A stretch of DNA of 64,000 nucleotides, taken from a virus. The stretch lies in IMG/VR virus record IMGVR_UViG_3300023296_001674; one strand, written 5' to 3'. A model generated the notes under the pieces. That model was given only the letters and a program-made list of their open reading frames with translations. It was not told the origin of the DNA and ran no database searches. This document shows positions 1-64,000 of this stretch, one piece after another (positions within the stretch are counted from its first letter, which is position 1; each line of letters opens with the position of its first letter). Both the position numbers and the translations under genes were made by a program.

Positions 1-144
1 ATATTTGAAAAAGATGACCCTATCACTGCCGCTAAAAAAGTTCATTTTGGTTTATTGGCAGATGATGACGATATAATGAGTTATAATAATCCAATGGGTA
101 TGGTATTTGGTGGTGAAAACCCTATCAAAAAAGAAGGAACGTAA
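1..144 (+). CDS. 3' end of an upstream gene (partial, hypothetical)
   Basis: Open frame entering the window, ends at TAA 142-144. Confidence 0.3.
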   Translation: MFEKDDPITAAKKVHFGLLADDDDIMSYNNPMGMVFGGENPIKKEGT

Positions 145-272
145 TATGAGCATTGATATCACTCTCAATCCTGGTTATGATGGTTGGGGATACACCGATG
201 TTCAGGCTATATATCACGACAGCCGCGAATTAAGTATTGTTCATACAGTTGTTTTAAAGTAAGGAGACCATT

Positions 273-677
273 ATGGGCGCTGAATCTATACTAATAATGT
301 TATTCGTTACTAAACATTTAATCTTTGATTGGTGGTTGCAACCAGCATGGATGGCATTTGAGAAACACGATATGCGTAAGAAAGGCGGATACATCCACGC
401 AGCGTTAAATGTTGTAGGAACTGGTGCAGCATTAATGATGTTTTTAGTTGTTATGGCTCATTTTGATATTACATATACACTTGTAGCAGATAACATTATA
501 CATTGGTTTCTATTAGGCGAGTTCGTATCACATTATCTAATGGATTTTGTGAAGATGAATGTCAACCGTAAGATGGGTTGGAAGTGCAACGAACATCAAG
601 CATTTTGGAACTGGACAGGATTTGACCAATGGTTTCATATTATGTATCTCGTATTCATGGCAGGTATGATAGTATGA
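273..677 (+). CDS. small integral membrane protein (about 4 hydrophobic segments)
   Basis: ORF with GGAG RBS; hydrophobic stretches in the translation. Confidence 0.55.
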   Translation: MGAESILIMLFVTKHLIFDWWLQPAWMAFEKHDMRKKGGYIHAALNVVGTGAALMMFLVVMAHFDITYTLVADNIIHWFLLGEFVSHYLMDFVKMNVNRKMGWKCNEHQAFWNWTGFDQWFHIMYLVFMAGMIV

Positions 678-1174
678 TTTTAGATTGGGAAAGTAAAATA
701 AATGAAGTATGCACTAAACTTGGCATCGATCCAGAAATATATTCAGAAACTGAAGACTTGCAAGAATGGATGGCAAAGCATTTGGGATTTGAAGACTATG
801 CTACATTTGCAGCATTGCCGTCGCCATATGAAATCATAAACAAGAAAGCATTTCCAATGCTTCCGGCACACAAAAGTTATGAATATCCACTTATGATGGT
901 TTCAATTGATTTAATAATACATGATTTATTATTATTAAATGATATTGAGCAAATTGAATTTGAGTGTCAAAATTTCTTAAAATATATCATGGATAATTTT
1001 TCCACTGAAATTCAAATTGTATCATTGAGAACAATGTTCTTTACCAAAAGCAAAGATTTGCACATCGATAAACGAAGAATTCTATTTAATGCAATAAAAA
1101 ACTCTATACAATGGAATATAATTTCTAAAAAACATAATGATTTAGTATTAAATATGAACGGAATTGCTTTGTAA
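674..1174 (+). CDS. hypothetical protein
   Basis: ATGA start/stop overlap with the upstream gene; uninterrupted frame. Confidence 0.5.
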   Translation: MILDWESKINEVCTKLGIDPEIYSETEDLQEWMAKHLGFEDYATFAALPSPYEIINKKAFPMLPAHKSYEYPLMMVSIDLIIHDLLLLNDIEQIEFECQNFLKYIMDNFSTEIQIVSLRTMFFTKSKDLHIDKRRILFNAIKNSIQWNIISKKHNDLVLNMNGIAL

Positions 1175-1177
1175 ATA

Positions 1178-1753
1178 ATGAAAGAATTTGAAGAAATATC
1201 ACTAAAAGATATATCACAGGGCATAACACCAGACGGTGATATGTCATTAGAACAACTAACTGCAATTACTCGTAATATTTCAGGATATGATATCACCGAT
1301 TTATACAAATATTCCAAATTTAAAAACGTTTGTCGTCGTGGGTTAAAGGACGATAAATCAGAATTAGACGAATTTATGTGGGAAGATTTTACAACATATA
1401 TTGAAAATAGTAGAATGATGGTGTATGATACTATGATAGAGAATGGGGTTAACGAATGTGAATCATATTTCTTATCATTGAAGTTTTTATGGAGTGCGTT
1501 ACGAAAATTCAGAGGAAAATTCTTCACTGGTGTGAACAGTAGATTAGAATACGACAAGATGCCATTAAAGATTGCCATTAATCATTTAATGCATGTTAGA
1601 CTAAAAAATATAATGGCAACCGATAGCTATAAGTATAGCGCAAAAGCAGCGAACGGATCACTGGGGCAATTTAGAAAGGAAGCAGCATGGGAAGTATCAC
1701 GTTATCTAGCAGAAGAGACTGGCACAATTTTTCACGCAAAAATAACATTATAG
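1178..1753 (+). CDS. hypothetical protein
   Basis: 191-aa ORF packed tightly against neighbours, ends in TAG. Confidence 0.55.
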   Translation: MKEFEEISLKDISQGITPDGDMSLEQLTAITRNISGYDITDLYKYSKFKNVCRRGLKDDKSELDEFMWEDFTTYIENSRMMVYDTMIENGVNECESYFLSLKFLWSALRKFRGKFFTGVNSRLEYDKMPLKIAINHLMHVRLKNIMATDSYKYSAKAANGSLGQFRKEAAWEVSRYLAEETGTIFHAKITL

Positions 1754-1767
1754 GGAGTAGCAGCACA

Positions 1768-1959
1768 ATGCAATCAAAGCAATATACGTTTTCTATACTT
1801 AAAAATGAATCACGTGTAAATTCATCCGAACTATTAAAATGGATCAATGTGGTGGTTAAAGATAACTGGACTAAAAAAGATTACAAAACCAAAACTGTGT
1901 ATACATTTAATGATCCGAATGATGCACTTAAATTCAAGATGCGCTGGACGTTTGCATAA
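1768..1959 (+). CDS. small protein, member of the C-terminal AFKLRW-like family (ends ALKFKMRW)
   Basis: RBS GGGAG before the internal ATG; C-terminal motif shared with at least 7 other small ORFs. Confidence 0.5.
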   Translation: MQSKQYTFSILKNESRVNSSELLKWINVVVKDNWTKKDYKTKTVYTFNDPNDALKFKMRWTFA

Positions 1960-1963
1960 TCAC

Positions 1964-1991
1964 TTGACATTCATATGAGATATGGTATTAT
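1964..1991 (+). promoter_or_regulatory. sigma70-like promoter TTGACA-N16-TATTAT
   Basis: cacTTGACAttcatatgagatatggTATTAT upstream of gene 2029. Confidence 0.55.
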
Positions 1992-2028
1992 ATATTATAT
2001 ATTATAATAACTCATGAAAGGAAATATT

Positions 2029-2346
2029 ATGGAAAGCACTCCTAAAAATACCCCTATCACAAAAGAAGAAATCGACAAACTCCGAGAACGATTGGGTCGA
2101 TCCATGTGTGCCGAAGCGTGGAACGTTGAACTCGACGATTATGAAAGACCGGATGACGTTGTCAAAGTAAATGGATTCGAATATCCACGATGGAGAACAA
2201 AAACACATTTGGTTGATGCATTTATCAGTGTTCTTAATGACGATGGATTTATTGTTGTTTCAGATGGTAGAAAATTAGAATTTGATGAAATTATAGGCAA
2301 ATCTGAAGAATTGATAAAGTTGATGAAAGAAGAACTTGGCACTTGA
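2029..2346 (+). CDS. hypothetical protein
   Basis: Start preceded by conserved leader GAAAGGAAATATTATG, seen at several genes. Confidence 0.55.
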   Translation: MESTPKNTPITKEEIDKLRERLGRSMCAEAWNVELDDYERPDDVVKVNGFEYPRWRTKTHLVDAFISVLNDDGFIVVSDGRKLEFDEIIGKSEELIKLMKEELGT

Positions 2347-2370
2347 CATAAACTGCAATTGTGGTATTAT
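2343..2370 (+). promoter_or_regulatory. sigma70-like promoter TTGACA-N16-TATTAT
   Basis: cacTTGACAtaaactgcaattgtggTATTAT. Confidence 0.55.
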
Positions 2371-2402
2371 AATTACAGATTGCAACAGATAAGGACTTCA
2401 AA

Positions 2403-2597
2403 ATGAACACAGTTATTGATATGAACACACGCACAGTAATCAAATCCGTAATGTCAGTTGAAGAAGCAGAGGCCATCGTAGGTGAAGGACTTATGATTGA
2501 CGAACTGAACAGCACCTTGGCTTTGTGTGTTGACGATGCTGAAATTTGTGAAGCATGTGGCGTGCTTATCGATCAAATCACATCGAAGGGAGAATAA
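2403..2597 (+). CDS. small hypothetical protein
   Basis: 64-aa ORF downstream of the promoter. Confidence 0.45.
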   Translation: MNTVIDMNTRTVIKSVMSVEEAEAIVGEGLMIDELNSTLALCVDDAEICEACGVLIDQITSKGE

Positions 2598-2599
2598 TC

Positions 2600-3508
2600 A
2601 TGGGTCGCGAAGTAAAACGGGTTGCATTAGATTTTAGTTGGCCCATCAATAGAACGTGGTATGGTTACGTGAAGCCAGATGATTTATATCCAACCAATTG
2701 TGATACATGTGATGGGACTGGCATGACAGACGATTATAGACAAATCAGTGAATCGTGGTATACACATCTTTGTCCTCCCGGTGAAGAAGGTTGGTCTGAT
2801 AAAATTACACAAGATGAAGTAGATGCCCTTGTTGAAAATAGGAGATTGATGGATTTCACGCATGAGTGGATTACATCTGAAACTGTCATTAAAATATCAA
2901 CCAAAGACGAAGTTATTATTCGTCTTGGTCTTGAGCCAATGGAAGACGATGATGAAGATGTGGATTATGTACAAAATTGGATTGAAAATGGATCGATTGA
3001 GTTATCTGACACTGGTGAGTATACCATCACGAGTGGATGGGTTAGACGTGAAGATCGTTACGTTCCGACTGCTGCCGAAGTAAATGAATGGTCAAAATCT
3101 GGAATGGGTCACGATTCATGCAATCGTTGGATTTGTGCAGAAACACGCGCCAAACGACTTGGCAAGTATGGTCACTGCACAGTGTGTGATGGTGATGGAT
3201 CGATTTTTAAGGATGCAGACCATGAAGCCGCGTATGATGCATGGATGGAACAAGACCCACGAGCGGGTGAAGGCTGGCAATTATGGGAAAACGTGTCAGA
3301 AGGTTCACCGCAAAGCCCCGTGTTTGCAACCAAAGAAGAATTATCAACATGGATGCAAAACAATGGCGATGGCAATAGCGGTGGTTATAGCAAAGAATCT
3401 GCTGACGCATTTATAAATCAAGGTTGGGCACCATCAATGATGATTATCAACGGAACGATGATGACTGGTGTTGATAGCGCTGCTGCATTACAAAAAGATA
3501 CCGTATAA
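2600..3508 (+). CDS. protein with two DnaJ-type CxxCxGxG zinc-finger motifs
   Basis: CDTCDGTG and CTVCDGDG motifs; RBS GGGAGA before ATG 2600. Confidence 0.55.
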   Translation: MGREVKRVALDFSWPINRTWYGYVKPDDLYPTNCDTCDGTGMTDDYRQISESWYTHLCPPGEEGWSDKITQDEVDALVENRRLMDFTHEWITSETVIKISTKDEVIIRLGLEPMEDDDEDVDYVQNWIENGSIELSDTGEYTITSGWVRREDRYVPTAAEVNEWSKSGMGHDSCNRWICAETRAKRLGKYGHCTVCDGDGSIFKDADHEAAYDAWMEQDPRAGEGWQLWENVSEGSPQSPVFATKEELSTWMQNNGDGNSGGYSKESADAFINQGWAPSMMIINGTMMTGVDSAAALQKDTV

Positions 3509-3526
3509 CAAATAGGGAGAAATATA

Positions 3527-3721
3527 ATGTTGGATATTAACGAAACCCGTCAAGATGTTGAAAATAATGAAGGTGCATTGTTTTTCGTTGAAACATCAGA
3601 TAACAACAAATTTCACATTTTCGATAAAGCAACCATTGAATTGGTCGGCAAGGTATTCGCAGAATCGAATACTGAACTAACCAAAAATGTGGACGAAGTT
3701 ATTACATTCGTTGATGTATGA
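3527..3721 (+). CDS. small acidic hypothetical protein
   Basis: ORF with RBS GGGAGA. Confidence 0.4.
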   Translation: MLDINETRQDVENNEGALFFVETSDNNKFHIFDKATIELVGKVFAESNTELTKNVDEVITFVDV

Positions 3722-3744
3722 TGCAAACAAGGGGATATAATATT

Positions 3745-4077
3745 ATGATGAAAATTACACCATGGGCTATTGGATTATTAGTTTTTTCCATTGTAGGTTT
3801 TGTGATTGCCGATTTATGGGGCGTTGAATCACAAAGTGGTTATGCTACAGTAACTCAACATCGATATAATGAAGAATATTCTACATACGACTATGAAACA
3901 ATGACGACTACCTATTATGATGAAGAATTCATTTTGATTTATAAATATGAAAATAATGTTACATCAGATCATGTACGTGAACGCACTTATCATAATTATG
4001 ATGATGGCGACAAAGCAAAAATTGCTTTCAAAATTGGTAAGTTCAGTGATAATTTTTACGCTAGTATAGTTGAATGA
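3745..4077 (+). CDS. membrane-anchored small protein
   Basis: N-terminal hydrophobic helix; RBS AAGGGG. Confidence 0.5.
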   Translation: MMKITPWAIGLLVFSIVGFVIADLWGVESQSGYATVTQHRYNEEYSTYDYETMTTTYYDEEFILIYKYENNVTSDHVRERTYHNYDDGDKAKIAFKIGKFSDNFYASIVE

Positions 4078-4270
4078 TATGAATCGCACCGAAATAAAAA
4101 AAGAACGGAAGCGCATCGACAAAAAAATCGAAGAATATCGAAAAGGTATTCTAATAGCACATGCAGAACTACGTGTTATTGAAATGCAATGCGAGCATCC
4201 TAAAGAATTTAAGACGATGCATCAAGGCGACAGTGGCACTAAATGCCCTGATTGTGGGTATGCCACATGA
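4070..4270 (+). CDS. small zinc-ribbon protein (C-terminal CPDCGY)
   Basis: ATGA overlaps with both neighbours. Confidence 0.4.
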   Translation: MNDMNRTEIKKERKRIDKKIEEYRKGILIAHAELRVIEMQCEHPKEFKTMHQGDSGTKCPDCGYAT

Positions 4271-4698
4271 GCAAACCTACATCATGCGGTGTTATAATCA
4301 CCGACGGCAAAAATATATTGTTGGGTCATTCAACTGGTAATAAACATTGGGATATTCCTAAAGGTCAAATGGATGCCGGTGAAAGTTATAGAGAAGCTGC
4401 GCTACGAGAGTTACACGAAGAAACCGGAATTTTTCTAACAGATGACGATGTAGTGGAAATAGGCGTAATGGATTATACATTGCGAAAAAATCTATATTTG
4501 TGTTATTATAAAACACCAACGTTGCCAGACATCGATACAATTGTGTGTACTTCCATGTGTGAAGTAAAGGGGCGGGTGTTTCCAGAACTTGATAAGTTTG
4601 AATATGTTCCGTTCAGTTACATTCGTACATACACTACCGAAAATATGGCTAACACAATAGGAAATGTATTGACTTCGCATAAAGACATCGTTGAATAA
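4267..4698 (+). CDS. NUDIX hydrolase
   Basis: Perfect Nudix box GQMDAGESYREAALRELHEETGI (GX5EX7REUXEEXGU). Confidence 0.8.
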   Translation: MSKPTSCGVIITDGKNILLGHSTGNKHWDIPKGQMDAGESYREAALRELHEETGIFLTDDDVVEIGVMDYTLRKNLYLCYYKTPTLPDIDTIVCTSMCEVKGRVFPELDKFEYVPFSYIRTYTTENMANTIGNVLTSHKDIVE

Positions 4699-4822
4699 TG
4701 GTCAATATTACCAAACATGGATATTTTCATTTGATTATATCTATGAAAATATTTTATATAACATTATGGTATCGACACACACGATATCATATATGCATTG
4801 GTGATAATTTATAAAAATATAC

Positions 4823-4851
4823 TTGACTATGACGATTAATATGTTATATTA
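4823..4851 (+). promoter_or_regulatory. sigma70-like promoter TTGACT-N17-ATATTA
   Basis: Upstream of the ligase gene. Confidence 0.5.
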
Positions 4852-4882
4852 ATCGTATCAGTTCAATCGTAGGAGATATTAT

Positions 4883-6088
4883 ATGCGCCAAGAATATGCA
4901 ATCGACATCGCAACCAATCCCGGCATTCATGCAATCGGCGTCATCGTCGACGTTTTGACGTTTACAAGCGACCAATATCACAACAGCGAAGACGGCGAAT
5001 CGCATTTAACGGATTCACTGTGGGATAATTTGTATCGGTTCTTACAGGTTACTGATCCAGTTAATAAGTATCTCATTGGCGTAGGCTCTGAAGTGCGCGG
5101 TGGGGCTGGTGTTCCATTGCCATATGTAATGCCTGGTTTAGATCAAGTTCACGAAGGCGATACCGTTAAATGGATTATGACTAATAATCTCATGGGTGCA
5201 ACCATTATCACAATGGATAAGATGGATGGCAACTCTGGACAAATAATTTATGACACCAACGGCAATCTTCAAATGGCATTTAGTCGTGGTTCAAGCACTG
5301 ATGGTCAAGATTTAACACGGCATTTCAAACGCATGAAAAATCTTCCCACTATTAATGTTGGCACCGATCTTCACACCAGTATAGCGGTTCGTGTTGAAGT
5401 TGAAATGAAAGAAGAAGTGTTTAATGATTTGAATGATCGGGGATTGATTAACAAGCGCAGTGGTGAAAAACAGAGTAATGCGAGAAATTACATCGGAGGA
5501 CAAATGAATTCCACCGAAGCAACGCAAATATTTTATGACAACGTTGATGTTATCGCATATGAGATTATGTTTCCGTTGATGGATACAAAAAAAGAAGAAC
5601 TTACCGCACTTGGTCTTTATGGCTTTACGGTTGTTAAATGGTCAGAACACATTGGTGGTACACTTGGTGATGATATGCTAACAGCCGCGCTTGAACAAGC
5701 ACATAAAACAACCCCTTGGGCGATTGATGGGTTTGTTATGATACCAAATGACCGCGCAGTTCGTGATGCAATTCCTGCACGCAAAGGAAGCAGCTTGAAT
5801 CCAGTACATACTAAAAAATTCAAGGTAGGGCAGGACGACAATGTTGCTGGAACGACAGTTATAAAAGTAGAATGGAAAGTATCTAAAGATGGATATTTAA
5901 AACCAACCGTATGCATTGATCCAGTTGATTTGGCAGGCGTTACAATATCAAAAGCAACGGGAATTAACGCTAAATATATATATGATAATAAAATTGGACC
6001 GGGTTCAAAAGTGTCAATAACACGAGCCGGTGATGTTATACCAAGGTTATTATCTAGTTCCCCGATGCCAGAACAAAATATGGACTAG
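4883..6088 (+). CDS. NAD+-dependent DNA ligase, N-terminal fragment (adenylation domain with KMDG lysine motif, plus OB fold)
   Basis: KMDG adenylation motif; OB-fold-like segment ...SITRAGDVIPRL; ends in TAG. Confidence 0.75.
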   Translation: MRQEYAIDIATNPGIHAIGVIVDVLTFTSDQYHNSEDGESHLTDSLWDNLYRFLQVTDPVNKYLIGVGSEVRGGAGVPLPYVMPGLDQVHEGDTVKWIMTNNLMGATIITMDKMDGNSGQIIYDTNGNLQMAFSRGSSTDGQDLTRHFKRMKNLPTINVGTDLHTSIAVRVEVEMKEEVFNDLNDRGLINKRSGEKQSNARNYIGGQMNSTEATQIFYDNVDVIAYEIMFPLMDTKKEELTALGLYGFTVVKWSEHIGGTLGDDMLTAALEQAHKTTPWAIDGFVMIPNDRAVRDAIPARKGSSLNPVHTKKFKVGQDDNVAGTTVIKVEWKVSKDGYLKPTVCIDPVDLAGVTISKATGINAKYIYDNKIGPGSKVSITRAGDVIPRLLSSSPMPEQNMD

Positions 6089-6132
6089 ATTTATCAAATG
6101 GCGACGTCATTCCGCAACTAAAGGAGCAATAA

Positions 6133-6951
6133 ATGAGCACCACTAACGAATATAATGATAATTATGATAAATGGTTTCATTCACAACTCGCTGAATTTGG
6201 CGAATATGAATGGTCTAAACCCAACTCTGATGGAAATCAAGTTGATTTGATTCTTGTTGATGTTGAAAATAGCGATGCTGCTAAAAAACAACAACTTATT
6301 GATTTTTTCTCAAAGTTGGGTGTTGAATTTCTTGCCCAAAAATCATTGATTAAATTATATGATGCAGGATTCAATATGCCGGAAGATATCATTAATGCAA
6401 CCGTTTCTGATATTCAATCAATTGTTGGCGAGGCGAATGGTCGCAAAGGAATGGCAAGCCTGAATGAAAAACTGAATCCAGTTGAACCATGGATGCTTGC
6501 AGGTGTTACCAAATATTTTGGGCGATCAATTGGTCGAAAGAAAATGAAAAAGATTTATGATGCTACTGGACATGTAAATGAAACATCAGTTTCAGAGTTA
6601 ATTAAAATTGATGGCCTCGAAATGAAGAGTGCTGAAAAAATTGTTGCTGGTTATGATGAATATGCTTCCTTCCTTACCCGCATCCATGATAAGTATACCA
6701 TCGCAGAGGTTCAAAATACGCCTATGGGTAGCGATTGGGAGAATCAGGTTGTGACATTCACTGGCTATCGTGATGCGGACGCACAAGCTAAAATCGAAGC
6801 ACAAGGTGGGCGTATTGGTAGCAGTGTATCCAGTAAGACTACATTGGTTGTTACGAAAGACCCTAATTCGACCAGTAGCAAAATTGTAAAAGCGAAAGAT
6901 TTGGGAATTGAAGTTATCGATCCCGTAGAACTTTATTCACGACTTAACTAA
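6133..6951 (+). CDS. NAD+-dependent DNA ligase, C-terminal fragment (HhH plus BRCT domain)
   Basis: BRCT-like VVTFTGYRDADAQAKIEAQGGRIGSSVSSKTTLVVTKDP...; lies in a different reading frame from the upstream part. Confidence 0.7.
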   Translation: MSTTNEYNDNYDKWFHSQLAEFGEYEWSKPNSDGNQVDLILVDVENSDAAKKQQLIDFFSKLGVEFLAQKSLIKLYDAGFNMPEDIINATVSDIQSIVGEANGRKGMASLNEKLNPVEPWMLAGVTKYFGRSIGRKKMKKIYDATGHVNETSVSELIKIDGLEMKSAEKIVAGYDEYASFLTRIHDKYTIAEVQNTPMGSDWENQVVTFTGYRDADAQAKIEAQGGRIGSSVSSKTTLVVTKDPNSTSSKIVKAKDLGIEVIDPVELYSRLN

Positions 6952-6965
6952 AGGAGTACTATATT

Positions 6966-7448
6966 ATGAATATGATTAAAACAACTTTGATTGCACTAAC
7001 GATGATGATTGGTTCCACAGCAGCAATGTCTGAAACTGTTGGTTCAATTAAATTGGCTGGCGGATATGTAACATCATACGCATTAAAAATTCAAGCGTTT
7101 GACGATCCACGCGTTCAAGGAGTTTCATGCCATGTGAGTGATGTAGAGGTCAGTGGAATAACGTTTAATTCTGACCCAAGCAATGCAAGTATTTCGTGTC
7201 GACAAACGGGCCAAATCAAAATACATGGTGCAACTAAAGAACAATGGTGGGGTGATTTGAATGCGGCACCAAACGGCGAAAGTGTGTTTGGTAAAACCAA
7301 AGGATGGAATAAAAGCCTTTCCGTTGTCAGAGTTATTGATAAAAAACGTAAAACTATGGTATATGTTGTATATACACCAAAATGGGGTGAAGATTCTAAG
7401 AAAAATGTTGTATCATCAATTAGCATGTATGCACAGACTAAAAAATAA
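6966..7448 (+). CDS. secreted or periplasmic protein (signal peptide)
   Basis: MNMIKTTLIALTMMIGSTAAMSE signal-like N-terminus. Confidence 0.6.
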   Translation: MNMIKTTLIALTMMIGSTAAMSETVGSIKLAGGYVTSYALKIQAFDDPRVQGVSCHVSDVEVSGITFNSDPSNASISCRQTGQIKIHGATKEQWWGDLNAAPNGESVFGKTKGWNKSLSVVRVIDKKRKTMVYVVYTPKWGEDSKKNVVSSISMYAQTKK

Positions 7449-8023
7449 TGGCTATTCCGACTAAAATATTAGATGTATTAAAACCGAGATTTTCGCTTGA
7501 CGATATTAAAAAGTTGGAATATTCTAATGTATTCGATCAACCAACAGTAAAGGATTATGCTATGATGACACGATATCACGACAATTCAGACAATTATATG
7601 AATGAAGTATTATCACATGTTGATAAGTACGCTAGAGACGAATATCGTCAATTGGATAAAAGCGCCCCTCGGGGAAATAACTTTGGATATCAAGATCACT
7701 CATATAAATCACATACACCAAATGATATCATTTCGGCAATAGCCGAATTTATGCGTCAGCCATCAAACGTAGCGGCGTTGCTTCTCGATGAACGAAACAT
7801 TGATCGTATATTAGATCACTCTTCAAGGACACGAGACAAAATGGATAAACAGCAACGCGACAGCGAAAATAAACGAACTGAACGTGAAACAACTGAAAAA
7901 TATAATGAAGCAGTTGATGTTATTGACGAGTTGGAAGAATTTGGTATAGATAAGTTAGACGAGGAACAACTAGAAATACATGATGAAATGATGGAGATTA
8001 TAAAAAAATACGAATCTTCTTGA
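7448..8023 (+). CDS. hypothetical protein with an acidic, charged C-terminus
   Basis: 191-aa ORF; ATG overlaps the upstream stop codon. Confidence 0.55.
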   Translation: MAIPTKILDVLKPRFSLDDIKKLEYSNVFDQPTVKDYAMMTRYHDNSDNYMNEVLSHVDKYARDEYRQLDKSAPRGNNFGYQDHSYKSHTPNDIISAIAEFMRQPSNVAALLLDERNIDRILDHSSRTRDKMDKQQRDSENKRTERETTEKYNEAVDVIDELEEFGIDKLDEEQLEIHDEMMEIIKKYESS

Positions 8024-8048
8024 CAACCCGAATGTAATGGTATATATT
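8020..8048 (+). promoter_or_regulatory. sigma70-like promoter TTGACA-N17-TATATT
   Basis: The predicted transcript begins directly at repeat unit 1. Confidence 0.55.
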
Positions 8049-8056
8049 ATATAAAC

Positions 8057-8336
8057 GGTGGCTAGGACGCTTCTTCCTTCTATTTTTTTGCATAAAACCT
8101 AGAGGTTCCAATTTCCACCTAAATTTTTATTGACATATTATTATTTTGTGATACTATAAGAACGTGGCAGCTAGGATTTTTCTTCCTTCTTACTCAACTT
8201 GAAAATGAAACTTAGAGAACCCAATTTCTGCCCACCAGATCGAACAGCTAGGAAATTTCTTCCTTCTCACAATGACAGAAGCCTGCCCCATGGGTGGGCT
8301 TCACTTACCAGAATTAGAGGTTTCAATTTCTGTTCA
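8057..8336 (+). repeat. three tandem structured units, each GCTAGGA-TTCTTCCTTCT...TAGAGGNNCCAATTTC, closed by a long-range stem
   Basis: Units at 8057-8119, 8164-8236 and 8241-8336; a second promoter sits at 8130-8157 (TTGACA-N16-TACTAT). Confidence 0.6.
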
Positions 8337-8367
8337 CTTTTAATTGTTTTAACGGAGGTCAAAAACG

Positions 8368-10575
8368 ATGAATACACTTTTTGGATTTAATAAATTACAC
8401 AACAGCATCGCATTACAGAACAAGCAGTCTGTTGTTATCGAAACTTTGTCTGGTGATATCGATGATTCACTTATTCTTGCAATCCTTACAGATATTGCAC
8501 AGTTTGGCTATACGCTAGACGGTAATGTTATCAGTGCGTTGAAGACGCAATCTGAAAATACATTGGTTGAGTTCCATAAAGAACTAACTGCACAATTGTC
8601 TATTATGGTTGGTGCACACGTTACGTATCGTCCATTATTCAAGAAATTCCCTAATGATATTCCTGACGATGCAGAATATTTCACTAAACGATTCATTGGT
8701 CATGTTACCAATTTATTTGGATTAACACCAGAAAATGTGGCACCACTTTCGTGTGGTCACGTCATTGATACTCGTTTATTCAACATGGATGATTTCGGCG
8801 CTTGCCCAATCTGTCAAATGCAGGTTGATGAAACCACGGCTGCGACTGATCGTCCATCGTTGGATGAATCGACACCATTTAAAATCATTGGCTTGGCTAC
8901 TAGCGACGATGTATACGCCATCTTCACAAACTTATTGTCGGCTAAAGCATCTATCTCTGCGGAGAATAAAGAACTAATCACCGCATTGGTTGCGGAGAGT
9001 AATGTGTTTAATTACATTCCCGATGTTATCCCAATGAAGGAAAATGTTGCGTTGATTGCTGGTTTGCTTGTTAAACACACTAATGAAGCACTTGATGTAT
9101 TGGTTAAGCACGTCAACACTTCAACTGATGTATTGCGCCTTGCTGTTCAATTAAATGATGGTGATGTATCACTTGCAGAACCAACCAAGTTTAAGTTGCG
9201 CAACAAAGAACGTCGTATAATCATGGGACTTCTGGATGCAGTTAACAAACCAGAAGAAGACATGCTACGTTATCGTATGCAATGGATTCGTTTGGCTGAA
9301 GTGTTGCACATTGGTTCAAAGCGCCATCGTTTTCCTAATGCATTTAATGCAGTGGACAAGTTGCGTAATGACGCCAAGTCGATTGAGACATTTAACAGCA
9401 AAGTTGAAAAGAATGTCCTTGTAGCAAAGGCAACTGGTTTAGATGATGGATTAATTAAACTATTGGCAACTCGCCCCGGTGAGTTTGCAAGACGTTTGGA
9501 TTTCATGTTGAGTAATATTGGCAATGTTGTTACGGTTCTTGACACATTCAAGTCTATTGTTGATAGAGTGGCTTCACCAATGTTGTTGCAAATGGCTTCG
9601 CACTTCAACACCCGAACTGAAGTTGCACCATTTCGTTATTTCTTACCGAAAGGCAACGTTGCAAAGATGCAAATAGTTGATGACACACGCGCAGTTCTTG
9701 ATCTTACGATTGTTAAATCAGTTGTTAAGATCATCAATGACGAATTAACAAAACGCTTTTCAACAATGGAAAGCCTTGGTAATGTTTTGATTGATCCGAT
9801 GCTTGAAAATTATCTTGTTCCATTGGCGCAACGTGCAGCGACTAAAAGTTTGGTTACGGTTGCGCGTGGCTCACGTATCACGTTTTCTGATAAGAACACC
9901 ATTCGTTTGTTCCTTTACTGGAAAGAAAATGCCGAGGTTGGACGCACCGATGTTGACTTAAGTGCGGTTGCATATGACCAAAATTGGGACTATGTTGAAC
10001 ATCTTTCTTACACCAACCTATCTGGTGTTGGCAGTGTCCACTCTGGTGATATTCAATCTGCTCCCAATGGTGCATCTGAGTTCATTGACTTCAATATTAA
10101 AGAAGCAATGGAACATGGTATTCGTTATGTAACGATGAACGTTCTTTCATATAGCGGTCAAGCATTCGACCTATTTGAATCAATCGCTGGAGTTATGGGA
10201 CGCGATGAACCATCAAGCGGTGAACATTATGAACCAACTACAGTTGAGAATAAGTTTGACGTTGGCGGTAACTCACGCCACAACATTCCGTTTGTTGTTG
10301 ATTTGAAGAAACGCGAAATCATTTGGACTGATTTGGCTGTGAGTGGTGGTGCATTCAATAACGTAGAACAAAGTTCAGGGGCTATTGTAATGATGTCTAA
10401 GGCGGCTGAAGCAATGGTTGACACTAAACCTACCATGATTGATTTGTTGCAACTACACTTCGATGCACGTGCCGACAGCGTTGACTATGAGCGTCAGCCT
10501 GATAAAGAATACGATACGGTGCTTGGTGTTTCTATGGCTTCTAATGTAGATGACATCCTAGCCAATTGGTTATAA
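8368..10575 (+). CDS. large protein with a TerD-like C-terminal domain
   Basis: GGAGG RBS; C-terminal TDVDLSAVAYD...GSVHSGDIQSAPNGASEFIDF resembles the TerD family. Confidence 0.6.
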   Translation: MNTLFGFNKLHNSIALQNKQSVVIETLSGDIDDSLILAILTDIAQFGYTLDGNVISALKTQSENTLVEFHKELTAQLSIMVGAHVTYRPLFKKFPNDIPDDAEYFTKRFIGHVTNLFGLTPENVAPLSCGHVIDTRLFNMDDFGACPICQMQVDETTAATDRPSLDESTPFKIIGLATSDDVYAIFTNLLSAKASISAENKELITALVAESNVFNYIPDVIPMKENVALIAGLLVKHTNEALDVLVKHVNTSTDVLRLAVQLNDGDVSLAEPTKFKLRNKERRIIMGLLDAVNKPEEDMLRYRMQWIRLAEVLHIGSKRHRFPNAFNAVDKLRNDAKSIETFNSKVEKNVLVAKATGLDDGLIKLLATRPGEFARRLDFMLSNIGNVVTVLDTFKSIVDRVASPMLLQMASHFNTRTEVAPFRYFLPKGNVAKMQIVDDTRAVLDLTIVKSVVKIINDELTKRFSTMESLGNVLIDPMLENYLVPLAQRAATKSLVTVARGSRITFSDKNTIRLFLYWKENAEVGRTDVDLSAVAYDQNWDYVEHLSYTNLSGVGSVHSGDIQSAPNGASEFIDFNIKEAMEHGIRYVTMNVLSYSGQAFDLFESIAGVMGRDEPSSGEHYEPTTVENKFDVGGNSRHNIPFVVDLKKREIIWTDLAVSGGAFNNVEQSSGAIVMMSKAAEAMVDTKPTMIDLLQLHFDARADSVDYERQPDKEYDTVLGVSMASNVDDILANWL

Positions 10576-10610
10576 GTATAAGCACGTTTTTCGAGAGCGT
10601 GTTCGCCGAA

Positions 10611-10647
10611 AAGTGCCCCATAGCTTAGATTGTGGGGCACTTTTTTC
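10611..10647 (+). terminator. rho-independent terminator
   Basis: GTGCCCCA...TGGGGCAC stem followed by TTTTTT. Confidence 0.7.
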
Positions 10648-10675
10648 TTGACAATTTATCACCATATGATACAAT
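10648..10675 (+). promoter_or_regulatory. sigma70-like promoter TTGACA-N16-TACAAT
   Basis: Immediately after the terminator. Confidence 0.55.
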
Positions 10676-10705
10676 AAACACTTAATCATTAAAGGAGAAT
10701 ACACA

Positions 10706-11794
10706 ATGGGTTCATGGAATGCAACTTGCGGAATATCACAGTTACCAATTCTTGCCGGTGAAAAAATTCGGGTATTCGTTCTTAAACCTGTTCTACATCG
10801 CGAGAGATCACCGAACATGATGTGTTACCCCACGGATAATTATAGAACATTGGGGATTCCTTTTATTGCTGAATATAATGATTATGGGTCAGTTACAAAT
10901 ATTGAAGAAAACTATAACACCAAAATTATTCACGATGAATTATCTAAACTGGCAGTTCTACCAAAGGATAAACCATTCACTATTGGTGATGCTGTTGCGT
11001 ACATTAAAGAACCATCACATGATGATGATCAATATCACAGTAATTACTTTGAAGTAGTTGATATTAGTGATGAAAATATTTTAATCCGTGATCGACACAG
11101 TGCCAATAAAGATGTAATATCCGTTCCGGTGTCCAACCTCAAACATGATAATGGCGAAGGATATTATGACGACTTTGGCGACTTGGGTCAAATTATCGAT
11201 CTTACCGAACGTGGTGTTTTTGAGATTTCGGGTTGTGCTTACTTTAACTCAAAACTTCTTGCTGTCCCTGGTTTATTTTATGTTCGTGAAAACATTTGGC
11301 AAGCGTTGATTGCCGACATCGAAGAAGAAAGTGAATATAAGTGGGGACATAAATCACGAGACACCATGCTAAAACAAATCGATGATTTTTTAGTAGAGTT
11401 GAAAGAAACGGTGGATGCGGTTGAAGAGAAAAATAAAACTCCAGAAGATGCGGCGGTTGCTGCTTTTAGAATGATGCATGGTATGATAACGATGGGTGGT
11501 GAAGAAAATCGTATCGGTAGATTGTTCGAAAGTTCAAGTGATACTTTTAGTGCTACTCTCTATCGTGAACCGATGCTTGATGCTATACGCAACGATGACA
11601 TAAAACTAGCAAAATCTATTCTAATTGATGCATACGACACTTCATCGTTTATGTTAACAATGATGTGTCTTCGTAAATCATTAGCGCCACAGTGCGGTGC
11701 TGGTAGTCAATCTGTTGGTATTGATTATCACACTGCTCTAGTTGATGCTATTACAACTGAAATCAAGGCGATTGGCACTCATTGGGATGAATAG
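10706..11794 (+). CDS. hypothetical protein
   Basis: 362-aa ORF with RBS AAGGAG; ends in TAG. Confidence 0.6.
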   Translation: MGSWNATCGISQLPILAGEKIRVFVLKPVLHRERSPNMMCYPTDNYRTLGIPFIAEYNDYGSVTNIEENYNTKIIHDELSKLAVLPKDKPFTIGDAVAYIKEPSHDDDQYHSNYFEVVDISDENILIRDRHSANKDVISVPVSNLKHDNGEGYYDDFGDLGQIIDLTERGVFEISGCAYFNSKLLAVPGLFYVRENIWQALIADIEEESEYKWGHKSRDTMLKQIDDFLVELKETVDAVEEKNKTPEDAAVAAFRMMHGMITMGGEENRIGRLFESSSDTFSATLYREPMLDAIRNDDIKLAKSILIDAYDTSSFMLTMMCLRKSLAPQCGAGSQSVGIDYHTALVDAITTEIKAIGTHWDE

Positions 11795-12186
11795 GTGATA
11801 TCAGGCGACGGTTTATTGCCTAATTCGTGTATCATGTTCCAATCAGATACAGATGTATTATGGCGTTGGTTATTTGATATAGGTTTTATATTTTTGTAAT
11901 CATATTTGTTTAATATGTCAAATGGACTCGGCAGTTTATCGGCAAAATATAATATCAATTCATCATAATCTTCCGATGTTAAATGATCGTCGTCAAGATA
12001 TAGATCACTTTCAAATGACCTTGAATAACCATAATTTTTTAATGAATTGATATCACAATAATACAATAATGATAGAGCAGAGGCATATGGAAGAGCAGGG
12101 TAGCAATATTTTATGATACCTAATATTTCTTCTGTGCAATCCCAATTTCGTGTGAATTCATATCTTTTACACCATTCATTTATCAT
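11779..12186 (-). CDS. hypothetical protein
   Basis: 135-aa ORF convergent with the upstream gene. Confidence 0.45.
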   Translation of the reverse strand: MINEWCKRYEFTRNWDCTEEILGIIKYCYPALPYASALSLLYYCDINSLKNYGYSRSFESDLYLDDDHLTSEDYDELILYFADKLPSPFDILNKYDYKNIKPISNNQRHNTSVSDWNMIHELGNKPSPDITYSSQ

Positions 12187-12309
12187 TTGTATAAATCCTT
12201 ATTATTCTCAATATATCATTTTATAATAAATATAGACATAATCGAAAGTTATATAGTAGTTGGATACCATATAACTTTCTAAACAATACGCAACGATAGG
12301 AGTGGCGTC

Positions 12310-13173
12310 ATGTCTAAAGATATTTATAACACTAAATTTATATTCGGTCAAGATTATCATGGATTTATTTATGAATGGGTTGATAATTCTAATGGTAAAA
12401 AATATATAGGATCGCATAAAGGGTCGATTGATGATGGATATATAGGTTCAGGAACATATTTTATTTCTGCTTATAAAAAAAGAACCCATTGTTTTAGTCG
12501 AATAATATTAGAATATATATCAAAAAATATAGATGATATATATACCATTGAACAAAAATGGTTAAATATGGTAAATAATATATCATCAAATGAATCATAT
12601 TATAATCTATCAAATAACGCAACAGGGGGAAATTCTGAAAAAAACTACGCACGAAAAAGAAATGGTGAATTTACTGAAAAAGAAATGATTGCACATGAGC
12701 GAAAAGCCAATGGTATATTTACACCAAAAGAACTAGAGTTTCATAAACGTCGAAAAAATAGATTTTTAAATGGTGATTATACAAAAGCAGAAAAACAGTC
12801 TTATATACGATCTAAAGAGCGAAAATCAGCAGGGAATTTTACAGATGCAGAAATTAAATATTTTAGTGAACAAAAAAAGAGAAAATCAAATGGTATATTT
12901 ACACCAAAAGAAATAGAGTTTCATAATAATCAAAGTAATCGGAAGTCGGCAGGAAATTTTACAGATGCCGAGTTAAAATGTTTAAATCTCGATAAAATAA
13001 GAAAATCAAAAGGCTTATTTACCGATGCGGAATTAAAAAATTTTAAGAACATGAAGGGAAAACGATGGCTTACCAAAGATTTTATCAATAAATTAATATC
13101 AAAAAATTTAATACAACAATATATTGATGCCGGTTGGATATTTGGAAAATATAAAAAAATCAATCCCAACTAA
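12310..13173 (+). CDS. GIY-YIG homing endonuclease with about 6 tandem NUMOD-like DNA-binding repeats
   Basis: GFIYEW...KYIGSHKG motifs; repeats G(N/I)FT(D/P)xE(I/L). Confidence 0.8.
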   Translation: MSKDIYNTKFIFGQDYHGFIYEWVDNSNGKKYIGSHKGSIDDGYIGSGTYFISAYKKRTHCFSRIILEYISKNIDDIYTIEQKWLNMVNNISSNESYYNLSNNATGGNSEKNYARKRNGEFTEKEMIAHERKANGIFTPKELEFHKRRKNRFLNGDYTKAEKQSYIRSKERKSAGNFTDAEIKYFSEQKKRKSNGIFTPKEIEFHNNQSNRKSAGNFTDAELKCLNLDKIRKSKGLFTDAELKNFKNMKGKRWLTKDFINKLISKNLIQQYIDAGWIFGKYKKINPN

Positions 13174-16100
13174 ATTTATCAATCCCATCAAAATCTATTT
13201 CACTTCCGTCTGATAATGTTAAACTTCCTGACATTTCTTCCGATGTTGGAAGATTGTTTGGATTGCTATCTGCCGTAAATGTTTCACCATCAACTGTTAA
13301 TGCCCACCCTTGTGTGCCTTCCATATTTAGTGTATCTGTTCCCTCGCCGCCCGATATCCAATCACCGCCACCAAATCCGTCGCCGCCTTCGCCACCGAAG
13401 ATAAACATATCATCGCCACCATTGCCCATTACGTGGTCATTAGCATCTGTTGCATCGTCGCTATCAAATGTATCATCTGCTTTTTTTCCTTTGTCTTTTC
13501 CATCTATTTCATTATATTCAGAACCGCCTTCACCACCCTCGCCGCCTTCACCACCATCTTTATCTTTTTTATCTTTACCTTTTCCACCTTCACCGCCTTC
13601 ACCGCCATGTCCATGCCCATGTGATCCACCTTCACCGCCTTCACCACCTTCATTGCCTTCAACGTCGATAATGGTCGTAGCGGTTCCGGTTCCACCTTCA
13701 CTGTCCACTATATTATATGTGAAACTATCTTCACCAGAAAATCCTTCATATGGCGTATAAGTCCATGTTCCATTTTCATTATCTATTATAATTCCATTTT
13801 CAGGATCGTCAATGCTGGTAATAGTTATAGTGTCGCCATCTAAATCTGTATCATTAGATAGCAAATCTTCAGAAGAAAACGTTATAGAATTATCATCATC
13901 AATATCAAATTCATCATCAACACCAAGAGGTGTGGTATTTCCTGTTTCATCTACTAACCACGTGGATGATTGTGTGTCAACAGATACAACAGATGCCGTA
14001 ACAGGTGTATCTCGTTCTATTTCTACTGTTCCATCTGAATACGTTAATGTGTTAACCGAAGTGTTTGATGTTTCTGTTGTTATGTCTGTAGTAGTTGTTT
14101 CTGTAAACACTCGATTAATCACAGTTGTTTTTGTTCCATCGTCATTTTCAACAATCGATTCATTATTTACAAATGTTATGGTTGATTCTGGTTCACTCGT
14201 TATAATATTTTCTTCTGTTTCTATGGTTGTAACAATTTCAGGATCAACATATTCGGTTTCGACATTAGTTAATGTTTCCGTTCGTGTATCTGAGGTTATT
14301 TCGCTATCAATGTTGGGTGTTCCATTTTCGACTTCAACCGTTCCGTCTGAATATGTTATTGTGCTGACGGGAGTTATCGTTGTGGTGGTTGTGGTTTCAG
14401 TCGCATATTCATTTGTGGTTGTTGTAGTAGTATCTATTTGTTCGCGGTTATTATCCGTATCGATAGTTGTATCACTTTCTATTATGTCGTTAGTTGTTTC
14501 CCATGTTTCATCGCCCACAACAGCATCGGTAGTGGTAACGTATTCAGTGGTTATTGTTGGTTCTTCATATGTAGTAACAATTTCGTCCGTGGTATCAACT
14601 CTTGATTCAGTTGTTGTATCTGCTGTAATAACAGGATCGTCCTGTTCAATTTCAACAGTTCCATCTGAATACGTAATGGTTGTTATTTGTGTGGTTGTGG
14701 TTGTGGTTGTTGTATCAGTTTCATAATTGTTTGTGGTTGTGGTCGTTGTATCTAATTGCTCACGGTTATTATCCAAATCATTTGAACGTGACACATCATC
14801 TTCGGTTGATGTTGAAATTAAGGTTTCATCGCCTACGACAACGTTGGTTGTTACTTCTTCTGACGTAACAATTTGTGGCTCTTCGTAAACAACGTTGGTA
14901 TCAGTTAACACTTCTTCTCTTGTATCGGTTGTAGGTTCAACTGTTTCAACTGGCGTTCCGTATTCTATTTCAACTGTTCCATCTGAATAAGTGATAGTGA
15001 TAACGGGTGTTGTTGTTACGGTTGTAGTTGTTATTGTATCATATGTATTTGTGGTTGTGTTGGTAGTATCTAATTGTTCGCGGTTATTATCCGTATCAAT
15101 AGTGCGAACAGTTTCTGATTCTGTTTCGGTGTTAGATAATATTTCATCGCTAACAACTACTGTTGTTTCATGCTCATAGGTTTCAACAATTTCAGGGTCT
15201 TCATTCGTAGTTATTGTTTCTGAAGTCACTTCATCGCGTGTTGATGTATCAGTGGTAGTTTCTATCGCTGGTGTGCCGTATTCTGTTTCTACAGTGCCGT
15301 CGCTGTAAGTTATGGTATGAACAGGCGTAGATGTGGTTGTGGTGGTTGTATCAACCGCATAGGTATCTGTGGTCGTTGTTGTCGTATCTACCCGTTCGTT
15401 ATTATATTCTGTTTCAATAGTTGTCACTACATTTTCTTCTGATGCTGTTCCAGTTTGATATTCATCGCCAATTGTATCCACTGATTGCACATCAGTCGTG
15501 ATTGTAATAACAGGCTCTTCTGTACTTGTGGATATATCAATTTCGCGGATTTCATCACGTGTTGATGTATCAATTTGAACTGTGTTATCGGTTGGTTCTG
15601 CGCGTTCGATTTCAATAGTTCCATCGCTATATGTAATGGTTTGAACTTCGATTGTTGTTGTTGTTTCCAATATGGGCGTTTCAAATGTATCTGTATATTC
15701 ACGCGTCACAGTAACTATTTCTTGATTATTATCTAAATCGTTAACACGCGATGATGAATCATAGAACTCTGTATTAGTTAAAGTTTCTTTGCCGTTGTGA
15801 AGGTCGGTTGAAATTTCATATGTGACAACAATGGTTGGTTCTTCATATGTGGTAACTATTTCATCGGCAATATCGGTTCTTGTTTCTGTATTTGTATTTT
15901 TTGTAATAGACGGATCGCCCTGTTCAATTTCAACTGTTCCATCTGAATAAGTGATAGTTATTACTGGTGTTATTGTGGTGGTAGTCGTTGTATCAATGGC
16001 ATAGTTATTCGTGGTAGTAGTTGTTGTATCTACTTGTTCACGATTGTTATCAGTGTCTATTATACGGTCAATTTCTGTCCCGGTTTCTGATCCAATTAGA

Positions 16101-17152
16101 ATTTCATTACCAATTTCATTTGATATTTCAGTTGTATATTCGGTTGTGATAACAGGTAGTTCTATATCAGTAGCAAATATTGCATCTCTAATCGCAACTG
16201 TTGTATCAACTGTGGTGTTGGATTCTATCACAGGGTCACCCACAATCGTTTCAATAGTGCCATCACTATATGTAATAGTTTCGGTTGGCGTTGTTGTTTC
16301 TGTGACCGTTGAATCAATCGTTGTGGTATCTGTATAATTACGAGTCGTTGTGACTATTTCTTGATTGTTTGCTAGATCATTTTCTTTTGAAACTACATCT
16401 TCGTATGTTGTTACAACACATGGATCATCGATAACTGTATTTGAAATAATTTCGTATGAAATTTCTCTAGACATCTCGGTCACTGGTTCTACAGCATCAT
16501 CGCCACCACCACCATTGGTGCCATTATCAATAGGAAACCCAAGATCGGGGTTAAGCACAGAATTAAGAATTGCGTCAAAGTCAATTTCAGGCATAACGTC
16601 TGTATTCGCGAGTGGATCATTTGGCACCTCGTCAACGCTTTGATTTACATCATTTATTGTAGAAAATCCGCTATCTTCCGCACGCTGCTGTTCTTCTTCG
16701 GCTACTTTTTTAAATACATCATCGCCATGCATTTCGCGTGTATCAAATATCAAACTGGCACGATCTATAGCATAATCTATTTGTTCTGATGTAAACCCAT
16801 TCTCAATTAATTCATTCCTTGTGTAACCATTGACGTCAATAGATACATTATTTATATCATTAAACGCTACTATATTATTTTCAGTATTGACATATATACC
16901 CAACGATGTCTGTATTACTGTGCCTTCTGTGATTAGTGCACTTAACAATTCCGCTTCTGTTAGTTGTGAACCCATGTGAATATTTTGTGAACCAGAACCA
17001 AACACATCTTCTTTATCGCCACCATCACCTTCGTGAAGTTGTTGTACCGATGCATCAAGGTCAATTTCATCTTCGGTCTGTAAGACAGTTAAATCATCAA
17101 GTATTGAGTGATTTTCGCGAACATCGTCGTCGTCATTTGTTATTTCAGCCAT
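13160..17152 (-). CDS. giant Thr-rich tandem-repeat protein with a cadherin-like domain and C-terminal RTX-type Ca-binding repeats
   Basis: About 8 repeats of 100-110 aa (TITYSDGTVEIE, DTDNNREQxDTTTTTTN); cadherin-like ITFSSEDLLSNDTDLDGDTITI...FSGEDSFTY; GGEGG runs and GNGGDDMFIFGGEGGDGFGGGDWISGGEGTDTL. Confidence 0.85.
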   Translation of the reverse strand: MAEITNDDDDVRENHSILDDLTVLQTEDEIDLDASVQQLHEGDGGDKEDVFGSGSQNIHMGSQLTEAELLSALITEGTVIQTSLGIYVNTENNIVAFNDINNVSIDVNGYTRNELIENGFTSEQIDYAIDRASLIFDTREMHGDDVFKKVAEEEQQRAEDSGFSTINDVNQSVDEVPNDPLANTDVMPEIDFDAILNSVLNPDLGFPIDNGTNGGGGDDAVEPVTEMSREISYEIISNTVIDDPCVVTTYEDVVSKENDLANNQEIVTTTRNYTDTTTIDSTVTETTTPTETITYSDGTIETIVGDPVIESNTTVDTTVAIRDAIFATDIELPVITTEYTTEISNEIGNEILIGSETGTEIDRIIDTDNNREQVDTTTTTTNNYAIDTTTTTTITPVITITYSDGTVEIEQGDPSITKNTNTETRTDIADEIVTTYEEPTIVVTYEISTDLHNGKETLTNTEFYDSSSRVNDLDNNQEIVTVTREYTDTFETPILETTTTIEVQTITYSDGTIEIERAEPTDNTVQIDTSTRDEIREIDISTSTEEPVITITTDVQSVDTIGDEYQTGTASEENVVTTIETEYNNERVDTTTTTTDTYAVDTTTTTTSTPVHTITYSDGTVETEYGTPAIETTTDTSTRDEVTSETITTNEDPEIVETYEHETTVVVSDEILSNTETESETVRTIDTDNNREQLDTTNTTTNTYDTITTTTVTTTPVITITYSDGTVEIEYGTPVETVEPTTDTREEVLTDTNVVYEEPQIVTSEEVTTNVVVGDETLISTSTEDDVSRSNDLDNNREQLDTTTTTTNNYETDTTTTTTTTQITTITYSDGTVEIEQDDPVITADTTTESRVDTTDEIVTTYEEPTITTEYVTTTDAVVGDETWETTNDIIESDTTIDTDNNREQIDTTTTTTNEYATETTTTTTITPVSTITYSDGTVEVENGTPNIDSEITSDTRTETLTNVETEYVDPEIVTTIETEENIITSEPESTITFVNNESIVENDDGTKTTVINRVFTETTTTDITTETSNTSVNTLTYSDGTVEIERDTPVTASVVSVDTQSSTWLVDETGNTTPLGVDDEFDIDDDNSITFSSEDLLSNDTDLDGDTITITSIDDPENGIIIDNENGTWTYTPYEGFSGEDSFTYNIVDSEGGTGTATTIIDVEGNEGGEGGEGGSHGHGHGGEGGEGGKGKDKKDKDGGEGGEGGEGGSEYNEIDGKDKGKKADDTFDSDDATDANDHVMGNGGDDMFIFGGEGGDGFGGGDWISGGEGTDTLNMEGTQGWALTVDGETFTADSNPNNLPTSEEMSGSLTLSDGSEIDFDGIDKFSWD

Positions 17153-17239
17153 GATACATCCCCTATATTAATATTATGTGCATGATATCAATATTTAAGA
17201 AATATGTCAATGAATATCAATGATTTGGTTCAGTCAAGA

Positions 17240-17479
17240 TTAATCCAATGACCTTATTATAACATCACCGCCAGAAAATTGAACCAGTTCTTCCATTGTT
17301 TCTGGCCCGATTATTGCGTCAGGCATCGTATTTTTTATATACTGTAACACTGCTTCGGTTTCTGTCGAACTCAATAAATCAAATGTCAATTCAACCATAT
17401 CGTCATATTTTTTCACGTTGACCGGGAGACCCATGAGATGTATAAGTTCTGTTGATATAGGACCAATCATTTTGTTCAT
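17240..17479 (-). CDS. small hypothetical protein
   Basis: Tightly packed leftward ORF. Confidence 0.45.
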   Translation of the reverse strand: MNKMIGPISTELIHLMGLPVNVKKYDDMVELTFDLLSSTETEAVLQYIKNTMPDAIIGPETMEELVQFSGGDVIIRSLD

Positions 17480-17712
17480 TGTTGTTCCTGATTTATAAAA
17501 ACGCTGCGATGATAATTAGGATATAAACTATGCAAATTTTCTTGTGTTAATGGAAAATTTTTACACGTTTTTTTTATAACAGTTAATAATTCTTTTCGAT
17601 TAATAGACACTCTTACATCGGGTAATTTTTGTCCATGCCAACTTTTTCGATATATAAACACGATATCGCTATTGGTGCCGATTAAAACTATTTCTTTAAT
17701 TTCTTCATTCAT
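17476..17712 (-). CDS. small hypothetical protein
   Basis: Overlapping start/stop with neighbours. Confidence 0.45.
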   Translation of the reverse strand: MNEEIKEIVLIGTNSDIVFIYRKSWHGQKLPDVRVSINRKELLTVIKKTCKNFPLTQENLHSLYPNYHRSVFINQEQQ

Positions 17713-17748
17713 TATATACTCACTTACATTTATGTCAACTATAAATAT

Positions 17749-18000
17749 TTATACCACCGTAATCCATACGTCATTAATATAATCAGCATAACATTCTATG
17801 ATTTCAGCTTGTGTTGCAGTTGCAGTGTCGATATCAAGTTTTATTTGTATTTTTCCGTTTGATAATATATATATTAATTCATTCATTTCTTTAAGTGTAA
17901 GACCAAGCATACCATCACTCATGATAGATTTCACGATACTTGATGTTCCATCCACATATTGATCTAGTTCATCGATATAAATTTCTATCATTATAACCAC
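17749..18000 (-). CDS. small hypothetical protein
   Basis: Leftward ORF. Confidence 0.45.
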   Translation of the reverse strand: MVIMIEIYIDELDQYVDGTSSIVKSIMSDGMLGLTLKEMNELIYILSNGKIQIKLDIDTATATQAEIIECYADYINDVWITVV

Positions 18001-18263
18001 CTTAACTTGAATGCCATCGCATATATATCATCTTCAAGAGCAAACAAAACTTTAGATCGTTTTACACCTTCTCCGTGAAAAAATAGCCAATGTTCTAATT
18101 CGATGCTATTTTCATCAGCCCATTCATAATATTCAGATAAATTCAACTCCCATCCATACGATGATTCTTTTGCCCACAATCTCATCACCACGCTATAACA
18201 ATTGGATATCTTTCTATCATCCGGCATGATTTGGTCTGGAATGGTGTCAGTTATCTTCATCAT
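17991..18263 (-). CDS. small protein of the AFKLRW family
   Basis: C-terminus DDIYAMAFKLRWL. Confidence 0.5.
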   Translation of the reverse strand: MMKITDTIPDQIMPDDRKISNCYSVVMRLWAKESSYGWELNLSEYYEWADENSIELEHWLFFHGEGVKRSKVLFALEDDIYAMAFKLRWL

Positions 18264-18501
18264 CCACCACGCCGTGCCATCTTAATTTATAACCCATTGA
18301 ATCTATTTCATCATTAATTTGTATATCTACTGTATTACTTGTTCTGTTAATGGTATGTGAAAAATCTATTTTATTATCAAATAACCAAAACAGTCTTTCG
18401 CGCTCACCTTCTGTTAATACTGCGCCCGTTCTTTCATGTAGCGTCGATTCTATTATATCTATATTATCACAAGATGATAGTTTTTTGCCCATATGAAACA
18501 T
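18247..18501 (-). CDS. small protein of the AFKLRW family (ends GYKLRWHG...)
   Basis: Shared C-terminal motif. Confidence 0.45.
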   Translation of the reverse strand: MFHMGKKLSSCDNIDIIESTLHERTGAVLTEGERERLFWLFDNKIDFSHTINRTSNTVDIQINDEIDSMGYKLRWHGVVDDEDN

Positions 18502-18700
18502 CCTTATGTGTTGATTTAAAATCTAATATCGTTTTTTGTGTAATACCATACTCTTTTATAACTATACCAATCGAATTTTTACTTGCGGTTAACACCGACC
18601 AATCTCTATCTGTATATGTATATGACGTATCCACATAAAAAAAATCTAACCACCCTTTCTCAACTGGATTGTTACGACAATCAAAAAATTTATAGTTCAT
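18467..18700 (-). CDS. small hypothetical protein
   Basis: Leftward ORF. Confidence 0.4.
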   Translation of the reverse strand: MNYKFFDCRNNPVEKGWLDFFYVDTSYTYTDRDWSVLTASKNSIGIVIKEYGITQKTILDFKSTHKDVSYGQKTIIL

Positions 18701-18930
18701 ATTTTTATATTCTGTATTGTTTTATGATCTAGATTCATTATTACAGCTAGCTCGTTTTGCGATAGAGTGTATTTTTCTACATATTTTTCAAGTAGCAAAT
18801 CGCTCATTGGGTACGTGCTCATTTTTGGAAAAACCCGTCTGTGGTACTCACTAAACAATTCACTAGTAGGTTTAATCTTACCTAACACCGTGCCACCTGG
18901 AAGTTTCGTCACTGTTGATCCTCTACTCAT
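18697..18930 (-). CDS. small hypothetical protein
   Basis: Leftward ORF. Confidence 0.4.
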   Translation of the reverse strand: MSRGSTVTKLPGGTVLGKIKPTSELFSEYHRRVFPKMSTYPMSDLLLEKYVEKYTLSQNELAVIMNLDHKTIQNIKI

Positions 18931-19348
18931 CGACCACCCCTATAGATACATACTTCTCATCCATATTAACTATATCTACCACAGTTAATTGATTCTCCAT
19001 AACTAAAGCCTCTATCGTGGAATATGTCATATCAAGTGCGCCACCATCAGCAGTGCGACAATATAAACAATACAATCCACCAGCAATATAAACACAGACA
19101 TGACCAGTAATAATATCTTCATCCTTACGAAGCGTTTCAACCGCATCACGTAATCCAGGTTCAGCATCAATAAACTTAGCACCATAATCGCCCATCAAAC
19201 GATTATATTGTTCATCAGTCAATGAATGTATCTCCGCCGCCAATAACTCTAATAATTCTTTCTCGCCATTTTTATGTTCAGTCATAACTGTGCCACACTT
19301 ATATAATCCTTTAACCAATTCTCTGAATGAAATATATACATCAACCAT
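18923..19348 (-). CDS. hypothetical protein; start lies within a repeated junction cassette
   Basis: N-terminal LVKGLYKCGTVMT is encoded by the repeat. Confidence 0.45.
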   Translation of the reverse strand: MVDVYISFRELVKGLYKCGTVMTEHKNGEKELLELLAAEIHSLTDEQYNRLMGDYGAKFIDAEPGLRDAVETLRKDEDIITGHVCVYIAGGLYCLYCRTADGGALDMTYSTIEALVMENQLTVVDIVNMDEKYVSIGVVDE

Positions 19349-19497
19349 GATTGAGTGCGTTTATTCTGTATTATATCTTGTATATATATCGCACCCACTT
19401 CTTCACGTGCAGCCATTATCGCACCTTCCGGTATATACGGGCAATAATGACCAACTGTCATAACTGTGCCACACTTATATAATAACCCATCAGCCAT
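19282..19497 (-). CDS. small protein of the ...ISVAQL C-terminal family
   Basis: Ends YISVAQL; paralogue of 19458..19715. Confidence 0.45.
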   Translation of the reverse strand: MADGLLYKCGTVMTVGHYCPYIPEGAIMAAREEVGAIYIQDIIQNKRTQSWLMYIFHSENWLKDYISVAQL

Positions 19498-19715
19498 CTC
19501 TCAGAATAAAGCAAGTCCACCAACCATTCACAATCACGTTCATTATGTATTATATCATATGTATATCTCGCACACACTTCTTCGCGTGTTCCAGTTACAC
19601 CATTAGGTCGATACCCTTCATAGTTTTCATATTTAATGGTTATAGTTACCATCATAGAATCTGTCATTATGGTATAACAACCCCCGCAACAGGTGCAACA
19701 CCAACTATTTCGCAT
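19458..19715 (-). CDS. small Cys-rich protein of the ...ISVAQL family
   Basis: Ends YISVAQL. Confidence 0.45.
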   Translation of the reverse strand: MRNSWCCTCCGGCYTIMTDSMMVTITIKYENYEGYRPNGVTGTREEVCARYTYDIIHNERDCEWLVDLLYSERWLMGYYISVAQL

Positions 19716-20164
19716 TCTACTTCATACACTATACCATCTCTAGTCAACGGGCACATATAAGAAAATTCATCTTTATAACCATTCCATCCAGCAAAACCAA
19801 GTGCAACGATAGTAAGCAAACCAATCAACATATGCGCAATAGAGATAAACCATCCATTGTTTTTATAATAAGATTTCAATGTCGAAAGTTCGGTATTTGG
19901 TTTATAACTATTGTAGCCATCGTTGGTTATAAAATAATCACCTTTGTTATCTATCTTGAGATCATCTTCAAGTAACATGATGCGAAGCGAACGCTGATAA
20001 TCAAACAACGATATAGATTCTTTGCTGCCATCTACATATTGATGTGAATCATCAAATATAATACGAAATGAACCATCATCATGATTGGCGTATGATGTTG
20101 TGCTATAGACAGAACACAATAAAACCAACACAGCAATCAACATCGTATGAATAATTTTCATCAA
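19667..20164 (-). CDS. secreted/membrane protein (signal peptide plus C-terminal TM segment)
   Basis: MMKIIHTMLIAVLVLLCSVYSTTSYA...; C-terminal hydrophobic stretch. Confidence 0.55.
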   Translation of the reverse strand: MMKIIHTMLIAVLVLLCSVYSTTSYANHDDGSFRIIFDDSHQYVDGSKESISLFDYQRSLRIMLLEDDLKIDNKGDYFITNDGYNSYKPNTELSTLKSYYKNNGWFISIAHMLIGLLTIVALGFAGWNGYKDEFSYMCPLTRDGIVYEVECEIVGVAPVAGVVIP

Positions 20165-20226
20165 TTTTCTCCATTCATATTAATAATGATTTATTATACC
20201 TCTGAACTACTGTTATGTCAAGATAA

Positions 20227-20553
20227 TTATAGATGCATAATCCTATATAGTAACACATCGTTGCCTGTTTCACGACACCAATCATCTATATGCATAGAGA
20301 ATCCATTTAAATGCCAATAACATTTTTGTATTTTACCATCATATTGATGTGTTATGACTGCTGGCCCATCTACGCGATGTCTTTCACCATTGATCCACCA
20401 TGCCATTATATCAAGTTCACCATTTTGAAACCACGATGTAAATGCGGGGCCATTTTCACGATGCAATACTGATCGATGTTTATTATCATTAATCCACGAT
20501 TCTGAATATAATACATCATACTCATGATATTCAAGAACGGGGTTCATTTCCAC
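20227..20553 (-). CDS. DGPA/WY-NG repeat family paralogue
   Basis: HRENGPA...WINGERHRVDGPAVI repeats. Confidence 0.5.
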   Translation of the reverse strand: MEMNPVLEYHEYDVLYSESWINDNKHRSVLHRENGPAFTSWFQNGELDIMAWWINGERHRVDGPAVITHQYDGKIQKCYWHLNGFSMHIDDWCRETGNDVLLYRIMHL

Positions 20554-20759
20554 GCCAATTTAAACGCCATAGCGTCTTCCACATATTGGAACCAAAGTGA
20601 TGTTGCAACTTTTCCGTTTTTACAACTACCCATTTCATCTATTCCCCATTTTACATTATACTTGCCTAAATTTTCAGACAACCATTTGGATATATCATCT
20701 GAGTAATTTGGTTCGGTTATCCAGTTTTTATCTAACCATATTATGGTTTTATCTTTCAT
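20544..20759 (-). CDS. small protein of the AFKLRW family (ends DAMAFKLAWK)
   Basis: Shared C-terminal motif. Confidence 0.5.
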   Translation of the reverse strand: MKDKTIIWLDKNWITEPNYSDDISKWLSENLGKYNVKWGIDEMGSCKNGKVATSLWFQYVEDAMAFKLAWK

Positions 20760-21033
20760 TTATATTCACGCGTGATCCACTTATACAAATCACATCCCCA
20801 TTTTTGACGGTTGGTTGATCCAACGTTATTTCACCTTTATCTGTTAACACGGTTGTAGTGCGATACTTTACTGACACTATATCCAATACGGTGGCTTCGG
20901 TGTTACATACCCATTCTGACGTTGTTACATCGGTATATAAGGCATATGCGAAAAACGACACTATACATGCCGCCATAATCAATCCACCTTTTTCGCATAT
21001 AAATTCTAATATTGATAACATATCATATTCCAC
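20749..21033 (-). CDS. small membrane protein
   Basis: One hydrophobic helix. Confidence 0.4.
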   Translation of the reverse strand: MEYDMLSILEFICEKGGLIMAACIVSFFAYALYTDVTTSEWVCNTEATVLDIVSVKYRTTTVLTDKGEITLDQPTVKNGDVICISGSRVNINER

Positions 21034-21081
21034 CTTTTAATATGATACCCCCAACACAATACGCATTGGGGGATCATAGGT

Positions 21082-22821
21082 TTACTTCGCTAACAGTTTA
21101 CGTTTTTCTTCTGGCGTCAGGGCTTTGAGTTTATCTTCAACCGCAGCATCCAAAAGTTTATTATCTTCTGCATCGCGAACCTGTTCGTTATCCGTCTCAA
21201 CAATTCCTTCGATTTCACCTGTGCGGAGATCGATGGCGGTGTTATCAAACGATTTAACATCAACAACCGACATTCCACCATCAGCATATTCGATGGCTAC
21301 AACATCACCCGTCGTAGTGATAGCAAGTTCTACATTATCACCAGCGGCGGCGCGGAATACACGGTCAACAGCAGAGTCAATCATAACAAAGTAGGTTTGA
21401 TTTCCGCTAACTACTTCTGTTCCGATACGTGTTACTGTGCCCTTAACTGTCTTAATGTCAACCGCACCGGAAACACCAGAACTCATACCACTGTTGCGAT
21501 GCGCAGATTGATACGCACGCATAGCTTGTCGAACATTTTTACCAATGCCGAAAACCGCACGATTGGTTCCAGATACAAATCCATATTGTTTGATATTACC
21601 ATCACCATCTTTGATCGTAGCAGCATACGTAGGCTTACCGCCAATATTTACCATGATAGGAAAAGTTGCGGTGTATCCACCAAAGTTAGATACCGCGCCA
21701 TTAAGAACTTTTTGAGCAGCATCTTCGGTGGGTCCAGTTACGCGATACATGCGTGCTTCTTTCGTGCGTGTGTCAACCAACACAAATCCAACGGTTCCAG
21801 CATCATTGCCAACAGATGTCATACCTGTATACCAACGCGAACTTCCATCTTTGGTATATACGAGGCTGGTTCCAGTGGTAGTTTTAGTTATGCCATCTTT
21901 AGCACCTAAGAATATTTGATTCCACCAACCGTTTTTAAGTTGACCCCATGCGTCCAATTGATTCGCGATGAAAGTTTCAGGTTGAATGCGATCAATCCAT
22001 GATGGCGCTGATGCAATGTCATATTCTTTTAATTCACCAGTAGTTGGGTTAACAACAACAACGCCATATGCATCATTACCTTTCCAACCTACCGCTTTAT
22101 CGTATAATGTGACTACCCACCACGGTTCGTTATTATCATCCAATTCTAATGTATAATCAGTGATACCGGTTGATGCATAACCACTCAGCCATAGATGACG
22201 CTGAACGCCATATGAAAAATACGAATCTTTTGTATAATGTAAATTTTTATTCAAATGCATTTCCGCATCGCGATAATTTGTTGCACTTACTACAACATAT
22301 CCGGGTGTGCCTTCCATTTTGACCCACTTAAATAAACCAGAAGGCTCCAATGCTGCAACCCATACCAATTTGCCATTTACACTTTGAATAGACATTGTTC
22401 CAATTTTAACCTTAGAACCCAATCCCGCATCTTGCCCCATTAATTCTTCGGCGCGTTTAACCGCTAGTGCTTGATCAACAACTCGCAATTGCGATAAATC
22501 AATAGTTTCTACATCGGTGCGAAAATTGCTTTCTTCAACCGATCCAATAAGATTTTTATGACCATCTGTGCTTACCATCCAACTAGAGCCGATGTTAACA
22601 GTTATCAGAAATATAAATGATGCTAATAATGTGCCATATCCGAGAAACGATATTCTTGCCGCTCCTATTTTAGTGGCGTATAATCCAATACCTATACCAT
22701 TTATCATCAACAGCACTAACGCGCTGCTGAACCCCCATGCAAATACTGGCATAGCTAAATACCCAAAAATAAAATTAAGTAAAATAAGCCATATGGCAAA
22801 AACACCGTTCTTCATAATCAA
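21082..22821 (-). CDS. large membrane protein (N-terminal multi-TM region plus large extracytoplasmic domain)
   Basis: 579 aa; N-terminal hydrophobic helices. Confidence 0.65.
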   Translation of the reverse strand: MIMKNGVFAIWLILLNFIFGYLAMPVFAWGFSSALVLLMINGIGIGLYATKIGAARISFLGYGTLLASFIFLITVNIGSSWMVSTDGHKNLIGSVEESNFRTDVETIDLSQLRVVDQALAVKRAEELMGQDAGLGSKVKIGTMSIQSVNGKLVWVAALEPSGLFKWVKMEGTPGYVVVSATNYRDAEMHLNKNLHYTKDSYFSYGVQRHLWLSGYASTGITDYTLELDDNNEPWWVVTLYDKAVGWKGNDAYGVVVVNPTTGELKEYDIASAPSWIDRIQPETFIANQLDAWGQLKNGWWNQIFLGAKDGITKTTTGTSLVYTKDGSSRWYTGMTSVGNDAGTVGFVLVDTRTKEARMYRVTGPTEDAAQKVLNGAVSNFGGYTATFPIMVNIGGKPTYAATIKDGDGNIKQYGFVSGTNRAVFGIGKNVRQAMRAYQSAHRNSGMSSGVSGAVDIKTVKGTVTRIGTEVVSGNQTYFVMIDSAVDRVFRAAAGDNVELAITTTGDVVAIEYADGGMSVVDVKSFDNTAIDLRTGEIEGIVETDNEQVRDAEDNKLLDAAVEDKLKALTPEEKRKLLAK

Positions 22822-22877
22822 TCTCCTTTAAATTTATGTATAATTCAATATATCATTATATGGTAGATGTGTCAAGA

Positions 22878-23270
22878 TCAATCCCAACGCCCCCGTTTCT
22901 CCCAATACTTCTTCCACTTATTGAAACTGCCACCACCTTTGGGATTCATATCAAGACGATACACTGCCAACTTTGTTCGATCCCGCAATCGACGTTCGAC
23001 TTGCTGTAGATATAACGTCCACGGATCAGGTTTATATATTTTCTTGGAGCCTTTTTTACTATTGCATGTATCACAAGCAACAACAATATTAGTAACCGAA
23101 TGAATCCGATTGATTTTACTTAATGGAATAACATGATCAGCAGTTGCCGATTTACGTGTTAACTTACAACCACAATAGTAACACTTATTGGTTTGATCTT
23201 CTAAAATATTATCGCGGTCAATGGTATAAAATATTCTATCCATTTTCGATTGAAACTTGATTTTGCTCAT
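22878..23270 (-). CDS. HNH endonuclease
   Basis: CYYCGCKL...ADHVIPLSK...NIVVACDTCNSKKG. Confidence 0.75.
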   Translation of the reverse strand: MSKIKFQSKMDRIFYTIDRDNILEDQTNKCYYCGCKLTRKSATADHVIPLSKINRIHSVTNIVVACDTCNSKKGSKKIYKPDPWTLYLQQVERRLRDRTKLAVYRLDMNPKGGGSFNKWKKYWEKRGRWD

Positions 23271-23271
23271 A

Positions 23272-23745
23272 TTATTTTATTTTAATACACCATCGTCTTT
23301 TATGTTTTAAATCATACGCCGTAACAAGATAATGCTTAGATGTCACGACGTGATGATTGTATTGTATTTGTGCACATGATCCTTGTTTTTTATTAGAGAA
23401 TGTAGCTAACTCCATCGCGATTTCATTTTCTTTAGATATGCTGGCGGCTTCAGAATGATATAATTCAAAATCATCAAGGTATATTTCACCATTAATCGTA
23501 TAACTAACACCCACAACTATTGTGTCACTGCGAATGTTTCCACTAGAACTAGATAATAACCCACCAATCCATTTTCCATCCAATATATTATCATCAACGG
23601 ATATCACCGTAACCATTAATGGTGATAATACAACTGTTACGGGAGGATGATTTCTATTATACGATTGAACGGCTATATATATAATTGCCAATATCACAAT
23701 CGCCCAAATAATGTTAAATTTATAAGTACTCAAAAATTTGTTCAT
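23272..23745 (-). CDS. membrane-anchored protein
   Basis: N-terminal TM helix. Confidence 0.5.
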   Translation of the reverse strand: MNKFLSTYKFNIIWAIVILAIIYIAVQSYNRNHPPVTVVLSPLMVTVISVDDNILDGKWIGGLLSSSSGNIRSDTIVVGVSYTINGEIYLDDFELYHSEAASISKENEIAMELATFSNKKQGSCAQIQYNHHVVTSKHYLVTAYDLKHKRRWCIKIK

Positions 23746-23764
23746 TTTTTTCTCCTATATCGTT

Positions 23765-24124
23765 TTATATCCATCGTAGCATTATAGCCATGCCATCCTC
23801 TTCTGACGTTGTATACGCAACATTACCACGATTTGTTAGTTTTTTAGGGGTAACATTATTCAACGAACGTTTAGATTTATCGGTCAGTGTTCCATTATTA
23901 CGCATTTCACGTATCTTGTCAACTGTTATAAATCCTTCATATAATACAACAATGCCAGAACGTTTCATTACAACTGCATATATTTTATTTTCAAAACACC
24001 AATCTTCAATTTCAACCAAGTCTATGTCTTCACCGTTGGGTAATGTTATTTCATATAAATCATGATGTATAAACTTTATCGCACTCAATAATGGTTCTTG
24101 AAATATATCTGGAATTTTCTGCAT
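23765..24124 (-). CDS. AFKLRW-family-like small protein (ends GMAIMLRWI)
   Basis: C-terminal motif variant. Confidence 0.45.
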   Translation of the reverse strand: MQKIPDIFQEPLLSAIKFIHHDLYEITLPNGEDIDLVEIEDWCFENKIYAVVMKRSGIVVLYEGFITVDKIREMRNNGTLTDKSKRSLNNVTPKKLTNRGNVAYTTSEEDGMAIMLRWI

Positions 24125-24305
24125 AGTTATCCTTTTATTTTTTTTATCGTCACATTTGTGCTAATTAATAAATCTTTTTGGTAGATATCAAACTCGTAAA
24201 ATATTTCTGCCATATCATAACACACCACAACAATATATGTCAAGATGCTTGACACATGTAAATATAGATGATACAGTTTTAATATAACCAATAAAGGAGA
24301 ATATT

Positions 24306-24572
24306 ATGACTGAAAAAACAATTGCAACACCGACACTAACGATTTCAAACTGCATCGATTGCCCGAATCATGAAGTCATCAATGATCGTGACCCATCTGA
24401 TTGGTTCTGTGATGATGACGTTGCCGTTGTGTGCACCAAAACCCGCAACCCTACACAAAACACACAATCAAAGCATGCATCAGACCATAGCCCTTACAGA
24501 GCAATCACAGTGGCATGCCGTCCATATCAAAAACGTAAAGAAAGTGAAATCCCTGATTGGTGTCCACTATAA
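24306..24572 (+). CDS. Cys-rich small protein; isolated rightward gene
   Basis: Strong RBS AAAGGAG; own TTGACA-N17-TACAGT promoter about 40 bp upstream. Confidence 0.5.
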   Translation: MTEKTIATPTLTISNCIDCPNHEVINDRDPSDWFCDDDVAVVCTKTRNPTQNTQSKHASDHSPYRAITVACRPYQKRKESEIPDWCPL

Positions 24573-24881
24573 TCAATCGTTTTTAAATCGGGTTTCGTAT
24601 ATTATAAATTGCGGTACACACATTTCGACATTTATGGTAATCATGGTGTGTTCACCATTTTTGCTTTCATACTCGCCCACATAAACAGAATGCACAGTGG
24701 CTTTCCAATCATCCTCATCATAGAACATATTAATCCCAGCGTCGGTATCTTTATAACCCCAACACAGTGATGGTCTATATACAAGATTGCCTTCTCTTGG
24801 ATCAGCACCAAACTCTGCAAATATAATAGCGTGTGCATTTTCATATAACTCAAACGCCATACCCATAGATATTTCTACCAT
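24573..24881 (-). CDS. hypothetical protein
   Basis: 102-aa ORF. Confidence 0.45.
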   Translation of the reverse strand: MVEISMGMAFELYENAHAIIFAEFGADPREGNLVYRPSLCWGYKDTDAGINMFYDEDDWKATVHSVYVGEYESKNGEHTMITINVEMCVPQFIIYETRFKND

Positions 24882-25153
24882 TAATTAACTCCTTTATAAA
24901 TGCTGCATGGAATAATTTTAGAGTCCGTGCCTAACTTAACAGCCATAACACCCGACTTCCAACCTATCCAACGAGTGACATATGATACACCGTCAATACA
25001 TACCGTGTCAAATACAGGTTTAGGTGCCGCTGGCTCCTCATTAGAGTGTTCAGAGCTAACCGGATCGGCGCATGCCGTTAACGCTAATATAGCAATCATC
25101 GGTAAATAAAAAACAAATCGTGGAATATTATCAAACTTCATGTTATTCTCCAT
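24881..25153 (-). CDS. small lipoprotein (lipobox LALTAC)
   Basis: Signal peptide with LTAC lipobox. Confidence 0.55.
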   Translation of the reverse strand: MENNMKFDNIPRFVFYLPMIAILALTACADPVSSEHSNEEPAAPKPVFDTVCIDGVSYVTRWIGWKSGVMAVKLGTDSKIIPCSIYKGVN

Positions 25154-25167
25154 TAATAATTTATACC

Positions 25168-25989
25168 TTAACCAAGTGTGCCAAATACAGCAAGTATGCC
25201 CAATGCATTTGGATTAAACGCAAGAGTTGCCACCAAACCAATGGCTAATAGAAATGCTGCCAAGTATCCCATAAGAACACCAGTAAGTTTAAGCCAACTG
25301 ATATTAACTACGATAGCATCTTTCTTTACGGAAATAGATTCAATTGCCATAGATATAATCGTTTGTCCTTTTAAAGCATACACTGGTGATTTTTCCAAGT
25401 AACTACGAACCAATGTTGACATGCCTTTATCGACCAGAGACTTATTGATTTTTAAAAACTTATCTTTTAAATCTGATTCTATTCTGACTGTGGTTGGTTT
25501 GTAATAAAACTTGCTTGCGCGATACATTACAGTTCCAGTTGTATAAGATGTCACATGGCTGGTTTCAGTGGAAAGATTTGCACACCCTTTGCTTAGTTTA
25601 GAGGCGACATTTTGTAATTTATCCATCCAACCTTTCTTTTCGGTGCTTGGCTCAATCTTCAAGCACTTACCAGTTTTGTTGATGTTGGCATTAAGGTCAA
25701 CTGATAGAAGACCGACATTAGCTGCTGAATTATCCGATTCAATTATCTCACCAATTTTAGTGCCGACAACAACTTTATCTACATCAATCGTGTAGATGGA
25801 TAATTGTTTGGTGATTGGTAATTTCTTTTGAATTTCTGCATTCAGTGTGGCAACTGGTATATTGATGTTATCCAAATCAAACTGACTGAACACAGTCGCA
25901 ACTGCACATATGAGTAGAAATACTATCCCTGCACCTGATAATAAATATCGTTTAGTTTTTGTCATGTTGTTTCCTTTTGTTATTCCCAC
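25168..25989 (-). CDS. membrane protein (N-terminal and C-terminal TM segments)
   Basis: 273 aa; hydrophobic ends. Confidence 0.55.
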   Translation of the reverse strand: MGITKGNNMTKTKRYLLSGAGIVFLLICAVATVFSQFDLDNINIPVATLNAEIQKKLPITKQLSIYTIDVDKVVVGTKIGEIIESDNSAANVGLLSVDLNANINKTGKCLKIEPSTEKKGWMDKLQNVASKLSKGCANLSTETSHVTSYTTGTVMYRASKFYYKPTTVRIESDLKDKFLKINKSLVDKGMSTLVRSYLEKSPVYALKGQTIISMAIESISVKKDAIVVNISWLKLTGVLMGYLAAFLLAIGLVATLAFNPNALGILAVFGTLG

Positions 25990-26180
25990 CTTAATTTAAA
26001 CGCCATCATGTTAGTTTCACCCTTTATGTATAACACCGAATAGTCGTCGCTATCTCTCACAAACCATTCACCATTAACTAAATTCTCGCGGCACCATGCT
26101 GCGTAATCTAAAATATAATTATTGCCATCATCTACATGAATGCGATACATGGTGTTATTATGACGATGTATGTCTAACAT
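25980..26180 (-). CDS. small protein of the AFKLRW family (ends NMMAFKLRWE)
   Basis: Shared C-terminal motif. Confidence 0.5.
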   Translation of the reverse strand: MLDIHRHNNTMYRIHVDDGNNYILDYAAWCRENLVNGEWFVRDSDDYSVLYIKGETNMMAFKLRWE

Positions 26181-26358
26181 CTATAACCTCTATATGTATA
26201 TCACTATCTTTGGCATGGTCGATTAATAAATTTATATCTAAAAACCATTCATTGTTGGCTGATATATTGGTTATCAACGTTAAATATATTTCCAGTTCAA
26301 CATTAAGCCCATGTTGAGCAGGTCTGTCGACGTATTCCGTCGCCACATCAATAAGCAC
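26158..26358 (-). CDS. small hypothetical protein
   Basis: Leftward ORF. Confidence 0.35.
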   Translation of the reverse strand: MLIDVATEYVDRPAQHGLNVELEIYLTLITNISANNEWFLDINLLIDHAKDSDIHIEVIDVRHTSS

Positions 26359-26557
26359 CTAACGTTACAAGTAGGTCTTTCGCTGACATTTGTTCAAGTT
26401 TGGCGATACGTTCACGAACCAAATATGAAGCGACAAACTCTACTATATCATCGCCCGGAACCTCGATTCTCTCCTCACCAACAATAACTGAAATATCACC
26501 AGATAAATCTGAGTTACAAATAAAACGTGTTTCACCATGCTCATACGTATGTGACAT
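26348..26557 (-). CDS. small hypothetical protein
   Basis: Leftward ORF. Confidence 0.4.
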   Translation of the reverse strand: MSHTYEHGETRFICNSDLSGDISVIVGEERIEVPGDDIVEFVASYLVRERIAKLEQMSAKDLLVTLGAY

Positions 26558-26617
26558 GCAGTATCTCCTTATATTTCAGTTATGCATATTATATAACACA
26601 TATGCGTATGGTGTCAA

Positions 26618-27166
26618 TTATTTTATCATCGCTTGTGCATGATCACTGCTATTTCCACAATACAATGTCGTGGGAGAACCATATAAAGACCAGCCATCCA
26701 ATAGTGCCTCATTAACTGCATTTGTTATAGCAGAAGAACTGGTTTCTGATAACAATTTATATTTTGTAAGTTTTGGTGTTTCATCATTGTCTGATTTAAT
26801 ATCAACATAATCAGGCATATCATCAGATGCGATCCAGCGACCTGCATCAATGCTGTAAAAATATGTTCCACACGCAAATGATTTATTGGTGTGAATAATT
26901 TCTATTGCAGTTTCTAATTCAATGTGTATTCTATCCATTGAGATAGTTTGCTCTTTGGTAAACTCCGTGCCGCCATGTTGATCAGTCTTACCTTCGGGTT
27001 CGATGCCCAACATTTCTCCAATATCAAAGTATATTCGATATCCAGAGTTTCCATATGGGCGCTTGGGATCAATTTTTACTGCACCATATGAATAACTATC
27101 ATCATGCATGAATACGCTGTTAGCCAATAATGTTATATGATCTTCCGTTAATTCAAATTCTCTCAT
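26618..27166 (-). CDS. hypothetical protein
   Basis: 182-aa ORF. Confidence 0.5.
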   Translation of the reverse strand: MREFELTEDHITLLANSVFMHDDSYSYGAVKIDPKRPYGNSGYRIYFDIGEMLGIEPEGKTDQHGGTEFTKEQTISMDRIHIELETAIEIIHTNKSFACGTYFYSIDAGRWIASDDMPDYVDIKSDNDETPKLTKYKLLSETSSSAITNAVNEALLDGWSLYGSPTTLYCGNSSDHAQAMIK

Positions 27167-27182
27167 TTCATTTCATCTCCTG

Positions 27183-27437
27183 TTATCCCGTTGCAATTGT
27201 AAACGGCCCTTCAAATACTTCTTCGTATTCGTTACTACTTAGACCGATATCGAACTCTTTGATAAATATTTGACCATGTTCATTGGGTTCCAAATCTAAT
27301 ACCATATCTCCACCTATACGAATGGCTGCTGTGAGAGCGCGTATTGCATATATGCATTCAGTTGCACTCATGTCACATAAATCTTCTTCCGATGGTATAT
27401 TGTCAACTATCGTTTGTGGTTTTAATTTTAGTTTCAT
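27183..27437 (-). CDS. small hypothetical protein
   Basis: Leftward ORF. Confidence 0.4.
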   Translation of the reverse strand: MKLKLKPQTIVDNIPSEEDLCDMSATECIYAIRALTAAIRIGGDMVLDLEPNEHGQIFIKEFDIGLSSNEYEEVFEGPFTIATG

Positions 27438-27665
27438 TTAATTTGGTCCCATATCTAATGGTATAGAATTGGAATATTTAACCATTGGTTGTGTAAATGT
27501 TTTATATCTATGTCCACCTTGTGATAAATTTTCATTTGTTGCTATTGATCCATATGGTTGCCATCCGTCGAATATCTCTGCATTAACATGCTTGGTTAAA
27601 GTTGATTCAGATTCACACGATATTATTTTATATTCTGATATTCTTTCCATTAAATTCCTCTTCAA
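27438..27665 (-). CDS. small hypothetical protein
   Basis: Leftward ORF. Confidence 0.4.
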   Translation of the reverse strand: MKRNLMERISEYKIISCESESTLTKHVNAEIFDGWQPYGSIATNENLSQGGHRYKTFTQPMVKYSNSIPLDMGPN

Positions 27666-28096
27666 GTAGTTAAAAATTTTTCACGATCTACTGACAATTG
27701 ATTAGATTCTTGTCTGAAATAATCAGCATATATTTGATCTGTAAATGAAAACATGTATGCTGGTTTTCTATTAGGCATGAATGATTTACTCGTAAATCGA
27801 TCATCGTTGCTAGGTTCTACATATCCCCATTGAACGGTATAATCTGCACAACTATAGTTTAATGAATCCAATAATATATCATAACATCTATCCGTGCCAT
27901 GCCCAAATCTTAATACATGAACTTCATTATGTGGGCGTGATACGATAGATTCCATTTCGTCTAACGCAACTCTATTACCACCACCATTGGATTCACAACC
28001 ATGATTAACACAAAATATTAAATCATGCCCATCTTTAGAGGTTTTTTCCATGTCTGATTCGCCACATATAGGGCAATTTACCCATTCTAACATCAC
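27662..28096 (-). CDS. zinc-ribbon protein (CPICGES...CVNHGC)
   Basis: 144-aa ORF; TTGACA-N16-TATACT leftward promoter at about 28110-28140. Confidence 0.5.
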   Translation of the reverse strand: MMLEWVNCPICGESDMEKTSKDGHDLIFCVNHGCESNGGGNRVALDEMESIVSRPHNEVHVLRFGHGTDRCYDILLDSLNYSCADYTVQWGYVEPSNDDRFTSKSFMPNRKPAYMFSFTDQIYADYFRQESNQLSVDREKFLTT

Positions 28097-28278
28097 AACA
28101 ATCTCCTTTTATATGCTATCGATTAAACAGTATAACATTTATTGCGCTAATGTCAATACCCTATGTCGTTAAGTGATCGTAGTTGTGAGTTTTGGATGAC
28201 GTTTTAAATCATCAACCCACTGGTCAGAACTAATAGCCCCAGTATCATCATATAATGTTCGATATAATCTAGTTTTAA

Positions 28279-28524
28279 TCATGTGTACATCGTTTTCATA
28301 AGTAATGGATCATTATCGGTATGGACGCAGTACTCTTCAAGTGAACATACATGGTTATTAAAATACCAAAACACACTTTCTACTTGACCGGTTTCATAAT
28401 AATATATTTGTGCTGGACCATCATTTCTTTGATATACGCTCGAGTCGCCGTCGCGATACCACGCTTCTCCACTGAGGTTTCCTGACATATAATGTGAACG
28501 TAATATATATGGAGTTTTAATCAT
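28279..28524 (-). CDS. DGPA/WY-NG repeat family paralogue
   Basis: [15 protein letters not shown]...; ends LLMKTMYT. Confidence 0.55.
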
Positions 28525-28946
28525 ATGTACATCATCTTCATAAATAATTCATCATTGTTCGTTCGATGACACCATATACGAAACGAACATGTTTCATCAT
28601 CAAGATAATATGTATATTGCGTTTTTCCCGAAAGGTAATAATTTATAATTGCTGGTCCGTCAATTCTGTGATGTTGCCCTTCTAAACACCATTGCTCTGT
28701 ATCTATGTTGCCTCTTTTATCATATCGTATTATAGCAGGACCATTGTCTTTATGAATGCAATCATTATTAACCCACACACGACTAGATATATCACCGTTA
28801 TGATTATAATATATAGCAGCAGGACCATCTGATCTATGATGTATATTATTTTCATACCATCTCATGCAATATAATTTACCCGAATGATAATATTCGTTTT
28901 CTGTGCGTATTGTCATTTGAACATCATCGTCATAAGAATGGGACAA
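28521..28946 (-). CDS. DGPA/WY-NG repeat family paralogue (3 repeats)
   Basis: [30 protein letters not shown] and [12 protein letters not shown]; ends LFMKMMYI. Confidence 0.55.
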
Positions 28947-29155
28947 TTATCGGTTTTTCTGCACCATGTATTAAAATCATATACCGATCCTTCATAATAC
29001 CACAACACATAATTAATGTTCCCATAATAAGTATAATATATCAAAGCAGGACCATCATCCCTATGTAATATACCAATTTCGCTACTGTATTCATCGCGCA
29101 AATGTTTTTCACCCTCATATACTGAATGTAATTTCGAAAGCATAGCTGTCTCCAA
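28913..29155 (-). CDS. DGPA/WY-NG repeat family paralogue
   Basis: [16 protein letters not shown]; ends ILMTMMFK. Confidence 0.5.
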
Positions 29156-29200
29156 TCAATTTAGATCATTATATCACATTATCAAATAGTGTCAATCAAA

Positions 29201-29470
29201 TCATAATGATATCATCGTCATAAGCAATCGACAGTTATTGGTTTTCTTACACCAATCATTTAAAGAAAGATACCATCCATCAAAAAACCAAGAAATATCG
29301 GTAATATTATTATTTTCATCAAAATGTATAATAGCGGGGCCATCATTTCTATGAAAATCACCAAATTTATTAAAATAACATACATGCGTCAATCTGCCGT
29401 CTTTTTTATAAAAAGATTGCACAGGATGCACGGGGTTTTGATCATAATCTAATTCTGGTGGTAATTTCAT
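29201..29470 (-). CDS. DGPA/WY-NG repeat family paralogue
   Basis: HRNDGPAIIHFDENNN; ends LLMTMISL. Confidence 0.5.
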   Translation of the reverse strand: MKLPPELDYDQNPVHPVQSFYKKDGRLTHVCYFNKFGDFHRNDGPAIIHFDENNNITDISWFFDGWYLSLNDWCKKTNNCRLLMTMISL

Positions 29471-29805
29471 GTATACATCAATTTCATAAACAATGGACAG
29501 TTATTGGTTTCTGTACACCAGTCTTTTAAAGTATAATTTTCTCCATTTAAATACCAATTCAATTCTTCGATGTTTCCATTTATGTCATAAAATATTTGTG
29601 CAGGACCGTCAATCCTATGCCACCCACACGATGTATACCACAGTTCGCGCTTCACATCACCTGCCATGTAATACAGTATATTAGATGGATGACCATCATC
29701 GCGGATTAGCCACGATTTTGACCTCAAATCACCAGATTGATAATACTCTAATTCAGGATTTGTCATATCTGAATCCATGTTATTTGAACTGATTGATTGT
29801 ATCAT
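29467..29805 (-). CDS. DGPA/WY-NG repeat family paralogue
   Basis: HRIDGPAQIFYDINGN; ends LFMKLMYT. Confidence 0.55.
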   Translation of the reverse strand: MIQSISSNNMDSDMTNPELEYYQSGDLRSKSWLIRDDGHPSNILYYMAGDVKRELWYTSCGWHRIDGPAQIFYDINGNIEELNWYLNGENYTLKDWCTETNNCPLFMKLMYT

Positions 29806-30017
29806 CTAATTCAAGTGAAATCTCTTCCAATGCCTCAAGGACAAGATACCGAATAATTGCGTCATCAGCCGTAGCCAACTCGCGAATAGACTTAATGATT
29901 GTGCTTTGTAATGCTTCAATATCATTCGTGTAATTAATAGCCATAATAAATCCCTTCAATAAATTTATTTAATATAACAACAGTATAACACTTAATCAAC
30001 AAGCGTCAAGCAAATCC

Positions 30018-30308
30018 TTATTTCAAAATAGGCGTTAACTCAGCCCATTCGGCTTTTATTTCCGCGCCATCACTAAATCTAACATTATAAAACATTTTTT
30101 TACAATCATGTGATTGACCGCCAGCCCATTTATCAATCAACCTAACTATTTCTTGTGTAGCAACATGTATTGCTTTATCGCCAGGATTGTATACATGCAC
30201 ATTCGTTGGTGAAGCCAAAGCACATGCTATATGATTGTCTCTAACAGAATCTGCTATTAATAATACAATAAACACAATTACAAATAGCACAATTATTTTT
30301 TCTTTCAT
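30018..30308 (-). CDS. secreted/membrane-anchored small protein
   Basis: N-terminal hydrophobic segment. Confidence 0.5.
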   Translation of the reverse strand: MKEKIIVLFVIVFIVLLIADSVRDNHIACALASPTNVHVYNPGDKAIHVATQEIVRLIDKWAGGQSHDCKKMFYNVRFSDGAEIKAEWAELTPILK

Positions 30309-30323
30309 AACATCATCCTTTTT

Positions 30324-30596
30324 TTATTCTTCCCACATTAACTTAAATCCAACGATGTCACTTTCTTCTTCAAACCAAAATACAATGTTCTCAACATATT
30401 TAAATGTGGGATCAACTGTGAAATAGTAATACCAATCACCCGCTAAATTATCATAACACCAATCGTGCATATCTACCGGAATGTTTAGAGGATAAGGAAT
30501 AGAATACTTATTGCACCATCCCAATATTTTATCTATACGAATAGGGTCTCTGTCTGATGATAAATCGCATATATATGAATAAGACAACGTTGTCAA
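30324..30596 (-). CDS. small protein of the AFKLRW family (ends DIVGFKLMWEE)
   Basis: Shared C-terminal motif. Confidence 0.5.
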   Translation of the reverse strand: MTTLSYSYICDLSSDRDPIRIDKILGWCNKYSIPYPLNIPVDMHDWCYDNLAGDWYYYFTVDPTFKYVENIVFWFEEESDIVGFKLMWEE

Positions 30597-30885
30597 GCAA
30601 CAACCCTCCCAACAACAGCCAATGTTTTGACTTCCGTCATATAATGACCTCCCAACTGTAATATTGCAATAGTTCCTGACTGCTGTATGCGCCTTATGAA
30701 ATACTTATGCCATACATATCTATTGTGACTGAAATCACGCGGTCTTCTTAACGTGTTTAATATTACACCGAGATCTAAATCAGCATTGCGTATCTTGTAA
30801 AAACTACCAAACGTCGGAAATATACCACCTGCGTGAGTGTCAGTTCCAGATGATCGTTTTAATGTATCCGCCAGTATAACCATTT

Positions 30886-31482
30886 CTACCAACAAACCCA
30901 AATATTAATAACACCTTCGTTGCCATCATCGTCATCTTCGGCTAAGTGCTTGAATGTGTCGTGCCATACTTGCATGATTTCACGCTGCCAATCTTCTGTC
31001 TCTTCATCACAGCAATCCATCGATACACTAACCCAATTATATGTATCATTGCGAAATCTACCTTCGTCATCGACGCAGTGTTTCATTTGCCAATGCCAAA
31101 AATCCATATATGGACGTTTCTTGAATTTATCATCGGCGCAATCTTTTTCATATTCTTTGAACCAAATCTGTGATGACCCACGATCCTTGCCATCTGAATC
31201 AATCTGTGGATAACCTTTCTTATCATGCCAATCATTGAAATCGCCAGTACCTGGAAAGAAATGCCGACCAGCATCACGTTGTTTATAACCAAGAATCTTA
31301 TCTATTGCTCTCGTCATTTCCATAAAGTCATAAAACGTTACGGTTGTTTTGGTTATTTCAACCATTAAAAAATACCCGTTTAAGTTTTGTGCGATAATTA
31401 GATAATTCACTCTGCACCAAATTTTCACTGGTTTGCGGATAAATGCCGTGCGCCGTTTGTGTGTATTCACCGCTGCGCACAC
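30886..31482 (-). CDS. hypothetical Trp/Asp-rich protein (true start may be the internal Met near 31365)
   Basis: ORF; overlaps 31358..31573 at its 5' end. Confidence 0.45.
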   Translation of the reverse strand: MCAAVNTHKRRTAFIRKPVKIWCRVNYLIIAQNLNGYFLMVEITKTTVTFYDFMEMTRAIDKILGYKQRDAGRHFFPGTGDFNDWHDKKGYPQIDSDGKDRGSSQIWFKEYEKDCADDKFKKRPYMDFWHWQMKHCVDDEGRFRNDTYNWVSVSMDCCDEETEDWQREIMQVWHDTFKHLAEDDDDGNEGVINIWVCW

Positions 31483-31573
31483 ATGCTAAAACTCGTTCAC
31501 GCATATCAGGAAACGGCACTAAATCAACCCACGCCTTTGTGCCCGGTTTATAAAAGAACTTCAATTTTTCCAT
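31358..31573 (-). CDS. small hypothetical protein
   Basis: Leftward promoter TTGACT-N16-TATACT at 31752-31779. Confidence 0.4.
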   Translation of the reverse strand: MEKLKFFYKPGTKAWVDLVPFPDMRERVLACVRSGEYTQTAHGIYPQTSENLVQSELSNYRTKLKRVFFNG

Positions 31574-31751
31574 ACTAATCTCCTATTTTAAATGTTTGGA
31601 ACCAATCGCAATCAATACCGGCTTGTGTGCCGCCAATAACGCTTTTATAATTGGTACATGCGGCACCTTCGGTAAATCAGGCACCAACCGCATTACTTCA
31701 AAATATGGTACGATTTTTCGCATAATAATTCCTTCCTATAAGTGAACCTAC

Positions 31752-31779
31752 AGTATAACACTTATTCAGGTTGAGTCAA
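31752..31779 (-). promoter_or_regulatory. leftward sigma70-like promoter (reverse complement TTGACT-N16-TATACT)
   Basis: The motif acagtataacacttattca...gtcaag recurs before several leftward genes. Confidence 0.5.
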
Positions 31780-31978
31780 GCACCGCGATATCCACATCAT
31801 ACATATGAACCATCTCGAACAACGATTCTTGTGAAATTTTATGAAACTCAACTTTCTTGCTAAATTCATCCATCATAAAACCATACCACATAGATTTAAA
31901 ATCATAATGTAACACAAACCGCAATCCATCATACCCATCAAGAAATGTTATATTATAATCAATTACATTCATGTCCAC
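31766..31978 (-). CDS. small hypothetical protein
   Basis: ORF. Confidence 0.35.
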   Translation of the reverse strand: MDMNVIDYNITFLDGYDGLRFVLHYDFKSMWYGFMMDEFSKKVEFHKISQESLFEMVHMYDVDIAVLDST

Positions 31979-32370
31979 ATCAATTTAATAGCCATACAAT
32001 CTTCTATGCTATATGGCGCAGTCATTTCGTTATCAAGCAACCACGCCTCTACCTCATGGGTTGATAAATCAACACCACACAAATACCAAATTTCAGATAT
32101 ATCTTTACCTGATCTATAATTGTAGATCAGTGCAGGACCATTCAATCTATGTAGTATACCATTATCGTGCCATGATACCCTAACGGCTTCACCATGACTA
32201 TTAAATTCACATCGTGTGGGTGCACCAGAATCCCGATGTAATTTACCATACTTATACCATTTACGCACCTCTGGTATTTTATTATTGCTATCTAGAAATT
32301 CTGTAATAATTTGATATTTTTTTGTAGGGTCCGCTTGATGTTTTGGAAGCCTACCGCCAGAATCTCTCAT
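31969..32370 (-). CDS. DGPA/WY-NG repeat family paralogue with an AFKLRW-like C-terminus (CMAIKLMWT)
   Basis: HRDSGAPTRCEF...HRLNGPALIYNY. Confidence 0.5.
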   Translation of the reverse strand: MRDSGGRLPKHQADPTKKYQIITEFLDSNNKIPEVRKWYKYGKLHRDSGAPTRCEFNSHGEAVRVSWHDNGILHRLNGPALIYNYRSGKDISEIWYLCGVDLSTHEVEAWLLDNEMTAPYSIEDCMAIKLMWT

Positions 32371-32373
32371 TAA

Positions 32374-32739
32374 CTATCCTTTTAACTTACCCAACGCCAT
32401 TTCTACAAATAACTCCGCATCATCAAGAACTTTAAACACAAACACCGGATTGCTTGTCCATACATTACCCTTAACTATATCACCCGAATATGCACCCGAT
32501 ACCGGATATGCTAACTCTGCATATTCATCCGTGTAAATCATATCAACACTATAATCAATTGAATAACTGTCACACCAATAAATCATATTATTTATCGCCG
32601 CATATTTGTCATCACCATAACAAAAAGAACAAATCGATACAACATATCCACCATGTAATATATTAACAGCCTTCTTATATAGATTCTCATACCTGACATC
32701 ATGTGCCAAATAACTTGTTATTATACTACTTCCATTCAT
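32374..32739 (-). CDS. hypothetical protein
   Basis: 121-aa ORF. Confidence 0.45.
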   Translation of the reverse strand: MNGSSIITSYLAHDVRYENLYKKAVNILHGGYVVSICSFCYGDDKYAAINNMIYWCDSYSIDYSVDMIYTDEYAELAYPVSGAYSGDIVKGNVWTSNPVFVFKVLDDAELFVEMALGKLKG

Positions 32740-32947
32740 TTAAATAAACACTTAGCCATATCACTCATTAATTTCGCCCCCTATAACTACATCACTATTA
32801 ACCATACCACTTAATGACACCTGTGACAAATCACTGATACTTATAAAAAAATCAATACCAGCAAACGATGCATGATTATACGTCCAACCATTGGCATTAT
32901 TATCAATAAATACTGTCAAATCGCCGACGGAGTTATATTCACATATC

Positions 32948-33178
32948 TCAATCATGTGGCGTAGATTCTTTATATAATTTCATATATACATACTTCGTTA
33001 AACTGCGACAACTATATCCATCATGTATATAACCCTCGCTTTCCTTGATATACTCTAACATACCAGGCGATTCAATCTGCATGGAACCCAACAAGCCCAT
33101 CTTATATAAATCCATTATTCTATTCGTATCCATAACACCAACATAGCACAGTAAGGCACTTATTACAATATAAGCCAT
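32948..33178 (-). CDS. small hypothetical protein
   Basis: ORF. Confidence 0.35.
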   Translation of the reverse strand: MAYIVISALLCYVGVMDTNRIMDLYKMGLLGSMQIESPGMLEYIKESEGYIHDGYSCRSLTKYVYMKLYKESTPHD

Positions 33179-33206
33179 AGGTTTAAGGAAAATATTTCTA
33201 TGGGTA

Positions 33207-33464
33207 TCAGGCCACGGTTAAAATGTCCACACTTACGTCATCAATCGTATATATTTCAACCAATTTTTTCTGTGACATAACCCGCTTCAACACACGCAAA
33301 AATGATCCATGAAAATAAGTGACACCCAACATTTGAGTCTCATTATTTTCATCTATAAACATGAATTCATAAAATTTACTATTAAACGACGATCTCTTGT
33401 AACTGATGAACCGAACTACCGCCATGAAACACTTACCCCTTGAATGGTGTCTTAATGATCTCAA
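33207..33464 (-). CDS. small basic hypothetical protein
   Basis: ORF. Confidence 0.4.
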   Translation of the reverse strand: MRSLRHHSRGKCFMAVVRFISYKRSSFNSKFYEFMFIDENNETQMLGVTYFHGSFLRVLKRVMSQKKLVEIYTIDDVSVDILTVA

Positions 33465-33568
33465 TCGTGCGAATATATATCACAATAAGAACACTCCGCC
33501 TATCAGTAAAAACAATCCCAATACAACACCCATCATCCCTATAACAATCAAACACTTGGCTTTATCAC

Positions 33569-33916
33569 TCATTCTTTGTCCCTCCGGCGTTTGATATCAT
33601 CTTGAATTTCAACTTCTAATTCACGTATTCGTTCAACATAATAAGCATCAATGTTTCCCTTATATACCAAATGCTCAGTTATAACAACAGAACACACTTT
33701 CAAAATATCAGGAGGGAAATCTTTGTAATTCTTCCTTAACATAGATGACTTACTATGATCATGTTTATTAAAAAACAAACTTTTACAAAAATTTTGTTGG
33801 TTTGATTTAGGAAATATATCAGCGTTAGCAGTAGAAGAAAATACCACCACCATAAACACCACCGCCAGCAAACATACAATTATAAATATCCTGTGCCTCA
33901 TCATCAAGATGTGCAA
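33569..33916 (-). CDS. secreted small protein (signal peptide)
   Basis: IFIIVCLLAVVFMVVVFSSTANA signal. Confidence 0.5.
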   Translation of the reverse strand: MHILMMRHRIFIIVCLLAVVFMVVVFSSTANADIFPKSNQQNFCKSLFFNKHDHSKSSMLRKNYKDFPPDILKVCSVVITEHLVYKGNIDAYYVERIRELEVEIQDDIKRRRDKE

Positions 33917-34146
33917 TACGCTCCTTGATTAACAAATCTATATCAATTACTAACTGTTTAGCTAATAATTCCGCCGCATCTATTTCATCATCTGTCATTA
34001 ATTATCCCCTTATTGTGGTTCACCAAGAACCATAACCCCCACCACTACACAAACAAACAAAACTATCAACCAAAAACCCATATTAATTTCCTCATTTTTA
34101 TTTCTTTTTTAGTTAAACCCACCGCAATTATAAATCGATCTGTATA

Positions 34147-34380
34147 TTAATCTGGTCTTGGTTTATCCGCATACGGCGAAATATCAATTCGAATTAACCC
34201 ATCAGTAGCTACTACATGCTGAAATAAATAACCATCAGCCGTATACCGAGTTAATCGTTCTGGGGTAAATCCATCAACACGACGACAAAACCATGCCGTA
34301 GCAGCTACACATCCCATTCTTCGTTTTTTGGATTTCCATTCCAATATTGCCTCATCTATGCACATATTAATTTCCTCCAT
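34147..34380 (-). CDS. small hypothetical protein
   Basis: Leftward promoter TTGACA-N17-TATTAT at about 34385-34415. Confidence 0.45.
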   Translation of the reverse strand: MEEINMCIDEAILEWKSKKRRMGCVAATAWFCRRVDGFTPERLTRYTADGYLFQHVVATDGLIRIDISPYADKPRPD

Positions 34381-34403
34381 ATAATATCATAATAACACCA
34401 TGG

Positions 34404-34478
34404 GACAGTTATGTCAAGAATTATAGATTGGCTTAAATCAGCCATTTCAATCGTGGTCTGCCGTGGGGAGGAGACGGT
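34404..34478 (+). repeat. direct repeat copy 1 (about 73 bp) flanking the inverted gene island
   Basis: About 85% identical to 36097-36169 (gacagttat..attatagattggcttaaa.cagccatt.caatc...ccgtgggg.gagac.gtt). Confidence 0.65.
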
Positions 34479-34505
34479 TGACATCACCAATAACTGTGAT
34501 ATAAT
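34478..34505 (+). promoter_or_regulatory. sigma70-like promoter TTGACA-N16-TATAAT for the island genes
   Basis: ggTTGACAtcaccaataactgtgaTATAAT. Confidence 0.6.
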
Positions 34506-34516
34506 AATCTAAACAG

Positions 34517-34759
34517 TTGGAGACAGTTATGACAGAACATCAAATATATCAATTTCGTTCCGGCGAACCCCGTAAAGAAATATTTACCAATGAACAGTTT
34601 AAACACCATAGCATTGATGGCCCCTCTGTCATATATTATGATAAAAATGGACTTATACGATATACTGAATGGTGGATCGATGGGAAACAATTGCATATTC
34701 AAGATTGGTGCGAACTTACTAATAACGATCCCCTACTTATGAAAGTGAAATACTCATGA
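34517..34759 (+). CDS. DGPA/WY-NG repeat family paralogue
   Basis: HHSIDGPSVIYYDKNG; ends LLMKVKYS. Confidence 0.55.
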   Translation: METVMTEHQIYQFRSGEPRKEIFTNEQFKHHSIDGPSVIYYDKNGLIRYTEWWIDGKQLHIQDWCELTNNDPLLMKVKYS

Positions 34760-35022
34760 ACAGACCAGACAAATCAACACAATTCATAATATATTACAAT
34801 AATGGCGATGGATCAAAAGATACCGACGTCATCGCTAATATCGAATGGCGCAATCAACTCGGCGAACTCCATAATAGCAGCGGACCAGCAAAATTGCTAC
34901 ACAAAACAGACGGAACAGAATTTAGGAAACTTTGGTGCATCCACGGTGTCGCATTTAGTTTCAATGATTGGTGTAAAAAAACCAATAACTGTCCCACACT
35001 TATGATGATGATGTATACATGA
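34756..35022 (+). CDS. DGPA/WY-NG repeat family paralogue
   Basis: HNSSGPAKLLHKTDG; ends TLMMMMYT. Confidence 0.5.
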   Translation: MNRPDKSTQFIIYYNNGDGSKDTDVIANIEWRNQLGELHNSSGPAKLLHKTDGTEFRKLWCIHGVAFSFNDWCKKTNNCPTLMMMMYT

Positions 35023-35252
35023 TAAAACCTATATTAATATCACATTATTGCGATAACGGCATACTTAAATCAGAACGTTGGATGCGGGATGACAAATGCC
35101 ACAATACAACCGGACCCGCTATAATTCGATATTATTCCAACGGTTTAATATATAATATTTGTTGGTATCTAAACGGAGAACAATGCGATATACATCATTG
35201 GTGTAGAAAAACCGGTAACGATCCCCTACTTATGAAAATGATGTACTCATGA
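35019..35252 (+). CDS. DGPA/WY-NG repeat family paralogue
   Basis: HNTTGPAIIRYYSNG; ends LLMKMMYS. Confidence 0.55.
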   Translation: MIKPILISHYCDNGILKSERWMRDDKCHNTTGPAIIRYYSNGLIYNICWYLNGEQCDIHHWCRKTGNDPLLMKMMYS

Positions 35253-35527
35253 CATCATTCAATAACGATGAAAAATATATGGTATTATATAATAAACCCA
35301 TACGCGAAGCATCATATCATGATGAAACCGATATACTCAAATCAGAAATTTGGCGAGTTGGTGGACTGTTCCATAAAAATAACGGGCCAGCTATAATCCG
35401 ATATTATACCGACGGATCAATATATAATGTAAATTGGTGCCTCAACGGCATTAAATTTGATTTAGAACTATGGTGCCGTAGAACCGATAACGATCCGTTG
35501 CTTATGAAAATGATGTATACAGCATAA
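35249..35527 (+). CDS. DGPA/WY-NG repeat family paralogue
   Basis: [15 protein letters not shown]; ends LLMKMMYTA. Confidence 0.55.
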   Translation: MTSFNNDEKYMVLYNKPIREASYHDETDILKSEIWRVGGLFHKNNGPAIIRYYTDGSIYNVNWCLNGIKFDLELWCRRTDNDPLLMKMMYTA

Positions 35528-35688
35528 AAACAATTATGCTATAATAAAACCATGATGCTAGATGACGAACAAAAACACATAATTCAACTATTCGACATGG
35601 GTATGCGTGCAACCATAGAATACTTATATCCACCATTAAAAGAAAACCCCCATCCACCAAAAAAAATTAGATAAATGGTATACAACAA

Positions 35689-35967
35689 ATGAATGACATC
35701 GTAGATATTAAAACAGGAAAACCCGTGCTAGACGAAATCAAGTCTAAAGCAGAAGCATCCAAAAAACGCGCAGCAGGAAAACATAACTTCTACGTGAAAG
35801 CACGTATCAGCACAGAAACTATTAAAGTATTAAAAGAAGCGTTGATGACCAGTTCAGTATGCGACGATAACGGTAACGCACTTATCCCATGGACTAAAGA
35901 ATTAATTGATGAATTAACCAGTGGTGTCACCGACCCCGGACCTAAAAATAAAAACCGCGATTCTTAA
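35689..35967 (+). CDS. small hypothetical protein
   Basis: ORF in the island. Confidence 0.45.
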   Translation: MNDIVDIKTGKPVLDEIKSKAEASKKRAAGKHNFYVKARISTETIKVLKEALMTSSVCDDNGNALIPWTKELIDELTSGVTDPGPKNKNRDS

Positions 35968-36096
35968 TATAAATCGCGCCCTATCCACGCAAATATCGCC
36001 GTAATCGACCAACGCAATACATAAAGACCACTATTATTACTATACTAAAATCCATTATAATATCCTTTAATTGTTCCCACCAGTATACGACAGTAA

Positions 36097-36169
36097 GACA
36101 GTTATTGCAATATTATAGATTGGCTTAAAACAGCCATTCCAATCACATCTACCGTGGGGGGAGACAGTT
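36097..36169 (+). repeat. direct repeat copy 2 flanking the island
   Basis: Matches 34404-34478. Confidence 0.65.
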
Positions 36170-36931
36170 ATTTTTATTACCCTTTGACATATTGTCTTTA
36201 GCCCATAATGGCTGAAGATTTGTGTAATGCATCGCTTTATGCTGTTCATTTATATCCGATAAATCAAATGATGATAATGGAATAATATGATCTATATGCC
36301 AACCATCAGTAGCCCAGTTATCCCAAGACATCCCCACCGTAAATTGATTCTCTAAATGTTCCTTTAATGTAGCAATGTCCGTTCCAATCAATTTTAACGC
36401 AGATTTAGTCTTCTTAACCCCGCTATTACGTAAATACTTACCTAACGCATTTCTAAGATTAATACGCAGTTTAAAAAGTGGATCATTAGCATAGCGTTCC
36501 CTTCGAAGTTTATTCCGTATATCCCTTGTTTTACTAGCATATTTTTTGTCCCATCCAGACTTCAATTGTTTAAACTTTGAAGTTTTTGCGTAAGGAACCC
36601 TCCATATATCCCATGAACACTGCTTACAATACGTTTTTTTATCATAATGACACTTGCCAGAAAAATCACTCGGAAAACTATCTAAATCTTTTATAGTATC
36701 ACATTTACGACATTTTCTCTTTCCTTCGCTTTGTAGTATATGTAACTCTGATACATACTTTTTTTCTTCCATCAACTTTTCAGGGTCTTTGCTATTCTTT
36801 ATACTTACACACTGCTTGCAACTTCCCCTTAAATATGAAGGATGATCCCGTATACCTGCTGATGCATAACTGTCTAATGATAATTCCCGATTGCATGTTT
36901 TACATTTTTTCATTCGATTACAATAACACAC
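36149..36931 (-). CDS. HNH homing endonuclease with N-terminal CxxC zinc-finger repeats
   Basis: WHIDHIIPLSSF...NLQPLWAKDNMSKGNK. Confidence 0.75.
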   Translation of the reverse strand: MCYCNRMKKCKTCNRELSLDSYASAGIRDHPSYLRGSCKQCVSIKNSKDPEKLMEEKKYVSELHILQSEGKRKCRKCDTIKDLDSFPSDFSGKCHYDKKTYCKQCSWDIWRVPYAKTSKFKQLKSGWDKKYASKTRDIRNKLRRERYANDPLFKLRINLRNALGKYLRNSGVKKTKSALKLIGTDIATLKEHLENQFTVGMSWDNWATDGWHIDHIIPLSSFDLSDINEQHKAMHYTNLQPLWAKDNMSKGNKNNCLPPR

Positions 36932-36940
36932 TGGAGACAG

Positions 36941-37288
36941 TTATGTCAATCGGTCTAGGGGCTGACAGTTATACAGCGATGGTATATTTTGTTCAGTGCG
37001 ATTGCGTGATTTGTTATATGCAGTATCAAATTCTTTGATTACTTGTTCTAATGACATATCACCAAAATTATACCATTCACCACGTACTTGTATATGCCTA
37101 AAATAAAAATGCATCCAACGCTCTGCCCACTTACGAGTATACGTGTTGTGGACTTTGGATATACTTAGTTTTTCTGGATTGCCTGTTTGTAATGTGCTTA
37201 ATCTTTTAATAGATGATTTGGCTTCACCTATTTTATATAAACTGGTGCTACCATTACGAATAAGATATACATCACCAAATGCGATCAT
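36941..37288 (-). CDS. T5orf172 / GIY-YIG-like domain protein
   Basis: VYLIRNGSTSLYKIGEAKSSIKRLSTLQTGNP. Confidence 0.55.
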   Translation of the reverse strand: MIAFGDVYLIRNGSTSLYKIGEAKSSIKRLSTLQTGNPEKLSISKVHNTYTRKWAERWMHFYFRHIQVRGEWYNFGDMSLEQVIKEFDTAYNKSRNRTEQNIPSLYNCQPLDRLT

Positions 37289-37336
37289 TGGATATTCCTT
37301 CCAATCAATGTAGATACAGTATAACAGTTATTCAAA

Positions 37337-38647
37337 TTATGTCAATTGGTTTAGGGATAAATCAACTATTCTATTAACCATATTTTGTATATCAGAATCT
37401 ATTACATGAAACAAATACTCGTTTTCTAAATCTACATCTTTAGTTTTTTTAAGTAAGCCATCGTCAAAGGCTGATTGATTGCGCATAGATTTATAACCAC
37501 CAACACGCTCACGCATGTCATCAATCAACCTAGTGGTATCAAGGATACCATCTTCATAATATAGATTGATACCAAGATTATTCAAATATGTGTATATATC
37601 AACATCGATTGTTAACAAATCCATATAACCATCATACTTACGCCAATGATAGTTAAGTTGACGGTTGAAGTATAAATCATACTTACCGCTATCAATATCA
37701 TTATACACTTGTAATAAATCTTTATGTAAATCATTTAAATTACACGACGTTATTCTTTCAAATATATCTTTATCAAATGTATTATCATCCATATTATGCA
37801 ATGGTGACATTTTATGATATATGGTGCATATAACATTACCAGTACTACCATCAACAGATATATTATTGACATTGAAAAGAGGTGCACAATGTCTGTAATA
37901 TGTCCGCAAATAAACAGTTATTTTATTGTCTTTGATTTCTATTCTAAAAAATGATGAAATTTTAAATAATTTACATAAATCATTATATATACATAGCATA
38001 TCAGCCGACATATTGGTGAACAAAGCATTAGTAAGATCAATGTCACACTTACGGATATAATTCCAAATGATTTGATTGTTATCTGATGTTAAATCATACA
38101 CGGCTGTATATTTTTTATCAGTCATAATAAAAATAGATGAATATAACCCATCGTTGTGGTTTAGGATGTTTTGTACATTTTTCATTATAGTAATAATTTT
38201 ATTTGATACAATATCGCGTGCTTGATGTAATAATTTATTATGTTTTCTAAATAGATCGCGTATACGAATGTATTCTATTTCTTCATTGGTTTTTTCTTTA
38301 TAAGTCCACTTTCCTGTAATTTTATGTTTATGTAATGATTTTTCCATGGCTATTCGTTCAGGTATGGATGCATTTAAAACTTTTTTAACAGCAATAGACA
38401 GCAATCCTGCATTAGACACATGAAACCATTCCTTTACTTTGATATCTTCGATGTGAAAATGAGAAAGTTGTGACTGTATTGCTTTTTCTGTTATTAGTGC
38501 ATCTTTTTCTGATCCAGTATATATTACTTTAAATGTGTCACCGGGACGATAATGATTATTACTTCTACTTTCTGGATTTGTGGTGATACCTGGAGTGACT
38601 TGTATTCCATTAGGATATTTTGTTTCATTGATGTATACGTAATGCAT
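37337..38647 (-). CDS. protein with an N-terminal T5orf172/GIY-YIG-like domain
   Basis: MHYVYINETKYPNGIQVTPGITTNPESR...; 436 aa. Confidence 0.55.
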   Translation of the reverse strand: MHYVYINETKYPNGIQVTPGITTNPESRSNNHYRPGDTFKVIYTGSEKDALITEKAIQSQLSHFHIEDIKVKEWFHVSNAGLLSIAVKKVLNASIPERIAMEKSLHKHKITGKWTYKEKTNEEIEYIRIRDLFRKHNKLLHQARDIVSNKIITIMKNVQNILNHNDGLYSSIFIMTDKKYTAVYDLTSDNNQIIWNYIRKCDIDLTNALFTNMSADMLCIYNDLCKLFKISSFFRIEIKDNKITVYLRTYYRHCAPLFNVNNISVDGSTGNVICTIYHKMSPLHNMDDNTFDKDIFERITSCNLNDLHKDLLQVYNDIDSGKYDLYFNRQLNYHWRKYDGYMDLLTIDVDIYTYLNNLGINLYYEDGILDTTRLIDDMRERVGGYKSMRNQSAFDDGLLKKTKDVDLENEYLFHVIDSDIQNMVNRIVDLSLNQLT

Positions 38648-38679
38648 GCTATAACCCTTTTATTATTGTTGCAGTCTAC

Positions 38680-38708
38680 AGTATAACACTTATTCAACCA
38701 GTGTCAAG
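38680..38708 (-). promoter_or_regulatory. leftward promoter (reverse complement TTGACA-N17-TATACT)
   Basis: Reverse complement of the plus-strand sequence acagtataacacttattcaaccagtgtcaag. Confidence 0.55.
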
Positions 38709-38755
38709 TCAGGTTTGGGGGCGAAGTGTAGGGGAGGGTGGAGATCGTGAGACAG

Positions 38756-39052
38756 TTATTTGGATGACGTTTCTTTTGTCATCGGATATTCATGCGATAA
38801 ATCAATAATTGATCCAGTATCGCCATCAGCCGTTATATAGGTTATCATATAAACTTCTTCATTAGGTCTATGAACAACATCATATGGAATAATATCATCT
38901 ACCGTGACAAATTGACGATCTTCACCAGTACCAACCAATATCCTATCACCAGGTTTATATGGTGTATTAAATAACGATTCCATTAATCCATCAAAAAAAT
39001 CATTCAACTCATTAGTTGACATATCCAGTAAACATTCATTGCCATCTTCCAT
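38756..39052 (-). CDS. small acidic hypothetical protein
   Basis: ORF with its own leftward promoter at 39081-39109. Confidence 0.45.
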   Translation of the reverse strand: MEDGNECLLDMSTNELNDFFDGLMESLFNTPYKPGDRILVGTGEDRQFVTVDDIIPYDVVHRPNEEVYMITYITADGDTGSIIDLSHEYPMTKETSSK

Positions 39053-39238
39053 GGTGCATTCCTTTCATTGGTTTAATTACAGTATAACACCTTGGGACAA
39101 TTATGTCAACGACCCACCAAATAAAAGAATAAATACTATTATAATAATGAATGTGTCGGGTTGTTTGCGCAACCCACGAAGTTCGAAGGATCGAAACTTC
39201 TAACACATTCAATAACTATTTATAGAAGGAATATCACA

Positions 39239-40261
39239 ATGACTAATGCACTCACAACTGAAGATTTCATTCAACGTTCTATAGAAGCGCATAAGCCTTA
39301 TCACGAACATTATGATTATAGCAAAGCGATCTATATCAAAACAACTAAAAAAATAACAATTACATGTAAGTTTCATGGCGACTTCGAAGTTATTGCTGCT
39401 ACCCATCTAGGTGGTGCACATTGCAATAAGTGTAATAAAATGATTAATTCCATAATAAAAGAAGAAAATATTAGATTGCAAAAAATCGCTAACAATTATG
39501 AAATACAAGAAAAAGCAAAGGATTTCTACAACCGTGTTGATGAACGATTTGGTAGATTCAATTATAGTAAGAGTGTATTTGAAAATATGTCAACACCCAT
39601 TATAATAAAATGCACTTGGCATGGCGAATTTGAACAAACACCAAGTGTTCATTTAAGCCACCTTACAGGCTGTCCTGAGTGTAATCAGTTAGTTGCCAAG
39701 TGGCGTAACGATAGAACTACCCCAGCGTTCATTAAAAAGGCGAGAAAGGTGCATGGATGGCTATATGAATATGATAAAGTAGAATTTATTGATAATAAAA
39801 CACCCATTACTATCATTTGCCCAGACCATGGTGTATTCAACCAAACACCATCGAATCACTTAAGGGGTGGAGGATGCCAAAAATGTGGCGGAAGGTTTGG
39901 GGCGAAAGAAACTGAATGGATAGAATATATGGAAGAACGTATAGGTTATTCACTGGTCACCGACCACACTACCTTAAAGATGGCTGATGGCAAAGTATAC
40001 TTCCCTGATGCATATGATCCTGACACTAAAACAGTATATGAATTCGATGGTGATTACTACCATGGCAATCCAAATAGATATGCACCTGATCAAACGAACT
40101 ATACATCAAAGAAAACCATGGGTGAGCTATATGAAGCCACTCTCAAGAAAAAATCGGATTTAGAAACCAATGGCTATACTGTTTTGTCCATATGGGAAAG
40201 CGAATGGGATGCATTCAAGACGACTTTACCTGATAGATTTCCTAATATCAAAGCAGCATAA
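39239..40261 (+). CDS. homing-endonuclease-like protein: 3 zinc-ribbon repeats plus a C-terminal Vsr/PD-(D/E)xK-like nuclease domain
   Basis: C(K/T)xHGxF..Q(T)PS.HL...C..C repeated three times; C-terminal VYEFDGDYYHGNP...VLSIWESEWD. Confidence 0.55.
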   Translation: MTNALTTEDFIQRSIEAHKPYHEHYDYSKAIYIKTTKKITITCKFHGDFEVIAATHLGGAHCNKCNKMINSIIKEENIRLQKIANNYEIQEKAKDFYNRVDERFGRFNYSKSVFENMSTPIIIKCTWHGEFEQTPSVHLSHLTGCPECNQLVAKWRNDRTTPAFIKKARKVHGWLYEYDKVEFIDNKTPITIICPDHGVFNQTPSNHLRGGGCQKCGGRFGAKETEWIEYMEERIGYSLVTDHTTLKMADGKVYFPDAYDPDTKTVYEFDGDYYHGNPNRYAPDQTNYTSKKTMGELYEATLKKKSDLETNGYTVLSIWESEWDAFKTTLPDRFPNIKAA

Positions 40262-40435
40262 AAAATAAGCCAAATAAAAAATTTATCGCGGACGAGAAGT
40301 CACCCTCATACCCGTACTGTAATAGTATAACGATCCTATAAGTGTAAGGTAACAGCCACATGTGAATATATTCCTAGGAATTTTTTTCTATGTGTCATAG
40401 GAATATATACTCACGTATAAATTATAGGTAAAAAA

Positions 40436-40874
40436 TCACAGTGTGACAGAATAAGTGCGCCAACTTTCATCACAGTGTGAATGAAACTGGAAAAATCATC
40501 ACAGTGTGTGCATTTTGGAACACGTGTTTTGCTCACAGTGTGATATTTACCCTCACAGTGTGATTTTTTATCCTCACAGTGTGATATTTGGAACGCTTAT
40601 CTGCTCACAGTGTGATATTTACCCTCACAGTGTGATTTTTTATCCTCACAGTGTGATATTTACCCTCACAGTGTGATATTTACCCTCACAGTGTGATTTT
40701 TTATCCTCACAGTGTGATATTTGGAACGCTTATCTGCTCACAGTGTGATTTTTTATCCTCACAGTGTGATATTTACCCTCACAGTGTGATTTTTTATCCT
40801 CACAGTGTGATATTTACCCTCACAGTGTGATTTTTTATCCTCACAGTGTGATATTTGGAACACACACTGTGATG
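40436..40874 (+). repeat. array of 18 direct repeats of the near-palindrome TCACAGTGTGA (units of 20, 21 or 31 bp) plus one inverted copy; candidate origin or protein-binding array
   Basis: Alternating unit types A (..atatttaccc), B (..attttttatcc) and C (..atatttggaacgcttatctgc); no spacers. Confidence 0.85.
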
Positions 40875-41134
40875 AATGTGAATTATTGAATAACTGTCTC
40901 CACCATGTTCCATAACTGTCTCCACACTAGATATAGTGGGTGTTAATGTGTAATATAGTTGCGCATTATAATTTCGTCATACACTCACAAAGTAGAACAC
41001 TTATAGAACAAAGGTAGTTTTGAATTTTCCATAACAGATGTTATGCGATTCTAACGGGGTAAACAGTGAACATAGGTGGAACATTTGTATCATACATAGT
41101 CCATATTGGTTTGATATGCATTATATATAATACA

Positions 41135-41163
41135 TTGTCATAAGTGTTATACTGTGATATAAT
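41135..41163 (+). promoter_or_regulatory. promoter TTGTCA-N17-TATAAT
   Basis: Upstream of 41169. Confidence 0.45.
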
Positions 41164-41168
41164 GTATC

Positions 41169-41384
41169 ATGGGATTAATACTGAATAGAATAGCGTATAG
41201 CAAAAATAATTGTTATAGGATAAATTACACATATAATGGAGATATGGTGTCCAATGATGGATGGGTTGAGATGTCTTTATTTACGTTTGGCAGGCAAGTT
41301 GAACACAATTGGATAACTATGGATATGTTATTGGATATGATCAACATTGATTATGAAGTATCTATAAGTGTGGCACAGTTATGA
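41169..41384 (+). CDS. small protein of the ...ISVAQL family
   Basis: Ends VSISVAQL; stop overlaps the repeat TGTGGCACAGTTATGAG. Confidence 0.5.
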   Translation: MGLILNRIAYSKNNCYRINYTYNGDMVSNDGWVEMSLFTFGRQVEHNWITMDMLLDMINIDYEVSISVAQL

Positions 41385-41722
41385 GAGATTTAACGGGTGA
41401 GATATTAAAAAGCATAGAGGAATTGATTAATACTACATTACCGGATACACCGGAACGCAAAAGGGTTTCTGCACTTGGTGATGAAATACTTGATACATTA
41501 AGAATTCATCATGATATTGTAACGACGGTATATATAGTGAAGACGTTATATATAAAGAAAGATAATGGTAAGTATATTGTCATCAATAAAATGTTTAATG
41601 GTACAATATGTATATATAAGTATGACACTATTCTTGACATAGTTAAGTTTGGTAAATTTGGATTAGATGAACTCATGAAAATGGATAACACATATGAAGA
41701 TTCGGTTGTGGCACAGTTATGA
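41381..41722 (+). CDS. small protein ending ...SVVAQL
   Basis: Start and stop both lie inside the junction repeat. Confidence 0.5.
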   Translation: MRDLTGEILKSIEELINTTLPDTPERKRVSALGDEILDTLRIHHDIVTTVYIVKTLYIKKDNGKYIVINKMFNGTICIYKYDTILDIVKFGKFGLDELMKMDNTYEDSVVAQL

Positions 41723-41871
41723 GACTACTTAATGAAGATCAATTGGAAGAACTTATGGATGCGATGATCAGGGATATGGTGGAGTATGAACTTACGGGTA
41801 TTGAGGTATTGTTTTGGATGATAGAAGAAATACCACAACTTGAAGCTATGGTATATATACGCAATGAATGA
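41719..41871 (+). CDS. small acidic protein
   Basis: Starts at the ATG of junction repeat copy 41706-41722. Confidence 0.4.
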   Translation: MRLLNEDQLEELMDAMIRDMVEYELTGIEVLFWMIEEIPQLEAMVYIRNE

Positions 41872-42166
41872 AGATGATCGATGGATGATACAGAAGACGA
41901 TGATACGGAAGGTTCCATTACCGGTTAAGCGTCGTGTTATGCCGACAGTTATTGCGAATAACGTAGTTGGTGTATCACCGATGGCTCCACCGGTTAAGTC
42001 TATTCATACGATGCGGTTTGAGGATTACAGTGATTTAGAGATGGAAGAGGTTTTATACCGGTTGATTTTTGGCGGGACGGGACATTATTATCAGGTATGG
42101 TTATTCAATGAAGTTATTGATAATGATATGATGGTTAACAGGGATGTATCAATTGGCAACGTTTGA
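41864..42166 (+). CDS. hypothetical protein
   Basis: ATGAATGA overlap with the upstream ORF. Confidence 0.4.
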   Translation: MNEDDRWMIQKTMIRKVPLPVKRRVMPTVIANNVVGVSPMAPPVKSIHTMRFEDYSDLEMEEVLYRLIFGGTGHYYQVWLFNEVIDNDMMVNRDVSIGNV

Positions 42167-42413
42167 TGTTAGTAAGTTTAATAAGTTTAGGGTGCCAGTT
42201 GATAACCATAAAGGTATGTTACATTCTGGTATAAATGTGTATACGAACCCGTATATAAGATTGTTATCATCGCGCAATGCGCCGATTGAAGATTTAATAA
42301 TAGTGATATTGAGAAATTCTATTGGTGTTGGTCAAGAAGCATTATTTAAACATATAAATCCACCGGTATTGGATAGCCATGTTACTATAGAACCCATAGG
42401 TGTTGATGAATAG
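42144..42413 (+). CDS. hypothetical protein
   Basis: ORF ends in TAG. Confidence 0.45.
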   Translation: MYQLATFDVSKFNKFRVPVDNHKGMLHSGINVYTNPYIRLLSSRNAPIEDLIIVILRNSIGVGQEALFKHINPPVLDSHVTIEPIGVDE

Positions 42414-42510
42414 GTCTTATGGGTTTCATAGGTCTTGAGCCATAGGTTTCATAGCATAGGTGCTATGGGTTTCATAGCATAGGTGCTATGGGTTTCATAG
42501 GAATAAAGCT
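42411..42510 (+). repeat. tandem CATAGG-containing repeats (two perfect 23-bp units, tagcataggtgctatgggtttca, plus degenerate copies)
   Basis: Hairpin-forming CCATAGGTGCTATGG also forms a terminator at 58898-58921. Confidence 0.6.
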
Positions 42511-42520
42511 ATAGGAGTTA

Positions 42521-42832
42521 TTGATGGCAATAAATGATAGCAAATTACGCGGGGTGATTAAGTATACTATAGTTACGGATGATGGAGGGAAACCGATGAC
42601 AAAGTTATTAGAAACTACTTGGGGAGAAGCCAAACGTGCATTAATGGAGGATCGTCGTTACACTGTCACTTATAAAGGATTTTCACATGTTGGTGACACT
42701 TATATAGATGCAATGTTACAATTAGTTCGATGGCGCAGTTTGGCGCGTGATGCTACTAATATGCATGAAGAACTGTTTGATATATTGAGTTCATATATAA
42801 TTGAACGGGATGTATCGATAAGTGTCTTATAG
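42521..42832 (+). CDS. hypothetical protein ending ...VSISVL
   Basis: 103-aa ORF. Confidence 0.5.
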   Translation: MMAINDSKLRGVIKYTIVTDDGGKPMTKLLETTWGEAKRALMEDRRYTVTYKGFSHVGDTYIDAMLQLVRWRSLARDATNMHEELFDILSSYIIERDVSISVL

Positions 42833-43028
42833 ATTATTGATGATATTATTAGAATATCGTGCAGAGTTAGTATATCCATATACATATGAAGTATTAACAC
42901 AAAGTAATACATCATATGTCCGTGTGACTAAAAAGCAGGAAGTTTTATGTGATATAATTGCGTCGCAGGAAAATTTATCGAAAATTATTTTTATAAATTG
43001 CGGAGAAATTTTAATTTCGGAGATTTGA
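42822..43028 (+). CDS. small hypothetical protein
   Basis: ORF. Confidence 0.35.
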   Translation: MSYRLLMILLEYRAELVYPYTYEVLTQSNTSYVRVTKKQEVLCDIIASQENLSKIIFINCGEILISEI

Positions 43029-43029
43029 A

Positions 43030-43125
43030 AATCCGTTCTTGTTTTGTTCTGAATTTTTATTTGTTCTTGTTTTGTTCACGATCTGTTCTATGTTCTACTT
43101 TTGTTCTTGTTTTGTTCTAATTTCC
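43030..43125 (+). repeat. three copies of GTTCTTGTTTTGTTC within a GTTCT-rich tract
   Basis: ccgttcttgttttgttc / ttgttcttgttttgttc / ttgttcttgttttgttc. Confidence 0.5.
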
Positions 43126-43271
43126 TATTTTTCCTTTTTTCAAATATGACTGTTTCCTCCTTGACCCCAAGATACCAGATTTTGACCGTCCTGTCAAGTC
43201 TTTTCTTTAGTCCAGTTAGTTGATAGTTGGCACACTTATTGCTGTCGCATGAATCGCGCCAAAATAAGTGC

Positions 43272-43300
43272 TTGACAAATTTTTTACTTGGGGGTATAGT
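43272..43300 (+). promoter_or_regulatory. promoter TTGACA-N17-TATAGT
   Basis: aagtgcTTGACAaattttttacttgggggTATAGT. Confidence 0.55.
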
Positions 43301-43305
43301 TAAGA

Positions 43306-43357
43306 TAGGGAGGGATGAGTGAAATTTAAAATCCAAAAAAAACTCATCCCTCCCTAC
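43306..43357 (+). repeat. perfect hairpin formed by both arms of the 26-bp GGGAGGGATGAGT element
   Basis: TAGGGAGGGATGAGT...ACTCATCCCTCCCTA with a 14-bp stem. Confidence 0.7.
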
Positions 43358-43456
43358 GGTCAGTTTAGCACGTATTGAAAAGATGGTCAAGTGTTTATTT
43401 CATTTTTTTGTATAATTGTGATATAGTGGGGCACTTATATAAGGAGTGAATAGAAA

Positions 43457-43612
43457 TTGAAAACGTGTGAATATTGTGAAAGGGAAGTGGTTAGTGAAAT
43501 TCCCAAGGAGTCTGGCAAGGGTCGATGTTGTGGTATAGAATGTGGGCACCGTATAATATATGGTATATGGGATGAAGATTGCAGGCAGGTTATTGTTGAA
43601 GAAACTGATTGA
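43457..43612 (+). CDS. small Cys-rich zinc-binding protein (TTG start)
   Basis: TAAGGAG RBS 10 nt upstream of TTG; CEYC...CCGIECGH. Confidence 0.4.
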   Translation: MKTCEYCEREVVSEIPKESGKGRCCGIECGHRIIYGIWDEDCRQVIVEETD

Positions 43613-43665
43613 CATATAGAATGGGTGTGGTATGTATAGATCATCATTAACCAAAGGAGATTATT

Positions 43666-43905
43666 ATGTCTAAAGCTATTATATCGCATCGCGCCATTTC
43701 TGATATGTGTATTGGCATATTGAAGAATCAATCCAAGACGGCATTTACATTGGGCGAGTTCCAACAAGTGGCGGTTCCTATTATACAGACGGTGTTCCCT
43801 AACAACAACACTGTAAAGGATACGACACGTTATTCTTTACAGCAGTTACGCGACGCTGGTGTTGTTCGGTTTGTTGACGACGCTGGTATCTACAAAATTC
43901 TTTAA
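43666..43905 (+). CDS. small putative DNA-binding protein
   Basis: RBS AAGGAG; ORF of 79 aa. Confidence 0.5.
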   Translation: MSKAIISHRAISDMCIGILKNQSKTAFTLGEFQQVAVPIIQTVFPNNNTVKDTTRYSLQQLRDAGVVRFVDDAGIYKIL

Positions 43906-43969
43906 TCCTTGACGTCATAAGTTAAGTGTGATATGGTGCAATTAGATTGTTTGAACGGAAGGAACTATT

Positions 43970-44125
43970 ATGGATCGTGAAGCACTTATAGAATTTCTCA
44001 AAGAAGAGATGGAACTTGAACTTAGCATTAGTGGTCAATACCGCAATGCATTATGTGTTGAGATTAAAATCGGTGGCGAGTCGATAAGCTCGGATATCAT
44101 TTCTGTTTCTGAATTCACGGATTGA
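43970..44125 (+). CDS. small acidic protein
   Basis: Promoter TTGACG-N17-TATGGT upstream; RBS GGAAGGAA. Confidence 0.4.
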   Translation: MDREALIEFLKEEMELELSISGQYRNALCVEIKIGGESISSDIISVSEFTD

Positions 44126-44135
44126 AAGAAAACTC

Positions 44136-44342
44136 ATGGCTGATATGTATAACTATCATTTTGTGATGTCTAGTTACTCGCATACTGATAGGCGGCAATT
44201 GTGGCAAGTATGTTCTAAGCCATTTATACGGCAAGCAGACGCAGATACATGGATGGAATATATGCAAAGCGAAGAACCAAAAAAAGAGTTCTTTGTAATT
44301 GATCGCGAAATGCCACGTCACCATGATGAAAAATTTGATTAG
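44136..44342 (+). CDS. small hypothetical protein
   Basis: ORF. Confidence 0.45.
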   Translation: MADMYNYHFVMSSYSHTDRRQLWQVCSKPFIRQADADTWMEYMQSEEPKKEFFVIDREMPRHHDEKFD

Positions 44343-44499
44343 GTGGTTGACGTCATACATTAAGTGTGATATGGTGCAGTTATAATCTGATAGTTTCTGT
44401 TATGCCTTTCTTCAAAACATGAGGCACGTGATACAATTCATCCTGCAAATGGTAATGTTGGGAACTATCAGATTAGTAAATTTTTGAAAGGAATTTATT

Positions 44500-44658
44500 A
44501 TGTCACGATCACGGCGGAAAGTTAAAGATATCAAATGGCAGAAAGGGAAAGTGTGTCCTAAGTGTCGAAAGGGTAATTTGGTTGGTTGTGGTCAATCCAA
44601 GAAGAAAGGACACGAGAAGTGTGTTTTTTGTAGTGTTTGCAAGGTGGCTAATTTTTAA
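44500..44658 (+). CDS. small basic zinc-ribbon protein (CPKCRKG...CVFCSVC)
   Basis: RBS GAAAGGAA; 52 aa. Confidence 0.45.
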   Translation: MSRSRRKVKDIKWQKGKVCPKCRKGNLVGCGQSKKKGHEKCVFCSVCKVANF

Positions 44659-44673
44659 TGGAAAGGAACCAAC

Positions 44674-44904
44674 ATGCCTAATGTATTGACGGTATTGAAT
44701 ATCAACAGTCCTTATGATGACACGGTGTCATTGCATACTGATTGGCAGGGTGCTTATGAATCAATGGTTGACATGTTGCAATTATGTCATGTTGATTGTT
44801 CAAACATCAATCTTGAAGAGTCTGAGATCGATTTTGAACTTGAAGACAACAAGGGCGAGTTATGGAAATGCACTATTCATTGTGATGTTGCAGTTCCCAC
44901 TTGA
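44674..44904 (+). CDS. small hypothetical protein
   Basis: RBS GGAAAGGAAC. Confidence 0.5.
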   Translation: MPNVLTVLNINSPYDDTVSLHTDWQGAYESMVDMLQLCHVDCSNINLEESEIDFELEDNKGELWKCTIHCDVAVPT

Positions 44905-44958
44905 CACTTATTATAAGTGTGATATGGTGCAGTTAAATTGAATGGAAAGGAATATACA

Positions 44959-45156
44959 ATGATGCTCACAAAAACGAAAACGGTTGATACACTTATTGAT
45001 GCGTTTAATGCGTCGGATTCACCCTCGGATCGATATGCAATTGGTAGTGCATTACGTAGCGAACTGGCGAATTTTGTTAAAAACCTTGATGAAACGATTT
45101 TGCCGATTTATCATAAGTGCGTTGTTGCCGATGTTCTTAAACCGATTAAGGGATAA
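44959..45156 (+). CDS. small hypothetical protein
   Basis: Promoter TTGACA-N17-TATGGT; RBS GGAAAGGAA. Confidence 0.5.
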   Translation: MMLTKTKTVDTLIDAFNASDSPSDRYAIGSALRSELANFVKNLDETILPIYHKCVVADVLKPIKG

Positions 45157-45161
45157 GGGCA

Positions 45162-45443
45162 ATGGTAAGCGTTGTTGAAAAAAGTGGCATCCGGTTTGTA
45201 TGTCGTAAGCCAGCAAAGCAAGGCACGTATCTTTGTGTTGACACGGTTGATTTATATGCCAAGGGGTTAACGATTGGTCCTATACAAACGGCATTTATCA
45301 GTGAGAATTGGACATTGCGTTCGGTTAATTTAACTGTGAATGTGGAGAGGTGGTTGACGCGTAGTGGGCATATTCGCAAAGATTATAAGCGGCTGCATTT
45401 TTCTGAAAAAACGATTGAAGAATTGTTAGGAGATAAAAAATGA
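45162..45443 (+). CDS. hypothetical protein
   Basis: ORF. Confidence 0.5.
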   Translation: MVSVVEKSGIRFVCRKPAKQGTYLCVDTVDLYAKGLTIGPIQTAFISENWTLRSVNLTVNVERWLTRSGHIRKDYKRLHFSEKTIEELLGDKK

Positions 45444-45919
45444 GAGTTAATTCGTTTGATTATTTAACAAGTCGTTTGGATCAGTTATCGAAAGATCGCG
45501 GCTCTCAGTCAAGCAATACTACGAGCGCATTGTGTAACGTGTTCAATATTATGGGATCAATCACCTTTAATGAAATATATGAAGGGTTGGTTGATTATAC
45601 GAACACAAATCACATGAAATCGGACGACGGATTTGATCGTTTTCATGGTTGTGTTGGTGAAGGGTTTCATAAGTATTTCAGGCAAATTGATATGTTTGAA
45701 GATTATCAACGACCCGACGGCGAAGAAATTGGTGGTTATTTGGATATGATTGCGTGGCATCTTATTGCTGGTAATAAAGCATTTTGGACTGTGTTTGCGG
45801 AACTTAGTTGGATTCATCATGAACTCACTAAGAATCCAGACCTTAATGTTGTTCGGTTGATTCGTGATGTTCGTAATGACGTTGAAGATTATTATGAAGA
45901 TCAAAAGAAAAAAGATTGA
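45440..45919 (+). CDS. hypothetical protein
   Basis: ATGA overlap. Confidence 0.55.
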   Translation: MRVNSFDYLTSRLDQLSKDRGSQSSNTTSALCNVFNIMGSITFNEIYEGLVDYTNTNHMKSDDGFDRFHGCVGEGFHKYFRQIDMFEDYQRPDGEEIGGYLDMIAWHLIAGNKAFWTVFAELSWIHHELTKNPDLNVVRLIRDVRNDVEDYYEDQKKKD

Positions 45920-46104
45920 CATAATTGTCACACTGTTGTATAGTTAGATTATAGAAATTCACGCGTATATGTTCGGTGAGTTTTTCCAGCGAAACCTTTC
46001 TAAAAAATGCCTCACTGATCCTTTCACAGTGGGGCATTTTTTTGTCTTGACATATATGAATGATTGGGTTATCATGGTATACTTAACAATAAAGGGAATA
46101 TTAC

Positions 46105-46638
46105 ATGAGTGATGATACGATAGACTTTCCGGGAACTACGTCTAAAGCTCCGTCGAATGATCATGGTCCAATTATTGATTATAATACATTGATTCGTGCT
46201 GCTCATTTGAATGTTGTTAAAGACGCGATTCAAATCGTTTCGGATACTGGTCCTGCTGAATTCTTTAATATCAATATTACTTATGATTTGATGCACCCTG
46301 ATTCGGTATCTGAAGAATGGTTGTGGAAGAAATATCCTGAGAAGATTACCATTATACTTAACAACCAATATGAAAACTTACACGTTGAGGACACTGGCTT
46401 TCGTGTCACCTTACATTTCGGTGGTTCTCCGGTTGCGTTGTTTGTTCCGTTTGATTCTATACTCAGTTATGTTGATATGGTTACGCGGGTTATGTTTTCG
46501 TTTGAAGACCCACATGCTAATGAACCAGTTGACAATCCATTTGAATCGGTTGATACGCCAGATATTAAATTGGTTCCTGATGCTGGCGCGGAAGTTATAT
46601 CGTTGGACGCATTTAGGGATAAGAATAAAAAGGATTGA
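46105..46638 (+). CDS. SspB-like protein (stringent starvation protein B / ClpXP adaptor fold)
   Basis: IILNNQYENLHVEDTGFRVTLHFGGSPVALFVPFDSILSYVD resembles the SspB core (..NIAPRAVGNLELANDEVRFNARFGGIPRQVSVPLAAVLAIY). Confidence 0.5.
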   Translation: MSDDTIDFPGTTSKAPSNDHGPIIDYNTLIRAAHLNVVKDAIQIVSDTGPAEFFNINITYDLMHPDSVSEEWLWKKYPEKITIILNNQYENLHVEDTGFRVTLHFGGSPVALFVPFDSILSYVDMVTRVMFSFEDPHANEPVDNPFESVDTPDIKLVPDAGAEVISLDAFRDKNKKD

Positions 46639-46689
46639 CACCTCCTATAACTGTGCTATGTTAATCATGAATAGTTGAAAGGATTCACA

Positions 46690-47139
46690 ATGGCTGACAA
46701 TAACAACAAGATTACGTTTGCATTTAATTTGTCCGATCTTCCTATGATGGCGGATGCGATGTCGATTGCTGGTTGCACTGCTATGTTATGCGGTCAACCT
46801 GCTGCACAGAAACGTTGTGATGAAATCAAAGAAATGATTGAAGCCCACATCCCTCCTATACTTAATTTGATTGATGGTGAAGAGTGGATTAATATTGTTT
46901 TGCTTTTGGGCAAATCTACCAAATGGAATGTGTATGAGGGTGGTAGCAGTTGGTCGCGGCATACCCGTTATTACAAAATCATCATTGATGATAAAGTATG
47001 GCAATCGAAGGGATGGATTGACGATAAAGTTTCTAAAACAGAACGTGCTGCCAATATCGCTGGCTTGGTTGAAGCATTGGACTCTATGGCACCATTGACG
47101 ACTGAGCGTGATGGCACATTGATTGGTGATGAATTATGA
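46690..47139 (+). CDS. hypothetical protein
   Basis: Leader TTGAAAGGA-N6-ATG. Confidence 0.55.
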   Translation: MADNNNKITFAFNLSDLPMMADAMSIAGCTAMLCGQPAAQKRCDEIKEMIEAHIPPILNLIDGEEWINIVLLLGKSTKWNVYEGGSSWSRHTRYYKIIIDDKVWQSKGWIDDKVSKTERAANIAGLVEALDSMAPLTTERDGTLIGDEL

Positions 47140-47399
47140 CTGATAGAATGAAAAAAAAGGGATATCACCTCCATATTGCGATAGCGTCATTAGTTGTTCT
47201 AGTGATGATCGTCATCGGTGCCGATGCGTTATATGAAACGGGATATAACCACGGCGTCGCGGATACTGATGTCCCTATCATAACGTCTTGCAAGGCTCCG
47301 GTCAAGTATAACAAGATCGAACCGGAACGTATGCCAAAAGTGTTGAATTGTCCATCCACCTTTACGATACTTGCACCGCCTGAAAAAATAAAAGATTGA
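47136..47399 (+). CDS. small membrane protein
   Basis: TM helix HLHIAIASLVVLVMIVIGA. Confidence 0.5.
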   Translation: MTDRMKKKGYHLHIAIASLVVLVMIVIGADALYETGYNHGVADTDVPIITSCKAPVKYNKIEPERMPKVLNCPSTFTILAPPEKIKD

Positions 47400-47453
47400 C
47401 ATCGTCATAGATTGATGTATGATTGGTTCAGTTAAACATTGAAAGGAAATGTT

Positions 47454-47720
47454 ATGAGCAAATTAAAAGAATACGTTGACATGAAAGTTAATTTTATGGC
47501 TAAGTTCAATGACCAGCGATTGATTGATGTTGACAATCTAACTGAGGCAGATGCAAGTCGTATCTATGCTTCATTGGATAATGATTTGTCGCCGGAAAAT
47601 CTTGAGCGTGATGGAGAAGCAACCCGCGCAGAGATTCGTGATAAAAAGGCTTTATTCACTGGAGCGATGTATGTACTTAACTCACTAGGGTTCGTGCATC
47701 CACAATCACGTTATGGCTGA
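47454..47720 (+). CDS. small hypothetical protein
   Basis: Leader TTGAAAGGAAATGTTATG. Confidence 0.5.
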   Translation: MSKLKEYVDMKVNFMAKFNDQRLIDVDNLTEADASRIYASLDNDLSPENLERDGEATRAEIRDKKALFTGAMYVLNSLGFVHPQSRYG

Positions 47721-48336
47721 AACACTTATACAGGAGAAACACGTGAACTTTTTTAAACGAGCGATTAAATACATCCGCCTCAAGTGGGCAATCATATCTT
47801 TAGATGGCGAGGCGATGGTTTCGTATGATCGTCTAATGGGTTTCGCTAGTGGCATGAGTGCCTCGATCAAAGAAGCCCAAGATGCACAAGAAAAAAACGC
47901 AATCGTTCGCGAGGAACTTGCCAAAGAAATGGATGAGGCGAGCGAAAAATTGATACGTGCAATGCGCGTACCCAATATTGTTCCCGATGATAATGTCATT
48001 TTTGATGAAAATGGATCACCAATTTATTTAGCGGTTAAACCACCTCGCCAAGGCGTGCCAGACATTGACACCACTGGTATGACCTTTGAAGAAATTGGTA
48101 AGGCGATTGATATTGAACATCATTCAATTGCGGCTCTTGGAACATACAATGGAAAAATGTATACGCAAAAACAGCGGGTTTTCTTACAGTTGACCAACTT
48201 GGGTTATGTCACCACCAACGACGCAAAGGTGATGGGTATCAAATGCCTAAGTGCGCGAATATGTGAACTGCGCCAAGATGGTATTGATATCATGACTCAG
48301 CCTGAAGACGGATATACTTCTTATCAATTAGTATAA
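47713..48336 (+). CDS. hypothetical protein; the C-terminus may be a winged-helix DNA-binding domain
   Basis: 207-aa ORF. Confidence 0.5.
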   Translation: MAETLIQEKHVNFFKRAIKYIRLKWAIISLDGEAMVSYDRLMGFASGMSASIKEAQDAQEKNAIVREELAKEMDEASEKLIRAMRVPNIVPDDNVIFDENGSPIYLAVKPPRQGVPDIDTTGMTFEEIGKAIDIEHHSIAALGTYNGKMYTQKQRVFLQLTNLGYVTTNDAKVMGIKCLSARICELRQDGIDIMTQPEDGYTSYQLV

Positions 48337-48347
48337 AGGATAATATC

Positions 48348-48806
48348 ATGCCGAATTATTGCGAGAATGTTGTAACGATTAAACATCCAGACCCTTTGGT
48401 TATCGCTGGATTGGTTGAGGCATTTAATAACGGAAAATTCTTTCAATTCGTTGTGCCTATGGATAGTGATATTGACATGGATGCAAACTCCGAGAATGAT
48501 TCTTTGCCAAATTGGTATAATTGGCGGGTTGATAATTGGGGAACTAAGTGGGACATTGATCCCACCGATGGGAATGTTATGATTGAATCACCCATTGAAA
48601 TAAACCTTAGTTTTAATACCGCGTGGTCGCCACCCCTTGGTGTATATGCCAAATTGTCCGAGCAAGGGTTCACCGTTGATGCAAAGTATCATGAATATGG
48701 AATGATGTTCTATGGTACGTTTACCAACGACGAAGAAACATGCTCCAATTATGAATCGTTTGAAGAAATTCCTGCTGATATAATGGAAGATTTAGGGATT
48801 GCATAA
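48348..48806 (+). CDS. hypothetical protein
   Basis: ORF. Confidence 0.55.
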   Translation: MPNYCENVVTIKHPDPLVIAGLVEAFNNGKFFQFVVPMDSDIDMDANSENDSLPNWYNWRVDNWGTKWDIDPTDGNVMIESPIEINLSFNTAWSPPLGVYAKLSEQGFTVDAKYHEYGMMFYGTFTNDEETCSNYESFEEIPADIMEDLGIA

Positions 48807-48875
48807 TAACACTTGACACTGACATCAATTGTGCTAATATCTTGGTATAGTTAATCAATAGAAAGGAAATTCCAC

Positions 48876-49571
48876 ATGGGTTACACTCATTATTTCACAC
48901 AGAACCGCTCTATCACTGATTCAGAATGGGCGTTGTTATGTACAAACATTCGTGAAGTCATCAACGCGGTAAGTGATTCCATTCCGGTGCAATTCGAGTA
49001 TGATACCAATGAACCTGCGATGCTCGACGATCACATGATCCGGTTCAATGGCGTTGAAGATGACGGTCATGAAACATTTATTCTTGAGCGTGAAGGCGCT
49101 GGTTTTAGTTTTTGCAAAACCGCACGAAAACCATATGACACCGTTGTGACTGCATCATTGTTGATTGCACAAAAGGTTGCGCCGGGTGCATGGGATGTTA
49201 GTTCAGATGGCGACTCCGATGATTGGCATGGATTAGAATTGGCGACGCAAGTTATTGGTTTGAATTTTGCGGCGGAGTTTAAATCTGCACATCCGGGTGA
49301 AAATATTGATGACGATATTCCGTTACTTGGTGAAGCGCCATTCGTTGGTGGTAAAGTCATTTTCACATCAACGAGTGTATTTAATGATGCCAGCATTAAA
49401 ACCGAAGACGGTGGGATGGCTGTAATTCATGAAAGCAATGATGCATCCGTAACGGCTGAAGATGATTGTGTATTCGTTCGCCTACAGAGTTGGGATGACA
49501 CACGAGCACATCCAATGTTTAATTCTTTGTTTGGCAAGCGTATACGCATTACCGTAGAAGTGGAGGACTGA
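48876..49571 (+). CDS. hypothetical protein
   Basis: Promoter TTGACA-N16-TATCTT about 50 bp upstream; RBS GAAAGGAAA. Confidence 0.55.
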   Translation: MGYTHYFTQNRSITDSEWALLCTNIREVINAVSDSIPVQFEYDTNEPAMLDDHMIRFNGVEDDGHETFILEREGAGFSFCKTARKPYDTVVTASLLIAQKVAPGAWDVSSDGDSDDWHGLELATQVIGLNFAAEFKSAHPGENIDDDIPLLGEAPFVGGKVIFTSTSVFNDASIKTEDGGMAVIHESNDASVTAEDDCVFVRLQSWDDTRAHPMFNSLFGKRIRITVEVED

Positions 49572-49572
49572 T

Positions 49573-49986
49573 ATGGAACGCGTTAAAGTTGGTCAAGTGT
49601 ACATGGACAACGATAAACGTCTCCATGGTGCCAGAACGTTACAAGTAACACTGGTTTATTTGGTTGCGATGCCTGATTCCAAGAAAGGTAATTATGGTTG
49701 TGCGGCGGAATTCGCCGAGTGTGATGTGTATCTAAACGGCGAAGCAACCGGTAAGACTACAACAATTCACACAGCGCGGATGATGAAACCAACAAGCAAC
49801 GGTTATAAACTGTTGAACGTTCATGTATTGCCTAGACTTCAGCACGAACTTAAAGTTGCTGATCGATTGGCAAACACGGTATCGACGATGCTTGAACAAC
49901 CGACGGCGCAAATACAATACAGCATTCAGGATGTTAACAGAACACTGATTGAATATGGCAAAACCCGCGAATCAGTTTTTGCTTGA
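49573..49986 (+). CDS. hypothetical protein
   Basis: ORF. Confidence 0.5.
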   Translation: MERVKVGQVYMDNDKRLHGARTLQVTLVYLVAMPDSKKGNYGCAAEFAECDVYLNGEATGKTTTIHTARMMKPTSNGYKLLNVHVLPRLQHELKVADRLANTVSTMLEQPTAQIQYSIQDVNRTLIEYGKTRESVFA

Positions 49987-50041
49987 CAGATGCTGAAACT
50001 GTGTTATACTTATAACATACAATAATGAAAGGTTTTTGACG

Positions 50042-50281
50042 ATGGATTTATTTAGAATGATGATCACACCCGTGCATGCAGGTGCTGAAATCAAACGTAA
50101 CGAAGAGTTGGTTCTAAGCAAAGGCACGCCGGTTATCGCCGAAATCATTCATCAAGACAATGGTGTGTTCTGCATGCCAGTAGGTGGCAACGTAGGTTCG
50201 TGGATATGCGCATCTAAGTTGTTCCGACTAACAAGCCCCGAGGCACTGATTGCCAGTTGTAGTACGGGTGGGGATATCTAG
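50042..50281 (+). CDS. small hypothetical protein
   Basis: Promoter TTGACA-N17-TATACT at about 49984-50012. Confidence 0.45.
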   Translation: MDLFRMMITPVHAGAEIKRNEELVLSKGTPVIAEIIHQDNGVFCMPVGGNVGSWICASKLFRLTSPEALIASCSTGGDI

Positions 50282-50427
50282 AGCGATCATGATTTAACGC
50301 GTTTGTCACTATTACCAGCGATACGTATTTATACGTCACTCCTAACATAAACCAACAGTTTTTATCTAGTAAGTCTTAACGGATATCCCCCGTAATTTTT
50401 TATCAACCACAGAGGAGAATAAGACCC

Positions 50428-50520
50428 ATGGCAAAAGCAACTAAGACTTCAGCAGCACGACCCGTTCGTTCCCCGCGTATCTGTAAGCCAATCAAAAGCT
50501 CAACCACGCGACGCAAATAA
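50428..50520 (+). CDS. 30-aa highly basic peptide (MAKATKTSAARPVRSPRICKPIKSSTTRRK)
   Basis: Strong RBS AGAGGAGA 8 nt upstream; followed by a terminator. Confidence 0.45.
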   Translation: MAKATKTSAARPVRSPRICKPIKSSTTRRK

Positions 50521-50554
50521 CATGTTTGTTTTCTGATAATCACACGCATGTAAA

Positions 50555-50598
50555 GAAACCCCGTGCCGACCTTTGAAACCGGTTAACGGGGTTTTTTA
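50555..50598 (+). terminator. rho-independent terminator
   Basis: AACCCCGT...ACGGGGTT followed by TTTTT. Confidence 0.6.
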
Positions 50599-50602
50599 AT
50601 GC

Positions 50603-50631
50603 TTGACACTTATAGGGTGTTGTGGTATAGT
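50603..50631 (+). promoter_or_regulatory. promoter TTGACA-N17-TATAGT
   Basis: aatgcTTGACActtatagggtgttgtggTATAGT. Confidence 0.6.
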
Positions 50632-50637
50632 TATAAA

Positions 50638-50758
50638 GATTCACGAAAGTGAAGTTGTCGCACCCTTACCTGGATAGCCCCTTAAAAGGCGACACCTTAC
50701 TAGGCCGACAAGAAATAAAACCCGATATTGCTGCCCTGCATATCGGGTTTTATTTTGT
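50638..50758 (+). ncRNA. candidate small RNA (about 120 nt) bracketed by a promoter and an intrinsic terminator
   Basis: No RBS or ORF; internal GTCGC...GCGAC hairpin; terminator AAAACCCGATAT...ATATCGGGTTTT followed by ATTTT at 50717-50756. Confidence 0.45.
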
Positions 50759-50792
50759 CTGAATATATAACTAAACCAATTTAAAAAAAGAC

Positions 50793-50821
50793 TTGACGAC
50801 ATATAAAAATCTGTTATTATC
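50793..50821 (+). promoter_or_regulatory. promoter TTGACG-N16-TATTAT
   Basis: Upstream of 50858. Confidence 0.5.
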
Positions 50822-50857
50822 TGGTTATCAGAAAACAAACACATAAGGATTTATATC

Positions 50858-51658
50858 ATGGCTAAAGTTAAAGACCCAAACGGTTATGTAATTTATCGCG
50901 GCCCTTCAATGTTAGATGGTGCGCCTATTGTTATGGTGGCGACGGGGTTTGCAGATAAGAGTTTGAATAGCAAGACTGGTCATATGATACAGACTTGGAT
51001 TATTCGGGAAGACATCAATCCGCATGTAGCAACGAATTCAGGCGAGGATTCAAGTGTGTGTGGTGCATGCCCACACCGAGGCGACCTTAACCCTGACGTA
51101 GATTCGCCTACTGGTTTCAAGAACACTGGACGTTCATGTTACGTTAAAGTATGGCAAGCCCCGACTCATGTATGGCGTGCCTTTGAACGTGGTTCATATG
51201 ATGAAATTTCATTGTATGATATCCCTAATCTATTCAAGGACAAGGCTGTTCGGTTAGGTTCTTATGGCGACCCTGCGGCTGTTCCGTTTTGGCTAATCGA
51301 CGCGATTGGTCAATCTAGTGATTTCACAACAGGATATACCCACCAATGGCGTGATTGTGATCGTGATTATGGTAAGTGGCTTATGGCTAGTGCCGATAAT
51401 AACGCAGACCGGTTTTGGGCGCGTTCCTCTGGATTCAGAACGTTTCGTGTTCGCGGTGCTGACGACGCATTAGGCAAGAAAGAAATTGCGTGCCCTGCTA
51501 GTGAAGAGATGGGTAGAAAGACGAATTGCGCTGAGTGTAAAGCGTGCGGTGGACACAATGCCAAAGCAAACGTAGACATATCCATCATGACTCATGGTGC
51601 ATTAAAGAATAACTATTACAAGCGTGCCGACGCGTTTGAATACAGAAAGGCGGCATAA
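50858..51658 (+). CDS. hypothetical Cys-containing protein
   Basis: 266-aa ORF with RBS AAGGA. Confidence 0.6.
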   Translation: MAKVKDPNGYVIYRGPSMLDGAPIVMVATGFADKSLNSKTGHMIQTWIIREDINPHVATNSGEDSSVCGACPHRGDLNPDVDSPTGFKNTGRSCYVKVWQAPTHVWRAFERGSYDEISLYDIPNLFKDKAVRLGSYGDPAAVPFWLIDAIGQSSDFTTGYTHQWRDCDRDYGKWLMASADNNADRFWARSSGFRTFRVRGADDALGKKEIACPASEEMGRKTNCAECKACGGHNAKANVDISIMTHGALKNNYYKRADAFEYRKAA

Positions 51659-51659
51659 T

Positions 51660-51992
51660 ATGAAAAAACGTCCAATTGATATCAGGCGCGAAGGGCTTCA
51701 TACGCAAGACCCTGCTATAACCTTGAAACAATTATTCGATTCTACCGATGGTGGATTGTGGGATCATAAAGGTGTTACTGACGCATGGGTATCATATAAG
51801 GATTCCAAAGGTCAACTGTATGGTAGCCATAAGTGCGTCCATGAGGTATGTATCGAAGGACGTGAATACAAAGTATCGCAATCTGCATTACCTAATTGGG
51901 GAATTCATATTTTGTTTACGGATGAAGTATATAAACCAAAAATAAATTATGTGACGCAAATGCGTTCATTAAATTTATTCATTAACTGTTAA
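51660..51992 (+). CDS. hypothetical protein
   Basis: ATG at 51660 overlaps the upstream stop codon. Confidence 0.5.
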   Translation: MKKRPIDIRREGLHTQDPAITLKQLFDSTDGGLWDHKGVTDAWVSYKDSKGQLYGSHKCVHEVCIEGREYKVSQSALPNWGIHILFTDEVYKPKINYVTQMRSLNLFINC

Positions 51993-52005
51993 AAAGGAGA
52001 TTGAT

Positions 52006-52170
52006 ATGCAATTAGGCGATTCAGTTAAAGATTTAACCGGCGACTTCGAGTTGGGTGAAATTATTGATATATATACGAACCGTCACGGCGACCATCCGGT
52101 TATTATGTATACGGTCGATTTTGGCGATGATAATGTATTTGATCGATTGTTTCATGAAATAAGTGCTTGA
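52006..52170 (+). CDS. small acidic protein
   Basis: RBS AAAGGAGA; 54 aa. Confidence 0.45.
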   Translation: MQLGDSVKDLTGDFELGEIIDIYTNRHGDHPVIMYTVDFGDDNVFDRLFHEISA

Positions 52171-52194
52171 CTATTGGTTCAGTTATGTTAGATT
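52167..52194 (+). promoter_or_regulatory. promoter of the extended-consensus class AAGTGCTTGACTATTGGTTCAGTTATG
   Basis: TTGACT-N16-TAGATT. Confidence 0.55.
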
Positions 52195-52221
52195 AACTGT
52201 ATTGAAATGAAAGGAAACATT

Positions 52222-52404
52222 ATGGCTAAATCGATGTTTGAAGTTGAATGGATTTCGGAACAGGGTGGTGGACATACCATTTTGTCAGAAGAGGTTGCGG
52301 CGGAAGACGAAGGCGAGGCGATGGATGTTGCCTATGATGATTATTATTTCTTGAAATTAATATCTGTAAATCATTTATATGACATTGAAGGAGAAACGCC
52401 GTGA
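52222..52404 (+). CDS. small acidic protein
   Basis: Leader ATGAAAGGAAACATTATG. Confidence 0.5.
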   Translation: MAKSMFEVEWISEQGGGHTILSEEVAAEDEGEAMDVAYDDYYFLKLISVNHLYDIEGETP

Positions 52405-52568
52405 AAACCAAAAAGATATATGTTACGATTGCGGTAGAAGTTAAAGAAGACTTCAATATGCAGAAAGCGTATACTGAAATGACATACGCGTTGGATCATG
52501 ATGATATCGTCGGTACTGAAATCGTTGATGTTGAAACACAATTGAGTCGATATGGATGGGAGGACTGA
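52401..52568 (+). CDS. small protein (GTG start)
   Basis: RBS GAAGGAGA before GTG. Confidence 0.4.
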   Translation: MKTKKIYVTIAVEVKEDFNMQKAYTEMTYALDHDDIVGTEIVDVETQLSRYGWED

Positions 52569-52569
52569 T

Positions 52570-52980
52570 ATGCGCGGCACAAAACCATTAGCCCCTATGT
52601 CGAACTGGCACCGGTTGTTGACCATGTTGAGTTTGAATGGTGGATCATTATACCGAGCACAACTGTATACTGCCAAACCTAAGATCAAAAAATATGTTGA
52701 TCATGACGGCAATACCAAATATAAATCAATTCCAGCAAAAGACCTTCACACTTATATCGATACTGGCAAATTGCGCAAAGTGACTTGTGTATCATCATTT
52801 GCGCCATTGTCATATGCATATGAGCATCGGGCGGAAAGCATGGGATTGGTTCATATTAAAAAATTCAATAATCGCAAATGGATTACGTTGTTGCCAAAGG
52901 GACGTGCCGTGTTGGCGATGTTGGATGTTGGAAAGAAATGGGTTCCAGAAACGAAAATTGAAAGGGAGTTTATTCGATGA
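52570..52980 (+). CDS. hypothetical basic protein
   Basis: RBS GGGAGGA before ATG 52570. Confidence 0.55.
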   Translation: MRGTKPLAPMSNWHRLLTMLSLNGGSLYRAQLYTAKPKIKKYVDHDGNTKYKSIPAKDLHTYIDTGKLRKVTCVSSFAPLSYAYEHRAESMGLVHIKKFNNRKWITLLPKGRAVLAMLDVGKKWVPETKIEREFIR

Positions 52981-53231
52981 GTAATATCTTTACAGCGCCG
53001 TTAGGGCTTGTATACGAAATCGACGATCAGAACTATATCACTACTTCCGTGACTATGGACTTAAATGAGATCATCGATACCAACAACGAAGGGTTTCTTG
53101 ATGCATTATCTATCTATGCTACAGATACTGAATTGTTAATGGATATTGATTATAAACTTCTGCGCATTGACGAACATGGTGCACTAGTGTTTAGAGTCCA
53201 TGGCGATTTATCGGCGATCACAGATGACTGA
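52977..53231 (+). CDS. small acidic protein
   Basis: ATGA overlap. Confidence 0.5.
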   Translation: MSNIFTAPLGLVYEIDDQNYITTSVTMDLNEIIDTNNEGFLDALSIYATDTELLMDIDYKLLRIDEHGALVFRVHGDLSAITDD

Positions 53232-53424
53232 TAAACCAAAATCTAAACGGGGTCGAAAGAAAAAGGAACCGGAACCTCCTACCCCGACGAATTTGGTTCA
53301 TTGTACATTGATGGCATGCGGCATGGTTCATCTTGATCCAGCCAAGTGTCCCAAATGCGGCAATGATGATTCACAGCGCCCACTTAAGTTTGTAGGTGTT
53401 CCCATTTATATGACAATTGTTTAG
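53224..53424 (+). CDS. small basic zinc-ribbon protein (CPKCGND)
   Basis: ORF. Confidence 0.45.
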   Translation: MTDKPKSKRGRKKKEPEPPTPTNLVHCTLMACGMVHLDPAKCPKCGNDDSQRPLKFVGVPIYMTIV

Positions 53425-53433
53425 GAGTAGCAT

Positions 53434-53925
53434 ATGACTAAAATGATTTACACTGTAGTGCGCCGTCCCAAGGTTGGACGTCATGGGTTAACCACCATTG
53501 GGTGGGCGGAAGAATGTGGCAGAGAAGCGATTGTCACGGGTGGTTATTTACATACTCGACGCACGTTACCGGGGGAACAAACTTATTACACGGCAATCAT
53601 GACAAAAGCGAACTTTGATAGATGGCTCGGCGACAAATTTGAAACCCGTGCACAAGCCGCGTTCGCTATATGGCGTCTATATTATAAAAATGAGCGTGCG
53701 AAACGTGATCAAGATAAAGCGAATGAAGCGAATGGAAAACATGCACGTGCGGTCGGGCGGAAACATAAACGCGAACATCGTGCGACGCCTGAAGGACAAG
53801 AAGAACGCCGGTTGATGTTAAATCGTAAAGCAAAAGAAAAGCGTGATAACATGACGGATGAACAGCGCAAGGCGATCAATGATAAACTTAAGAAACGTCG
53901 TGCGCATAAGAAAGAATTCGGTTGA
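53434..53925 (+). CDS. basic Lys/Arg-rich protein (possibly nucleic-acid binding)
   Basis: 163 aa; RBS AGGAG. Confidence 0.55.
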   Translation: MTKMIYTVVRRPKVGRHGLTTIGWAEECGREAIVTGGYLHTRRTLPGEQTYYTAIMTKANFDRWLGDKFETRAQAAFAIWRLYYKNERAKRDQDKANEANGKHARAVGRKHKREHRATPEGQEERRLMLNRKAKEKRDNMTDEQRKAINDKLKKRRAHKKEFG

Positions 53926-53950
53926 CATTGTGGAAACACTTGTTATATTA
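53922..53950 (+). promoter_or_regulatory. dedicated promoter TTGACA-N17-ATATTA placing the transcription start at the tRNA 5' end
   Basis: ggTTGACAttgtggaaacacttgttATATTA; overlaps the upstream stop codon. Confidence 0.55.
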
Positions 53951-53958
53951 GTAACATC

Positions 53959-54032
53959 GGGGGCATAGCTCAGTGGTAGAGCAGTGGGTTCTAAACCCTT
54001 TGTCGGGAGTTCGACTCTCCCTGCCCTCGCCA
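53959..54032 (+). tRNA. tRNA with anticodon CUA (amber suppressor, tRNA-Sup); the backbone looks tRNA-Trp/Gln-like with G73 and an encoded CCA end
   Basis: Cloverleaf folded by hand: 7-bp acceptor stem, D arm GCTC/GAGC, anticodon loop TTCTAAA with U33 and A37, T arm GGGAG-TTCGACT-CTCCC, ends GCCA. Confidence 0.8.
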
Positions 54033-54052
54033 AATTTTGAAAGGATATAATC

Positions 54053-54529
54053 ATGTCGGCAATTACTGATTTTTACCAAGGGTTCGGAACTGATGATAAA
54101 GGACGCTCACTTGATGATTACTTATTGTTCTCAGATGAACAATTAGAATCGGTTCATGATTATATCCAGTGGATGTTTCCCAACACGGAAGTCAGCCGAT
54201 TTAATATCGATGCACCATTGCTTACAGATGCTGACATTGAATTGTTTATGAATGACATACCAATGATGAACAATGTAACGTTGGCGTGTGCACGCATGAC
54301 TAAATTTTATAAGTTTTCCAATATATATGTTGATGCAGAGAGACAATGGGTTACACAAGGCAATCATAATTTTTTACGACTTACTCGTATGTTGAAATTT
54401 CTTCGATCTATAAACAAAAATTATGAAGCAGAGTCGTTGTTTGTTATGCTTGCTAGAGTTTATTCAGATAATTCATTCGTGGTTGGCAAAGACACACTTC
54501 GGTATTGGTTGGACGCAGCAGAGAGTTAA
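54053..54529 (+). CDS. hypothetical protein
   Basis: RBS AAAGGA; 158 aa. Confidence 0.55.
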   Translation: MSAITDFYQGFGTDDKGRSLDDYLLFSDEQLESVHDYIQWMFPNTEVSRFNIDAPLLTDADIELFMNDIPMMNNVTLACARMTKFYKFSNIYVDAERQWVTQGNHNFLRLTRMLKFLRSINKNYEAESLFVMLARVYSDNSFVVGKDTLRYWLDAAES

Positions 54530-54536
54530 TGAAATG

Positions 54537-54707
54537 AAAAAATGGTTCAGATATAAACGATACACCAAATTTGAAAAAGGCAAACTAGTATTTGATGTTG
54601 GTTGGTCATTTTGGATTGGCAAGTTTCATATCCGTTATAACAAACAAAACAGTTATAGTGGATTGGGGTTTGAATGGTGGGGCGATGAACCTACATGGTT
54701 AGATTAA
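54537..54707 (+). CDS. small Trp-rich basic protein
   Basis: ORF. Confidence 0.4.
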   Translation, partial: KKWFRYKRYTKFEKGKLVFDVGWSFWIGKFHIRYNKQNSYSGLGFEWWGDEPTWLD

Positions 54708-54730
54708 AGCACCTTCGGGTGCTTTTTTTG
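54706..54730 (+). terminator. rho-independent terminator
   Basis: AAGCACC-TTCG-GGTGCTT followed by TTTTTT. Confidence 0.75.
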
Positions 54731-54763
54731 TCTTGACATATCGCTTGACACTGTTATTATACT

Positions 54764-54789
54764 GGTAGGGAGGGATGAGTTTTTTCTGG
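54764..54789 (+). repeat. 26-bp element GGTAGGGAGGGATGAGTTTTTTCTGG, left copy of an inverted pair
   Basis: Exact reverse complement of 59604-59629. Confidence 0.8.
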
Positions 54790-54813
54790 ATACATTATGA
54801 TAAAAATAAGTGC

Positions 54814-54841
54814 TTGACAATTGGTTCAGTTATGTTAGTAT
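54814..54841 (+). promoter_or_regulatory. extended-consensus promoter AAGTGCTTGACAATTGGTTCAGTTATGTTAGTAT
   Basis: TTGACA-N16-TAGTAT. Confidence 0.6.
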
Positions 54842-54866
54842 CATAATCAGAAAAGGGAGATGAAAA

Positions 54867-55031
54867 ATGATTGGATTCTTACTATACATTGTAGCATTAT
54901 TCATGTTATTGACTATACCATCTAATATATGGATTGTTCCATTATTGTTTGGTATGTTGTTTCATTGGAAAATGTGGTTGACTGGTATTGCTGCATTCTT
55001 TGTAGGAGCAGGGTTCAATAAAAACTTTTAA
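54867..55031 (+). CDS. small membrane protein (54 aa, two TM segments)
   Basis: RBS AAGGGAGA; hydrophobic. Confidence 0.5.
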   Translation: MIGFLLYIVALFMLLTIPSNIWIVPLLFGMLFHWKMWLTGIAAFFVGAGFNKNF

Positions 55032-55134
55032 CTGCATCAAAATAAATGCTTGACACGACGAAATAACCTGCTAATATCACTACATCAAACGACACTTACG
55101 GGCTTTTACTTAACACTAATAGGAGACTATCACC

Positions 55135-57321
55135 ATGCAAATCAAAACAGAAAATCGAGAAGTTGGGCGTTCCGGCACTTCAAACGAACGGACGTTTAAC
55201 ATCGATATGACTGCCAAGGCATTTAAGATTCTATCCGACGGATTGTATTCGGATAAAATTCTTGCTGTTGTTCGTGAACTTTCTTGTAATGCCAAGGATT
55301 CACATATCGACGCTGGCAAAAATGACGTGCCTTTCGAAATTCACCTACCGAATTCACTTGAGCCGTGGTTCGCGGTTACTGATTACGGACTTGGGTTATC
55401 ACCTGACGATGTATTGGAAATGTATTCCACTTATTTTGCTTCAACCAAAACGGGTTCAAACGATGTAACGGGGTGTCTTGGACTTGGTTCTAAATCGCCT
55501 TTTGCTTATACCGATTCGTTTTCAGTTGAAACACGTTGGAATGGCACACTTACTGTATTTTCATGTTTCTATAACGAGGCAGGTATCCCCTCAATCGTTA
55601 TTTTGGGTGACGAAGACGGAATGCCTACCGACGAAGTGAACGGCGTTACCGTTAAAATGGCTGTAAACGATGGTGACATGCGCGAATTCGCACAAAAGGC
55701 AATGAAGGCACTTGATCGCTTTGATCCTGCCCCTATCGTTACTGGTAACACTGATTATGAAATTGTTACTAAGACTTATACGGTTGAAGGCAAAGGCTGG
55801 AAGATGCTTGAACGTGAAAGTTCATATGGTGAAAGCAAAATCCATGCTATCCAAGGCAATGTAACATATCCAATTAGTTCACAATCATTAGGCGACTTGA
55901 CAAGCAATCAAGATGCAATTATGGGATTGACAGTTGATTTGTTCTTTGATATCGGCGAGTTGGACGTTGCGGCAAACCGCGAGGCGTTGGGTTATGATGA
56001 AGCAACGATTAAAAATATCAAGGCTAAACTTGATGCCGTATCGACTGAAATTGCCCCATTGTTTCAGGATAAATTTAAGGATTGTAAAACACTTTGGGAT
56101 GCGCGTTTGTTGTTCAAAGAAGTGATCAATCCTTTGACATCTGGCTTGCAACGGATTCTATCTGACAACAATGTTGGGTTGAAATGGAAAAAGCAATCAC
56201 TATCTGATTCGTTCAAATTGGATCGCGATGATTTTCCTAACGTTCAGATTGTATCATTCCAAAAGAATACACGCGGTGGACGTGGGCAAACTGCGGAATG
56301 GAGTTATAACGGTGATATTAAATTCCCCGCCAGTTCCGATATTCTGTTTTTCTATGACGATGTTGGCAATGGTTCGCATAGCCGAGTGACTCATTTTATG
56401 GAAACAAATGGTGACTCTGTTCGTTATCAGCATATGTTCAAAACCGACGATAAAAAAATGATGAAAAAGATTTCTAAGGCGTTGGGTAATGTTACTATTC
56501 AACCTGTAAGCAATCTTGAAAAACGCCCCAAGGCTGTTCGCCAAGCGCGACGAGTTACATCAAAGGTTTTGGAATATGTTGGACGCGCCCATGATCGCCG
56601 TGATAGTTGGAATCCTACTGATCTGGATTTAACGACTGGTGGTGTTTATGTTATGATTGATCGCTTTAAGGTATATGATTCCAATAATGGTTCAGGACGT
56701 GAACGTGAAGATTTTAACACCATTGTCGATTTGGCGAAAGAACATAAAATCGTTGACTTGACTAACAAGATCGTTTATGGAATTCGTAAAGGTGATGTTG
56801 ATAAATTGAAAGATGATTCTGGTTGGGTTAATCTTTTCGACCTGATCCGCGACAAACTTACGGTTGCGGTTAAAAAAGAAAAGGTGGCGCAAGTTATGGC
56901 TGACCGTTATGCCTATCACCAGTTTTCAAATGATTTATCATCGTTCGTTAATGATATGGATGATACTGATTTGGCAAAGGATTCAGTTATTGGAATATTC
57001 AAACGCGCACATGAATATCTTTCAAACCGTGATTCATCTAAGGCACAAGCGATTTCAAGTGTTGCGGATAGCGTAGGATTTACGTTAAAATCTGCCAAGC
57101 CAAAACACGATCTTGGGAAACTTTGGGACGCTGTTAAAAATAAGTATCCATTATTGAAACTTGTTTCTGACAGTGATTTGCGCGGCGGTTATTACAACAA
57201 TCGCGACAACTCTATCAGTGAAAATAACCATGCGGCATTGACTGATTATATCGCGATGGTTGACGCAAAAGACGCAGTGCCAGAAAAGCGTAAAATCCTT
57301 ACGTTGGCCTCGGCGGCATAA
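55135..57321 (+). CDS. rIIA: rIIA-like protein (N-terminal GHKL ATPase-like fold)
   Basis: KAFKILSDGLYSDKILAVVRELSCNAKDSH and GLGSKSPFAYTDSF match T4 rIIA; 728 aa. Confidence 0.85.
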   Translation: MQIKTENREVGRSGTSNERTFNIDMTAKAFKILSDGLYSDKILAVVRELSCNAKDSHIDAGKNDVPFEIHLPNSLEPWFAVTDYGLGLSPDDVLEMYSTYFASTKTGSNDVTGCLGLGSKSPFAYTDSFSVETRWNGTLTVFSCFYNEAGIPSIVILGDEDGMPTDEVNGVTVKMAVNDGDMREFAQKAMKALDRFDPAPIVTGNTDYEIVTKTYTVEGKGWKMLERESSYGESKIHAIQGNVTYPISSQSLGDLTSNQDAIMGLTVDLFFDIGELDVAANREALGYDEATIKNIKAKLDAVSTEIAPLFQDKFKDCKTLWDARLLFKEVINPLTSGLQRILSDNNVGLKWKKQSLSDSFKLDRDDFPNVQIVSFQKNTRGGRGQTAEWSYNGDIKFPASSDILFFYDDVGNGSHSRVTHFMETNGDSVRYQHMFKTDDKKMMKKISKALGNVTIQPVSNLEKRPKAVRQARRVTSKVLEYVGRAHDRRDSWNPTDLDLTTGGVYVMIDRFKVYDSNNGSGREREDFNTIVDLAKEHKIVDLTNKIVYGIRKGDVDKLKDDSGWVNLFDLIRDKLTVAVKKEKVAQVMADRYAYHQFSNDLSSFVNDMDDTDLAKDSVIGIFKRAHEYLSNRDSSKAQAISSVADSVGFTLKSAKPKHDLGKLWDAVKNKYPLLKLVSDSDLRGGYYNNRDNSISENNHAALTDYIAMVDAKDAVPEKRKILTLASAA

Positions 57322-57409
57322 GAAACTCCTACCTAGCCCGTAGGTGGCAGGGTTGAACGGTGATTGACTTCTTCTGTTTAATCCTGCCAAACTAATTTGA
57401 AATGAGTGC

Positions 57410-57438
57410 TTGACAATATAACAAATGGTGGTAATATT
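57410..57438 (+). promoter_or_regulatory. promoter TTGACA-N17-TAATAT
   Basis: gagtgcTTGACAatataacaaatggtggTAATAT. Confidence 0.55.
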
Positions 57439-57477
57439 CATTATCACATTCGGAAACCAACTAGGAGACTAAAACTT

Positions 57478-58629
57478 ATGAAAACGATTCAAGCCGCAAT
57501 TATCGCCCAAAATTCAATCACACTTATGATTGACGGGCAAACTACGCCTATCGCCTCTTCGCATACAAACTATGAAGAAATTCGTGGACTTGCTGCCGCT
57601 GGCAACTATGCACCAATTGCATCATTGCTTGATATGGTTCAGGTTATTAACGACTTTGGTAAAGGACGCGTTACCGTTGAAAACGGTGAAGTTCTTTATG
57701 ATGGTAAGCCTACCCATAACGCGGTGACTTCGCGTATCCTTCAAATGGTTGAAGAAGGTTTGGAAGTTTCACCAATGGTTGCATTCCTTGATAACCTTAT
57801 GGATAACCCTTCATTCCGTTCCGTTCAACAGTTATACGGTTTCTTGGAAGTGAACGACCTTCCGATCACGGAAGACGGTTTCTTTCTTGCCTATAAAATG
57901 TGCGCCGAGGTTAATGGTAAATTGACTGATATTCGCACGCAAACGTTTGATTATAGCGTTGGCGCAAAACCTGCCGAAATGCCACGTAACGAAGTGAACG
58001 AAGACCCTGATCAAACTTGTTCTTCTGGTTTGCACGTATGCGCCCAAGGTTATCTTGGTTCATACAGTTCTGGCGAACATACGATTTTGGTTAAAGTTAA
58101 TCCTGCCGATGTTGTTGCAGTTCCGACTGACTACAATAACGCCAAAATGCGGGTAAGCAAACATGAAACCGTTTGTAAGGTTACTGCGCGAACTCGCGGT
58201 GCTGTATATACCAGTGCGGTTTATACCCCTTCGGCGGATTCAAAAAGCACACTGGTAAATGGCGATGATTTGCTTACGCTGGATGAAGCAGTTGACGTTC
58301 TTGGGCTTAAGGGTGCTAAAAATCCAATTGCCGCACTACGTAAGCGCCTATCGCGTGCAAAGCTGACTTCTAACCCTAAACTCAAGTCGGTTTTCAAAGA
58401 TGGTGTTGAAATGATTCAAATCATCCAAACGGAGGCCGACGATGTTGAAGTTGCTGACGATTCGGTTATGACTCACGTTGATGCAATCGCATACTTTGCC
58501 AAGCAAAACAAAGCCAATGGCAAGGCACAACCAGCCGACCCGAAAGCGGCATTGCGTAAAATGCTTAATCGTGAATCTGCTTGCAAGCGCGTTTACGTTG
58601 ATGGTGTTGAGATGATCAAAATTCTTTAA
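57478..58629 (+). CDS. rIIB: rIIB-like protein
   Basis: FLDNLMDNPSFRSVQQLYGFLEVNDLPITEDGFFLAYK and QTCSSGLHVC...VKVNPADVVAVPTDYNNAKMR match T4 rIIB. Confidence 0.85.
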   Translation: MKTIQAAIIAQNSITLMIDGQTTPIASSHTNYEEIRGLAAAGNYAPIASLLDMVQVINDFGKGRVTVENGEVLYDGKPTHNAVTSRILQMVEEGLEVSPMVAFLDNLMDNPSFRSVQQLYGFLEVNDLPITEDGFFLAYKMCAEVNGKLTDIRTQTFDYSVGAKPAEMPRNEVNEDPDQTCSSGLHVCAQGYLGSYSSGEHTILVKVNPADVVAVPTDYNNAKMRVSKHETVCKVTARTRGAVYTSAVYTPSADSKSTLVNGDDLLTLDEAVDVLGLKGAKNPIAALRKRLSRAKLTSNPKLKSVFKDGVEMIQIIQTEADDVEVADDSVMTHVDAIAYFAKQNKANGKAQPADPKAALRKMLNRESACKRVYVDGVEMIKIL

Positions 58630-58652
58630 CCCGAATGTGATATAGGGTAAAT

Positions 58653-58690
58653 AAAAGGGGGTTGGTAGAAATGCCAGCCCCTTTTTTATC
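58653..58690 (+). terminator. rho-independent terminator after rIIB
   Basis: GGGGGTTGG...CCAGCCCC followed by TTTTTT. Confidence 0.65.
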
Positions 58691-58704
58691 ATAAAGGAGT
58701 CGTT

Positions 58705-58890
58705 ATGACATATTACAGTGATTATCCAAGTGTTCCAATTGGCGGGAGCAATCCTTATTATAAGTGTTCATATTGTGGCATATCTGATCCACAAATCAAT
58801 GGCACCCTTGAAGGGCATTATGAAGATTGTGAATATCGTATCATCAAAGAATTGGAACTACGCATCAAAGAATTAGAAGCAAACCCATAG
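58705..58890 (+). CDS. small Cys-containing protein
   Basis: RBS AAAGGAG. Confidence 0.5.
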   Translation: MTYYSDYPSVPIGGSNPYYKCSYCGISDPQINGTLEGHYEDCEYRIIKELELRIKELEANP

Positions 58891-58897
58891 CGTTCGA

Positions 58898-58921
58898 CCC
58901 ATAGGTGCTATGGGTTTTTTG
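58898..58921 (+). terminator. terminator hairpin CCCATAG-GTG-CTATGGG followed by TTTTTT
   Basis: Same hairpin motif as the repeats at 42411-42510. Confidence 0.6.
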
Positions 58922-58945
58922 CTATAGAACCTATAGAAATAGTTC

Positions 58946-58973
58946 TTGACAATTGGTTCAGTTAGTCTATAAT
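58946..58973 (+). promoter_or_regulatory. promoter TTGACA-N16-TATAAT
   Basis: tTTGACAattggttcagttagtcTATAAT. Confidence 0.6.
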
Positions 58974-59004
58974 ACCTTTATAACTTAAACGAAGGGAAAT
59001 ACAA

Positions 59005-59541
59005 ATGGGCGCACAATTAAACACGATGGAAGTAGACGGTAAAGCATCACGTGAAGAAGTGGTGATGCAATTCAACACCCGTTGCGAACAAGATGGATAT
59101 GAAATGGGTCATTCTTATTCAGGTTCGTTTTCGCAGTTTGCTGGTTTATCATTTACCAATAAACATTTTTATACCGAACAGGAAGCCTACGATTACATTG
59201 ATGTGAATGGTGAAAAATGGGGACCGGCGGTTGCTGTTAAGTATACTGCGATTGAACCATCCAAGCGACTGATCGCGCACAACAAAGCAATCATGGCATT
59301 GAGTCAAAAAATTCATGATGCGAGATATAAATTGCGCAACGCAAATGAAAAAATGCGTATCAACAATCGCAAAGATAAACCAGCGTATGTGGTTAAAGCG
59401 GAAGCGGCATTTGAACGGGTGAAAAAATCTATTGAACCCAAGATTGCAGACCGAAAACTACAACGCAATAAAACCGAGACGACGCTCGCCGCGAAATCGA
59501 AAGACGTTCGCTGGTTGATGGGCGGTTGGTGTTCCTCTTAA
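59005..59541 (+). CDS. hypothetical protein
   Basis: RBS GAAGGGAAA; 178 aa. Confidence 0.55.
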   Translation: MGAQLNTMEVDGKASREEVVMQFNTRCEQDGYEMGHSYSGSFSQFAGLSFTNKHFYTEQEAYDYIDVNGEKWGPAVAVKYTAIEPSKRLIAHNKAIMALSQKIHDARYKLRNANEKMRINNRKDKPAYVVKAEAAFERVKKSIEPKIADRKLQRNKTETTLAAKSKDVRWLMGGWCSS

Positions 59542-59561
59542 ACTTTAAATAAAATTCAGAA

Positions 59562-59590
59562 AATGTCAAGAGAAATCTTGACATTTTTTG
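59562..59590 (+). terminator. terminator: 10-bp palindromic stem AATGTCAAGA / TCTTGACATT with a GAAA loop, followed by TTTT
   Basis: Seen directly in the sequence. Confidence 0.65.
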
Positions 59591-59603
59591 TTATATTATT
59601 ATT

Positions 59604-59629
59604 CCAGAAAAAACTCATCCCTCCCTACC
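59604..59629 (+). repeat. 26-bp element, right copy (inverted relative to the left copy)
   Basis: CCAGAAAAAACTCATCCCTCCCTACC. Confidence 0.8.
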
Positions 59630-59727
59630 ATAAGAATACCATATTCAACATATAAGTCAAGCATTTATTTGCACTTGACATAAAAATAAATACGGTTATA
59701 ATGGTAGTTCAATTAAAAGGAGATGAT

Positions 59728-59958
59728 ATGACTATTAAAACAAAAGGATTACTTATAACCTTTCTATATGTTATGTTGGGGTTAGTTTCATATATGATGA
59801 TAGGCGACTTTACAGTGTTCGCTTGGATTGATCCTTGGGTATATATATACATGGCATTGTGGCCTTTGATTTGGGCATGGACATTCATCAAGTGGGCTGC
59901 GATCATTGCGGTGATTGTAATTGTTGGTATTATTGCCCATGAAAAATGGAGTAAATAA
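59728..59958 (+). CDS. small membrane protein (2-3 TM segments)
   Basis: RBS AAAGGAGA; Trp-rich and hydrophobic. Confidence 0.5.
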   Translation: MTIKTKGLLITFLYVMLGLVSYMMIGDFTVFAWIDPWVYIYMALWPLIWAWTFIKWAAIIAVIVIVGIIAHEKWSK

Positions 59959-59973
59959 GTTCAAAATAAGTGC

Positions 59974-60009
59974 TTGACTCTTGGTGCACTTAGTTCTATG
60001 GTGCACCAA
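59974..60009 (+). promoter_or_regulatory. promoter TTGACT-N17-TATGGT carrying the palindromic operator TTGGTGCAC-N11-GTGCACCAA
   Basis: Inverted repeat overlaps the -10 region. Confidence 0.55.
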
Positions 60010-60036
60010 CTGCAACGAATCAGAAAGGTAACTCCG

Positions 60037-60378
60037 ATGTTTGATATCAAAAACTCACTACGCGAAATGACCGCTCAATTCGACGAAATCGTAAAACACG
60101 ATTTATCCGAAACACCTACCGTTTTGGCTATGATTCATTTTCGCAATAAGTTAATTGAATTTCAATTAGCACCACACCTTGTTGATAAAGTGGTTGCGAA
60201 ACTCGACATCACACTTCCACAAAACCTCGACGAAGAAACAATGGAAGCGGTATTTGAATATCTTGAAGGGGTTGCGAAACTTGCTCTGCATTGTTGGGAA
60301 GCGACGACAATACACTTTAACAATAGCGAAGATGTATTTTTCAGCATGTTCGATGATGTTGAGTTAAAAATCACTTAA
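60037..60378 (+). CDS. hypothetical protein
   Basis: RBS AAAGG; 113 aa. Confidence 0.5.
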   Translation: MFDIKNSLREMTAQFDEIVKHDLSETPTVLAMIHFRNKLIEFQLAPHLVDKVVAKLDITLPQNLDEETMEAVFEYLEGVAKLALHCWEATTIHFNNSEDVFFSMFDDVELKIT

Positions 60379-60381
60379 CGC

Positions 60382-60417
60382 TTGACAGTTGGTGCACTTA
60401 GTTGTAAGGTGCATCAA
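60382..60417 (+). promoter_or_regulatory. promoter TTGACA-N17-TAAGGT with the same operator palindrome (TTGGTGCAC...GTGCATCAA)
   Basis: Paralogue of the promoter at 59974. Confidence 0.55.
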
Positions 60418-60435
60418 CTGAAAAGGAGATGACCG

Positions 60436-60906
60436 ATGTTCGAACTTAAAATCACAGACTTGAAAGACGCACCCACGATTGGGTTGGGTTGGGCAACTAA
60501 AACAGTTAGCCTGCTTGATACATCTGGTATTGCGAATCCATTCTTTGGTGAAGGACATCAAAAGTTTTTCATGGACGATCTTGATAATGAAAAACAAGAA
60601 TGTCATCGTCCCGGAATGCAACACGCACCCAAAATGAAAGACATCCTGAATATACTTACATTCACGGAAACTTTCACCGATGAAGACAAAGTATTGATTC
60701 ATTGTCATGGCGGCATGTGTCGTTCCCCCGCTGTATCCATGTTGGCGTTGATTCAACATGGTATGACTAAAGAAGACGCGTTTAAAATGGTTATGGAAGT
60801 TCGTCCCGTGGCAATGACAAATTACCTTGTTATCCGATTGGGTGATGTAGCCTTGGGTTTGAATGGCGAACTAATTCAGTTTATGAATGGAATTGATTTT
60901 GATTAG
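60436..60906 (+). CDS. protein tyrosine / dual-specificity phosphatase (CX5R P-loop)
   Basis: VLIHCHGGMCRSPAVS signature. Confidence 0.7.
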   Translation: MFELKITDLKDAPTIGLGWATKTVSLLDTSGIANPFFGEGHQKFFMDDLDNEKQECHRPGMQHAPKMKDILNILTFTETFTDEDKVLIHCHGGMCRSPAVSMLALIQHGMTKEDAFKMVMEVRPVAMTNYLVIRLGDVALGLNGELIQFMNGIDFD

Positions 60907-60963
60907 TTGACATTCTAAATATATATGCTATTCTAAAAATAGAAAAACAAATGAAAGGTTTAT

Positions 60964-61122
60964 ATGATGAATATTTTAAATTTTATCGCTGGCGAAATTC
61001 TTCACAAAGAAGGATGGTCGCTTGAAGGTTTGACAGAACGAGTGCAACTTGGTATAGTTATGATCGGAAGTAACCCGTTTATTGAACAGGGGTTAGCGGT
61101 TCAACAATATCTATTTGGATAA
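60964..61122 (+). CDS. small hypothetical protein
   Basis: RBS GAAAGG; 52 aa. Confidence 0.35.
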   Translation: MMNILNFIAGEILHKEGWSLEGLTERVQLGIVMIGSNPFIEQGLAVQQYLFG

Positions 61123-61182
61123 GGATTCCATTATGACAAAATTCAACAAAGAAATTGTTGGTGATGTACAGCGGTTCGGACT

Positions 61183-61695
61183 ATGATTCCAAACCTTACC
61201 AGCGATGGTGACAATTGGGTCAATGGTTCGATTGGTGTGTTTAAAATTTGCGCCAAAGTTTTTTCTGAACCATCAGTTTTTGGTATCAAGAATGGACGCA
61301 TTAGCAAATTGCAAGTGTGCGATACTTCACAATTACATTGGGGTTTTGATGGTTGTTATTTGAATTATGACCGTGGTTGGGATATGCGCCCAAAGAATGA
61401 ACCAGAACGTAAGTTCTTAAATGACTTGCTTACTGCATTCGGCGATGATATCATGGAAGGCGACGACTATGTTTGGTATGACCTTTATGGTTATGCAGAT
61501 CAAGCCGCGTTTGATCGGTTAGATCGCGAACATTTGATGTCAGTTGATACCAAAAACGAGGCGCTTGAAGAAGCGCAAGGTTACATCAAACATGATGACG
61601 CATTTGATATCATCAAAGTTCGATGTTCCGATGATGAAGACGATGACGAAGTTATCTTGAAAAAAGACTTGACGGAAAAGGCGGTTGCTGTATAA
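61183..61695 (+). CDS. hypothetical acidic protein
   Basis: 170-aa ORF. Confidence 0.5.
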   Translation: MIPNLTSDGDNWVNGSIGVFKICAKVFSEPSVFGIKNGRISKLQVCDTSQLHWGFDGCYLNYDRGWDMRPKNEPERKFLNDLLTAFGDDIMEGDDYVWYDLYGYADQAAFDRLDREHLMSVDTKNEALEEAQGYIKHDDAFDIIKVRCSDDEDDDEVILKKDLTEKAVAV

Positions 61696-63527
61696 TACAA
61701 TTATTGAATTCGCCCGAAAGGGCACACGAGTTGCTAGGACCACGGTGTGTATACGCACTGAATAGAACAGAGGTTCTAACCCTCTGAATTCCAGTTAGGT
61801 TTGCTGGATTATGGAATAGCCGACATGCGACGGTATGGTCTGGTGAAATCATAATAGTTCAATAGCATTAAATTTGTTACGCTGGAACTGAAATGAAGGC
61901 GTTACTATGGGAAGCCATTTAAGGTGAGTGGTTCAGTGCTTAACGAAGATGATATGTCTGGAGTGGTCCAGTGAAAATAGGACGAGTCAAAACGTCAACA
62001 TATTAGCTTCCCGAATTAATTATTGCTGGTAAGGTTCTGCTCAAGCGTTCATAGCGTAGAGATAAACTGCAAAAGATGATAAAATCCGTAAGGAGTTTGT
62101 TCCACTTGTAGTGAATGATGGTTCGGGTATTAGTAGTGCCCTTATGCAAAGTGCAAATCCCATCACAGCAAAACATAGTTAATATCGTTGAACTCTATCC
62201 TATTGGAAGGTGAAACTGAAATCCGTATGGCAAAGTAATCGATTTAGATCATGCGAAGTTATTAGGTTACGATATTATTAGTTAAATAATGCTTGACAGT
62301 TTATGTATGTTGAGGTATTATAAAGAATAGAATGTGATGGAAGGTTGGTATCTTCTTCGGTGGCACAAACCACGGGTAGCTTAAATACCAGAACGTAAGT
62401 TCAGAAAAGCACATTCCCTAAGTTTAGGTTAAAAGCATCGAGGCGTAGTGGCTGGTAGGTGTTATAACCTTAGCGAAATGTAGCGGCACTGGTTGGGTTT
62501 ACACGACTTGGCAAAGACTGCATCAGAGTAGCTTGAAATGGGTGGTGCCGATACGAAGGCAGATGATATAGGGAGTGCGCACAAACTATATTATTTCATG
62601 CGGAGCATGGACACGCAGGATTTGCCCAAATGGGCACACGAGCTTGCGATAGTGTACGATGCACGACGTACCTAGAATACAGCCGGTAGTGAGCCAGTAA
62701 AGTTACACTCACAAGGAGGTTGCTAGGACATTTAATGATGTAACACATTGAATGTATATGGGTTAACCATTGAAGCAGAGTGGGTTTAATTCCTACGCGC
62801 ATTTCCAATTCCCGAAAGGGAATACGACGTTGGTATGTTGATCGTCGGCAAATACATCGGCACCCGTGTTAACCTTGGAGTACACGTTAAATAAATCCAA
62901 GGGATAGGTTCGCCCTATGCCCGATGATTCTACAGGGAAATGGTTGTTGAATCACTTGTGTAGAGAACCCCCCTCTGCTAATACCAACCAAAAAATATAG
63001 GGAGCGTGGCTGAAATGTAGCAAATCAGGTGTGTCACGTAAGTTAATCTACTGAAAATTTGTTGCCCCTGCCTAAGTGGGTTAATTGGGTTTTATAGAAA
63101 AGTAGTATATAATATGTAGGGAATTTGCGAAAGAACGTAAGTGGAGCCGATACAAGTGATAGGAAATTAGACCTTGACGTGGACGCTAAGAAGTTTACAA
63201 TCTGAATTTCAAAACAATTCATCGTGGTGATACTTAACACCAGTAGAACAAATAACAGTAAGGAACGATGGAGCCGGATATCCATGCTATAAAAAACCGG
63301 CATACTTATTCGCCCGAATGGGCAAACAGTTTTGGATTAAATGGGCGTAGCTCATTAGCGGTGAAGACGTAAGTGCTTCTTTATTAAGAAACGCATAAGT
63401 GACATTCGCGATGTCATGGGGTGAAATCCCTCAATCCAAATTTAACTATACGCAGGGCAATCCCGTAAGACGTAAGTGTTTCCAAATCACAAGACCTCCT
63501 TTCGTTAAATATTGTGATTGAATGAAG
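61696..63527 (+). ncRNA. about 1.8 kb ORF-free, GC-richer segment with many GNRA/UUCG tetraloop hairpins and repeated modules; candidate large structured ncRNA(s)
   Basis: GCCC-GAAA-GGGC at 61712, GCCC-AAAT-GGGC at 62625, GCCC-GAAT-GGGC at 63311, TCCC-GAAA-GGGA at 62810; ACGTAAGT occurs 5 times; internal promoter at 62293-62321; terminator at 63528-63561. Confidence 0.5.
62293..62321 (+). promoter_or_regulatory. promoter TTGACA-N17-TATTAT inside the non-coding segment
   Basis: aataatgcTTGACAgtttatgtatgttgaggTATTAT. Confidence 0.55.
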
Positions 63528-63765
63528 CCCCATCAGCATCCAGCGGTGGGGTTTTGTTTTTCCAATCATGCTCCCACATAACGACAAGATTATAACCCGA
63601 ATCTTTAATAAGTGTTTCTTTTTTAAGTGTATTCTCATATAGATGTTTGAACGGTTGTTTATTTGATGGATTTAGTTTGGTATGATCGGTGGTATTTGGA
63701 TTACCATGCCAATAATCGCCGTGAAATTCATAAACCGTATTAGTCGTTGGATTATAACCATCCAC
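63505..63765 (-). CDS. Vsr/PD-(D/E)xK-like nuclease domain (homing-endonuclease-like), paralogue of 39239..40261; the gene probably extends further 5' and may run off the window
   Basis: TVYEFHGDYWHGNP...LVVMWEHDW. Confidence 0.5.
   Translation of the reverse strand: MDGYNPTTNTVYEFHGDYWHGNPNTTDHTKLNPSNKQPFKHLYENTLKKETLIKDSGYNLVVMWEHDWKNKTPPLDADGASFNHNI
63528..63561 (+). terminator. rho-independent terminator
   Basis: CCCCATCAGCATCCAGCGGTGGGG followed by TTTTGTTTTT; overlaps the 3' end of the convergent minus-strand gene. Confidence 0.65.
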
Positions 63766-64000
63766 TATGAATTGATTTATTTTAACTTGGCGATGATTTC
63801 TATCATTTGGAAGACCGATTGCATCAAGCCATTTTGTTTCTGATTTAGAAACATTATTGGTGCATTTTGCACAACCGCGACCTGATATATGATCTGTTGG
63901 GCGTTGCGTAAAGATACCATGTTTTTTGCATATTATATTAATATTTGTTCGTTTATTAACATATATAGATTGTGAATAGTCATATTTACCACTGTGTGCA

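What the first reader, a model, noticed from the sequence alone, without database searches (positions are those of the whole stretch)
13160..17152. Phage-encoded 1330-aa Thr-rich repeat protein with cadherin-like and RTX calcium-binding modules
There are eight tandem units of about 105 aa (…DTDNNREQxDTTTTTTN…TITYSDGTVEIE…). These are followed by a cadherin-like domain of the type found in RTX adhesins (ITFSSEDLLSNDTDLDGDTITI…FSGEDSFTYNIVD…). The C-terminus has GGEGG/HGHGHG runs and GGxGxD nonapeptide-like repeats (GNGGDDMFIFGGEGGDGFGGGDWISGGEGTDTL), which in bacteria mark T1SS-secreted Ca-binding proteins. This is unusual in a phage early or accessory block. It may be a virion decoration or fibre, or a secreted host-surface modifier. 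The convergent 3' overlap with the GIY-YIG gene is also notable.
Basis: partly seen in the sequence, partly recalled or inferred. Interest (0 to 1): 0.6.

Follow-up and report, generated by a model that had tools for sequence, protein, structure and literature searches.

The report
Adhesin-like giant repeat protein in huge phage
A roughly 570-kb marine phage carries, in an early-type gene block, a 1330-residue, extremely acidic protein laid out like a bacterial calcium-dependent surface adhesin but built from a previously undescribed threonine-rich repeat, which suggests that phages may make their own adhesins.

Summary
An intact 1330-aa ORF (13160..17152, minus strand) has eight ~106-aa Thr-rich units, a strong Cadherin_5 domain (E=5.5e-23), a GGEGG/HGHGHG spacer and a 14-nt convergent overlap with a GIY-YIG homing endonuclease gene.

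The RTX claim holds only weakly. There are three full nonapeptides plus one truncated copy, in broken register. Pfam scores them below threshold, AlphaFold2 models no beta-roll, and the motif is absent from every relative.

The repeat unit is a new, very rare module: 20 clusters among 1.84 billion proteins. AlphaFold2 predicts it with pLDDT 90-95 as very long antiparallel beta-strands, and no PDB structure matches it.

Relatives occur on other phage contigs with 2-5 units. Many of them start with a domain homologous to the LapA/MpIBP retention module of type I secreted RTX adhesins; this protein lacks that domain.

The gene has its own near-consensus sigma-70 promoter, in a window where such promoters are about 12-fold enriched. 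Family members are flanked by early, replication or accessory genes, not by head or tail genes.

Best reading (about 0.4): an early-made, Ca-binding, rod-like adhesin that acts outside the virion, at the infected cell's surface. A virion fibre remains a serious rival (about 0.3).

The parts
17182..17210 (-). Sigma-70-type promoter with extended -10 (TTGACA-17-TGaTATCAT), ending about 30 nt upstream of the start codon
   Evidence: It matches 11 of 12 consensus positions plus TG. Promoters of this quality are about 12-fold enriched in the window, and their strands follow gene orientation.
17159..17163 (-). Ribosome-binding site (GGGGA), 6 nt before the ATG at 17152
   Evidence: Read directly from the sequence.
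16958..17152 (-). N-terminal leader, aa 1-65, with the family motif LD(D/E)(L/M/I)TV(L/M)Q ... A..QQ ... GSQ.I
   Evidence: Alignments. It is conserved in P0003, P0005, P0006, P0007, P0025 and P0033 whatever domain follows. Its function is unknown.
16457..16957 (-). Variable N-terminal region, aa 66-232. It takes the place of the FecR/retention-like module found in relatives.
   Evidence: The only similarity is aa 13-119 (leader included) to P0033, E=2.6e-9. The large-database search found nothing. The AlphaFold2 model is poor, with only a helix pair at aa 112-131 reaching pLDDT about 71. A weak Ltp-like motif scores E=0.12.
16139..16456 (-). Thr-rich unit 1 (aa 233-338)
15818..16135 (-). Thr-rich unit 2 (aa 340-445)
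15494..15817 (-). Thr-rich unit 3 (aa 446-553)
15176..15493 (-). Thr-rich unit 4 (aa 554-659)
14858..15175 (-). Thr-rich unit 5 (aa 660-765)
14540..14857 (-). Thr-rich unit 6 (aa 766-871)
14222..14539 (-). Thr-rich unit 7 (aa 872-977)
   Evidence: AlphaFold2 gives pLDDT 90-95 and strands of 23-30 residues.
13910..14227 (-). Thr-rich unit 8 (aa 976-1081), the most divergent unit
13661..13939 (-). Cadherin_5 / Big_9-type Ig-like domain (aa 1072-1164) with the Ca-binding-type motif NDTDLDGD
13433..13660 (-). Gly/Glu/His/Lys-rich low-complexity spacer (aa 1165-1240; GGEGG runs, HGHGHG, KGKDKKDKD)
   Evidence: Gly 34%. AlphaFold2 pLDDT is 30-40. Relatives have analogous GHG/GSG/KDKD spacers.
13325..13426 (-). 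Degenerate RTX-like block (aa 1243-1276): GNGGDDMFI-F-GGEGGDGFG-GGDWIS-GGEGTDTLN
   Evidence: It is above chance but below Pfam threshold, its register is irregular, and it is not conserved in relatives.
13163..13324 (-). C-terminal tail (aa 1277-1330) ending ...IDFDGIDKFSWD
   Evidence: It shows weak similarity to the P0025 C-terminus, E=0.025. A Trp at or near the extreme C-terminus recurs in the family. The AlphaFold2 model is low-confidence.
12310..13173 (+). Neighbouring free-standing GIY-YIG homing endonuclease gene. It is not part of the protein; its 3' end overlaps the big ORF's 3' end by 14 nt.
   Evidence: phrog_314, E=1.7e-14. The GIY...YIG motif is visible in the translation.

Best explanation
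The gene encodes a non-virion, extracellular, calcium-dependent, adhesin-like rod that the phage makes early in infection.

Shown:
- It is an intact, conserved, modular protein of 144 kDa with net charge about -257. It has no Sec signal or transmembrane segment and a single Cys.
- Its order of parts is: a family-specific N-terminal leader; eight ~106-aa Thr-rich units predicted as very long antiparallel beta-hairpins (a new, very rare domain family); one Cadherin_5 Ig-like domain with a conserved ND.D.DGD motif; a Gly/His-rich spacer; a degenerate RTX-like block; and a 54-aa tail.
- Its layout parallels bacterial type I secreted RTX adhesins (anchor, extender repeats, ligand-binding domain, RTX and signal). 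Many phage relatives start with a domain homologous to the LapA/MpIBP retention module.
- The gene has its own strong sigma-70-type promoter, and family members are flanked by early, replication or accessory genes.

Inferred:
- Host RNA polymerase transcribes the gene early.
- The protein leaves the cytoplasm C-terminus first through a host TolC-type type I system, or is simply released at lysis.
- Ca2+ in seawater rigidifies the cadherin-like and RTX-like parts.
- The eight units act as a stiff spacer that projects the cadherin-like domain from the infected cell.
- There it binds a surface ligand, either to mask receptors (superinfection exclusion, or protection of progeny from debris) or to stick infected cells to neighbours or particles.
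- Because this member lacks the retention module, it would be released and not tethered.
For: - The ORF, repeats and composition are established.
- The RTX-like block is above chance (P about 5e-4; hhalign E=1.2e-4) and sits 54 aa from the C-terminus.
- The relatives' N-terminal module hits PDB 5IX9, the MpIBP N-terminal domain used as the LapA retention-module template, at E=8.2e-8. It also hits NCBIfam NF033682 in 6 of 8 members, best E 3.1e-11.
- RTX-adhesin architecture is as described in PMC6650083.
- The unit also occurs in a bacterial lipoprotein carrying a subtilase domain (P0038) and in other subtilase fusions, which fits an extracellular stalk module.
- An 11/12 + TG sigma-70 promoter lies directly upstream. 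The window holds 39 such promoters against 3.2+-1.9 in shuffles, with strands matching gene orientation. Similar promoters precede P0005 and P0015, and P0025 is operonic with dNMP kinase.
- In five contigs the immediate neighbours are NAD-ligase, DnaB, primase, PolA, gp32, gp59, T7-kinase-like genes, Gad2 and small ORFs.
- Host-surface modification against superinfection is a recognised jumbo-phage strategy (PMC7824862).
Against: - No T1SS ABC, MFP or TolC genes lie in the 64-kb window, and the host is unknown.
- The RTX block fails Pfam's threshold, has a broken register, is not modelled as a beta-roll, and is absent from relatives.
- This protein itself lacks the retention-like module.
- The retention-module hits are below NCBIfam's curated cutoff, and the same module also matches generic FecR and leptospiral lipoprotein models.
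- Sigma-70-like promoters do not strictly prove early timing in an uncharacterised phage. L007 shows none, and L003 and L007 each have an AATAAATA late-like motif.
- In L003 a baseplate cluster ends 2.6 kb away.
Confidence: 0.4

Rival explanations
1. It is a virion fibre, whisker or head/collar decoration. The conserved N-terminal leader docks the protein on the particle, the eight long-beta-hairpin units form the shaft, and the cadherin-like domain and C-terminus make reversible, Ca-dependent contacts with host surface glycans or proteins, as Hoc-like or collar-fibre proteins do.
For: - Many BFVD hits are phage Ig, tail or fibre proteins.
- A conserved N-terminus with variable distal parts and variable repeat number (2-8) is typical of fibres and decorations.
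- The repeats are predicted as elongated beta structure.
- Virion adhesion domains are common in jumbo phages (PMC7824862).
- In the T4-like contig L003 a baseplate cluster lies within 10 kb.
Against: - There is no PHROG or virion-protein family hit.
- No family member lies directly among head or tail genes; the neighbours are early, replication or anti-defence genes.
- A strong sigma-70-type promoter sits in a dense early-type promoter array.
- Homology of the relatives' N-termini to a secretion retention module has no obvious role in a virion.
- No trimerisation or fibre-type domains were detected.
Confidence: 0.3
2. It is a soluble extracellular decoy that is released only at lysis, with no dedicated secretion. 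It accumulates in the cytoplasm and, once released, coats receptors on debris or neighbouring cells, or chelates Ca2+, so that progeny are not wasted.
For: - It has the same extracellular-type domains and extreme acidity.
- It has no Sec signal or transmembrane segment, and no secretion genes are nearby.
- This member lacks the retention module.
Against: It does not explain why relatives keep a retention-module-like N-terminus, nor why this member has an RTX-like block close to the C-terminus. There is no direct evidence for it.
Confidence: 0.15
3. It is an intracellular polyanionic protein, for example a nucleic-acid mimic or a scaffold, and it never leaves the cell.
For: It has a net charge of about -257 and an early-type promoter.
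Against: - Cadherin_5 domains and the unit's partners (subtilase, lipoprotein signal, retention module) are extracellular-type modules.
- There is no similarity to known DNA mimics.
- A length of 1330 aa is far beyond known mimic proteins (general knowledge).
Confidence: 0.07

Closest known systems
Bacterial type I secreted RTX adhesins of the LapA / MpIBP / FrhA type
   Same: - The overall plan matches: no Sec signal, a very acidic sequence almost free of Cys, a long array of tandem extender repeats, a Ca-binding cadherin-like Ig domain near the C-terminus, Gly-rich linkers, and GGxGxD-type motifs close to the C-terminus.
- The cadherin-like domain is the part most similar in sequence and structure.
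- Relatives carry a homolog of the N-terminal retention domain.
   Different: - It is encoded by a phage.
- The extender units are not Ig-like beta-sandwiches. They belong to a new Thr-rich long-hairpin family.
- The RTX block has only about 3.5 degenerate repeats and falls below Pfam threshold.
- This member has no retention module.
- No cognate ABC/MFP/OMF or LapG/LapD genes were seen.
- Relatives have a different conserved C-terminal motif (NNGWGNGDQDAPGNS..NNNAEN, then MFxFG..GD..W) in place of RTX.
Phage virion Ig-like decoration and collar proteins (T4 Hoc-type; collar proteins of Agrobacterium phages 7-7-1 and Milano)
   Different: The gene is not in a structural module and has an early-type promoter. 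It matches no PHROG or virion family. The bulk of the protein is the novel unit, not Ig domains.
FecR-domain proteins of the phage curli-like (CsgF/CsgG) operon in Pelagibacter phage HTVC008M and Methylophilales phage Melnitz
   Same: The FecR/retention-like module of the relatives (P0003, P0005, P0015) is 33-35% identical to these proteins. Both belong to marine large myophages and point to phage-directed activity at the cell envelope (PMC9004378).
   Different: This protein has no FecR module. No CsgG, CsgF or curlin genes occur in the window, L002 or L003. The HTVC008M and Melnitz proteins have signal peptides and lack the Thr-rich units.

Membership tests
Cadherin_5 (PF17892) bacterial cadherin-like / Big_9 Ig domain | Match to the Pfam model above its gathering threshold | tested here: met
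   81.1 bits against a cutoff of 26.5, E=5.5e-23, aa 1072-1164, covering model positions 2-97 of 98.
Cadherin_5 (PF17892) bacterial cadherin-like / Big_9 Ig domain | Ig-like beta-sandwich fold with an acidic Ca-binding-type motif | tested here: met
RTX / type I secretion substrates | Tandem GGxGxDxUx nonapeptides recognised by PF00353 at threshold and forming a beta-roll | tested here: not met
   Pfam gives 11.9 bits against 23, E=0.24. There are three regex hits plus one truncated copy, with spacings of 10, 9, 6 and 9. hhalign probability is 55%. AlphaFold2 pLDDT is below 50 with no beta-roll. Relatives have zero hits.
RTX / type I secretion substrates | Uncleaved C-terminal secretion signal that a T1SS ABC transporter recognises | not testable with these tools
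   A 54-aa tail follows the last nonapeptide. T1SS signals have no reliable sequence model.
RTX / type I secretion substrates | Cognate ABC transporter, membrane fusion protein and TolC-like gene available | tested here: inconclusive
   None were found among the ORFs of the 64-kb window that were scanned. About 500 kb of the phage genome and the whole host genome were not seen.
RTX / type I secretion substrates | No N-terminal Sec signal, acidic pI, few or no Cys | tested here: met
   The maximum 19-residue hydropathy is 1.17, the net charge is -257, and there is one Cys.
LapA-type retained RTX adhesins | N-terminal retention module (NF033682; fold of PDB 5IX9) | tested here: not met
   This protein has no NCBIfam hit, and its N-terminus resembles only P0033. 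Relatives match: 5IX9 at E=8.2e-8, and NF033682 in 6 of 8 members, below the curated cutoff.
LapA-type retained RTX adhesins | Extender region of tandem Ig-like beta-sandwich repeats | tested here: not met
   Tandem repeats are present (8 units), but they are predicted as 23-30-residue antiparallel strands with no Ig-like or other PDB match.
Phage virion fibre / Ig-like decoration proteins | Gene in a structural (late) module, or a match to a virion protein family | tested here: not met
   There is no PHROG hit. The neighbours are early, replication or accessory genes in five contigs. A sigma-70-type promoter lies upstream.
Phage virion fibre / Ig-like decoration proteins | Physical presence in the virion | not testable with these tools
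   This needs virion proteomics or cryo-EM, and the phage is uncultured.
Tcp10_C / G-box repeat (PF07202) | Match at the Pfam gathering threshold | tested here: not met
   33.5 bits against 36 for the whole protein. Only the short TITYSDGT hairpin motif matches.
Phage curli-type (CsgG/CsgF) secretion module | FecR-domain protein linked to csgG/csgF genes | tested here: not met
   There is no FecR domain here. tblastn finds no CsgG, CsgF or curlin in the window, L002 or L003.

The most novel reading that the evidence does not exclude
A lineage-spanning family of marine phages (T4-like, T5-like and huge phages) encodes its own LapA/RTX-style adhesins. These would be made early and threaded through a host TolC-type type I secretion channel. 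Relatives would be tethered by a retention module, while this member would be released. The phage would thereby re-engineer the surface or adhesiveness of the infected cell, giving receptor masking, superinfection exclusion, or capture of neighbouring host cells. The shaft of these proteins would be a previously unknown Thr-rich, core-less long-beta-hairpin domain.
Probability: 0.2. Interest if true: 0.8.

Novelty: new variant of a known kind. Interest (0 to 1): 0.55.

Why it matters
If these are adhesins deployed from the infected cell, phages would be shown to hijack type I secretion and to control how their hosts stick to particles, to other cells or to competing phages. That bears on marine particle formation and on superinfection exclusion.

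Whatever the function, the ~106-aa Thr-rich unit is a new, confidently predicted and very unusual beta architecture: strands of 23-30 residues with no hydrophobic periodicity. It is found in only about 20 protein clusters out of 1.84 billion and is a good target for structure determination.

The finding also links the unexplained FecR proteins of pelagiphage curli-like operons to the retention domain of RTX adhesins.

Tried and rejected
- Megablast and tblastn of the locus or protein against 50,697 phage records found no match.
- The IMG/VR scan with the protein found no confirmed relative.
- PHROGs and NCBIfam gave no hit for the protein.
- The Tcp10_C hit is below threshold and limited to a 12-15-residue hairpin motif, so I rejected it as membership.
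- Curli/T8SS link: the FecR homologs in HTVC008M and Melnitz sit in CsgF/CsgG operons. However, this protein has no FecR module, and no csg genes occur in the window, L002 or L003. I rejected the link for this gene.
- The word-indexed profile search with the unit was swamped by poly-Thr words and returned one hit. The exhaustive HMM search replaced it.
- The N-terminal region search found nothing, and its AlphaFold2 model was too poor (pLDDT 47.6) to use for fold search.
- The afdb50 library was unavailable.
- Ltp (superinfection-exclusion lipoprotein) motif at aa 118-130: E=0.12, which is a lead only.
- TAG read-through by the amber suppressor tRNA is not relevant to this ORF, which stops at TGA. 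Only one candidate read-through site exists in the window.
Full report
OBSERVATION

The ORF is real. It runs from 13160 to 17152 on the minus strand, is 1330 aa long, starts with ATG and stops with TGA. Thr makes up 21% of the residues. Asp+Glu total 302 against 45 Lys+Arg (net about -257). There is a single Cys and no hydrophobic segment that could serve as a signal peptide or transmembrane helix.

Eight tandem units are anchored on an invariant YSDG motif at aa 295, 402, 508, 616, 722, 828, 934 and 1038. Each matches the unit HMM at 89-124 bits, and the units are 26-62% identical to each other. The repetition exists at protein level only. TRF sees no 318-bp DNA repeat, and the Thr runs use mixed codons. 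The duplications are therefore old and maintained by selection. The V/S-rich ORFs on the plus strand are antisense shadows of this gene.

Pfam finds a strong Cadherin_5 domain at aa 1072-1164 (E=5.5e-23).

THE RTX CLAIM

Three nonapeptide matches (GNGGDDMFI, GGEGGDGFG, GGEGTDTLN) and a truncated fourth lie at aa 1243-1276, 54 residues from the C-terminus. This is more than composition explains: P about 5e-4 in shuffles of the C-terminal 166 aa. A profile I built from genuine RTX blocks of bacterial proteins aligns to this stretch with hhalign E=1.2e-4 and probability 55%.

Several results weaken the claim:
- Pfam's HemolysinCabind reaches only 11.9 bits against a cutoff of 23.
- The spacing is 10, 9, 6 and 9 residues, so the 9-residue register of a beta-roll is broken.
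- AlphaFold2 models the region at pLDDT below 50 with no beta-roll.
- The best PDB sequence match is an insignificant E=3.3 to an AlgE6 R-module.
- None of the relatives has the motif. The homologous stretch in them reads MFxFG..GD..W and scores probability 0.04% against the RTX profile. P0025 has only isolated motifs.

The block is therefore RTX-like but degenerate and specific to this one protein. It is not a family hallmark.

GENOME CONTEXT

The window carries rIIA and rIIB, an NAD-dependent DNA ligase, HNH and GIY-YIG homing endonucleases, SspB-like and T5orf172 proteins and many small ORFs. The exact protein sequence lies on contigs of 570,549 and 570,750 bp, so this is a huge phage. It is distant from everything cultured: rIIA is at most about 30% identical to Roseobacter, Vibrio and XacN1 phages. 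One member of a related cluster comes from a TARA Oceans <0.22 um sample, which points to a marine origin.

Near-consensus sigma-70 promoters (at least 11 of 12 positions) number 39 in the window against 3.2+-1.9 in shuffles. Their strands follow gene orientation. One of them, TTGACA-17-TGaTATCAT at 17210-17182, sits directly upstream of the big gene and its GGGGA ribosome-binding site. I infer transcription by host RNA polymerase, as in the early regions of T4 or T5. No T1SS genes and no virion genes were found in the window.

THE FAMILY

The first database search found a handful of relatives. An exhaustive HMM search with a 23-sequence unit profile against 1.84 billion cluster representatives found only 20 clusters. 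The unit has no Pfam, NCBIfam or PHROG model.

Relatives have 2-5 units; this protein, with 8, is the largest. The family is modular:
- A ~65-aa acidic N-terminal leader carries the motif LD(D/E)xTVLQ...A..QQ...GSQ.I.
- Next comes either a FecR-type domain (P0003, P0005, P0006, P0025) or another region (this protein, P0033, P0007). P0002, P0009, P0015 and P0026 lack the leader and begin directly with the FecR-type domain.
- Then come the units.
- A Cadherin_5 domain is optional.
- A Gly/His/Ser/Lys-rich spacer follows.
- The C-terminal region often ends in Trp.

P0033 has the same architecture as this protein but only two units, and it is the only detectable homolog of our N-terminus. The unit is also fused to subtilases (P0029, P0034, P0037). 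It occurs in P0038, which combines a lipoprotein-type signal, a subtilase domain and an ending reminiscent of an outer-membrane barrel. That fits an extracellular stalk module.

THE LINK TO TYPE I SECRETED ADHESINS

A profile of the relatives' N-terminal FecR-type module hits PDB 5IX9 at E=8.2e-8. Six of eight members also hit NCBIfam NF033682 'retention module-containing protein', with best E 3.1e-11, below the curated cutoff. 5IX9 is the N-terminal domain of the Marinomonas adhesin MpIBP. It was used as the structural template for the retention module that plugs LapA in its TolC-like pore (bioRxiv 10.1101/198937).

RTX adhesins are defined by an N-terminal anchor, tandem extender repeats, C-terminal ligand-binding domains, RTX repeats and a T1SS signal (PMC6650083). 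The relatives reproduce that order, and this protein reproduces all of it except the anchor.

The same FecR-type module is also 33-35% identical to proteins of Pelagibacter phage HTVC008M and Methylophilales phage Melnitz. Those proteins sit inside the enigmatic phage CsgF/CsgG 'curli' operon (PMC9004378). There are no csg genes in this window or in the relatives' loci. The curli connection therefore concerns the module, not this gene.

STRUCTURE

AlphaFold2 on aa 872-1330 used an 11-row alignment. It gives pLDDT 90-95 for units 7 and 8. Each unit is essentially four antiparallel strands of 14-30 residues plus a short hairpin at TITYSDGTVE. The repeats show no alternation of hydrophobic residues (lag-2 autocorrelation -0.08) and only 26% hydrophobic residues. 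The prediction therefore implies a solvent-exposed sheet or ribbon without a core, not a sandwich. I could not inspect coordinates, so how the units pack, whether laterally or end to end, is unknown.

WHERE FAMILY MEMBERS ARE ENCODED

- P0025 lies between dNMP kinase and NAD-ligase, DnaB, primase and PolA on a 118-kb contig, with a 1-nt gap to the upstream gene.
- P0033 lies among T7-kinase-like genes, Gad2 and a metallophosphatase.
- P0015 lies in a T4-like contig next to gp32, gp59 and a cell-wall hydrolase, with a baseplate cluster ending 2.6 kb away.
- P0005 lies among small ORFs and sugar-modifying genes.
- This gene is the last gene of a leftward array of small early-type genes, and the NAD-ligase lies about 6 kb further on.

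Sigma-70-like promoters lie 50-58 nt upstream of three of the five genes. None of the genes is flanked directly by head or tail genes.

INTERPRETATION

The domains are of extracellular type: cadherin-like, with subtilase partners and the retention module elsewhere in the family. Together with the acidity, the near-absence of Cys and the absence of a Sec signal, they indicate a protein built for a Ca-rich extracellular milieu.

Early-type transcription, the non-structural neighbourhoods and the layout shared with RTX adhesins make an adhesin deployed from the infected cell the best-supported reading (about 0.4). Export would most plausibly occur C-terminus first through a host type I system. 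That step is inferred, not shown. Because this member lacks the retention module, it would be released and not tethered.

A virion fibre or decoration is a strong rival (about 0.3). Ig-like domains in phages are classically found on virion proteins, the best structural hit is a collar protein, and a conserved N-terminus with variable distal parts is typical of fibres. Release only at lysis (0.15) and a purely intracellular role (0.07) are less likely.

NOVELTY

The protein is a new variant of the repeat-adhesin kind. It is phage-encoded, it has a new extender domain family, and its RTX element is degenerate. The strongest argument for an adhesin and secretion connection comes from the relatives' retention-module homology, which was not visible from this sequence alone.

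Noticed in passing
window 53959-54032 (+): ARAGORN finds a tRNA with anticodon CUA, an amber suppressor, and labels it tRNA-Pyl. TAG is the rarest stop in the window (13 of 139 ORFs of at least 70 aa). This suggests possible TAG recoding elsewhere in this huge phage, for example in late genes. Only one plausible in-frame TAG read-through site was seen in the window, on the minus strand near 32376.
   Followed up: partly
window 4883-6088 (+) and 6133-6951 (+): The NAD-dependent DNA ligase is split into two ORFs. One carries the adenylation and OB domains and the other the HhH/BRCT part. They are separated by 44 nt and lie in different frames, and the first ORF ends in TAG. In the relative contig L006 the ligase is a single 587-aa ORF. 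The split could be natural, a frameshift, or an assembly error.
   Followed up: partly
whole window; e.g. 17738-17711 (-), 20221-20193 (-), 29195-29168 (-), 34478-34505 (+), 58946-58973 (+): The window holds a very dense array of near-perfect sigma-70 promoters: 39 with at least 11 of 12 matches against about 3 expected, many with an extended -10 TG. Their strands match gene orientation, with divergence points near 39 kb and 13 kb. This is a textbook early-region architecture in an uncultured huge phage.
   Followed up: partly
relatives P0003, P0005, P0006, P0002, P0009, P0026, P0028 (C-terminal regions): A strongly conserved motif, NNG(W/F)GNGDQDAPGNSxxNNNAEN, has no Pfam or NCBIfam model. 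Many family members also end in a terminal Trp (...NYDW, ...DYNW, ...TTEW, ...SFNW, ...NGNW, ...NIIW; ours ends ...FSWD). The function is unknown. It could be a sorting or docking signal.
   Followed up: no
L002 14439-18428; L006 1-6770: Two of five family contexts have nucleotide-sugar and glycosyltransferase genes plus Asp/Arg beta-hydroxylase-like genes within 10 kb (UDP-glucose dehydrogenase, DegT-like, sulfotransferase-like, epimerases, GT1/GT4). This raises the possibility that the Thr/Asp/Asn-rich proteins are glycosylated or hydroxylated. No such genes were seen in this window.
   Followed up: no
L004 (HTVC008M 9560-10666) and L005 (Melnitz 52712-53821): The FecR-domain proteins inside the phage CsgF/CsgG 'curli' operons of cultured pelagiphages and methylophages are homologous to the N-terminal module that matches the LapA/MpIBP retention domain (PDB 5IX9). 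This may help to explain those enigmatic operons.
   Followed up: partly
window 8368-10575 (+), 46105-46638 (+), 37337-38647 (-): Other accessory genes lie in the window: a 735-aa protein with a prokaryotic RING finger (Prok-RING_4; phrog_33734), an SspB-like ClpXP adaptor homolog, and a 436-aa T5orf172/MUG113-domain protein.
   Followed up: no
window aa 112-131 of the big protein (about 16760-16819, -): The sequence YTRNELIENGFTSEQIDYAIDRA forms a moderately confident helix pair (pLDDT about 71). It weakly resembles the repeat of Ltp, the phage TP-J34 superinfection-exclusion lipoprotein (PF07553, E=0.12). This is a lead only.
   Followed up: partly

Follow-up and report, generated by a model that had tools for sequence, protein, structure and literature searches.

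Two direct repeats around a small cluster of rightward genes in a 570-kb phage, with a plausible origin as duplicated early-promoter sequence

The window analysed here, a stretch of 64,000 nucleotides from IMG/VR record IMGVR_UViG_3300023296_001674, belongs to a metagenomic phage contig of 570,549 bp. It contains a leftward gene block of ~26 kb (13160 to 39052), within which lies a rightward cluster of six called ORFs (76, 88, 77, 92, 40 and 92 aa), four of them paralogous, flanked by two direct repeats, R1 and R2 (Table 1). The cluster looks embedded in the leftward block because nuclease genes lie there. An earlier note on this DNA had described the same setting; its placement of the cluster within a 26-kb leftward block and its four paralogues stand, but its count of five rightward genes becomes six ORFs.

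Table 1. Coordinates of features at and around the repeat-flanked cluster; promoter, terminator and mini-ORF entries are predictions.
Feature	Position	Strand	Description
72-aa gene	34147..34365	-	First gene of leftward block
Leftward R1 promoter (candidate)	34389..34417	-	TTGACA-17-TATTAT, TG-extended -10, 11/12 consensus; upstream of 72-aa gene
R1	34404..34478		Minus-strand order: degenerate ATAACTGTCTCC-like motif, ~45-nt core, AT-rich stretch, -35 TTGACA + TAACTGTC
P_A (candidate promoter)	34478..34531	+	TTGACA-16-TATAAT at 34478-34505, 12/12 consensus; leader; translation start GGAGACAGTTATG
Four overlapping small paralogues (76, 88, 77, 92 aa)	34529..35527	+	MORN_2-like beta-hairpin repeat family
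40-aa ORF	35552..35674	+	47 aa in population variant with one A fewer in homopolymer run
92-aa gene	35689..35967	+	Sole cluster gene conserved in relative, 77% aa
Predicted intrinsic terminator	35956..35978	-	8-bp stem then GTTTTTATTT; at convergent junction
Possible 24-aa hydrophobic mini-ORF MDFSIVIIVVFMYCVGRLRRYLRG	35981..36055	-	AAGGA ribosome-binding site; between R2 promoter and terminator
R2 leftward promoter-like site	36082..36110	-	TTGCAA-17-TATACT, 9/12 consensus, partly within R2
R2	36097..36169		Architecture as R1; right end codes last 7 codons of HNH ORF
Free-standing HNH endonuclease gene	36149..36913	-	GGAGACAGTTAT at 36160-36171 and 36933-36944
Two T5orf172/MUG113-domain genes (115 aa, 436 aa)	36941..38647	-	Low G+C, no strand skew
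98-aa gene	38756..39052	-	Own promoter 39109-39081; stop codon inside ATAACTGTCTC
Second HNH-type endonuclease gene	39239..40261	+	DUF723 / phrog_559
Iteron array	40429..40887		Unit CTCACAGTGTGAT(A/T)TTT, ~20 nt
Conserved non-coding block N	40925..41135		Start of rightward block B

Megablast of the 33–38 kb region against 50,697 phage records returned no match, and the best identity of rIIA to deposited phages was only ~30% by tblastn; thus, the phage has no annotated relative. Exact look-ups of three window proteins return only the same phage population. The same arrangement occurs on five long contigs from different samples and is matched by two short contigs at 827/828 and 1203/1203 bases, which excludes an artefact of assembly. 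An R1 x R2 crossover would remove 1.69 kb, and the excision through the repeats that had been suggested is possible in principle; but there is no sign of its occurrence, with no excision or deletion variant among the five long public contigs (0/5), all contigs with the flanking genes also carrying the cluster.

Alignment of R1 and R2 with MAFFT gives ~83–85% identity (~63 of 76 columns; three indels of 1 nt each; identical runs of up to 18 nt), which, together with nhmmer, bears out the two direct repeats of ~85% identity first reported at these positions. A 33-nt core common to both copies is 94% identical. At up to 3 mismatches this core is found in the 64-kb window only at R1 and R2, and none of 100 shuffles yielded any match; a profile built from the two copies similarly recovers only R1 and R2 (nhmmer, E 6e-28 and 6e-24), the next match having E 7.7. 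The core has no match in IMG/VR. The reported overlap of the second copy with the 3' end of the HNH gene is likewise confirmed and consists of the last 7 codons, including the stop (36149–36169). Homology between the repeats ends on one side inside the promoter spacer, just past TAACTGTC, and on the other at a copy of the ATAACTGTC(TCC) motif, and each repeat reads as the upstream half of a sigma-70-type promoter region directed leftward. The ~45-nt core holds a 5-bp stem-loop, TGGCT/AGCCA, kept in both copies upstream of the -35. Looser members of this cassette family lie at 33120–33250 and 37290–37420, and R1 and R2 appear as the closest pair within a looser family of leftward promoter cassettes. 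These promoters are mosaic: the R1 core resembles the 39109 promoter, with the -35-to-(-10) core of the leftward R1 promoter close to the promoter at 39109–39081, and the upstream part of R1 matches R2.

Promoters were called as matches to the sigma-70 consensus and are candidates only. The divergent promoters that the earlier note assigned to copy 1 are indeed present back-to-back, but each is only partly inside the repeat, which includes only the -35 and 8 nt of spacer of the leftward promoter and on whose last base P_A begins. The agreement of the R2 promoter-like site with the consensus is at a level common by chance. A degenerate copy of P_A inside the HNH 3' end, and homology of the possible 24-aa mini-ORF to a 21-aa hydrophobic mini-ORF, were both judged too weak to claim. 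Motif GACAGTTAT occurs 16 times against 0.71 expected. The 9–12-nt motif, ATAACTGTC(TCC) in its minus-strand form and GGAGACAGTTAT in its plus-strand form, appears to belong to the early-promoter spacer and, read from the opposite strand, to the translation start of first genes. Within the nuclease block, copies of the motif occur at each end of the HNH gene and of the 98-aa gene and at the left end of T5orf172, with the variant forms AACAGTTAT and GACATAATT at the T5orf172/436-aa junction.

Turning to the cluster genes, the family of the four paralogues has seven further members on the minus strand of the window. None of the four has a Pfam match, the curated threshold of PF07661 not being reached. 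A profile of ten paralogues matches 18,193 cluster representatives, many as multi-repeat matches, and among five top matches that were scanned, two pass the PF07661 cut-off and one more falls below it. An AF2 model of a paralogue comprises beta-hairpins and two helices, for which a fold search gave no significant PDB match. These similarities suggest that the four paralogues are related to the MORN_2 family, of which they are at most candidate members. The 40-aa ORF has no detectable homologue; kinship with small genes a1–a4 of a relative was dropped, as the similarity was not significant.

Among the flanking genes, the 72-aa gene has homologues (57–76% aa identity) in many unrelated, non-syntenic phage contigs; residues C19, H50, D61 and D67 of its product are invariant, and a fold search with its model found no significant PDB match. 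The HNH protein matches phrog_1035 ("endonuclease VII", 9e-19), and its Pfam HNH match is below the cut-off (15.8 versus 21.4 bits). In an alignment with 12 homologues, residues H206, D208, H209, N232 and N241 are invariant, and on this evidence the gene has the residues of the HNH beta-beta-alpha-metal motif. Its C-terminal NCLPPR tail is encoded by R2 and is missing from most of the aligned homologues.

The cumulative GC-skew has its minimum near 39.0–39.6 kb, ~1.5 kb left of the iteron array, and the iteron region is a probable replication origin. On its other side, block N adjoins the iterons in the window and a P_A-type divergent promoter in two relatives; in the relative L016 a homologous P_A-type cassette adjoins block N. 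The cluster itself could be compared with one informative relative, on contigs of 2–4 kb (L007/L008). This relative keeps P_A, the leader, the first codons ATGACAGA and the last gene of the cluster, and its equivalent iteron array starts 4 nt past the stop of a 91-aa gene, the homologue of the 92-aa gene. It has no R repeats, MORN-like paralogues, HNH or T5orf172 genes, and its internal cluster genes differ; in this one relative the HNH gene is missing between the 91-aa gene and the iterons. The parts that differ from the window are the cluster-internal cargo and a 4.3-kb block of nuclease genes between the cluster and the iterons. Homology of the window to L007 and L016 has its boundaries at the P_A -35 and at block N. 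Past ~nt 840, L008 is bacterial-looking and may be chimeric.

Because the relative conserves P_A with its translation start and has iterons directly after the last gene, the cluster frame is an old one linked to the iterons, and it is the internal genes and the nuclease block that vary. The R element is carried by no relative. In the presence/absence comparison that the earlier note called for, the frame (P_A and the last gene) is kept, the repeats are absent and the internal genes are replaced. Because the iteron core is palindromic and one 55-nt match runs in reverse, the orientation of the array relative to the cluster in the relative supports a rearrangement only and no defined inversion.

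On balance, we think it somewhat probable that R1 and R2, which flank an old transcription unit, stem from duplication of the upstream portion of a leftward early-promoter cassette, by short-homology recombination or gene conversion at the motif, within a hyperplastic, nuclease-rich early region. One R copy would have arisen from the other at ATAACTGTC(TCC)/GGAGACAGTTAT by either process. The unit between the repeats runs from P_A through the cargo genes and the 92-aa gene towards the iterons, and its frame is conserved in the relative. Judging from consensus matches, R1 would now lie between back-to-back promoters, one directed leftward to the 72-aa gene and the other, P_A, rightward into the cluster, and R2 would have the HNH stop codon on one side and, on the other, a weaker leftward promoter for the 24-aa mini-ORF; the predicted minus-strand terminator past this mini-ORF would keep leftward read-through out of the cluster. 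On this reading the cluster itself is no mobile cassette; the elements able to move are promoter cassettes, the cargo genes behind them and free-standing endonuclease genes. Of the recombination origin proposed earlier, we retain the part concerning the repeats, which are most simply a recombination product, but not the cluster as an inserted piece.

A clearly less probable alternative is that R is a functional cis-element under selection, such as an operator or activator site, a UP-like region or an attenuator, which co-regulates two leftward promoters and flanks the cluster incidentally; the 83–85% identity could then stem from selection on a common element instead of youth. Both copies have the same position and orientation relative to the leftward -35, and their core contains overlapping palindromes, GATTGG..CCAATC and TGGCT..AGCCA, conserved between R1 and R2. 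We also count in its support that a known RNA is unlikely for R, because no Rfam family matches at E <= 1 across 34.0–41.5 kb. However, binding sites are typically far shorter than the 73 nt over which the copies are 83–85% identical, the core is missing from other leftward promoters, and no relative carries the element. With no mapped promoter upstream of the R1 core, a terminator there would have nothing to terminate.

The first reading of the locus, in which the cluster was inserted into a single ancestral R between the 72-aa and HNH genes, duplicating R and remaining re-excisable by R1 x R2, we now regard as improbable. The direct repeats do flank the cluster exactly, the cluster has its own consensus promoter with a terminator at its far end, and its deletion would leave a sensible leftward operon (HNH-R-72aa). 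Its gene composition is also unlike that of the neighbouring early genes: each of the six, though coded on the opposite strand, shows the C>G bias at third positions that the plus strand has around the cluster, with a coding-strand skew of -0.20 to -0.52 against mostly +0.1 to +0.7 in those neighbours, and G3/C3 within the MORN_2-like family is 40/74 in the cluster versus 129/80 for members in the leftward block (Fisher p = 5e-6). Such skew depends on the region and is near zero for rightward genes at 0–13 kb. This strand bias fits long residence in the present orientation and argues, indirectly, against recent inversion or arrival; foreign origin of the cluster genes could mimic the pattern.

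Against insertion, the relative ties the cluster frame to the iterons with neither R nor HNH, and 73–75 bp far exceeds known target-site duplications. No ORF of the cluster matches a transposase or integrase, its ends have no terminal inverted repeats, no recombinase lies within or adjoining it, and no empty site is seen among the five long contigs. The cluster-internal paralogues are 31–57% identical to each other and equally far from the leftward copies, versus 83–85% for the non-coding repeats; the repeats therefore look younger than the cluster. The conserved frame without repeats, the third-position bias and a paralogue divergence exceeding that of the repeats together leave unsupported the view of the 1.6-kb cluster as an inserted or inverted piece.

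We consider it just as doubtful that the 12-nt motif GGAGACAGTTAT/ATAACTGTCTCC is a dedicated recombination signal, perhaps cut or bound by the HNH or T5orf172 proteins, by which promoter-plus-gene cassettes with the motif at their borders, R and the cargo behind P_A among them, would be actively shuffled round the iteron-marked origin with R1 x R2 as one frozen product. The motif reads as a translation start on one strand and as a promoter spacer or gene end on the other.

Slightly less probable still is that R with GGAGACAGTTAT forms the homing site of the HNH enzyme, R2 being occupied and R1 a paralogous empty site, with the duplication stemming from nuclease-driven repair. Copies of GGAGACAGTTAT lie at or within a few codons of both HNH ORF ends, and the gene abuts R2; its family is huge and dispersed (>7,600 homologues, best non-self identity 54%), and a relative has no HNH gene at the locus. 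However, P_A, to the right of R1, shares no homology with the sequence beyond HNH, and the bracketing motif is a promoter/translation-start consensus found at many gene boundaries. The earlier suggestion of homing-endonuclease assistance is apt in that the region is rich in genes of this type, but nothing ties the HNH enzyme to movement of the cluster.

Finally, transposable elements are recognized by a transposase gene, terminal inverted repeats and a short 2–15 bp duplication, and integrative elements by a site-specific recombinase and identical core att repeats; we rejected the former for want of transposase and inverted repeats and for a repeat that is 73–75 bp long and diverged, and the latter for want of a recombinase and for R1/R2 identity runs of at most 18 nt interrupted by indels.

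We thus lean towards the repeats being duplicated upstream copies of an early promoter in a recombination-prone stretch rich in selfish nucleases, not the scars of a recent excisable island. For annotation, this would mean that the repeats are not to be labelled att sites or mobile-element ends and that the rightward cluster is an old origin-proximal operon with variable cargo genes. If true, T4-type shuffling of regulatory cassettes by short homology extends to the early region of a very distant phage of 570 kb, where it would act beside a probable replication origin. The finding is modest and largely ordinary, a useful example of the gain and exchange of ORFan genes by huge phages, with no new principle.

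Several known systems resemble parts of this locus. Morons are autonomous promoter-gene-terminator units in phage genomes, and the cluster shares with them its own consensus promoter, an end terminator and a composition unlike its neighbours. It differs in that the terminator faces incoming leftward transcription instead of the cluster's own transcript, and in that the iteron-tied frame, conserved in a relative, is no add-on. Free-standing homing endonuclease genes, for example T4 seg and mob, sit between phage genes. Similarly, the interval from the cluster to the iterons holds four or five nuclease-type genes here; most seem to be equipped with a promoter-like site of their own, two are of atypical composition, and they are missing from the same place in one relative. 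These genes account for the embedded look of the cluster but leave the 75-nt repeats unaccounted for.

The closest comparison is with the promoter-early stem-loop (PeSL) regulatory cassettes of T4-type phages (Arbiol et al. 2010, PMC2839356; Comeau et al. 2014, PMC4122927), many copies of which are dispersed in hyperplastic regions beside ORFans, recombining neighbours yielding mini-circles or deletions (PMC2839356, PMC4122927). In contrast, only two close R copies occur in 64 kb, in a 570-kb phage whose rIIA identity to deposited phages is only ~30%. The near-identical part of R lies upstream of the -35 and is not a whole promoter-terminator unit, and its TGGCT/AGCCA stem-loop is weak (5 bp), has no U-tract and was missed by the terminator scan, RNA folds of R1 and R2 on both strands giving none that was significant (z-scores -0.5 to -2.2); it is thus at most a candidate for the terminator half of a PeSL. 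As for the strong early promoter, R1 matches the consensus at 11/12 positions and R2 at only 9/12. Like PeSLs, R1 and R2 are short intergenic cassettes centred on strong sigma-70-type early promoters and are concentrated in a hyperplastic region with small ORFan and free-standing endonuclease genes, and as direct copies they flank a small gene set that they could loop out. Differences between related genomes begin and end at cassettes in both systems: here, cargo behind the conserved P_A/start cassette is replaced, and the R1/R2 homology ends in the spacer. By this analogy, the reading we mildly favour is short-homology shuffling at conserved promoter motifs, as with the PeSL cassettes of T4-type phages.

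The two direct repeats recognized in the earlier note, R1 and R2, are ~83–85% identical when aligned; three single-base indels separate them, and no identical stretch exceeds 18 nt. Their 33-nt core is 94% identical, and a search tolerating three mismatches detects it at no other position in the window (0 matches in shuffles); a profile built from both copies likewise retrieves no third copy there. Both share a minus-strand layout: a ATAACTGTCTCC-like motif, a ~45-nt segment with overlapping palindromes and a 5-bp stem-loop, an AT-rich stretch, and a -35 hexamer with TAACTGTC, directly after which the homology ends, within the promoter spacer. The downstream spacer and -10 of R1 are instead similar to the promoter at 39109–39081, and these promoters are therefore mosaics. 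Because the leftward intergenic regions 33120–33250 and 37290–37420 align loosely with the repeat, R1 and R2 appear to be the closest pair within a wider cassette family. RNA folds of the repeats are unremarkable, and an Rfam search at E ≤ 1 gave no family.

Coordinates of features in and around the rightward cluster
Feature	Position	Strand	Description
R1	34404–34478		repeat copy 1
R2	36097–36169		repeat copy 2
Rightward promoter	34478–34505	+	TTGACA-16-TATAAT, perfect; starts at last base of R1
Leftward promoter	34417–34389	-	TTGACA-17-TATTAT; -35 inside R1
Promoter-like site in R2		leftward	TTGCAA-17-TATACT; weaker
Intrinsic terminator	35978–35956	-	at convergent junction
Candidate 24-aa ORF	35981–36055	-	hydrophobic; AAGGA ribosome-binding site; read directly from sequence
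21-aa ORF	34026–34091	-	hydrophobic
72-aa protein gene	34147–34365	-
Genes right of cluster			HNH endonuclease; two T5orf172/MUG113 proteins; 98-aa protein; second HNH-type gene
Polymorphic A-run	35659–35666		147–153 in the one-A-shorter population variant (L003)
Iteron array	40429–40887		~17 iterons
Block N	40925–41135		non-coding; start of rightward gene block B
Suppressor-type tRNA	53959–54032	+	anticodon CTA, reading UAG
Tandem repeats	42387–42531, 58900–58953		CATAGGT/CTATGGG type, between early genes

A promoter scan recovered both divergent promoters anticipated at R1. We infer that the predicted R1-associated promoter drives the 72-aa gene, and the predicted rightward promoter P_A the six genes of the cluster. 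The candidate 24-aa ORF lies between the terminator and the R2 promoter-like site. This ORF and the 21-aa ORF have good ribosome-binding sites, are situated downstream of the R2 and R1 promoters, respectively, and may encode membrane mini-proteins; their mutual likeness is too weak to call homology. Across the -10 of P_A (34478–34531) and of its counterpart in a relative (L007 2504–2556), the promoter spacer is repeated in inverted form at the translation start (ATAACTGT...ACAGTTAT in the window; AATAAGTGTTCC...GGAACACTTAT in L007). Both arms are altered in concert between the two phages, which points to an operator bound by a dimeric early-promoter regulator.

A 9-mer, GACAGTTAT (ATAACTGTC on the opposite strand), is over-represented, with 16 occurrences where 0.71 are expected. 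It is found immediately 3' of the -35 in leftward promoters; on the plus strand as the spacer that separates ribosome-binding site and ATG in first genes (GGAGACAGTTATG at 34519); and in TNNC codons close to the 3' end of several paralogs. The motif also marks most gene boundaries in the leftward nuclease block: the HNH and 98-aa genes have it at either end and T5orf172 at its left end, with only variants at the T5orf172/436-aa junction. The T5orf172 and 98-aa genes stop at a TAA within the motif, and each end of the HNH ORF has GGAGACAGTTAT (36160–36171 and 36933–36944) either right at it or no more than a few codons away.

The cluster between the repeats is real but comprises six ORFs (76, 88, 77, 92, 40, and 92 aa) rather than the five genes first counted. 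It is embedded, as described, in a 26-kb leftward block, since minus-strand ORFs span 13160 to 39052. R2 does overlap the HNH 3' end, covering the last seven codons and encoding a C-terminal NCLPPR tail that lies beyond the end of most of 12 homologs. Four cluster genes belong to an 11-member paralog family in the window (31–57% identical; seven members on the minus strand), within which they form no tight clade. The family profile matched 18,193 cluster representatives, often with many repeats per protein; of five top matches scanned, two clear the Pfam cut-off for MORN_2 and another is a sub-threshold match to it. None of the four cluster paralogs reaches Pfam thresholds. An AF2 model of a paralog (pLDDT 87) comprises beta-hairpins and two C-terminal helices, with no significant PDB match. 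The 92-aa and 40-aa products gave no informative match.

Left of R1, the 72-aa protein has 57–76% identical homologs in many unrelated phage contigs, in one case adjoining terminase on a 62-kb contig, whereas rIIA of the same phage is only ~30% identical to anything. Its invariant C19, H50, D61, and D67 hint at a minimal papain/transglutaminase-like Cys-His-Asp fold; its AF2 model (pLDDT 87) has no significant PDB match.

The 570,549-bp ENA contig ERZ27315719:k141_202852 contains the whole window unchanged, and four further contigs of 20 kb to 1 Mb hold near-identical copies; the longest carrying contig in the protein database is 570,750 bp. Among the genes of ERZ27315719:k141_202852 are rIIA, rIIB, and an NAD-dependent ligase gene. 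A comparison with 50,697 deposited phages gave no nucleotide match to it, and its rIIA reaches only ~30% identity to theirs; the phage is therefore very large and poorly sampled. The suppressor-type tRNA (ARAGORN; Rfam tRNA 65 bits) may mean that amber codons are read through, or stop codons recoded, in part of the phage.

The earlier note read the region as an inserted island, excisable through the repeats and possibly HNH-assisted. Within the population, the 72-aa, 92-aa, and HNH proteins lie on the same five long contigs with unchanged neighbors, and no empty-site variant is on record among them. The sole polymorphism observed is a one-base change in the A-run; with one A fewer, the 40-aa ORF becomes 47 aa and overlaps the start of the 92-aa gene.

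Among 5.8 billion sequences, the 92-aa protein encoded by the last cluster gene has one other cluster only, 77% identical, on contigs L007 (3.7 kb) and L008 (2.3 kb) of a diverged relative. There, a counterpart of P_A, comprising a homologous TTGACA promoter, leader, and start codons (ATGACAGA), precedes four small genes unrelated to the paralogs or the 40-aa ORF; a 91-aa gene follows, and 4 nt past its stop begins an iteron array (TCCACACTGTGAA...) similar to that of the window. The frame of P_A, 92-aa gene, and iterons is thus kept, R and the paralogs are absent, and no nuclease gene separates the 91-aa gene from the iterons. On its promoter side, L007 carries block N and the genes of window 40925–43355 in reverse orientation; in the window these lie right of the iterons. 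A second relative, L016, found via a conserved 22-mer of block N, has a P_A-type divergent promoter and start adjoining that block. From these comparisons, we conclude that the frame is ancestral and that its cargo genes can be exchanged while the promoter/start cassette ahead of them is conserved. What sets the window lineage apart is ~4.3 kb of nuclease-type genes between cluster and iterons, together with a rearrangement by which N and block B, formerly on the promoter side, came to lie on the iteron side.

Immediately after block N, L016 (264–911) carries an HNH-like endonuclease gene that the window lacks there, a further nuclease presence/absence difference in the region; it also holds a long expanded array of the CATAGGT/CTATGGG-type repeats (1320–1513). 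Past its iterons, L008 (840–2276) continues in higher-GC sequence with a Bacteroidota-like leucyl-tRNA synthetase; the scaffold is chimeric, or else the phage carries the synthetase. The window's own iterons (CTCACAGTGTGAT[A/T]TTT) are dense, with a period of ~20 nt; the cumulative GC-skew minimum lies ~1.5 kb to their left (near 39.0–39.6 kb), skew is clearly positive just past them, and the leftward and rightward early blocks diverge over 34–41 kb. The array is probably a replication origin or regulator-binding array.

Strand bias bears on age. Third codon positions of early genes in the leftward block and at the beginning of block B mostly favor G over C on the coding strand (skew ~+0.1 to +0.7), and those of all six cluster genes favor C over G (-0.20 to -0.52); cluster and leftward neighbors therefore share a plus-strand bias. 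For a single protein family, G3/C3 is 40/74 among cluster members and 129/80 among leftward-block members (Fisher p = 5e-6). Because the bias tracks the DNA strand and not the reading direction, it suggests that the cluster has long resided in its present orientation. The skew is regional, being ~zero for rightward genes at 0–13 kb, and a foreign origin of the cluster genes could mimic the pattern. Taken with the old divergence of the paralogs, the skew suggests that the non-coding repeats, at 83–85% identity, postdate the cluster between them. More broadly, the coding-strand third-position G>C skew of early genes is mostly positive at 18900–34400 and 41400–46000 (up to +0.7), strongest near the 34–41 kb center, ~zero by rIIA/rIIB, and -0.31 in a 1330-aa leftward gene (13160–17152); transcription or replication are candidate causes.

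The island reading has partial support only: the repeats stand, but the ancestral frame and the lack of an empty-site variant among the five long contigs count against insertion and excision. The best explanation of the repeats is a promoter-upstream cassette that became duplicated. We propose that the duplicate arose when the phage's conserved promoter/translation-start motif served as short homology for recombination, in a hyperplastic region with many endonuclease genes. Although strict PeSL membership is not claimed, because the stem-loop/terminator half is weak in R and the phage is not placed among T4-type phages, the same logic has been described for the PeSL cassettes of those phages (PMC2839356, PMC4122927).

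Follow-up and report, generated by a model that had tools for sequence, protein, structure and literature searches.

A gene-free gap of 907 bp in the genome of a very large phage holds an array of 18 direct copies and one inverted copy of a short dyad-symmetric sequence, TCACAGTGTGA, most of them packed without gaps at spacings of two or three helical turns. A symmetric and invariant core of 10-11 bp, repeated in phase within non-coding DNA, can best be read as consecutive sites for a dimer, and the array is thus probably a series of predicted sites for a dimeric, sequence-specific protein. Only tentatively can this be carried further, to a phased array for a dimer that is probably encoded by the phage itself and is most likely associated with a replication origin.

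As an object, the array is an iteron-type repeat array of the kind familiar in plasmid and phage control regions, of which it is an unusually large example. A specialist would not be surprised by it; what is new is that an undescribed megaphage lineage carries a large array of this kind. To our knowledge, no origin, centromere or master control region has been mapped for any phage larger than 500 kb, and the array is a concrete, testable candidate for the first mapped cis-acting site of replication or organisation in such a phage. The lineage is uncultivated and has relatives in ocean metagenomes. The invariant 10-bp core would be a direct bait for finding the binding protein, and the locus would be a marker for read-depth replication profiling. 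Should the array prove to be no more than a satellite or an operator that has expanded, the finding would be unremarkable.

The phage genome and the setting of the array

The window, meaning the whole stretch of 64,000 nucleotides that was analysed, is part of a metagenomic phage contig of 570,549 bp (ena:ERZ27315719 k141_202852), in which the array is at about 64 kb. Three more assemblies, 0.2-1 Mb in size, contain its sequence as well, as do fragments recovered from other samples; SRR7528202 and JGI 3300022821 also contain the phage. The recorded whole-genome versions, of 570,549 and 570,750 bp, differ in length by 201 bp. The genome carries rIIA, rIIB, a split NAD-dependent ligase, numerous homing-endonuclease-like genes and one tRNA, which has the anticodon CTA of an amber suppressor. 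A class II tRNA synthetase and Thg1 are encoded immediately to the left of the window, and a UvrD helicase immediately to its right. This gene content is that of a very large lytic-type phage. Ribosome-binding sites of the AAGGA/GGAG type are found at about half of the genes, and the intergenic DNA is rich in consensus TTGACA-16/17-TATAAT promoters, often with TGT before the -10 element, so that the early genes are presumably transcribed by a sigma70-type polymerase of the host.

No nucleotide homologue was found among 50,697 phage records by megablast or blastn. Relatives of rIIA with 46-73% identity occur on contigs whose lengths range from 24 to 257 kb, including one assembled from Tara Oceans data, and the gene order around rIIA is conserved in these relatives. 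The relatives include ena:ERZ24794644 NODE_140 (256,814 bp), ERZ24794642 NODE_972, ERZ23498442 scaffold_733 and ERZ25747235 NODE_259; a search with the DUF1281_C gene, which is closer to the array than rIIA, did not recover them. Among deposited sequences, the best matches to rIIA have about 30% identity, and the marine megaphage Mar_Mega_1 (PMC9723777), which is deposited, does not belong to the close relatives. In more distant rIIA phages, the region corresponding to the array has clusters of promoters or else nothing of a comparable kind.

The features on the two sides of the array are as follows.

39081-39109, minus strand: consensus leftward promoter, TTGACA-17-TATACT, for a 98-aa gene at 38756-39052
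39239-40261, plus strand: homing-endonuclease-like gene with three DUF723 zinc-ribbon modules and a match to the PHROG 'HNH endonuclease', with annotated homing endonucleases among its matches
40262-41168, no strand: gene-free gap of 907 bp, with no called gene in two independent look-ups of the source contig
40358-40416, no strand: imperfect inverted repeat of 22 nt to the left of the first core, including ATTCCTAGGAAT and then seven T
40890-40925, plus strand: two direct copies of ATAACTGTCTCCAC, 22 bp apart, directly to the right of the array
41135-41163, plus strand: the best sigma70-type promoter-like site of the region, TTGTCA-17-TATAAT with TG, 11/12 matches
41169-41384, plus strand: first gene of the rightward block, 71 aa, without a family match

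The original prediction had placed the array at the switch point between leftward and rightward gene blocks, downstream of a homing-endonuclease-like gene. The second half of this description is right, since that gene adjoins the gap on its left side, but the genes actually change direction 1.2 kb further left than the array, at about 39.05-39.24 kb, where the consensus leftward promoter marks the divergence of transcription. The array itself lies between the plus-strand endonuclease-like gene and the plus-strand early block. The endonuclease-like gene looks like an insertion into the divergent gap. The other DUF723 genes of the genome have no neighbouring array, and the array is therefore not an accessory of that gene family. 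The inverted repeat at 40358-40416 may be a weak terminator of the endonuclease-like gene; it was not called in a terminator scan. The rightward block consists of several dozen small plus-strand genes, about 40 of which are called before rIIA, and rIIA and rIIB are at 55-58.6 kb.

Promoter-like sequences flank the array on both sides. On the left, the -35-like hexamer of a weak leftward site (40449-40421) overlaps the first core. On the right, the 12-mer ATAACTGTCTCCAC is the sequence that elsewhere in the phage forms the spacer immediately after TTGACA in promoters, and TATAGT (40932-40937) is found 18 nt past its second copy; the two together are a possible promoter (40913-40937). The site at 41135-41163 stops 5 nt short of the ATG at 41169. 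The extended -10 sequence of the phage, TGTGATATAAT, occurs at three further sites in the window, two of which are directly upstream of called gene starts. Within 40450-40880, two scans found no sigma70-type promoter, versus dozens of consensus promoters elsewhere in the window. A cluster of such promoters was ruled out as the nature of the array, there being no -35/-10 pair at 16-18 bp inside it.

GC skew is strongly negative up to 37.5 kb, about zero over 37.5-41 kb and strongly positive beyond 41 kb. It had been suggested as a check on an origin, and it did not bear one out: the change of sign is broad, and further reversals of the skew, at about 12 kb and in part at 34.5-36 kb, coincide with changes of gene direction. 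GC skew thus tracks gene orientation and gives no independent evidence on replication.

Anatomy of the array

The array is made up of three parts.

40435-40510, plus strand: three spaced leading cores, exact at 40436 and 40470 and with one mismatch at 40499
40532-40861, plus strand: packed, gapless block of 15 units, each of which begins with CTCACAGTGTGAT
40862-40872, minus strand: inverted core copy (n=1), reading ACACACTGTGA on the plus strand and TCACAGTGTGT on the minus strand

With up to one mismatch allowed and both strands counted, TCACAGTGTGA has 36 matches, every one inside 40436-40872. The expectation is 1.38 +/- 1.25, and 36 matches were reached in 0 of 100 shuffles. On the plus strand, 17 exact copies and one copy with a single mismatch (40499, TCACAGTGTGT) range over 40436-40851, so that the 18 direct copies originally counted are confirmed and are far beyond chance, as is the presence of the inverted copy reported at the end of the array. 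The inverted copy and its flanks match the third leading copy as an inverted repeat without mismatch over 15 nt (40496-40510 / 40861-40875). Outside the array, TCACAGTGTGA with up to one mismatch was not found in the 81 kb searched, and the adjoining 7.7 kb to the right has zero matches; at two mismatches, further matches are scattered and at chance level.

An array without spacers, with a period of 20-21 bp and some 31-bp variants, had been described. This is correct for the 15 packed copies but not for the first three: the leading cores are spaced by 34 and 29 bp in unrelated surrounding sequence, and 34 bp separates the third of them from the first core of the packed block. The block is composed of unit A (CTCACAGTGTGATATTTACC, 20 bp, n=6), unit B (CTCACAGTGTGATTTTTTATC, 21 bp, n=6) and unit C (CTCACAGTGTGATATTTGGAACGCTTATCTG, 31 bp, n=2, with one more truncated at the block end). 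Along the block they succeed one another as A B C A B A A B C B A B A B C', which is not the strict A-B-C cycle that might be read from the earlier description, but the higher-order pattern is real in the form of a 133-bp repeat present in 2.5 copies with 95% matches. Identity within each unit type is 100%, linkers included, and the linkers between cores, of 9-20 bp, exist in three versions only.

The 10-mer TCACAGTGTG is unchanged in 19/19 copies, and positions outside it carry little or no information when each unit type is counted once. In the four copies outside the packed block, the core is kept at 10/10 or 11/11 bases amid unrelated flanks. This conservation argues for a constrained binding site rather than mere duplication, suggesting that the core itself, the dyad-symmetric TCACA-G-TGTG(A), is under constraint as a predicted binding site.

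The array is untranslated, non-coding DNA. The only ORFs within the array gap are read-throughs of the repeat of 41-56 aa, and coding repeats were ruled out by direct tests. An assembly artefact was ruled out too, because the array or its edge is present in three independent assemblies; the exact copy number rests on short reads and is hence uncertain. A CRISPR array was rejected in view of the mere three linker versions and the lack of a cas gene. A sigma54 reading of the C unit (TGGAAC...TCTGC) was likewise discarded, since the GG-to-GC distance, by eye, is one base over.

Variation between samples

A 1.6-kb contig from another sample (ERZ27315625) spans the whole gap. Its array has the three leading copies, the inverted copy and seven packed units (A B C B A B C'), making 10+1 copies, with eight packed units fewer than the 15 of the window. 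This seven-unit form is either real copy-number variation or a collapse of the 133-bp repeat by the short-read assembler. A Logan assembly has a contig break inside the array. Since the linkers are perfectly identical within unit types, the block must be a recent product of slippage or unequal exchange. The copies' strict conservation had been ascribed to selection or to recent concerted evolution. The linkers, however, are as conserved as the cores, and such conservation does not in itself speak for selection; the assembly of the second sample has eight units fewer. A second, unrelated tandem array is found 1.5 kb from the first, at 42394-42500, and it differs by one 23-bp unit between samples (second contig).

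Helical phase, curvature and composition

The core-to-core spacings in the packed block, 20, 21 and 31 bp, correspond to about 2, 2 and 3 helical turns. At 10.25 bp/turn, 15/15 packed cores are within +/-27 degrees of one helix face, and at 10.5 bp/turn they drift slowly round the helix. The leading cores are out of phase. The iteron-like geometry of the original prediction is upheld by these two-turn direct repeats with a dyad core, accompanied by spaced and inverted copies, and such a geometry fits iteron, centromere and operator arrays.

The predicted curvature of the array is moderate (9th percentile of 330-bp windows), and the segment 41101-41430 is fourth in predicted curvature among overlapping 330-bp windows taken at 50-bp steps over 64 kb, both values coming from a model whose wedge parameters may be inexact. 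The sole AT-rich stretch is one of about 40-60 bp at 75-80% AT, 250 bp to the right of the array, with 80% AT at 41120-41160; in a composition scan, no long AT-rich unwinding element adjoining the repeats was found. Six DnaA-box-like matches, 8/9 each, come from the B-unit junction and have a broken CACA core, and no true DnaA box was found at the array. The folding z-scores of -9.5 and -6.8 are trivial, because the palindromic repeats pair with one another. A known structured RNA was ruled out by an Rfam search of the stretch from 36 to 46 kb (E<=1), which gave no relevant match.

Similar sequences in other genomes

A search of other genomes for the 11-mer, proposed along with the first description of the array, found no homologous array in any collection searched. 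A pattern of paired cores has 0 matches among the 2.9 million viral contigs of IMG/VR. In JGI metagenomes, the same pattern is found at 83 loci, preselected by the motif query itself, and about a dozen of them have long arrays of the same 11-mer. These long-array loci mostly have low coding density, some contain microsatellites, and they have no protein in common with the window; given the low coding density and the lack of a common protein, the arrays were taken for unrelated, mostly eukaryote-like satellites.

In GTDB genomes, the pattern is found at 35 loci, preselected in the same way, of which 19 belong to a dispersed element of one Alloprevotella MAG. The element is 55-70 bp long, contains exactly three TTCACA(G/C)TGTGAA palindromes 21 bp apart and has no Rfam match. 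It is intergenic in every gene arrangement, and its presence between convergent genes too makes it REP-like rather than an operator. The phylum of Alloprevotella has promoters and ribosome-binding sites unlike those of the phage. The remaining GTDB loci are short arrays in mixed chromosomal contexts, a few of them upstream of a vapBC-like pair or of regulator genes; these few are leads only, and none of the GTDB matches points to a named binder. The same palindrome at a spacing of 19-22 bp in short arrays of unrelated bacterial genomes nevertheless leaves room for a widespread, undescribed class of binding protein.

A search of a plasmid database gave a single match, the iteron array of the Corynebacterium plasmid NZ_CP068167, through the common 14-mer ATATTTACCCTCAC, which falls at the A-unit junction of the phage array. 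These 14 common bases are probably due to chance. A literature search found no mention of the 11-mer in a relevant context.

Candidates for a binding protein

Near the array, no Rep, DnaA-like, helicase-loader or primase protein was found in Pfam/PHROG searches of about 50 proteins or in the precomputed Pfam assignments for about 81 kb. Pfam/PHROG searches of about 81 kb round the array were also negative for the ParA, ParM, TubZ, ParB and RHH families. Among the proteins encoded within several kb of the array, there is no recognisable replication, partition or classical regulator family. Many of the neighbouring proteins are without any family, and a novel initiator could be among them; the SspB-like neighbour protein has no homologue except itself. 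The nearest DNA-binding candidates are a 79-aa DpnI_C-like winged-helix protein (43666-43905), a basic 52-aa zinc ribbon (44500-44658) and a 207-aa HTH_39 protein (47713-48336).

Possible functions of the array

From the anatomy of the array, we infer the binding of a protein, its dimeric mode and, more tentatively, a role at an origin. A dimeric DNA-binding protein, probably phage-encoded, would recognise the invariant dyad core and fill the 15 packed sites side by side, two turns apart and on roughly one helix face. A cooperative nucleoprotein complex, bracketed by the spaced leading copies and the inverted copy, would then form in the untranslated 0.9 kb that precede the rightward block of early genes. 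The likeliest job of this complex would be to mark or organise the replication origin of the phage, on the models of the lambda O-some and of the repeat-rich origins between divergent transcription units of some lytic phages. Opening of the DNA might be helped by nearby early transcription and by the AT-rich curved stretch at 41.10-41.17 kb. The number of copies, set by slippage or unequal exchange, would not be critical.

The origin role is ranked first because palindromic, dimer-bound iterons are known from lambda, because the gene-free gap lies in a zone of divergent early transcription, and because the array is followed by a strong promoter and by a short stretch of AT-rich, curved DNA. 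The period and the direct orientation also fit iterons, which are direct repeats of 17-22 bp in plasmids (PMC4980987); an array of at least three direct, phased repeats of about this length in non-coding DNA is present here as 15 packed and four further copies. Cooperative binding of initiators to iterons depends on helical phasing (PMC4980987), and phase is maintained across the packed array. The array is far beyond chance and is confined to one place, it contains none of the sigma70-type promoters that abound in the genome, and it falls in the zone in which the direction of transcription and the sign of GC skew both change. The iteron origin of plasmid NZ_CP068167 has the same layout. On the other side, no initiator, helicase-loader or DNA-binding gene adjoins the array, and neither a Rep-type family nor a neighbouring Rep/O-type initiator gene was found in about 81 kb. 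Neither a long unwinding element abutting the repeats nor a true DnaA box was found, and GC skew merely follows gene orientation. Rep proteins of plasmids bind asymmetric iterons as monomers, whereas the phage core is symmetric. The linkers are conserved like the core, and the size of the array may be the result of a recent, possibly neutral, expansion. The array has at least 18 sites versus 2-7 per plasmid origin (PMC4980987).

Instead of marking an origin, the array might control early transcription, a possible but rather doubtful function in which a phage repressor or activator would coat the array and govern the right-hand promoters and the leftward site at 40449-40421, or would be titrated by it as a timing sink. 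From the end of the array it is 60 bp to the possible -10 element at 40932-40937 and 260 bp to the region's strongest promoter, and the first core overlaps the leftward -35-like hexamer. In addition, the right half of the core with the A/C linker (TGTGATAT) is identical to the first 8 nt of the extended -10 sequence, and more distant relatives have an early-promoter cluster in the equivalent divergent gap. Most of the array, however, is at a distance of 100-600 bp from the promoters, there is no regulator gene beside it, and none of the other promoters in the window contains the core. Moreover, 15 contiguous sites are far above any bacterial or phage operator known to us. The complete identity of the units of each type, linkers included, and the 133-bp higher-order repeat could also be those of a neutral minisatellite, a functionless array in which one or a few functional palindromes, or none, were amplified by slippage or unequal exchange. 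This is an unlikely explanation, although the 7 versus 15 packed units in the assembly of the second sample, the one-unit (23-bp) variation of the unrelated array 1.5 kb away and the many unrelated satellites with the same 11-mer in metagenomes are consistent with it. Neutral decay would not be expected to spare the core in the four outside copies amid unrelated flanks; the core is palindromic, and helix phase is kept through three different unit lengths.

A centromere-like site, at which a binding protein coats the repeats and links the genome to a ParA-, ParM- or tubulin-type motor for partition or positioning, as at parC of R1/pSK41 or sopC of F, is improbable. Type Ib, II and III centromeres typically consist of tandem repeats of about 20 bp that follow one another without gaps, have a symmetric core and lie upstream of an operon; the array has this form, and tolerance of copy number would fit. 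Partition genes normally adjoin the centromere, but in about 81 kb the array of repeated sites is accompanied neither by a ParA, ParM, TubZ, ParB or RHH gene nor by adjacent genes for an NTPase and a centromere-binding protein. The genome also has the hallmarks of a lytic phage (rIIA/rIIB, many homing endonucleases). RHH centromere-binding proteins, for their part, form extended or superhelical complexes on such repeat arrays (PMC3074162). There is also a slim chance that the array is a handle organising the half-megabase genome, as a centromere or anchor for a positioning system encoded elsewhere, or a high-capacity decoy for a dimeric DNA-binding protein of the host. In the decoy variant, a host regulator or defence sensor would be soaked up once the early region enters. 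A packaging or injection signal, either a pac/cos-like site for the small terminase or a T5-like stop of DNA entry, is very improbable. Small terminases use repeated phased sites, and repeat-rich non-coding regions are found at packaging or injection signals (T5), which is the sole point in its favour; no terminase or structural gene is nearby, the array is internal to the contig, and the surrounding genes are of early type with host-type promoters. Sites for a host regulator of the CRP/FNR type, finally, can scarcely be entertained. The original prediction had recognised the half-sites of a CRP-type motif, and the TCACA and TGTGA pentamers do have the letters of the CRP half-site. Sites of this type require TGTGA-N6-TCACA, but in the array the order of the pentamers within a unit is reversed (TCACA-N1-TGTGA), and from one unit to the next their spacing is wrong (TGTGA-N9/N10-TCACA).

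Comparison with known systems

The origin of lambda contains four palindromic repeats, bound by O dimers, inside the initiator gene. The phage array is similar to it in having dyad-symmetric, phased repeats with transcription nearby, but has about 19 copies in a gene-free gap. Repeat-rich origins of lytic phages are found in the gap between divergent early and late units (lactococcal c2-type), and short iterons are present at T4 oriE. Like the array, these belong to lytic phages, lie in a non-coding divergence gap and combine direct and inverted repeats. They are much smaller, and their function has been proven experimentally, whereas that of the phage array is predicted.

The centromeres of plasmids, such as parC of R1/pSK41 and sopC of F, resemble the array in their gapless tandem repeats with symmetric cores upstream of an operon. 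A coat of a dimeric protein and tolerance of copy number would be further common points (for RHH binders, PMC3074162). Partner genes are adjacent to these centromeres, in contrast to the phage array, for which none was found in about 81 kb.

Theta plasmids (RK2, R6K, P1 and F) share with the phage array direct repeats of about 20-22 bp placed two turns apart in non-coding DNA. Spaced and packed copies, with extra or inverted copies nearby, are also common to their origins and the array. Plasmid iterons, however, adjoin rep, DnaA boxes and an AT-rich element, whereas no rep, true DnaA box or long AT-rich element was found for the phage array; the iterons are asymmetric and number 2-7 per origin, whereas the phage core is palindromic and occurs in 15+4 copies. 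In NZ_CP068167, the iterons are 22-bp repeats, three of them spaced and four packed (2900-3085 of the piece examined), followed by a perfect DnaA box. The spaced copies and then a packed block are the same layout as that of the phage array.

Promoter elements and small proteins of the rightward early block

The array of packed palindromic-core units is directly adjoined by two copies of a 12-mer, TAACTGTCTCCA, which occurs 17 times in the window with at most two mismatches, against 4.25 expected (among them the sites at 29143, 34518, 36159, 36932, 38747, 40891 and 40913). This 12-mer is found either as a promoter spacer immediately after TTGACA or as the antisense of GGAGACAGTTATG, which opens paralogous genes. 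At the first gene of the rightward early block, a TATAAT −10 hexamer ends 5 nt ahead of the ATG (41158-41171), and no ribosome-binding site precedes this ATG, suggesting either a leaderless-mRNA arrangement or a real start codon further downstream.

Features of the window
4883-6951, two ligase gene parts: adenylation/OB (401 aa) and HhH/BRCT (272 aa)
36149-36931, homing-endonuclease-like gene, EndoVII/HNH-like
36941-37288, homing-endonuclease-like gene, T5orf172/MUG113
37337-38647, homing-endonuclease-like gene, T5orf172/MUG113
39239-40261, homing-endonuclease-like gene, DUF723
41169-41384, 41381-41722, 41840-42166 and 42524-42832, early genes with similar protein tails
42394-42500, second tandem array, 23-bp period: repeated hairpin CCCATAGGTGCTATGGG, then a T run
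53959-54032, + strand, tRNA, anticodon CTA (ARAGORN, labelled tRNA-Pyl)

Several small early proteins carry similar C-terminal tails (...VSISVAQL, ...DSVVAQL, ...VSIGNV and ...VSISVL), and a gene for a homologue of the ClpX adaptor SspB lies 4 kb from their genes (46105-46638). In Pfam, a 100-aa early protein (41864-42166, + strand) matches about the first 45 residues of the family of the T4 major capsid protein Gp23 (3.5e-07), and its PHROG match is 'major head protein'.

The hairpin of the second tandem array, one 23-bp unit of which is missing from the contig of the same phage from another sample (L126), recurs after rIIB together with a consensus TTGACA-17-TATAAT promoter (58890-58975). 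The same CCCATAGGTGCTATGGG hairpin, then a consensus TTGACA-17-TATAAT promoter, also follows rIIB in the 70% rIIA relative (L129, 13500-13625), and this pair is a family-wide terminator-plus-promoter cassette. In smaller, distant rIIA phages (L133, 5560-6940; L134, 770-1990), three to four repeated cassettes, each consisting of a short hairpin, GGCAAAnTTTGCC, and then TTGACA, are found in the divergent gap that precedes the early block. These form an early-promoter cluster rather than an iteron-like array.

Amber-suppressor tRNA, split ligase and homing endonucleases

The sole tRNA gene in the window lies directly upstream of rIIA and has a consensus promoter of its own (−10 at 53944). With its CTA anticodon it is an amber suppressor, a hint of possible TAG recoding over part of the phage genome. 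The NAD-dependent DNA ligase is split over two adjacent genes. Four homing-endonuclease-like genes are crowded within 4 kb (36149-40261), and further DUF723, HNH_5 and NUMOD3 genes occur just beyond the window (L121, L173).

Similar repeats in bacterial genomes

A region of the Corynebacterium aurimucosum plasmid NZ_CP068167 (L172, 2900-3100) shares a 14-mer with the junction of the 20-bp A-units of the phage array. Its seven 22-bp repeats, GCGCATATTTACCCTCACCGCT, three spaced and four packed, precede a perfect DnaA box, TTATCCACA, and this region is a classic, unannotated iteron origin.

Alloprevotella sp. RGIG5064 has a dispersed intergenic element of exactly three TTCACA(G/C)TGTGAA palindromes 21 bp apart, with flanks unique to each locus (L001, L002, L007, L009-L011, L014, L015, L017, L021-L023, L026, L027, L029, L032-L035; L033 is exceptional in having only two exact cores). 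It has no Rfam match and looks like an undescribed REP-like element. Related versions of three to four copies, adjoining a conserved ACTTTGTCGCCCTG, are present in Caccomonas, Prevotella and Bacteroides MAGs. Mesorhizobium sp. STM 4661 has at least five 20-bp repeats, GGGGATCACAGTGTGACGCA (L012, 5995-6060), with a vapB/PIN-like toxin-antitoxin pair ~160 bp downstream.
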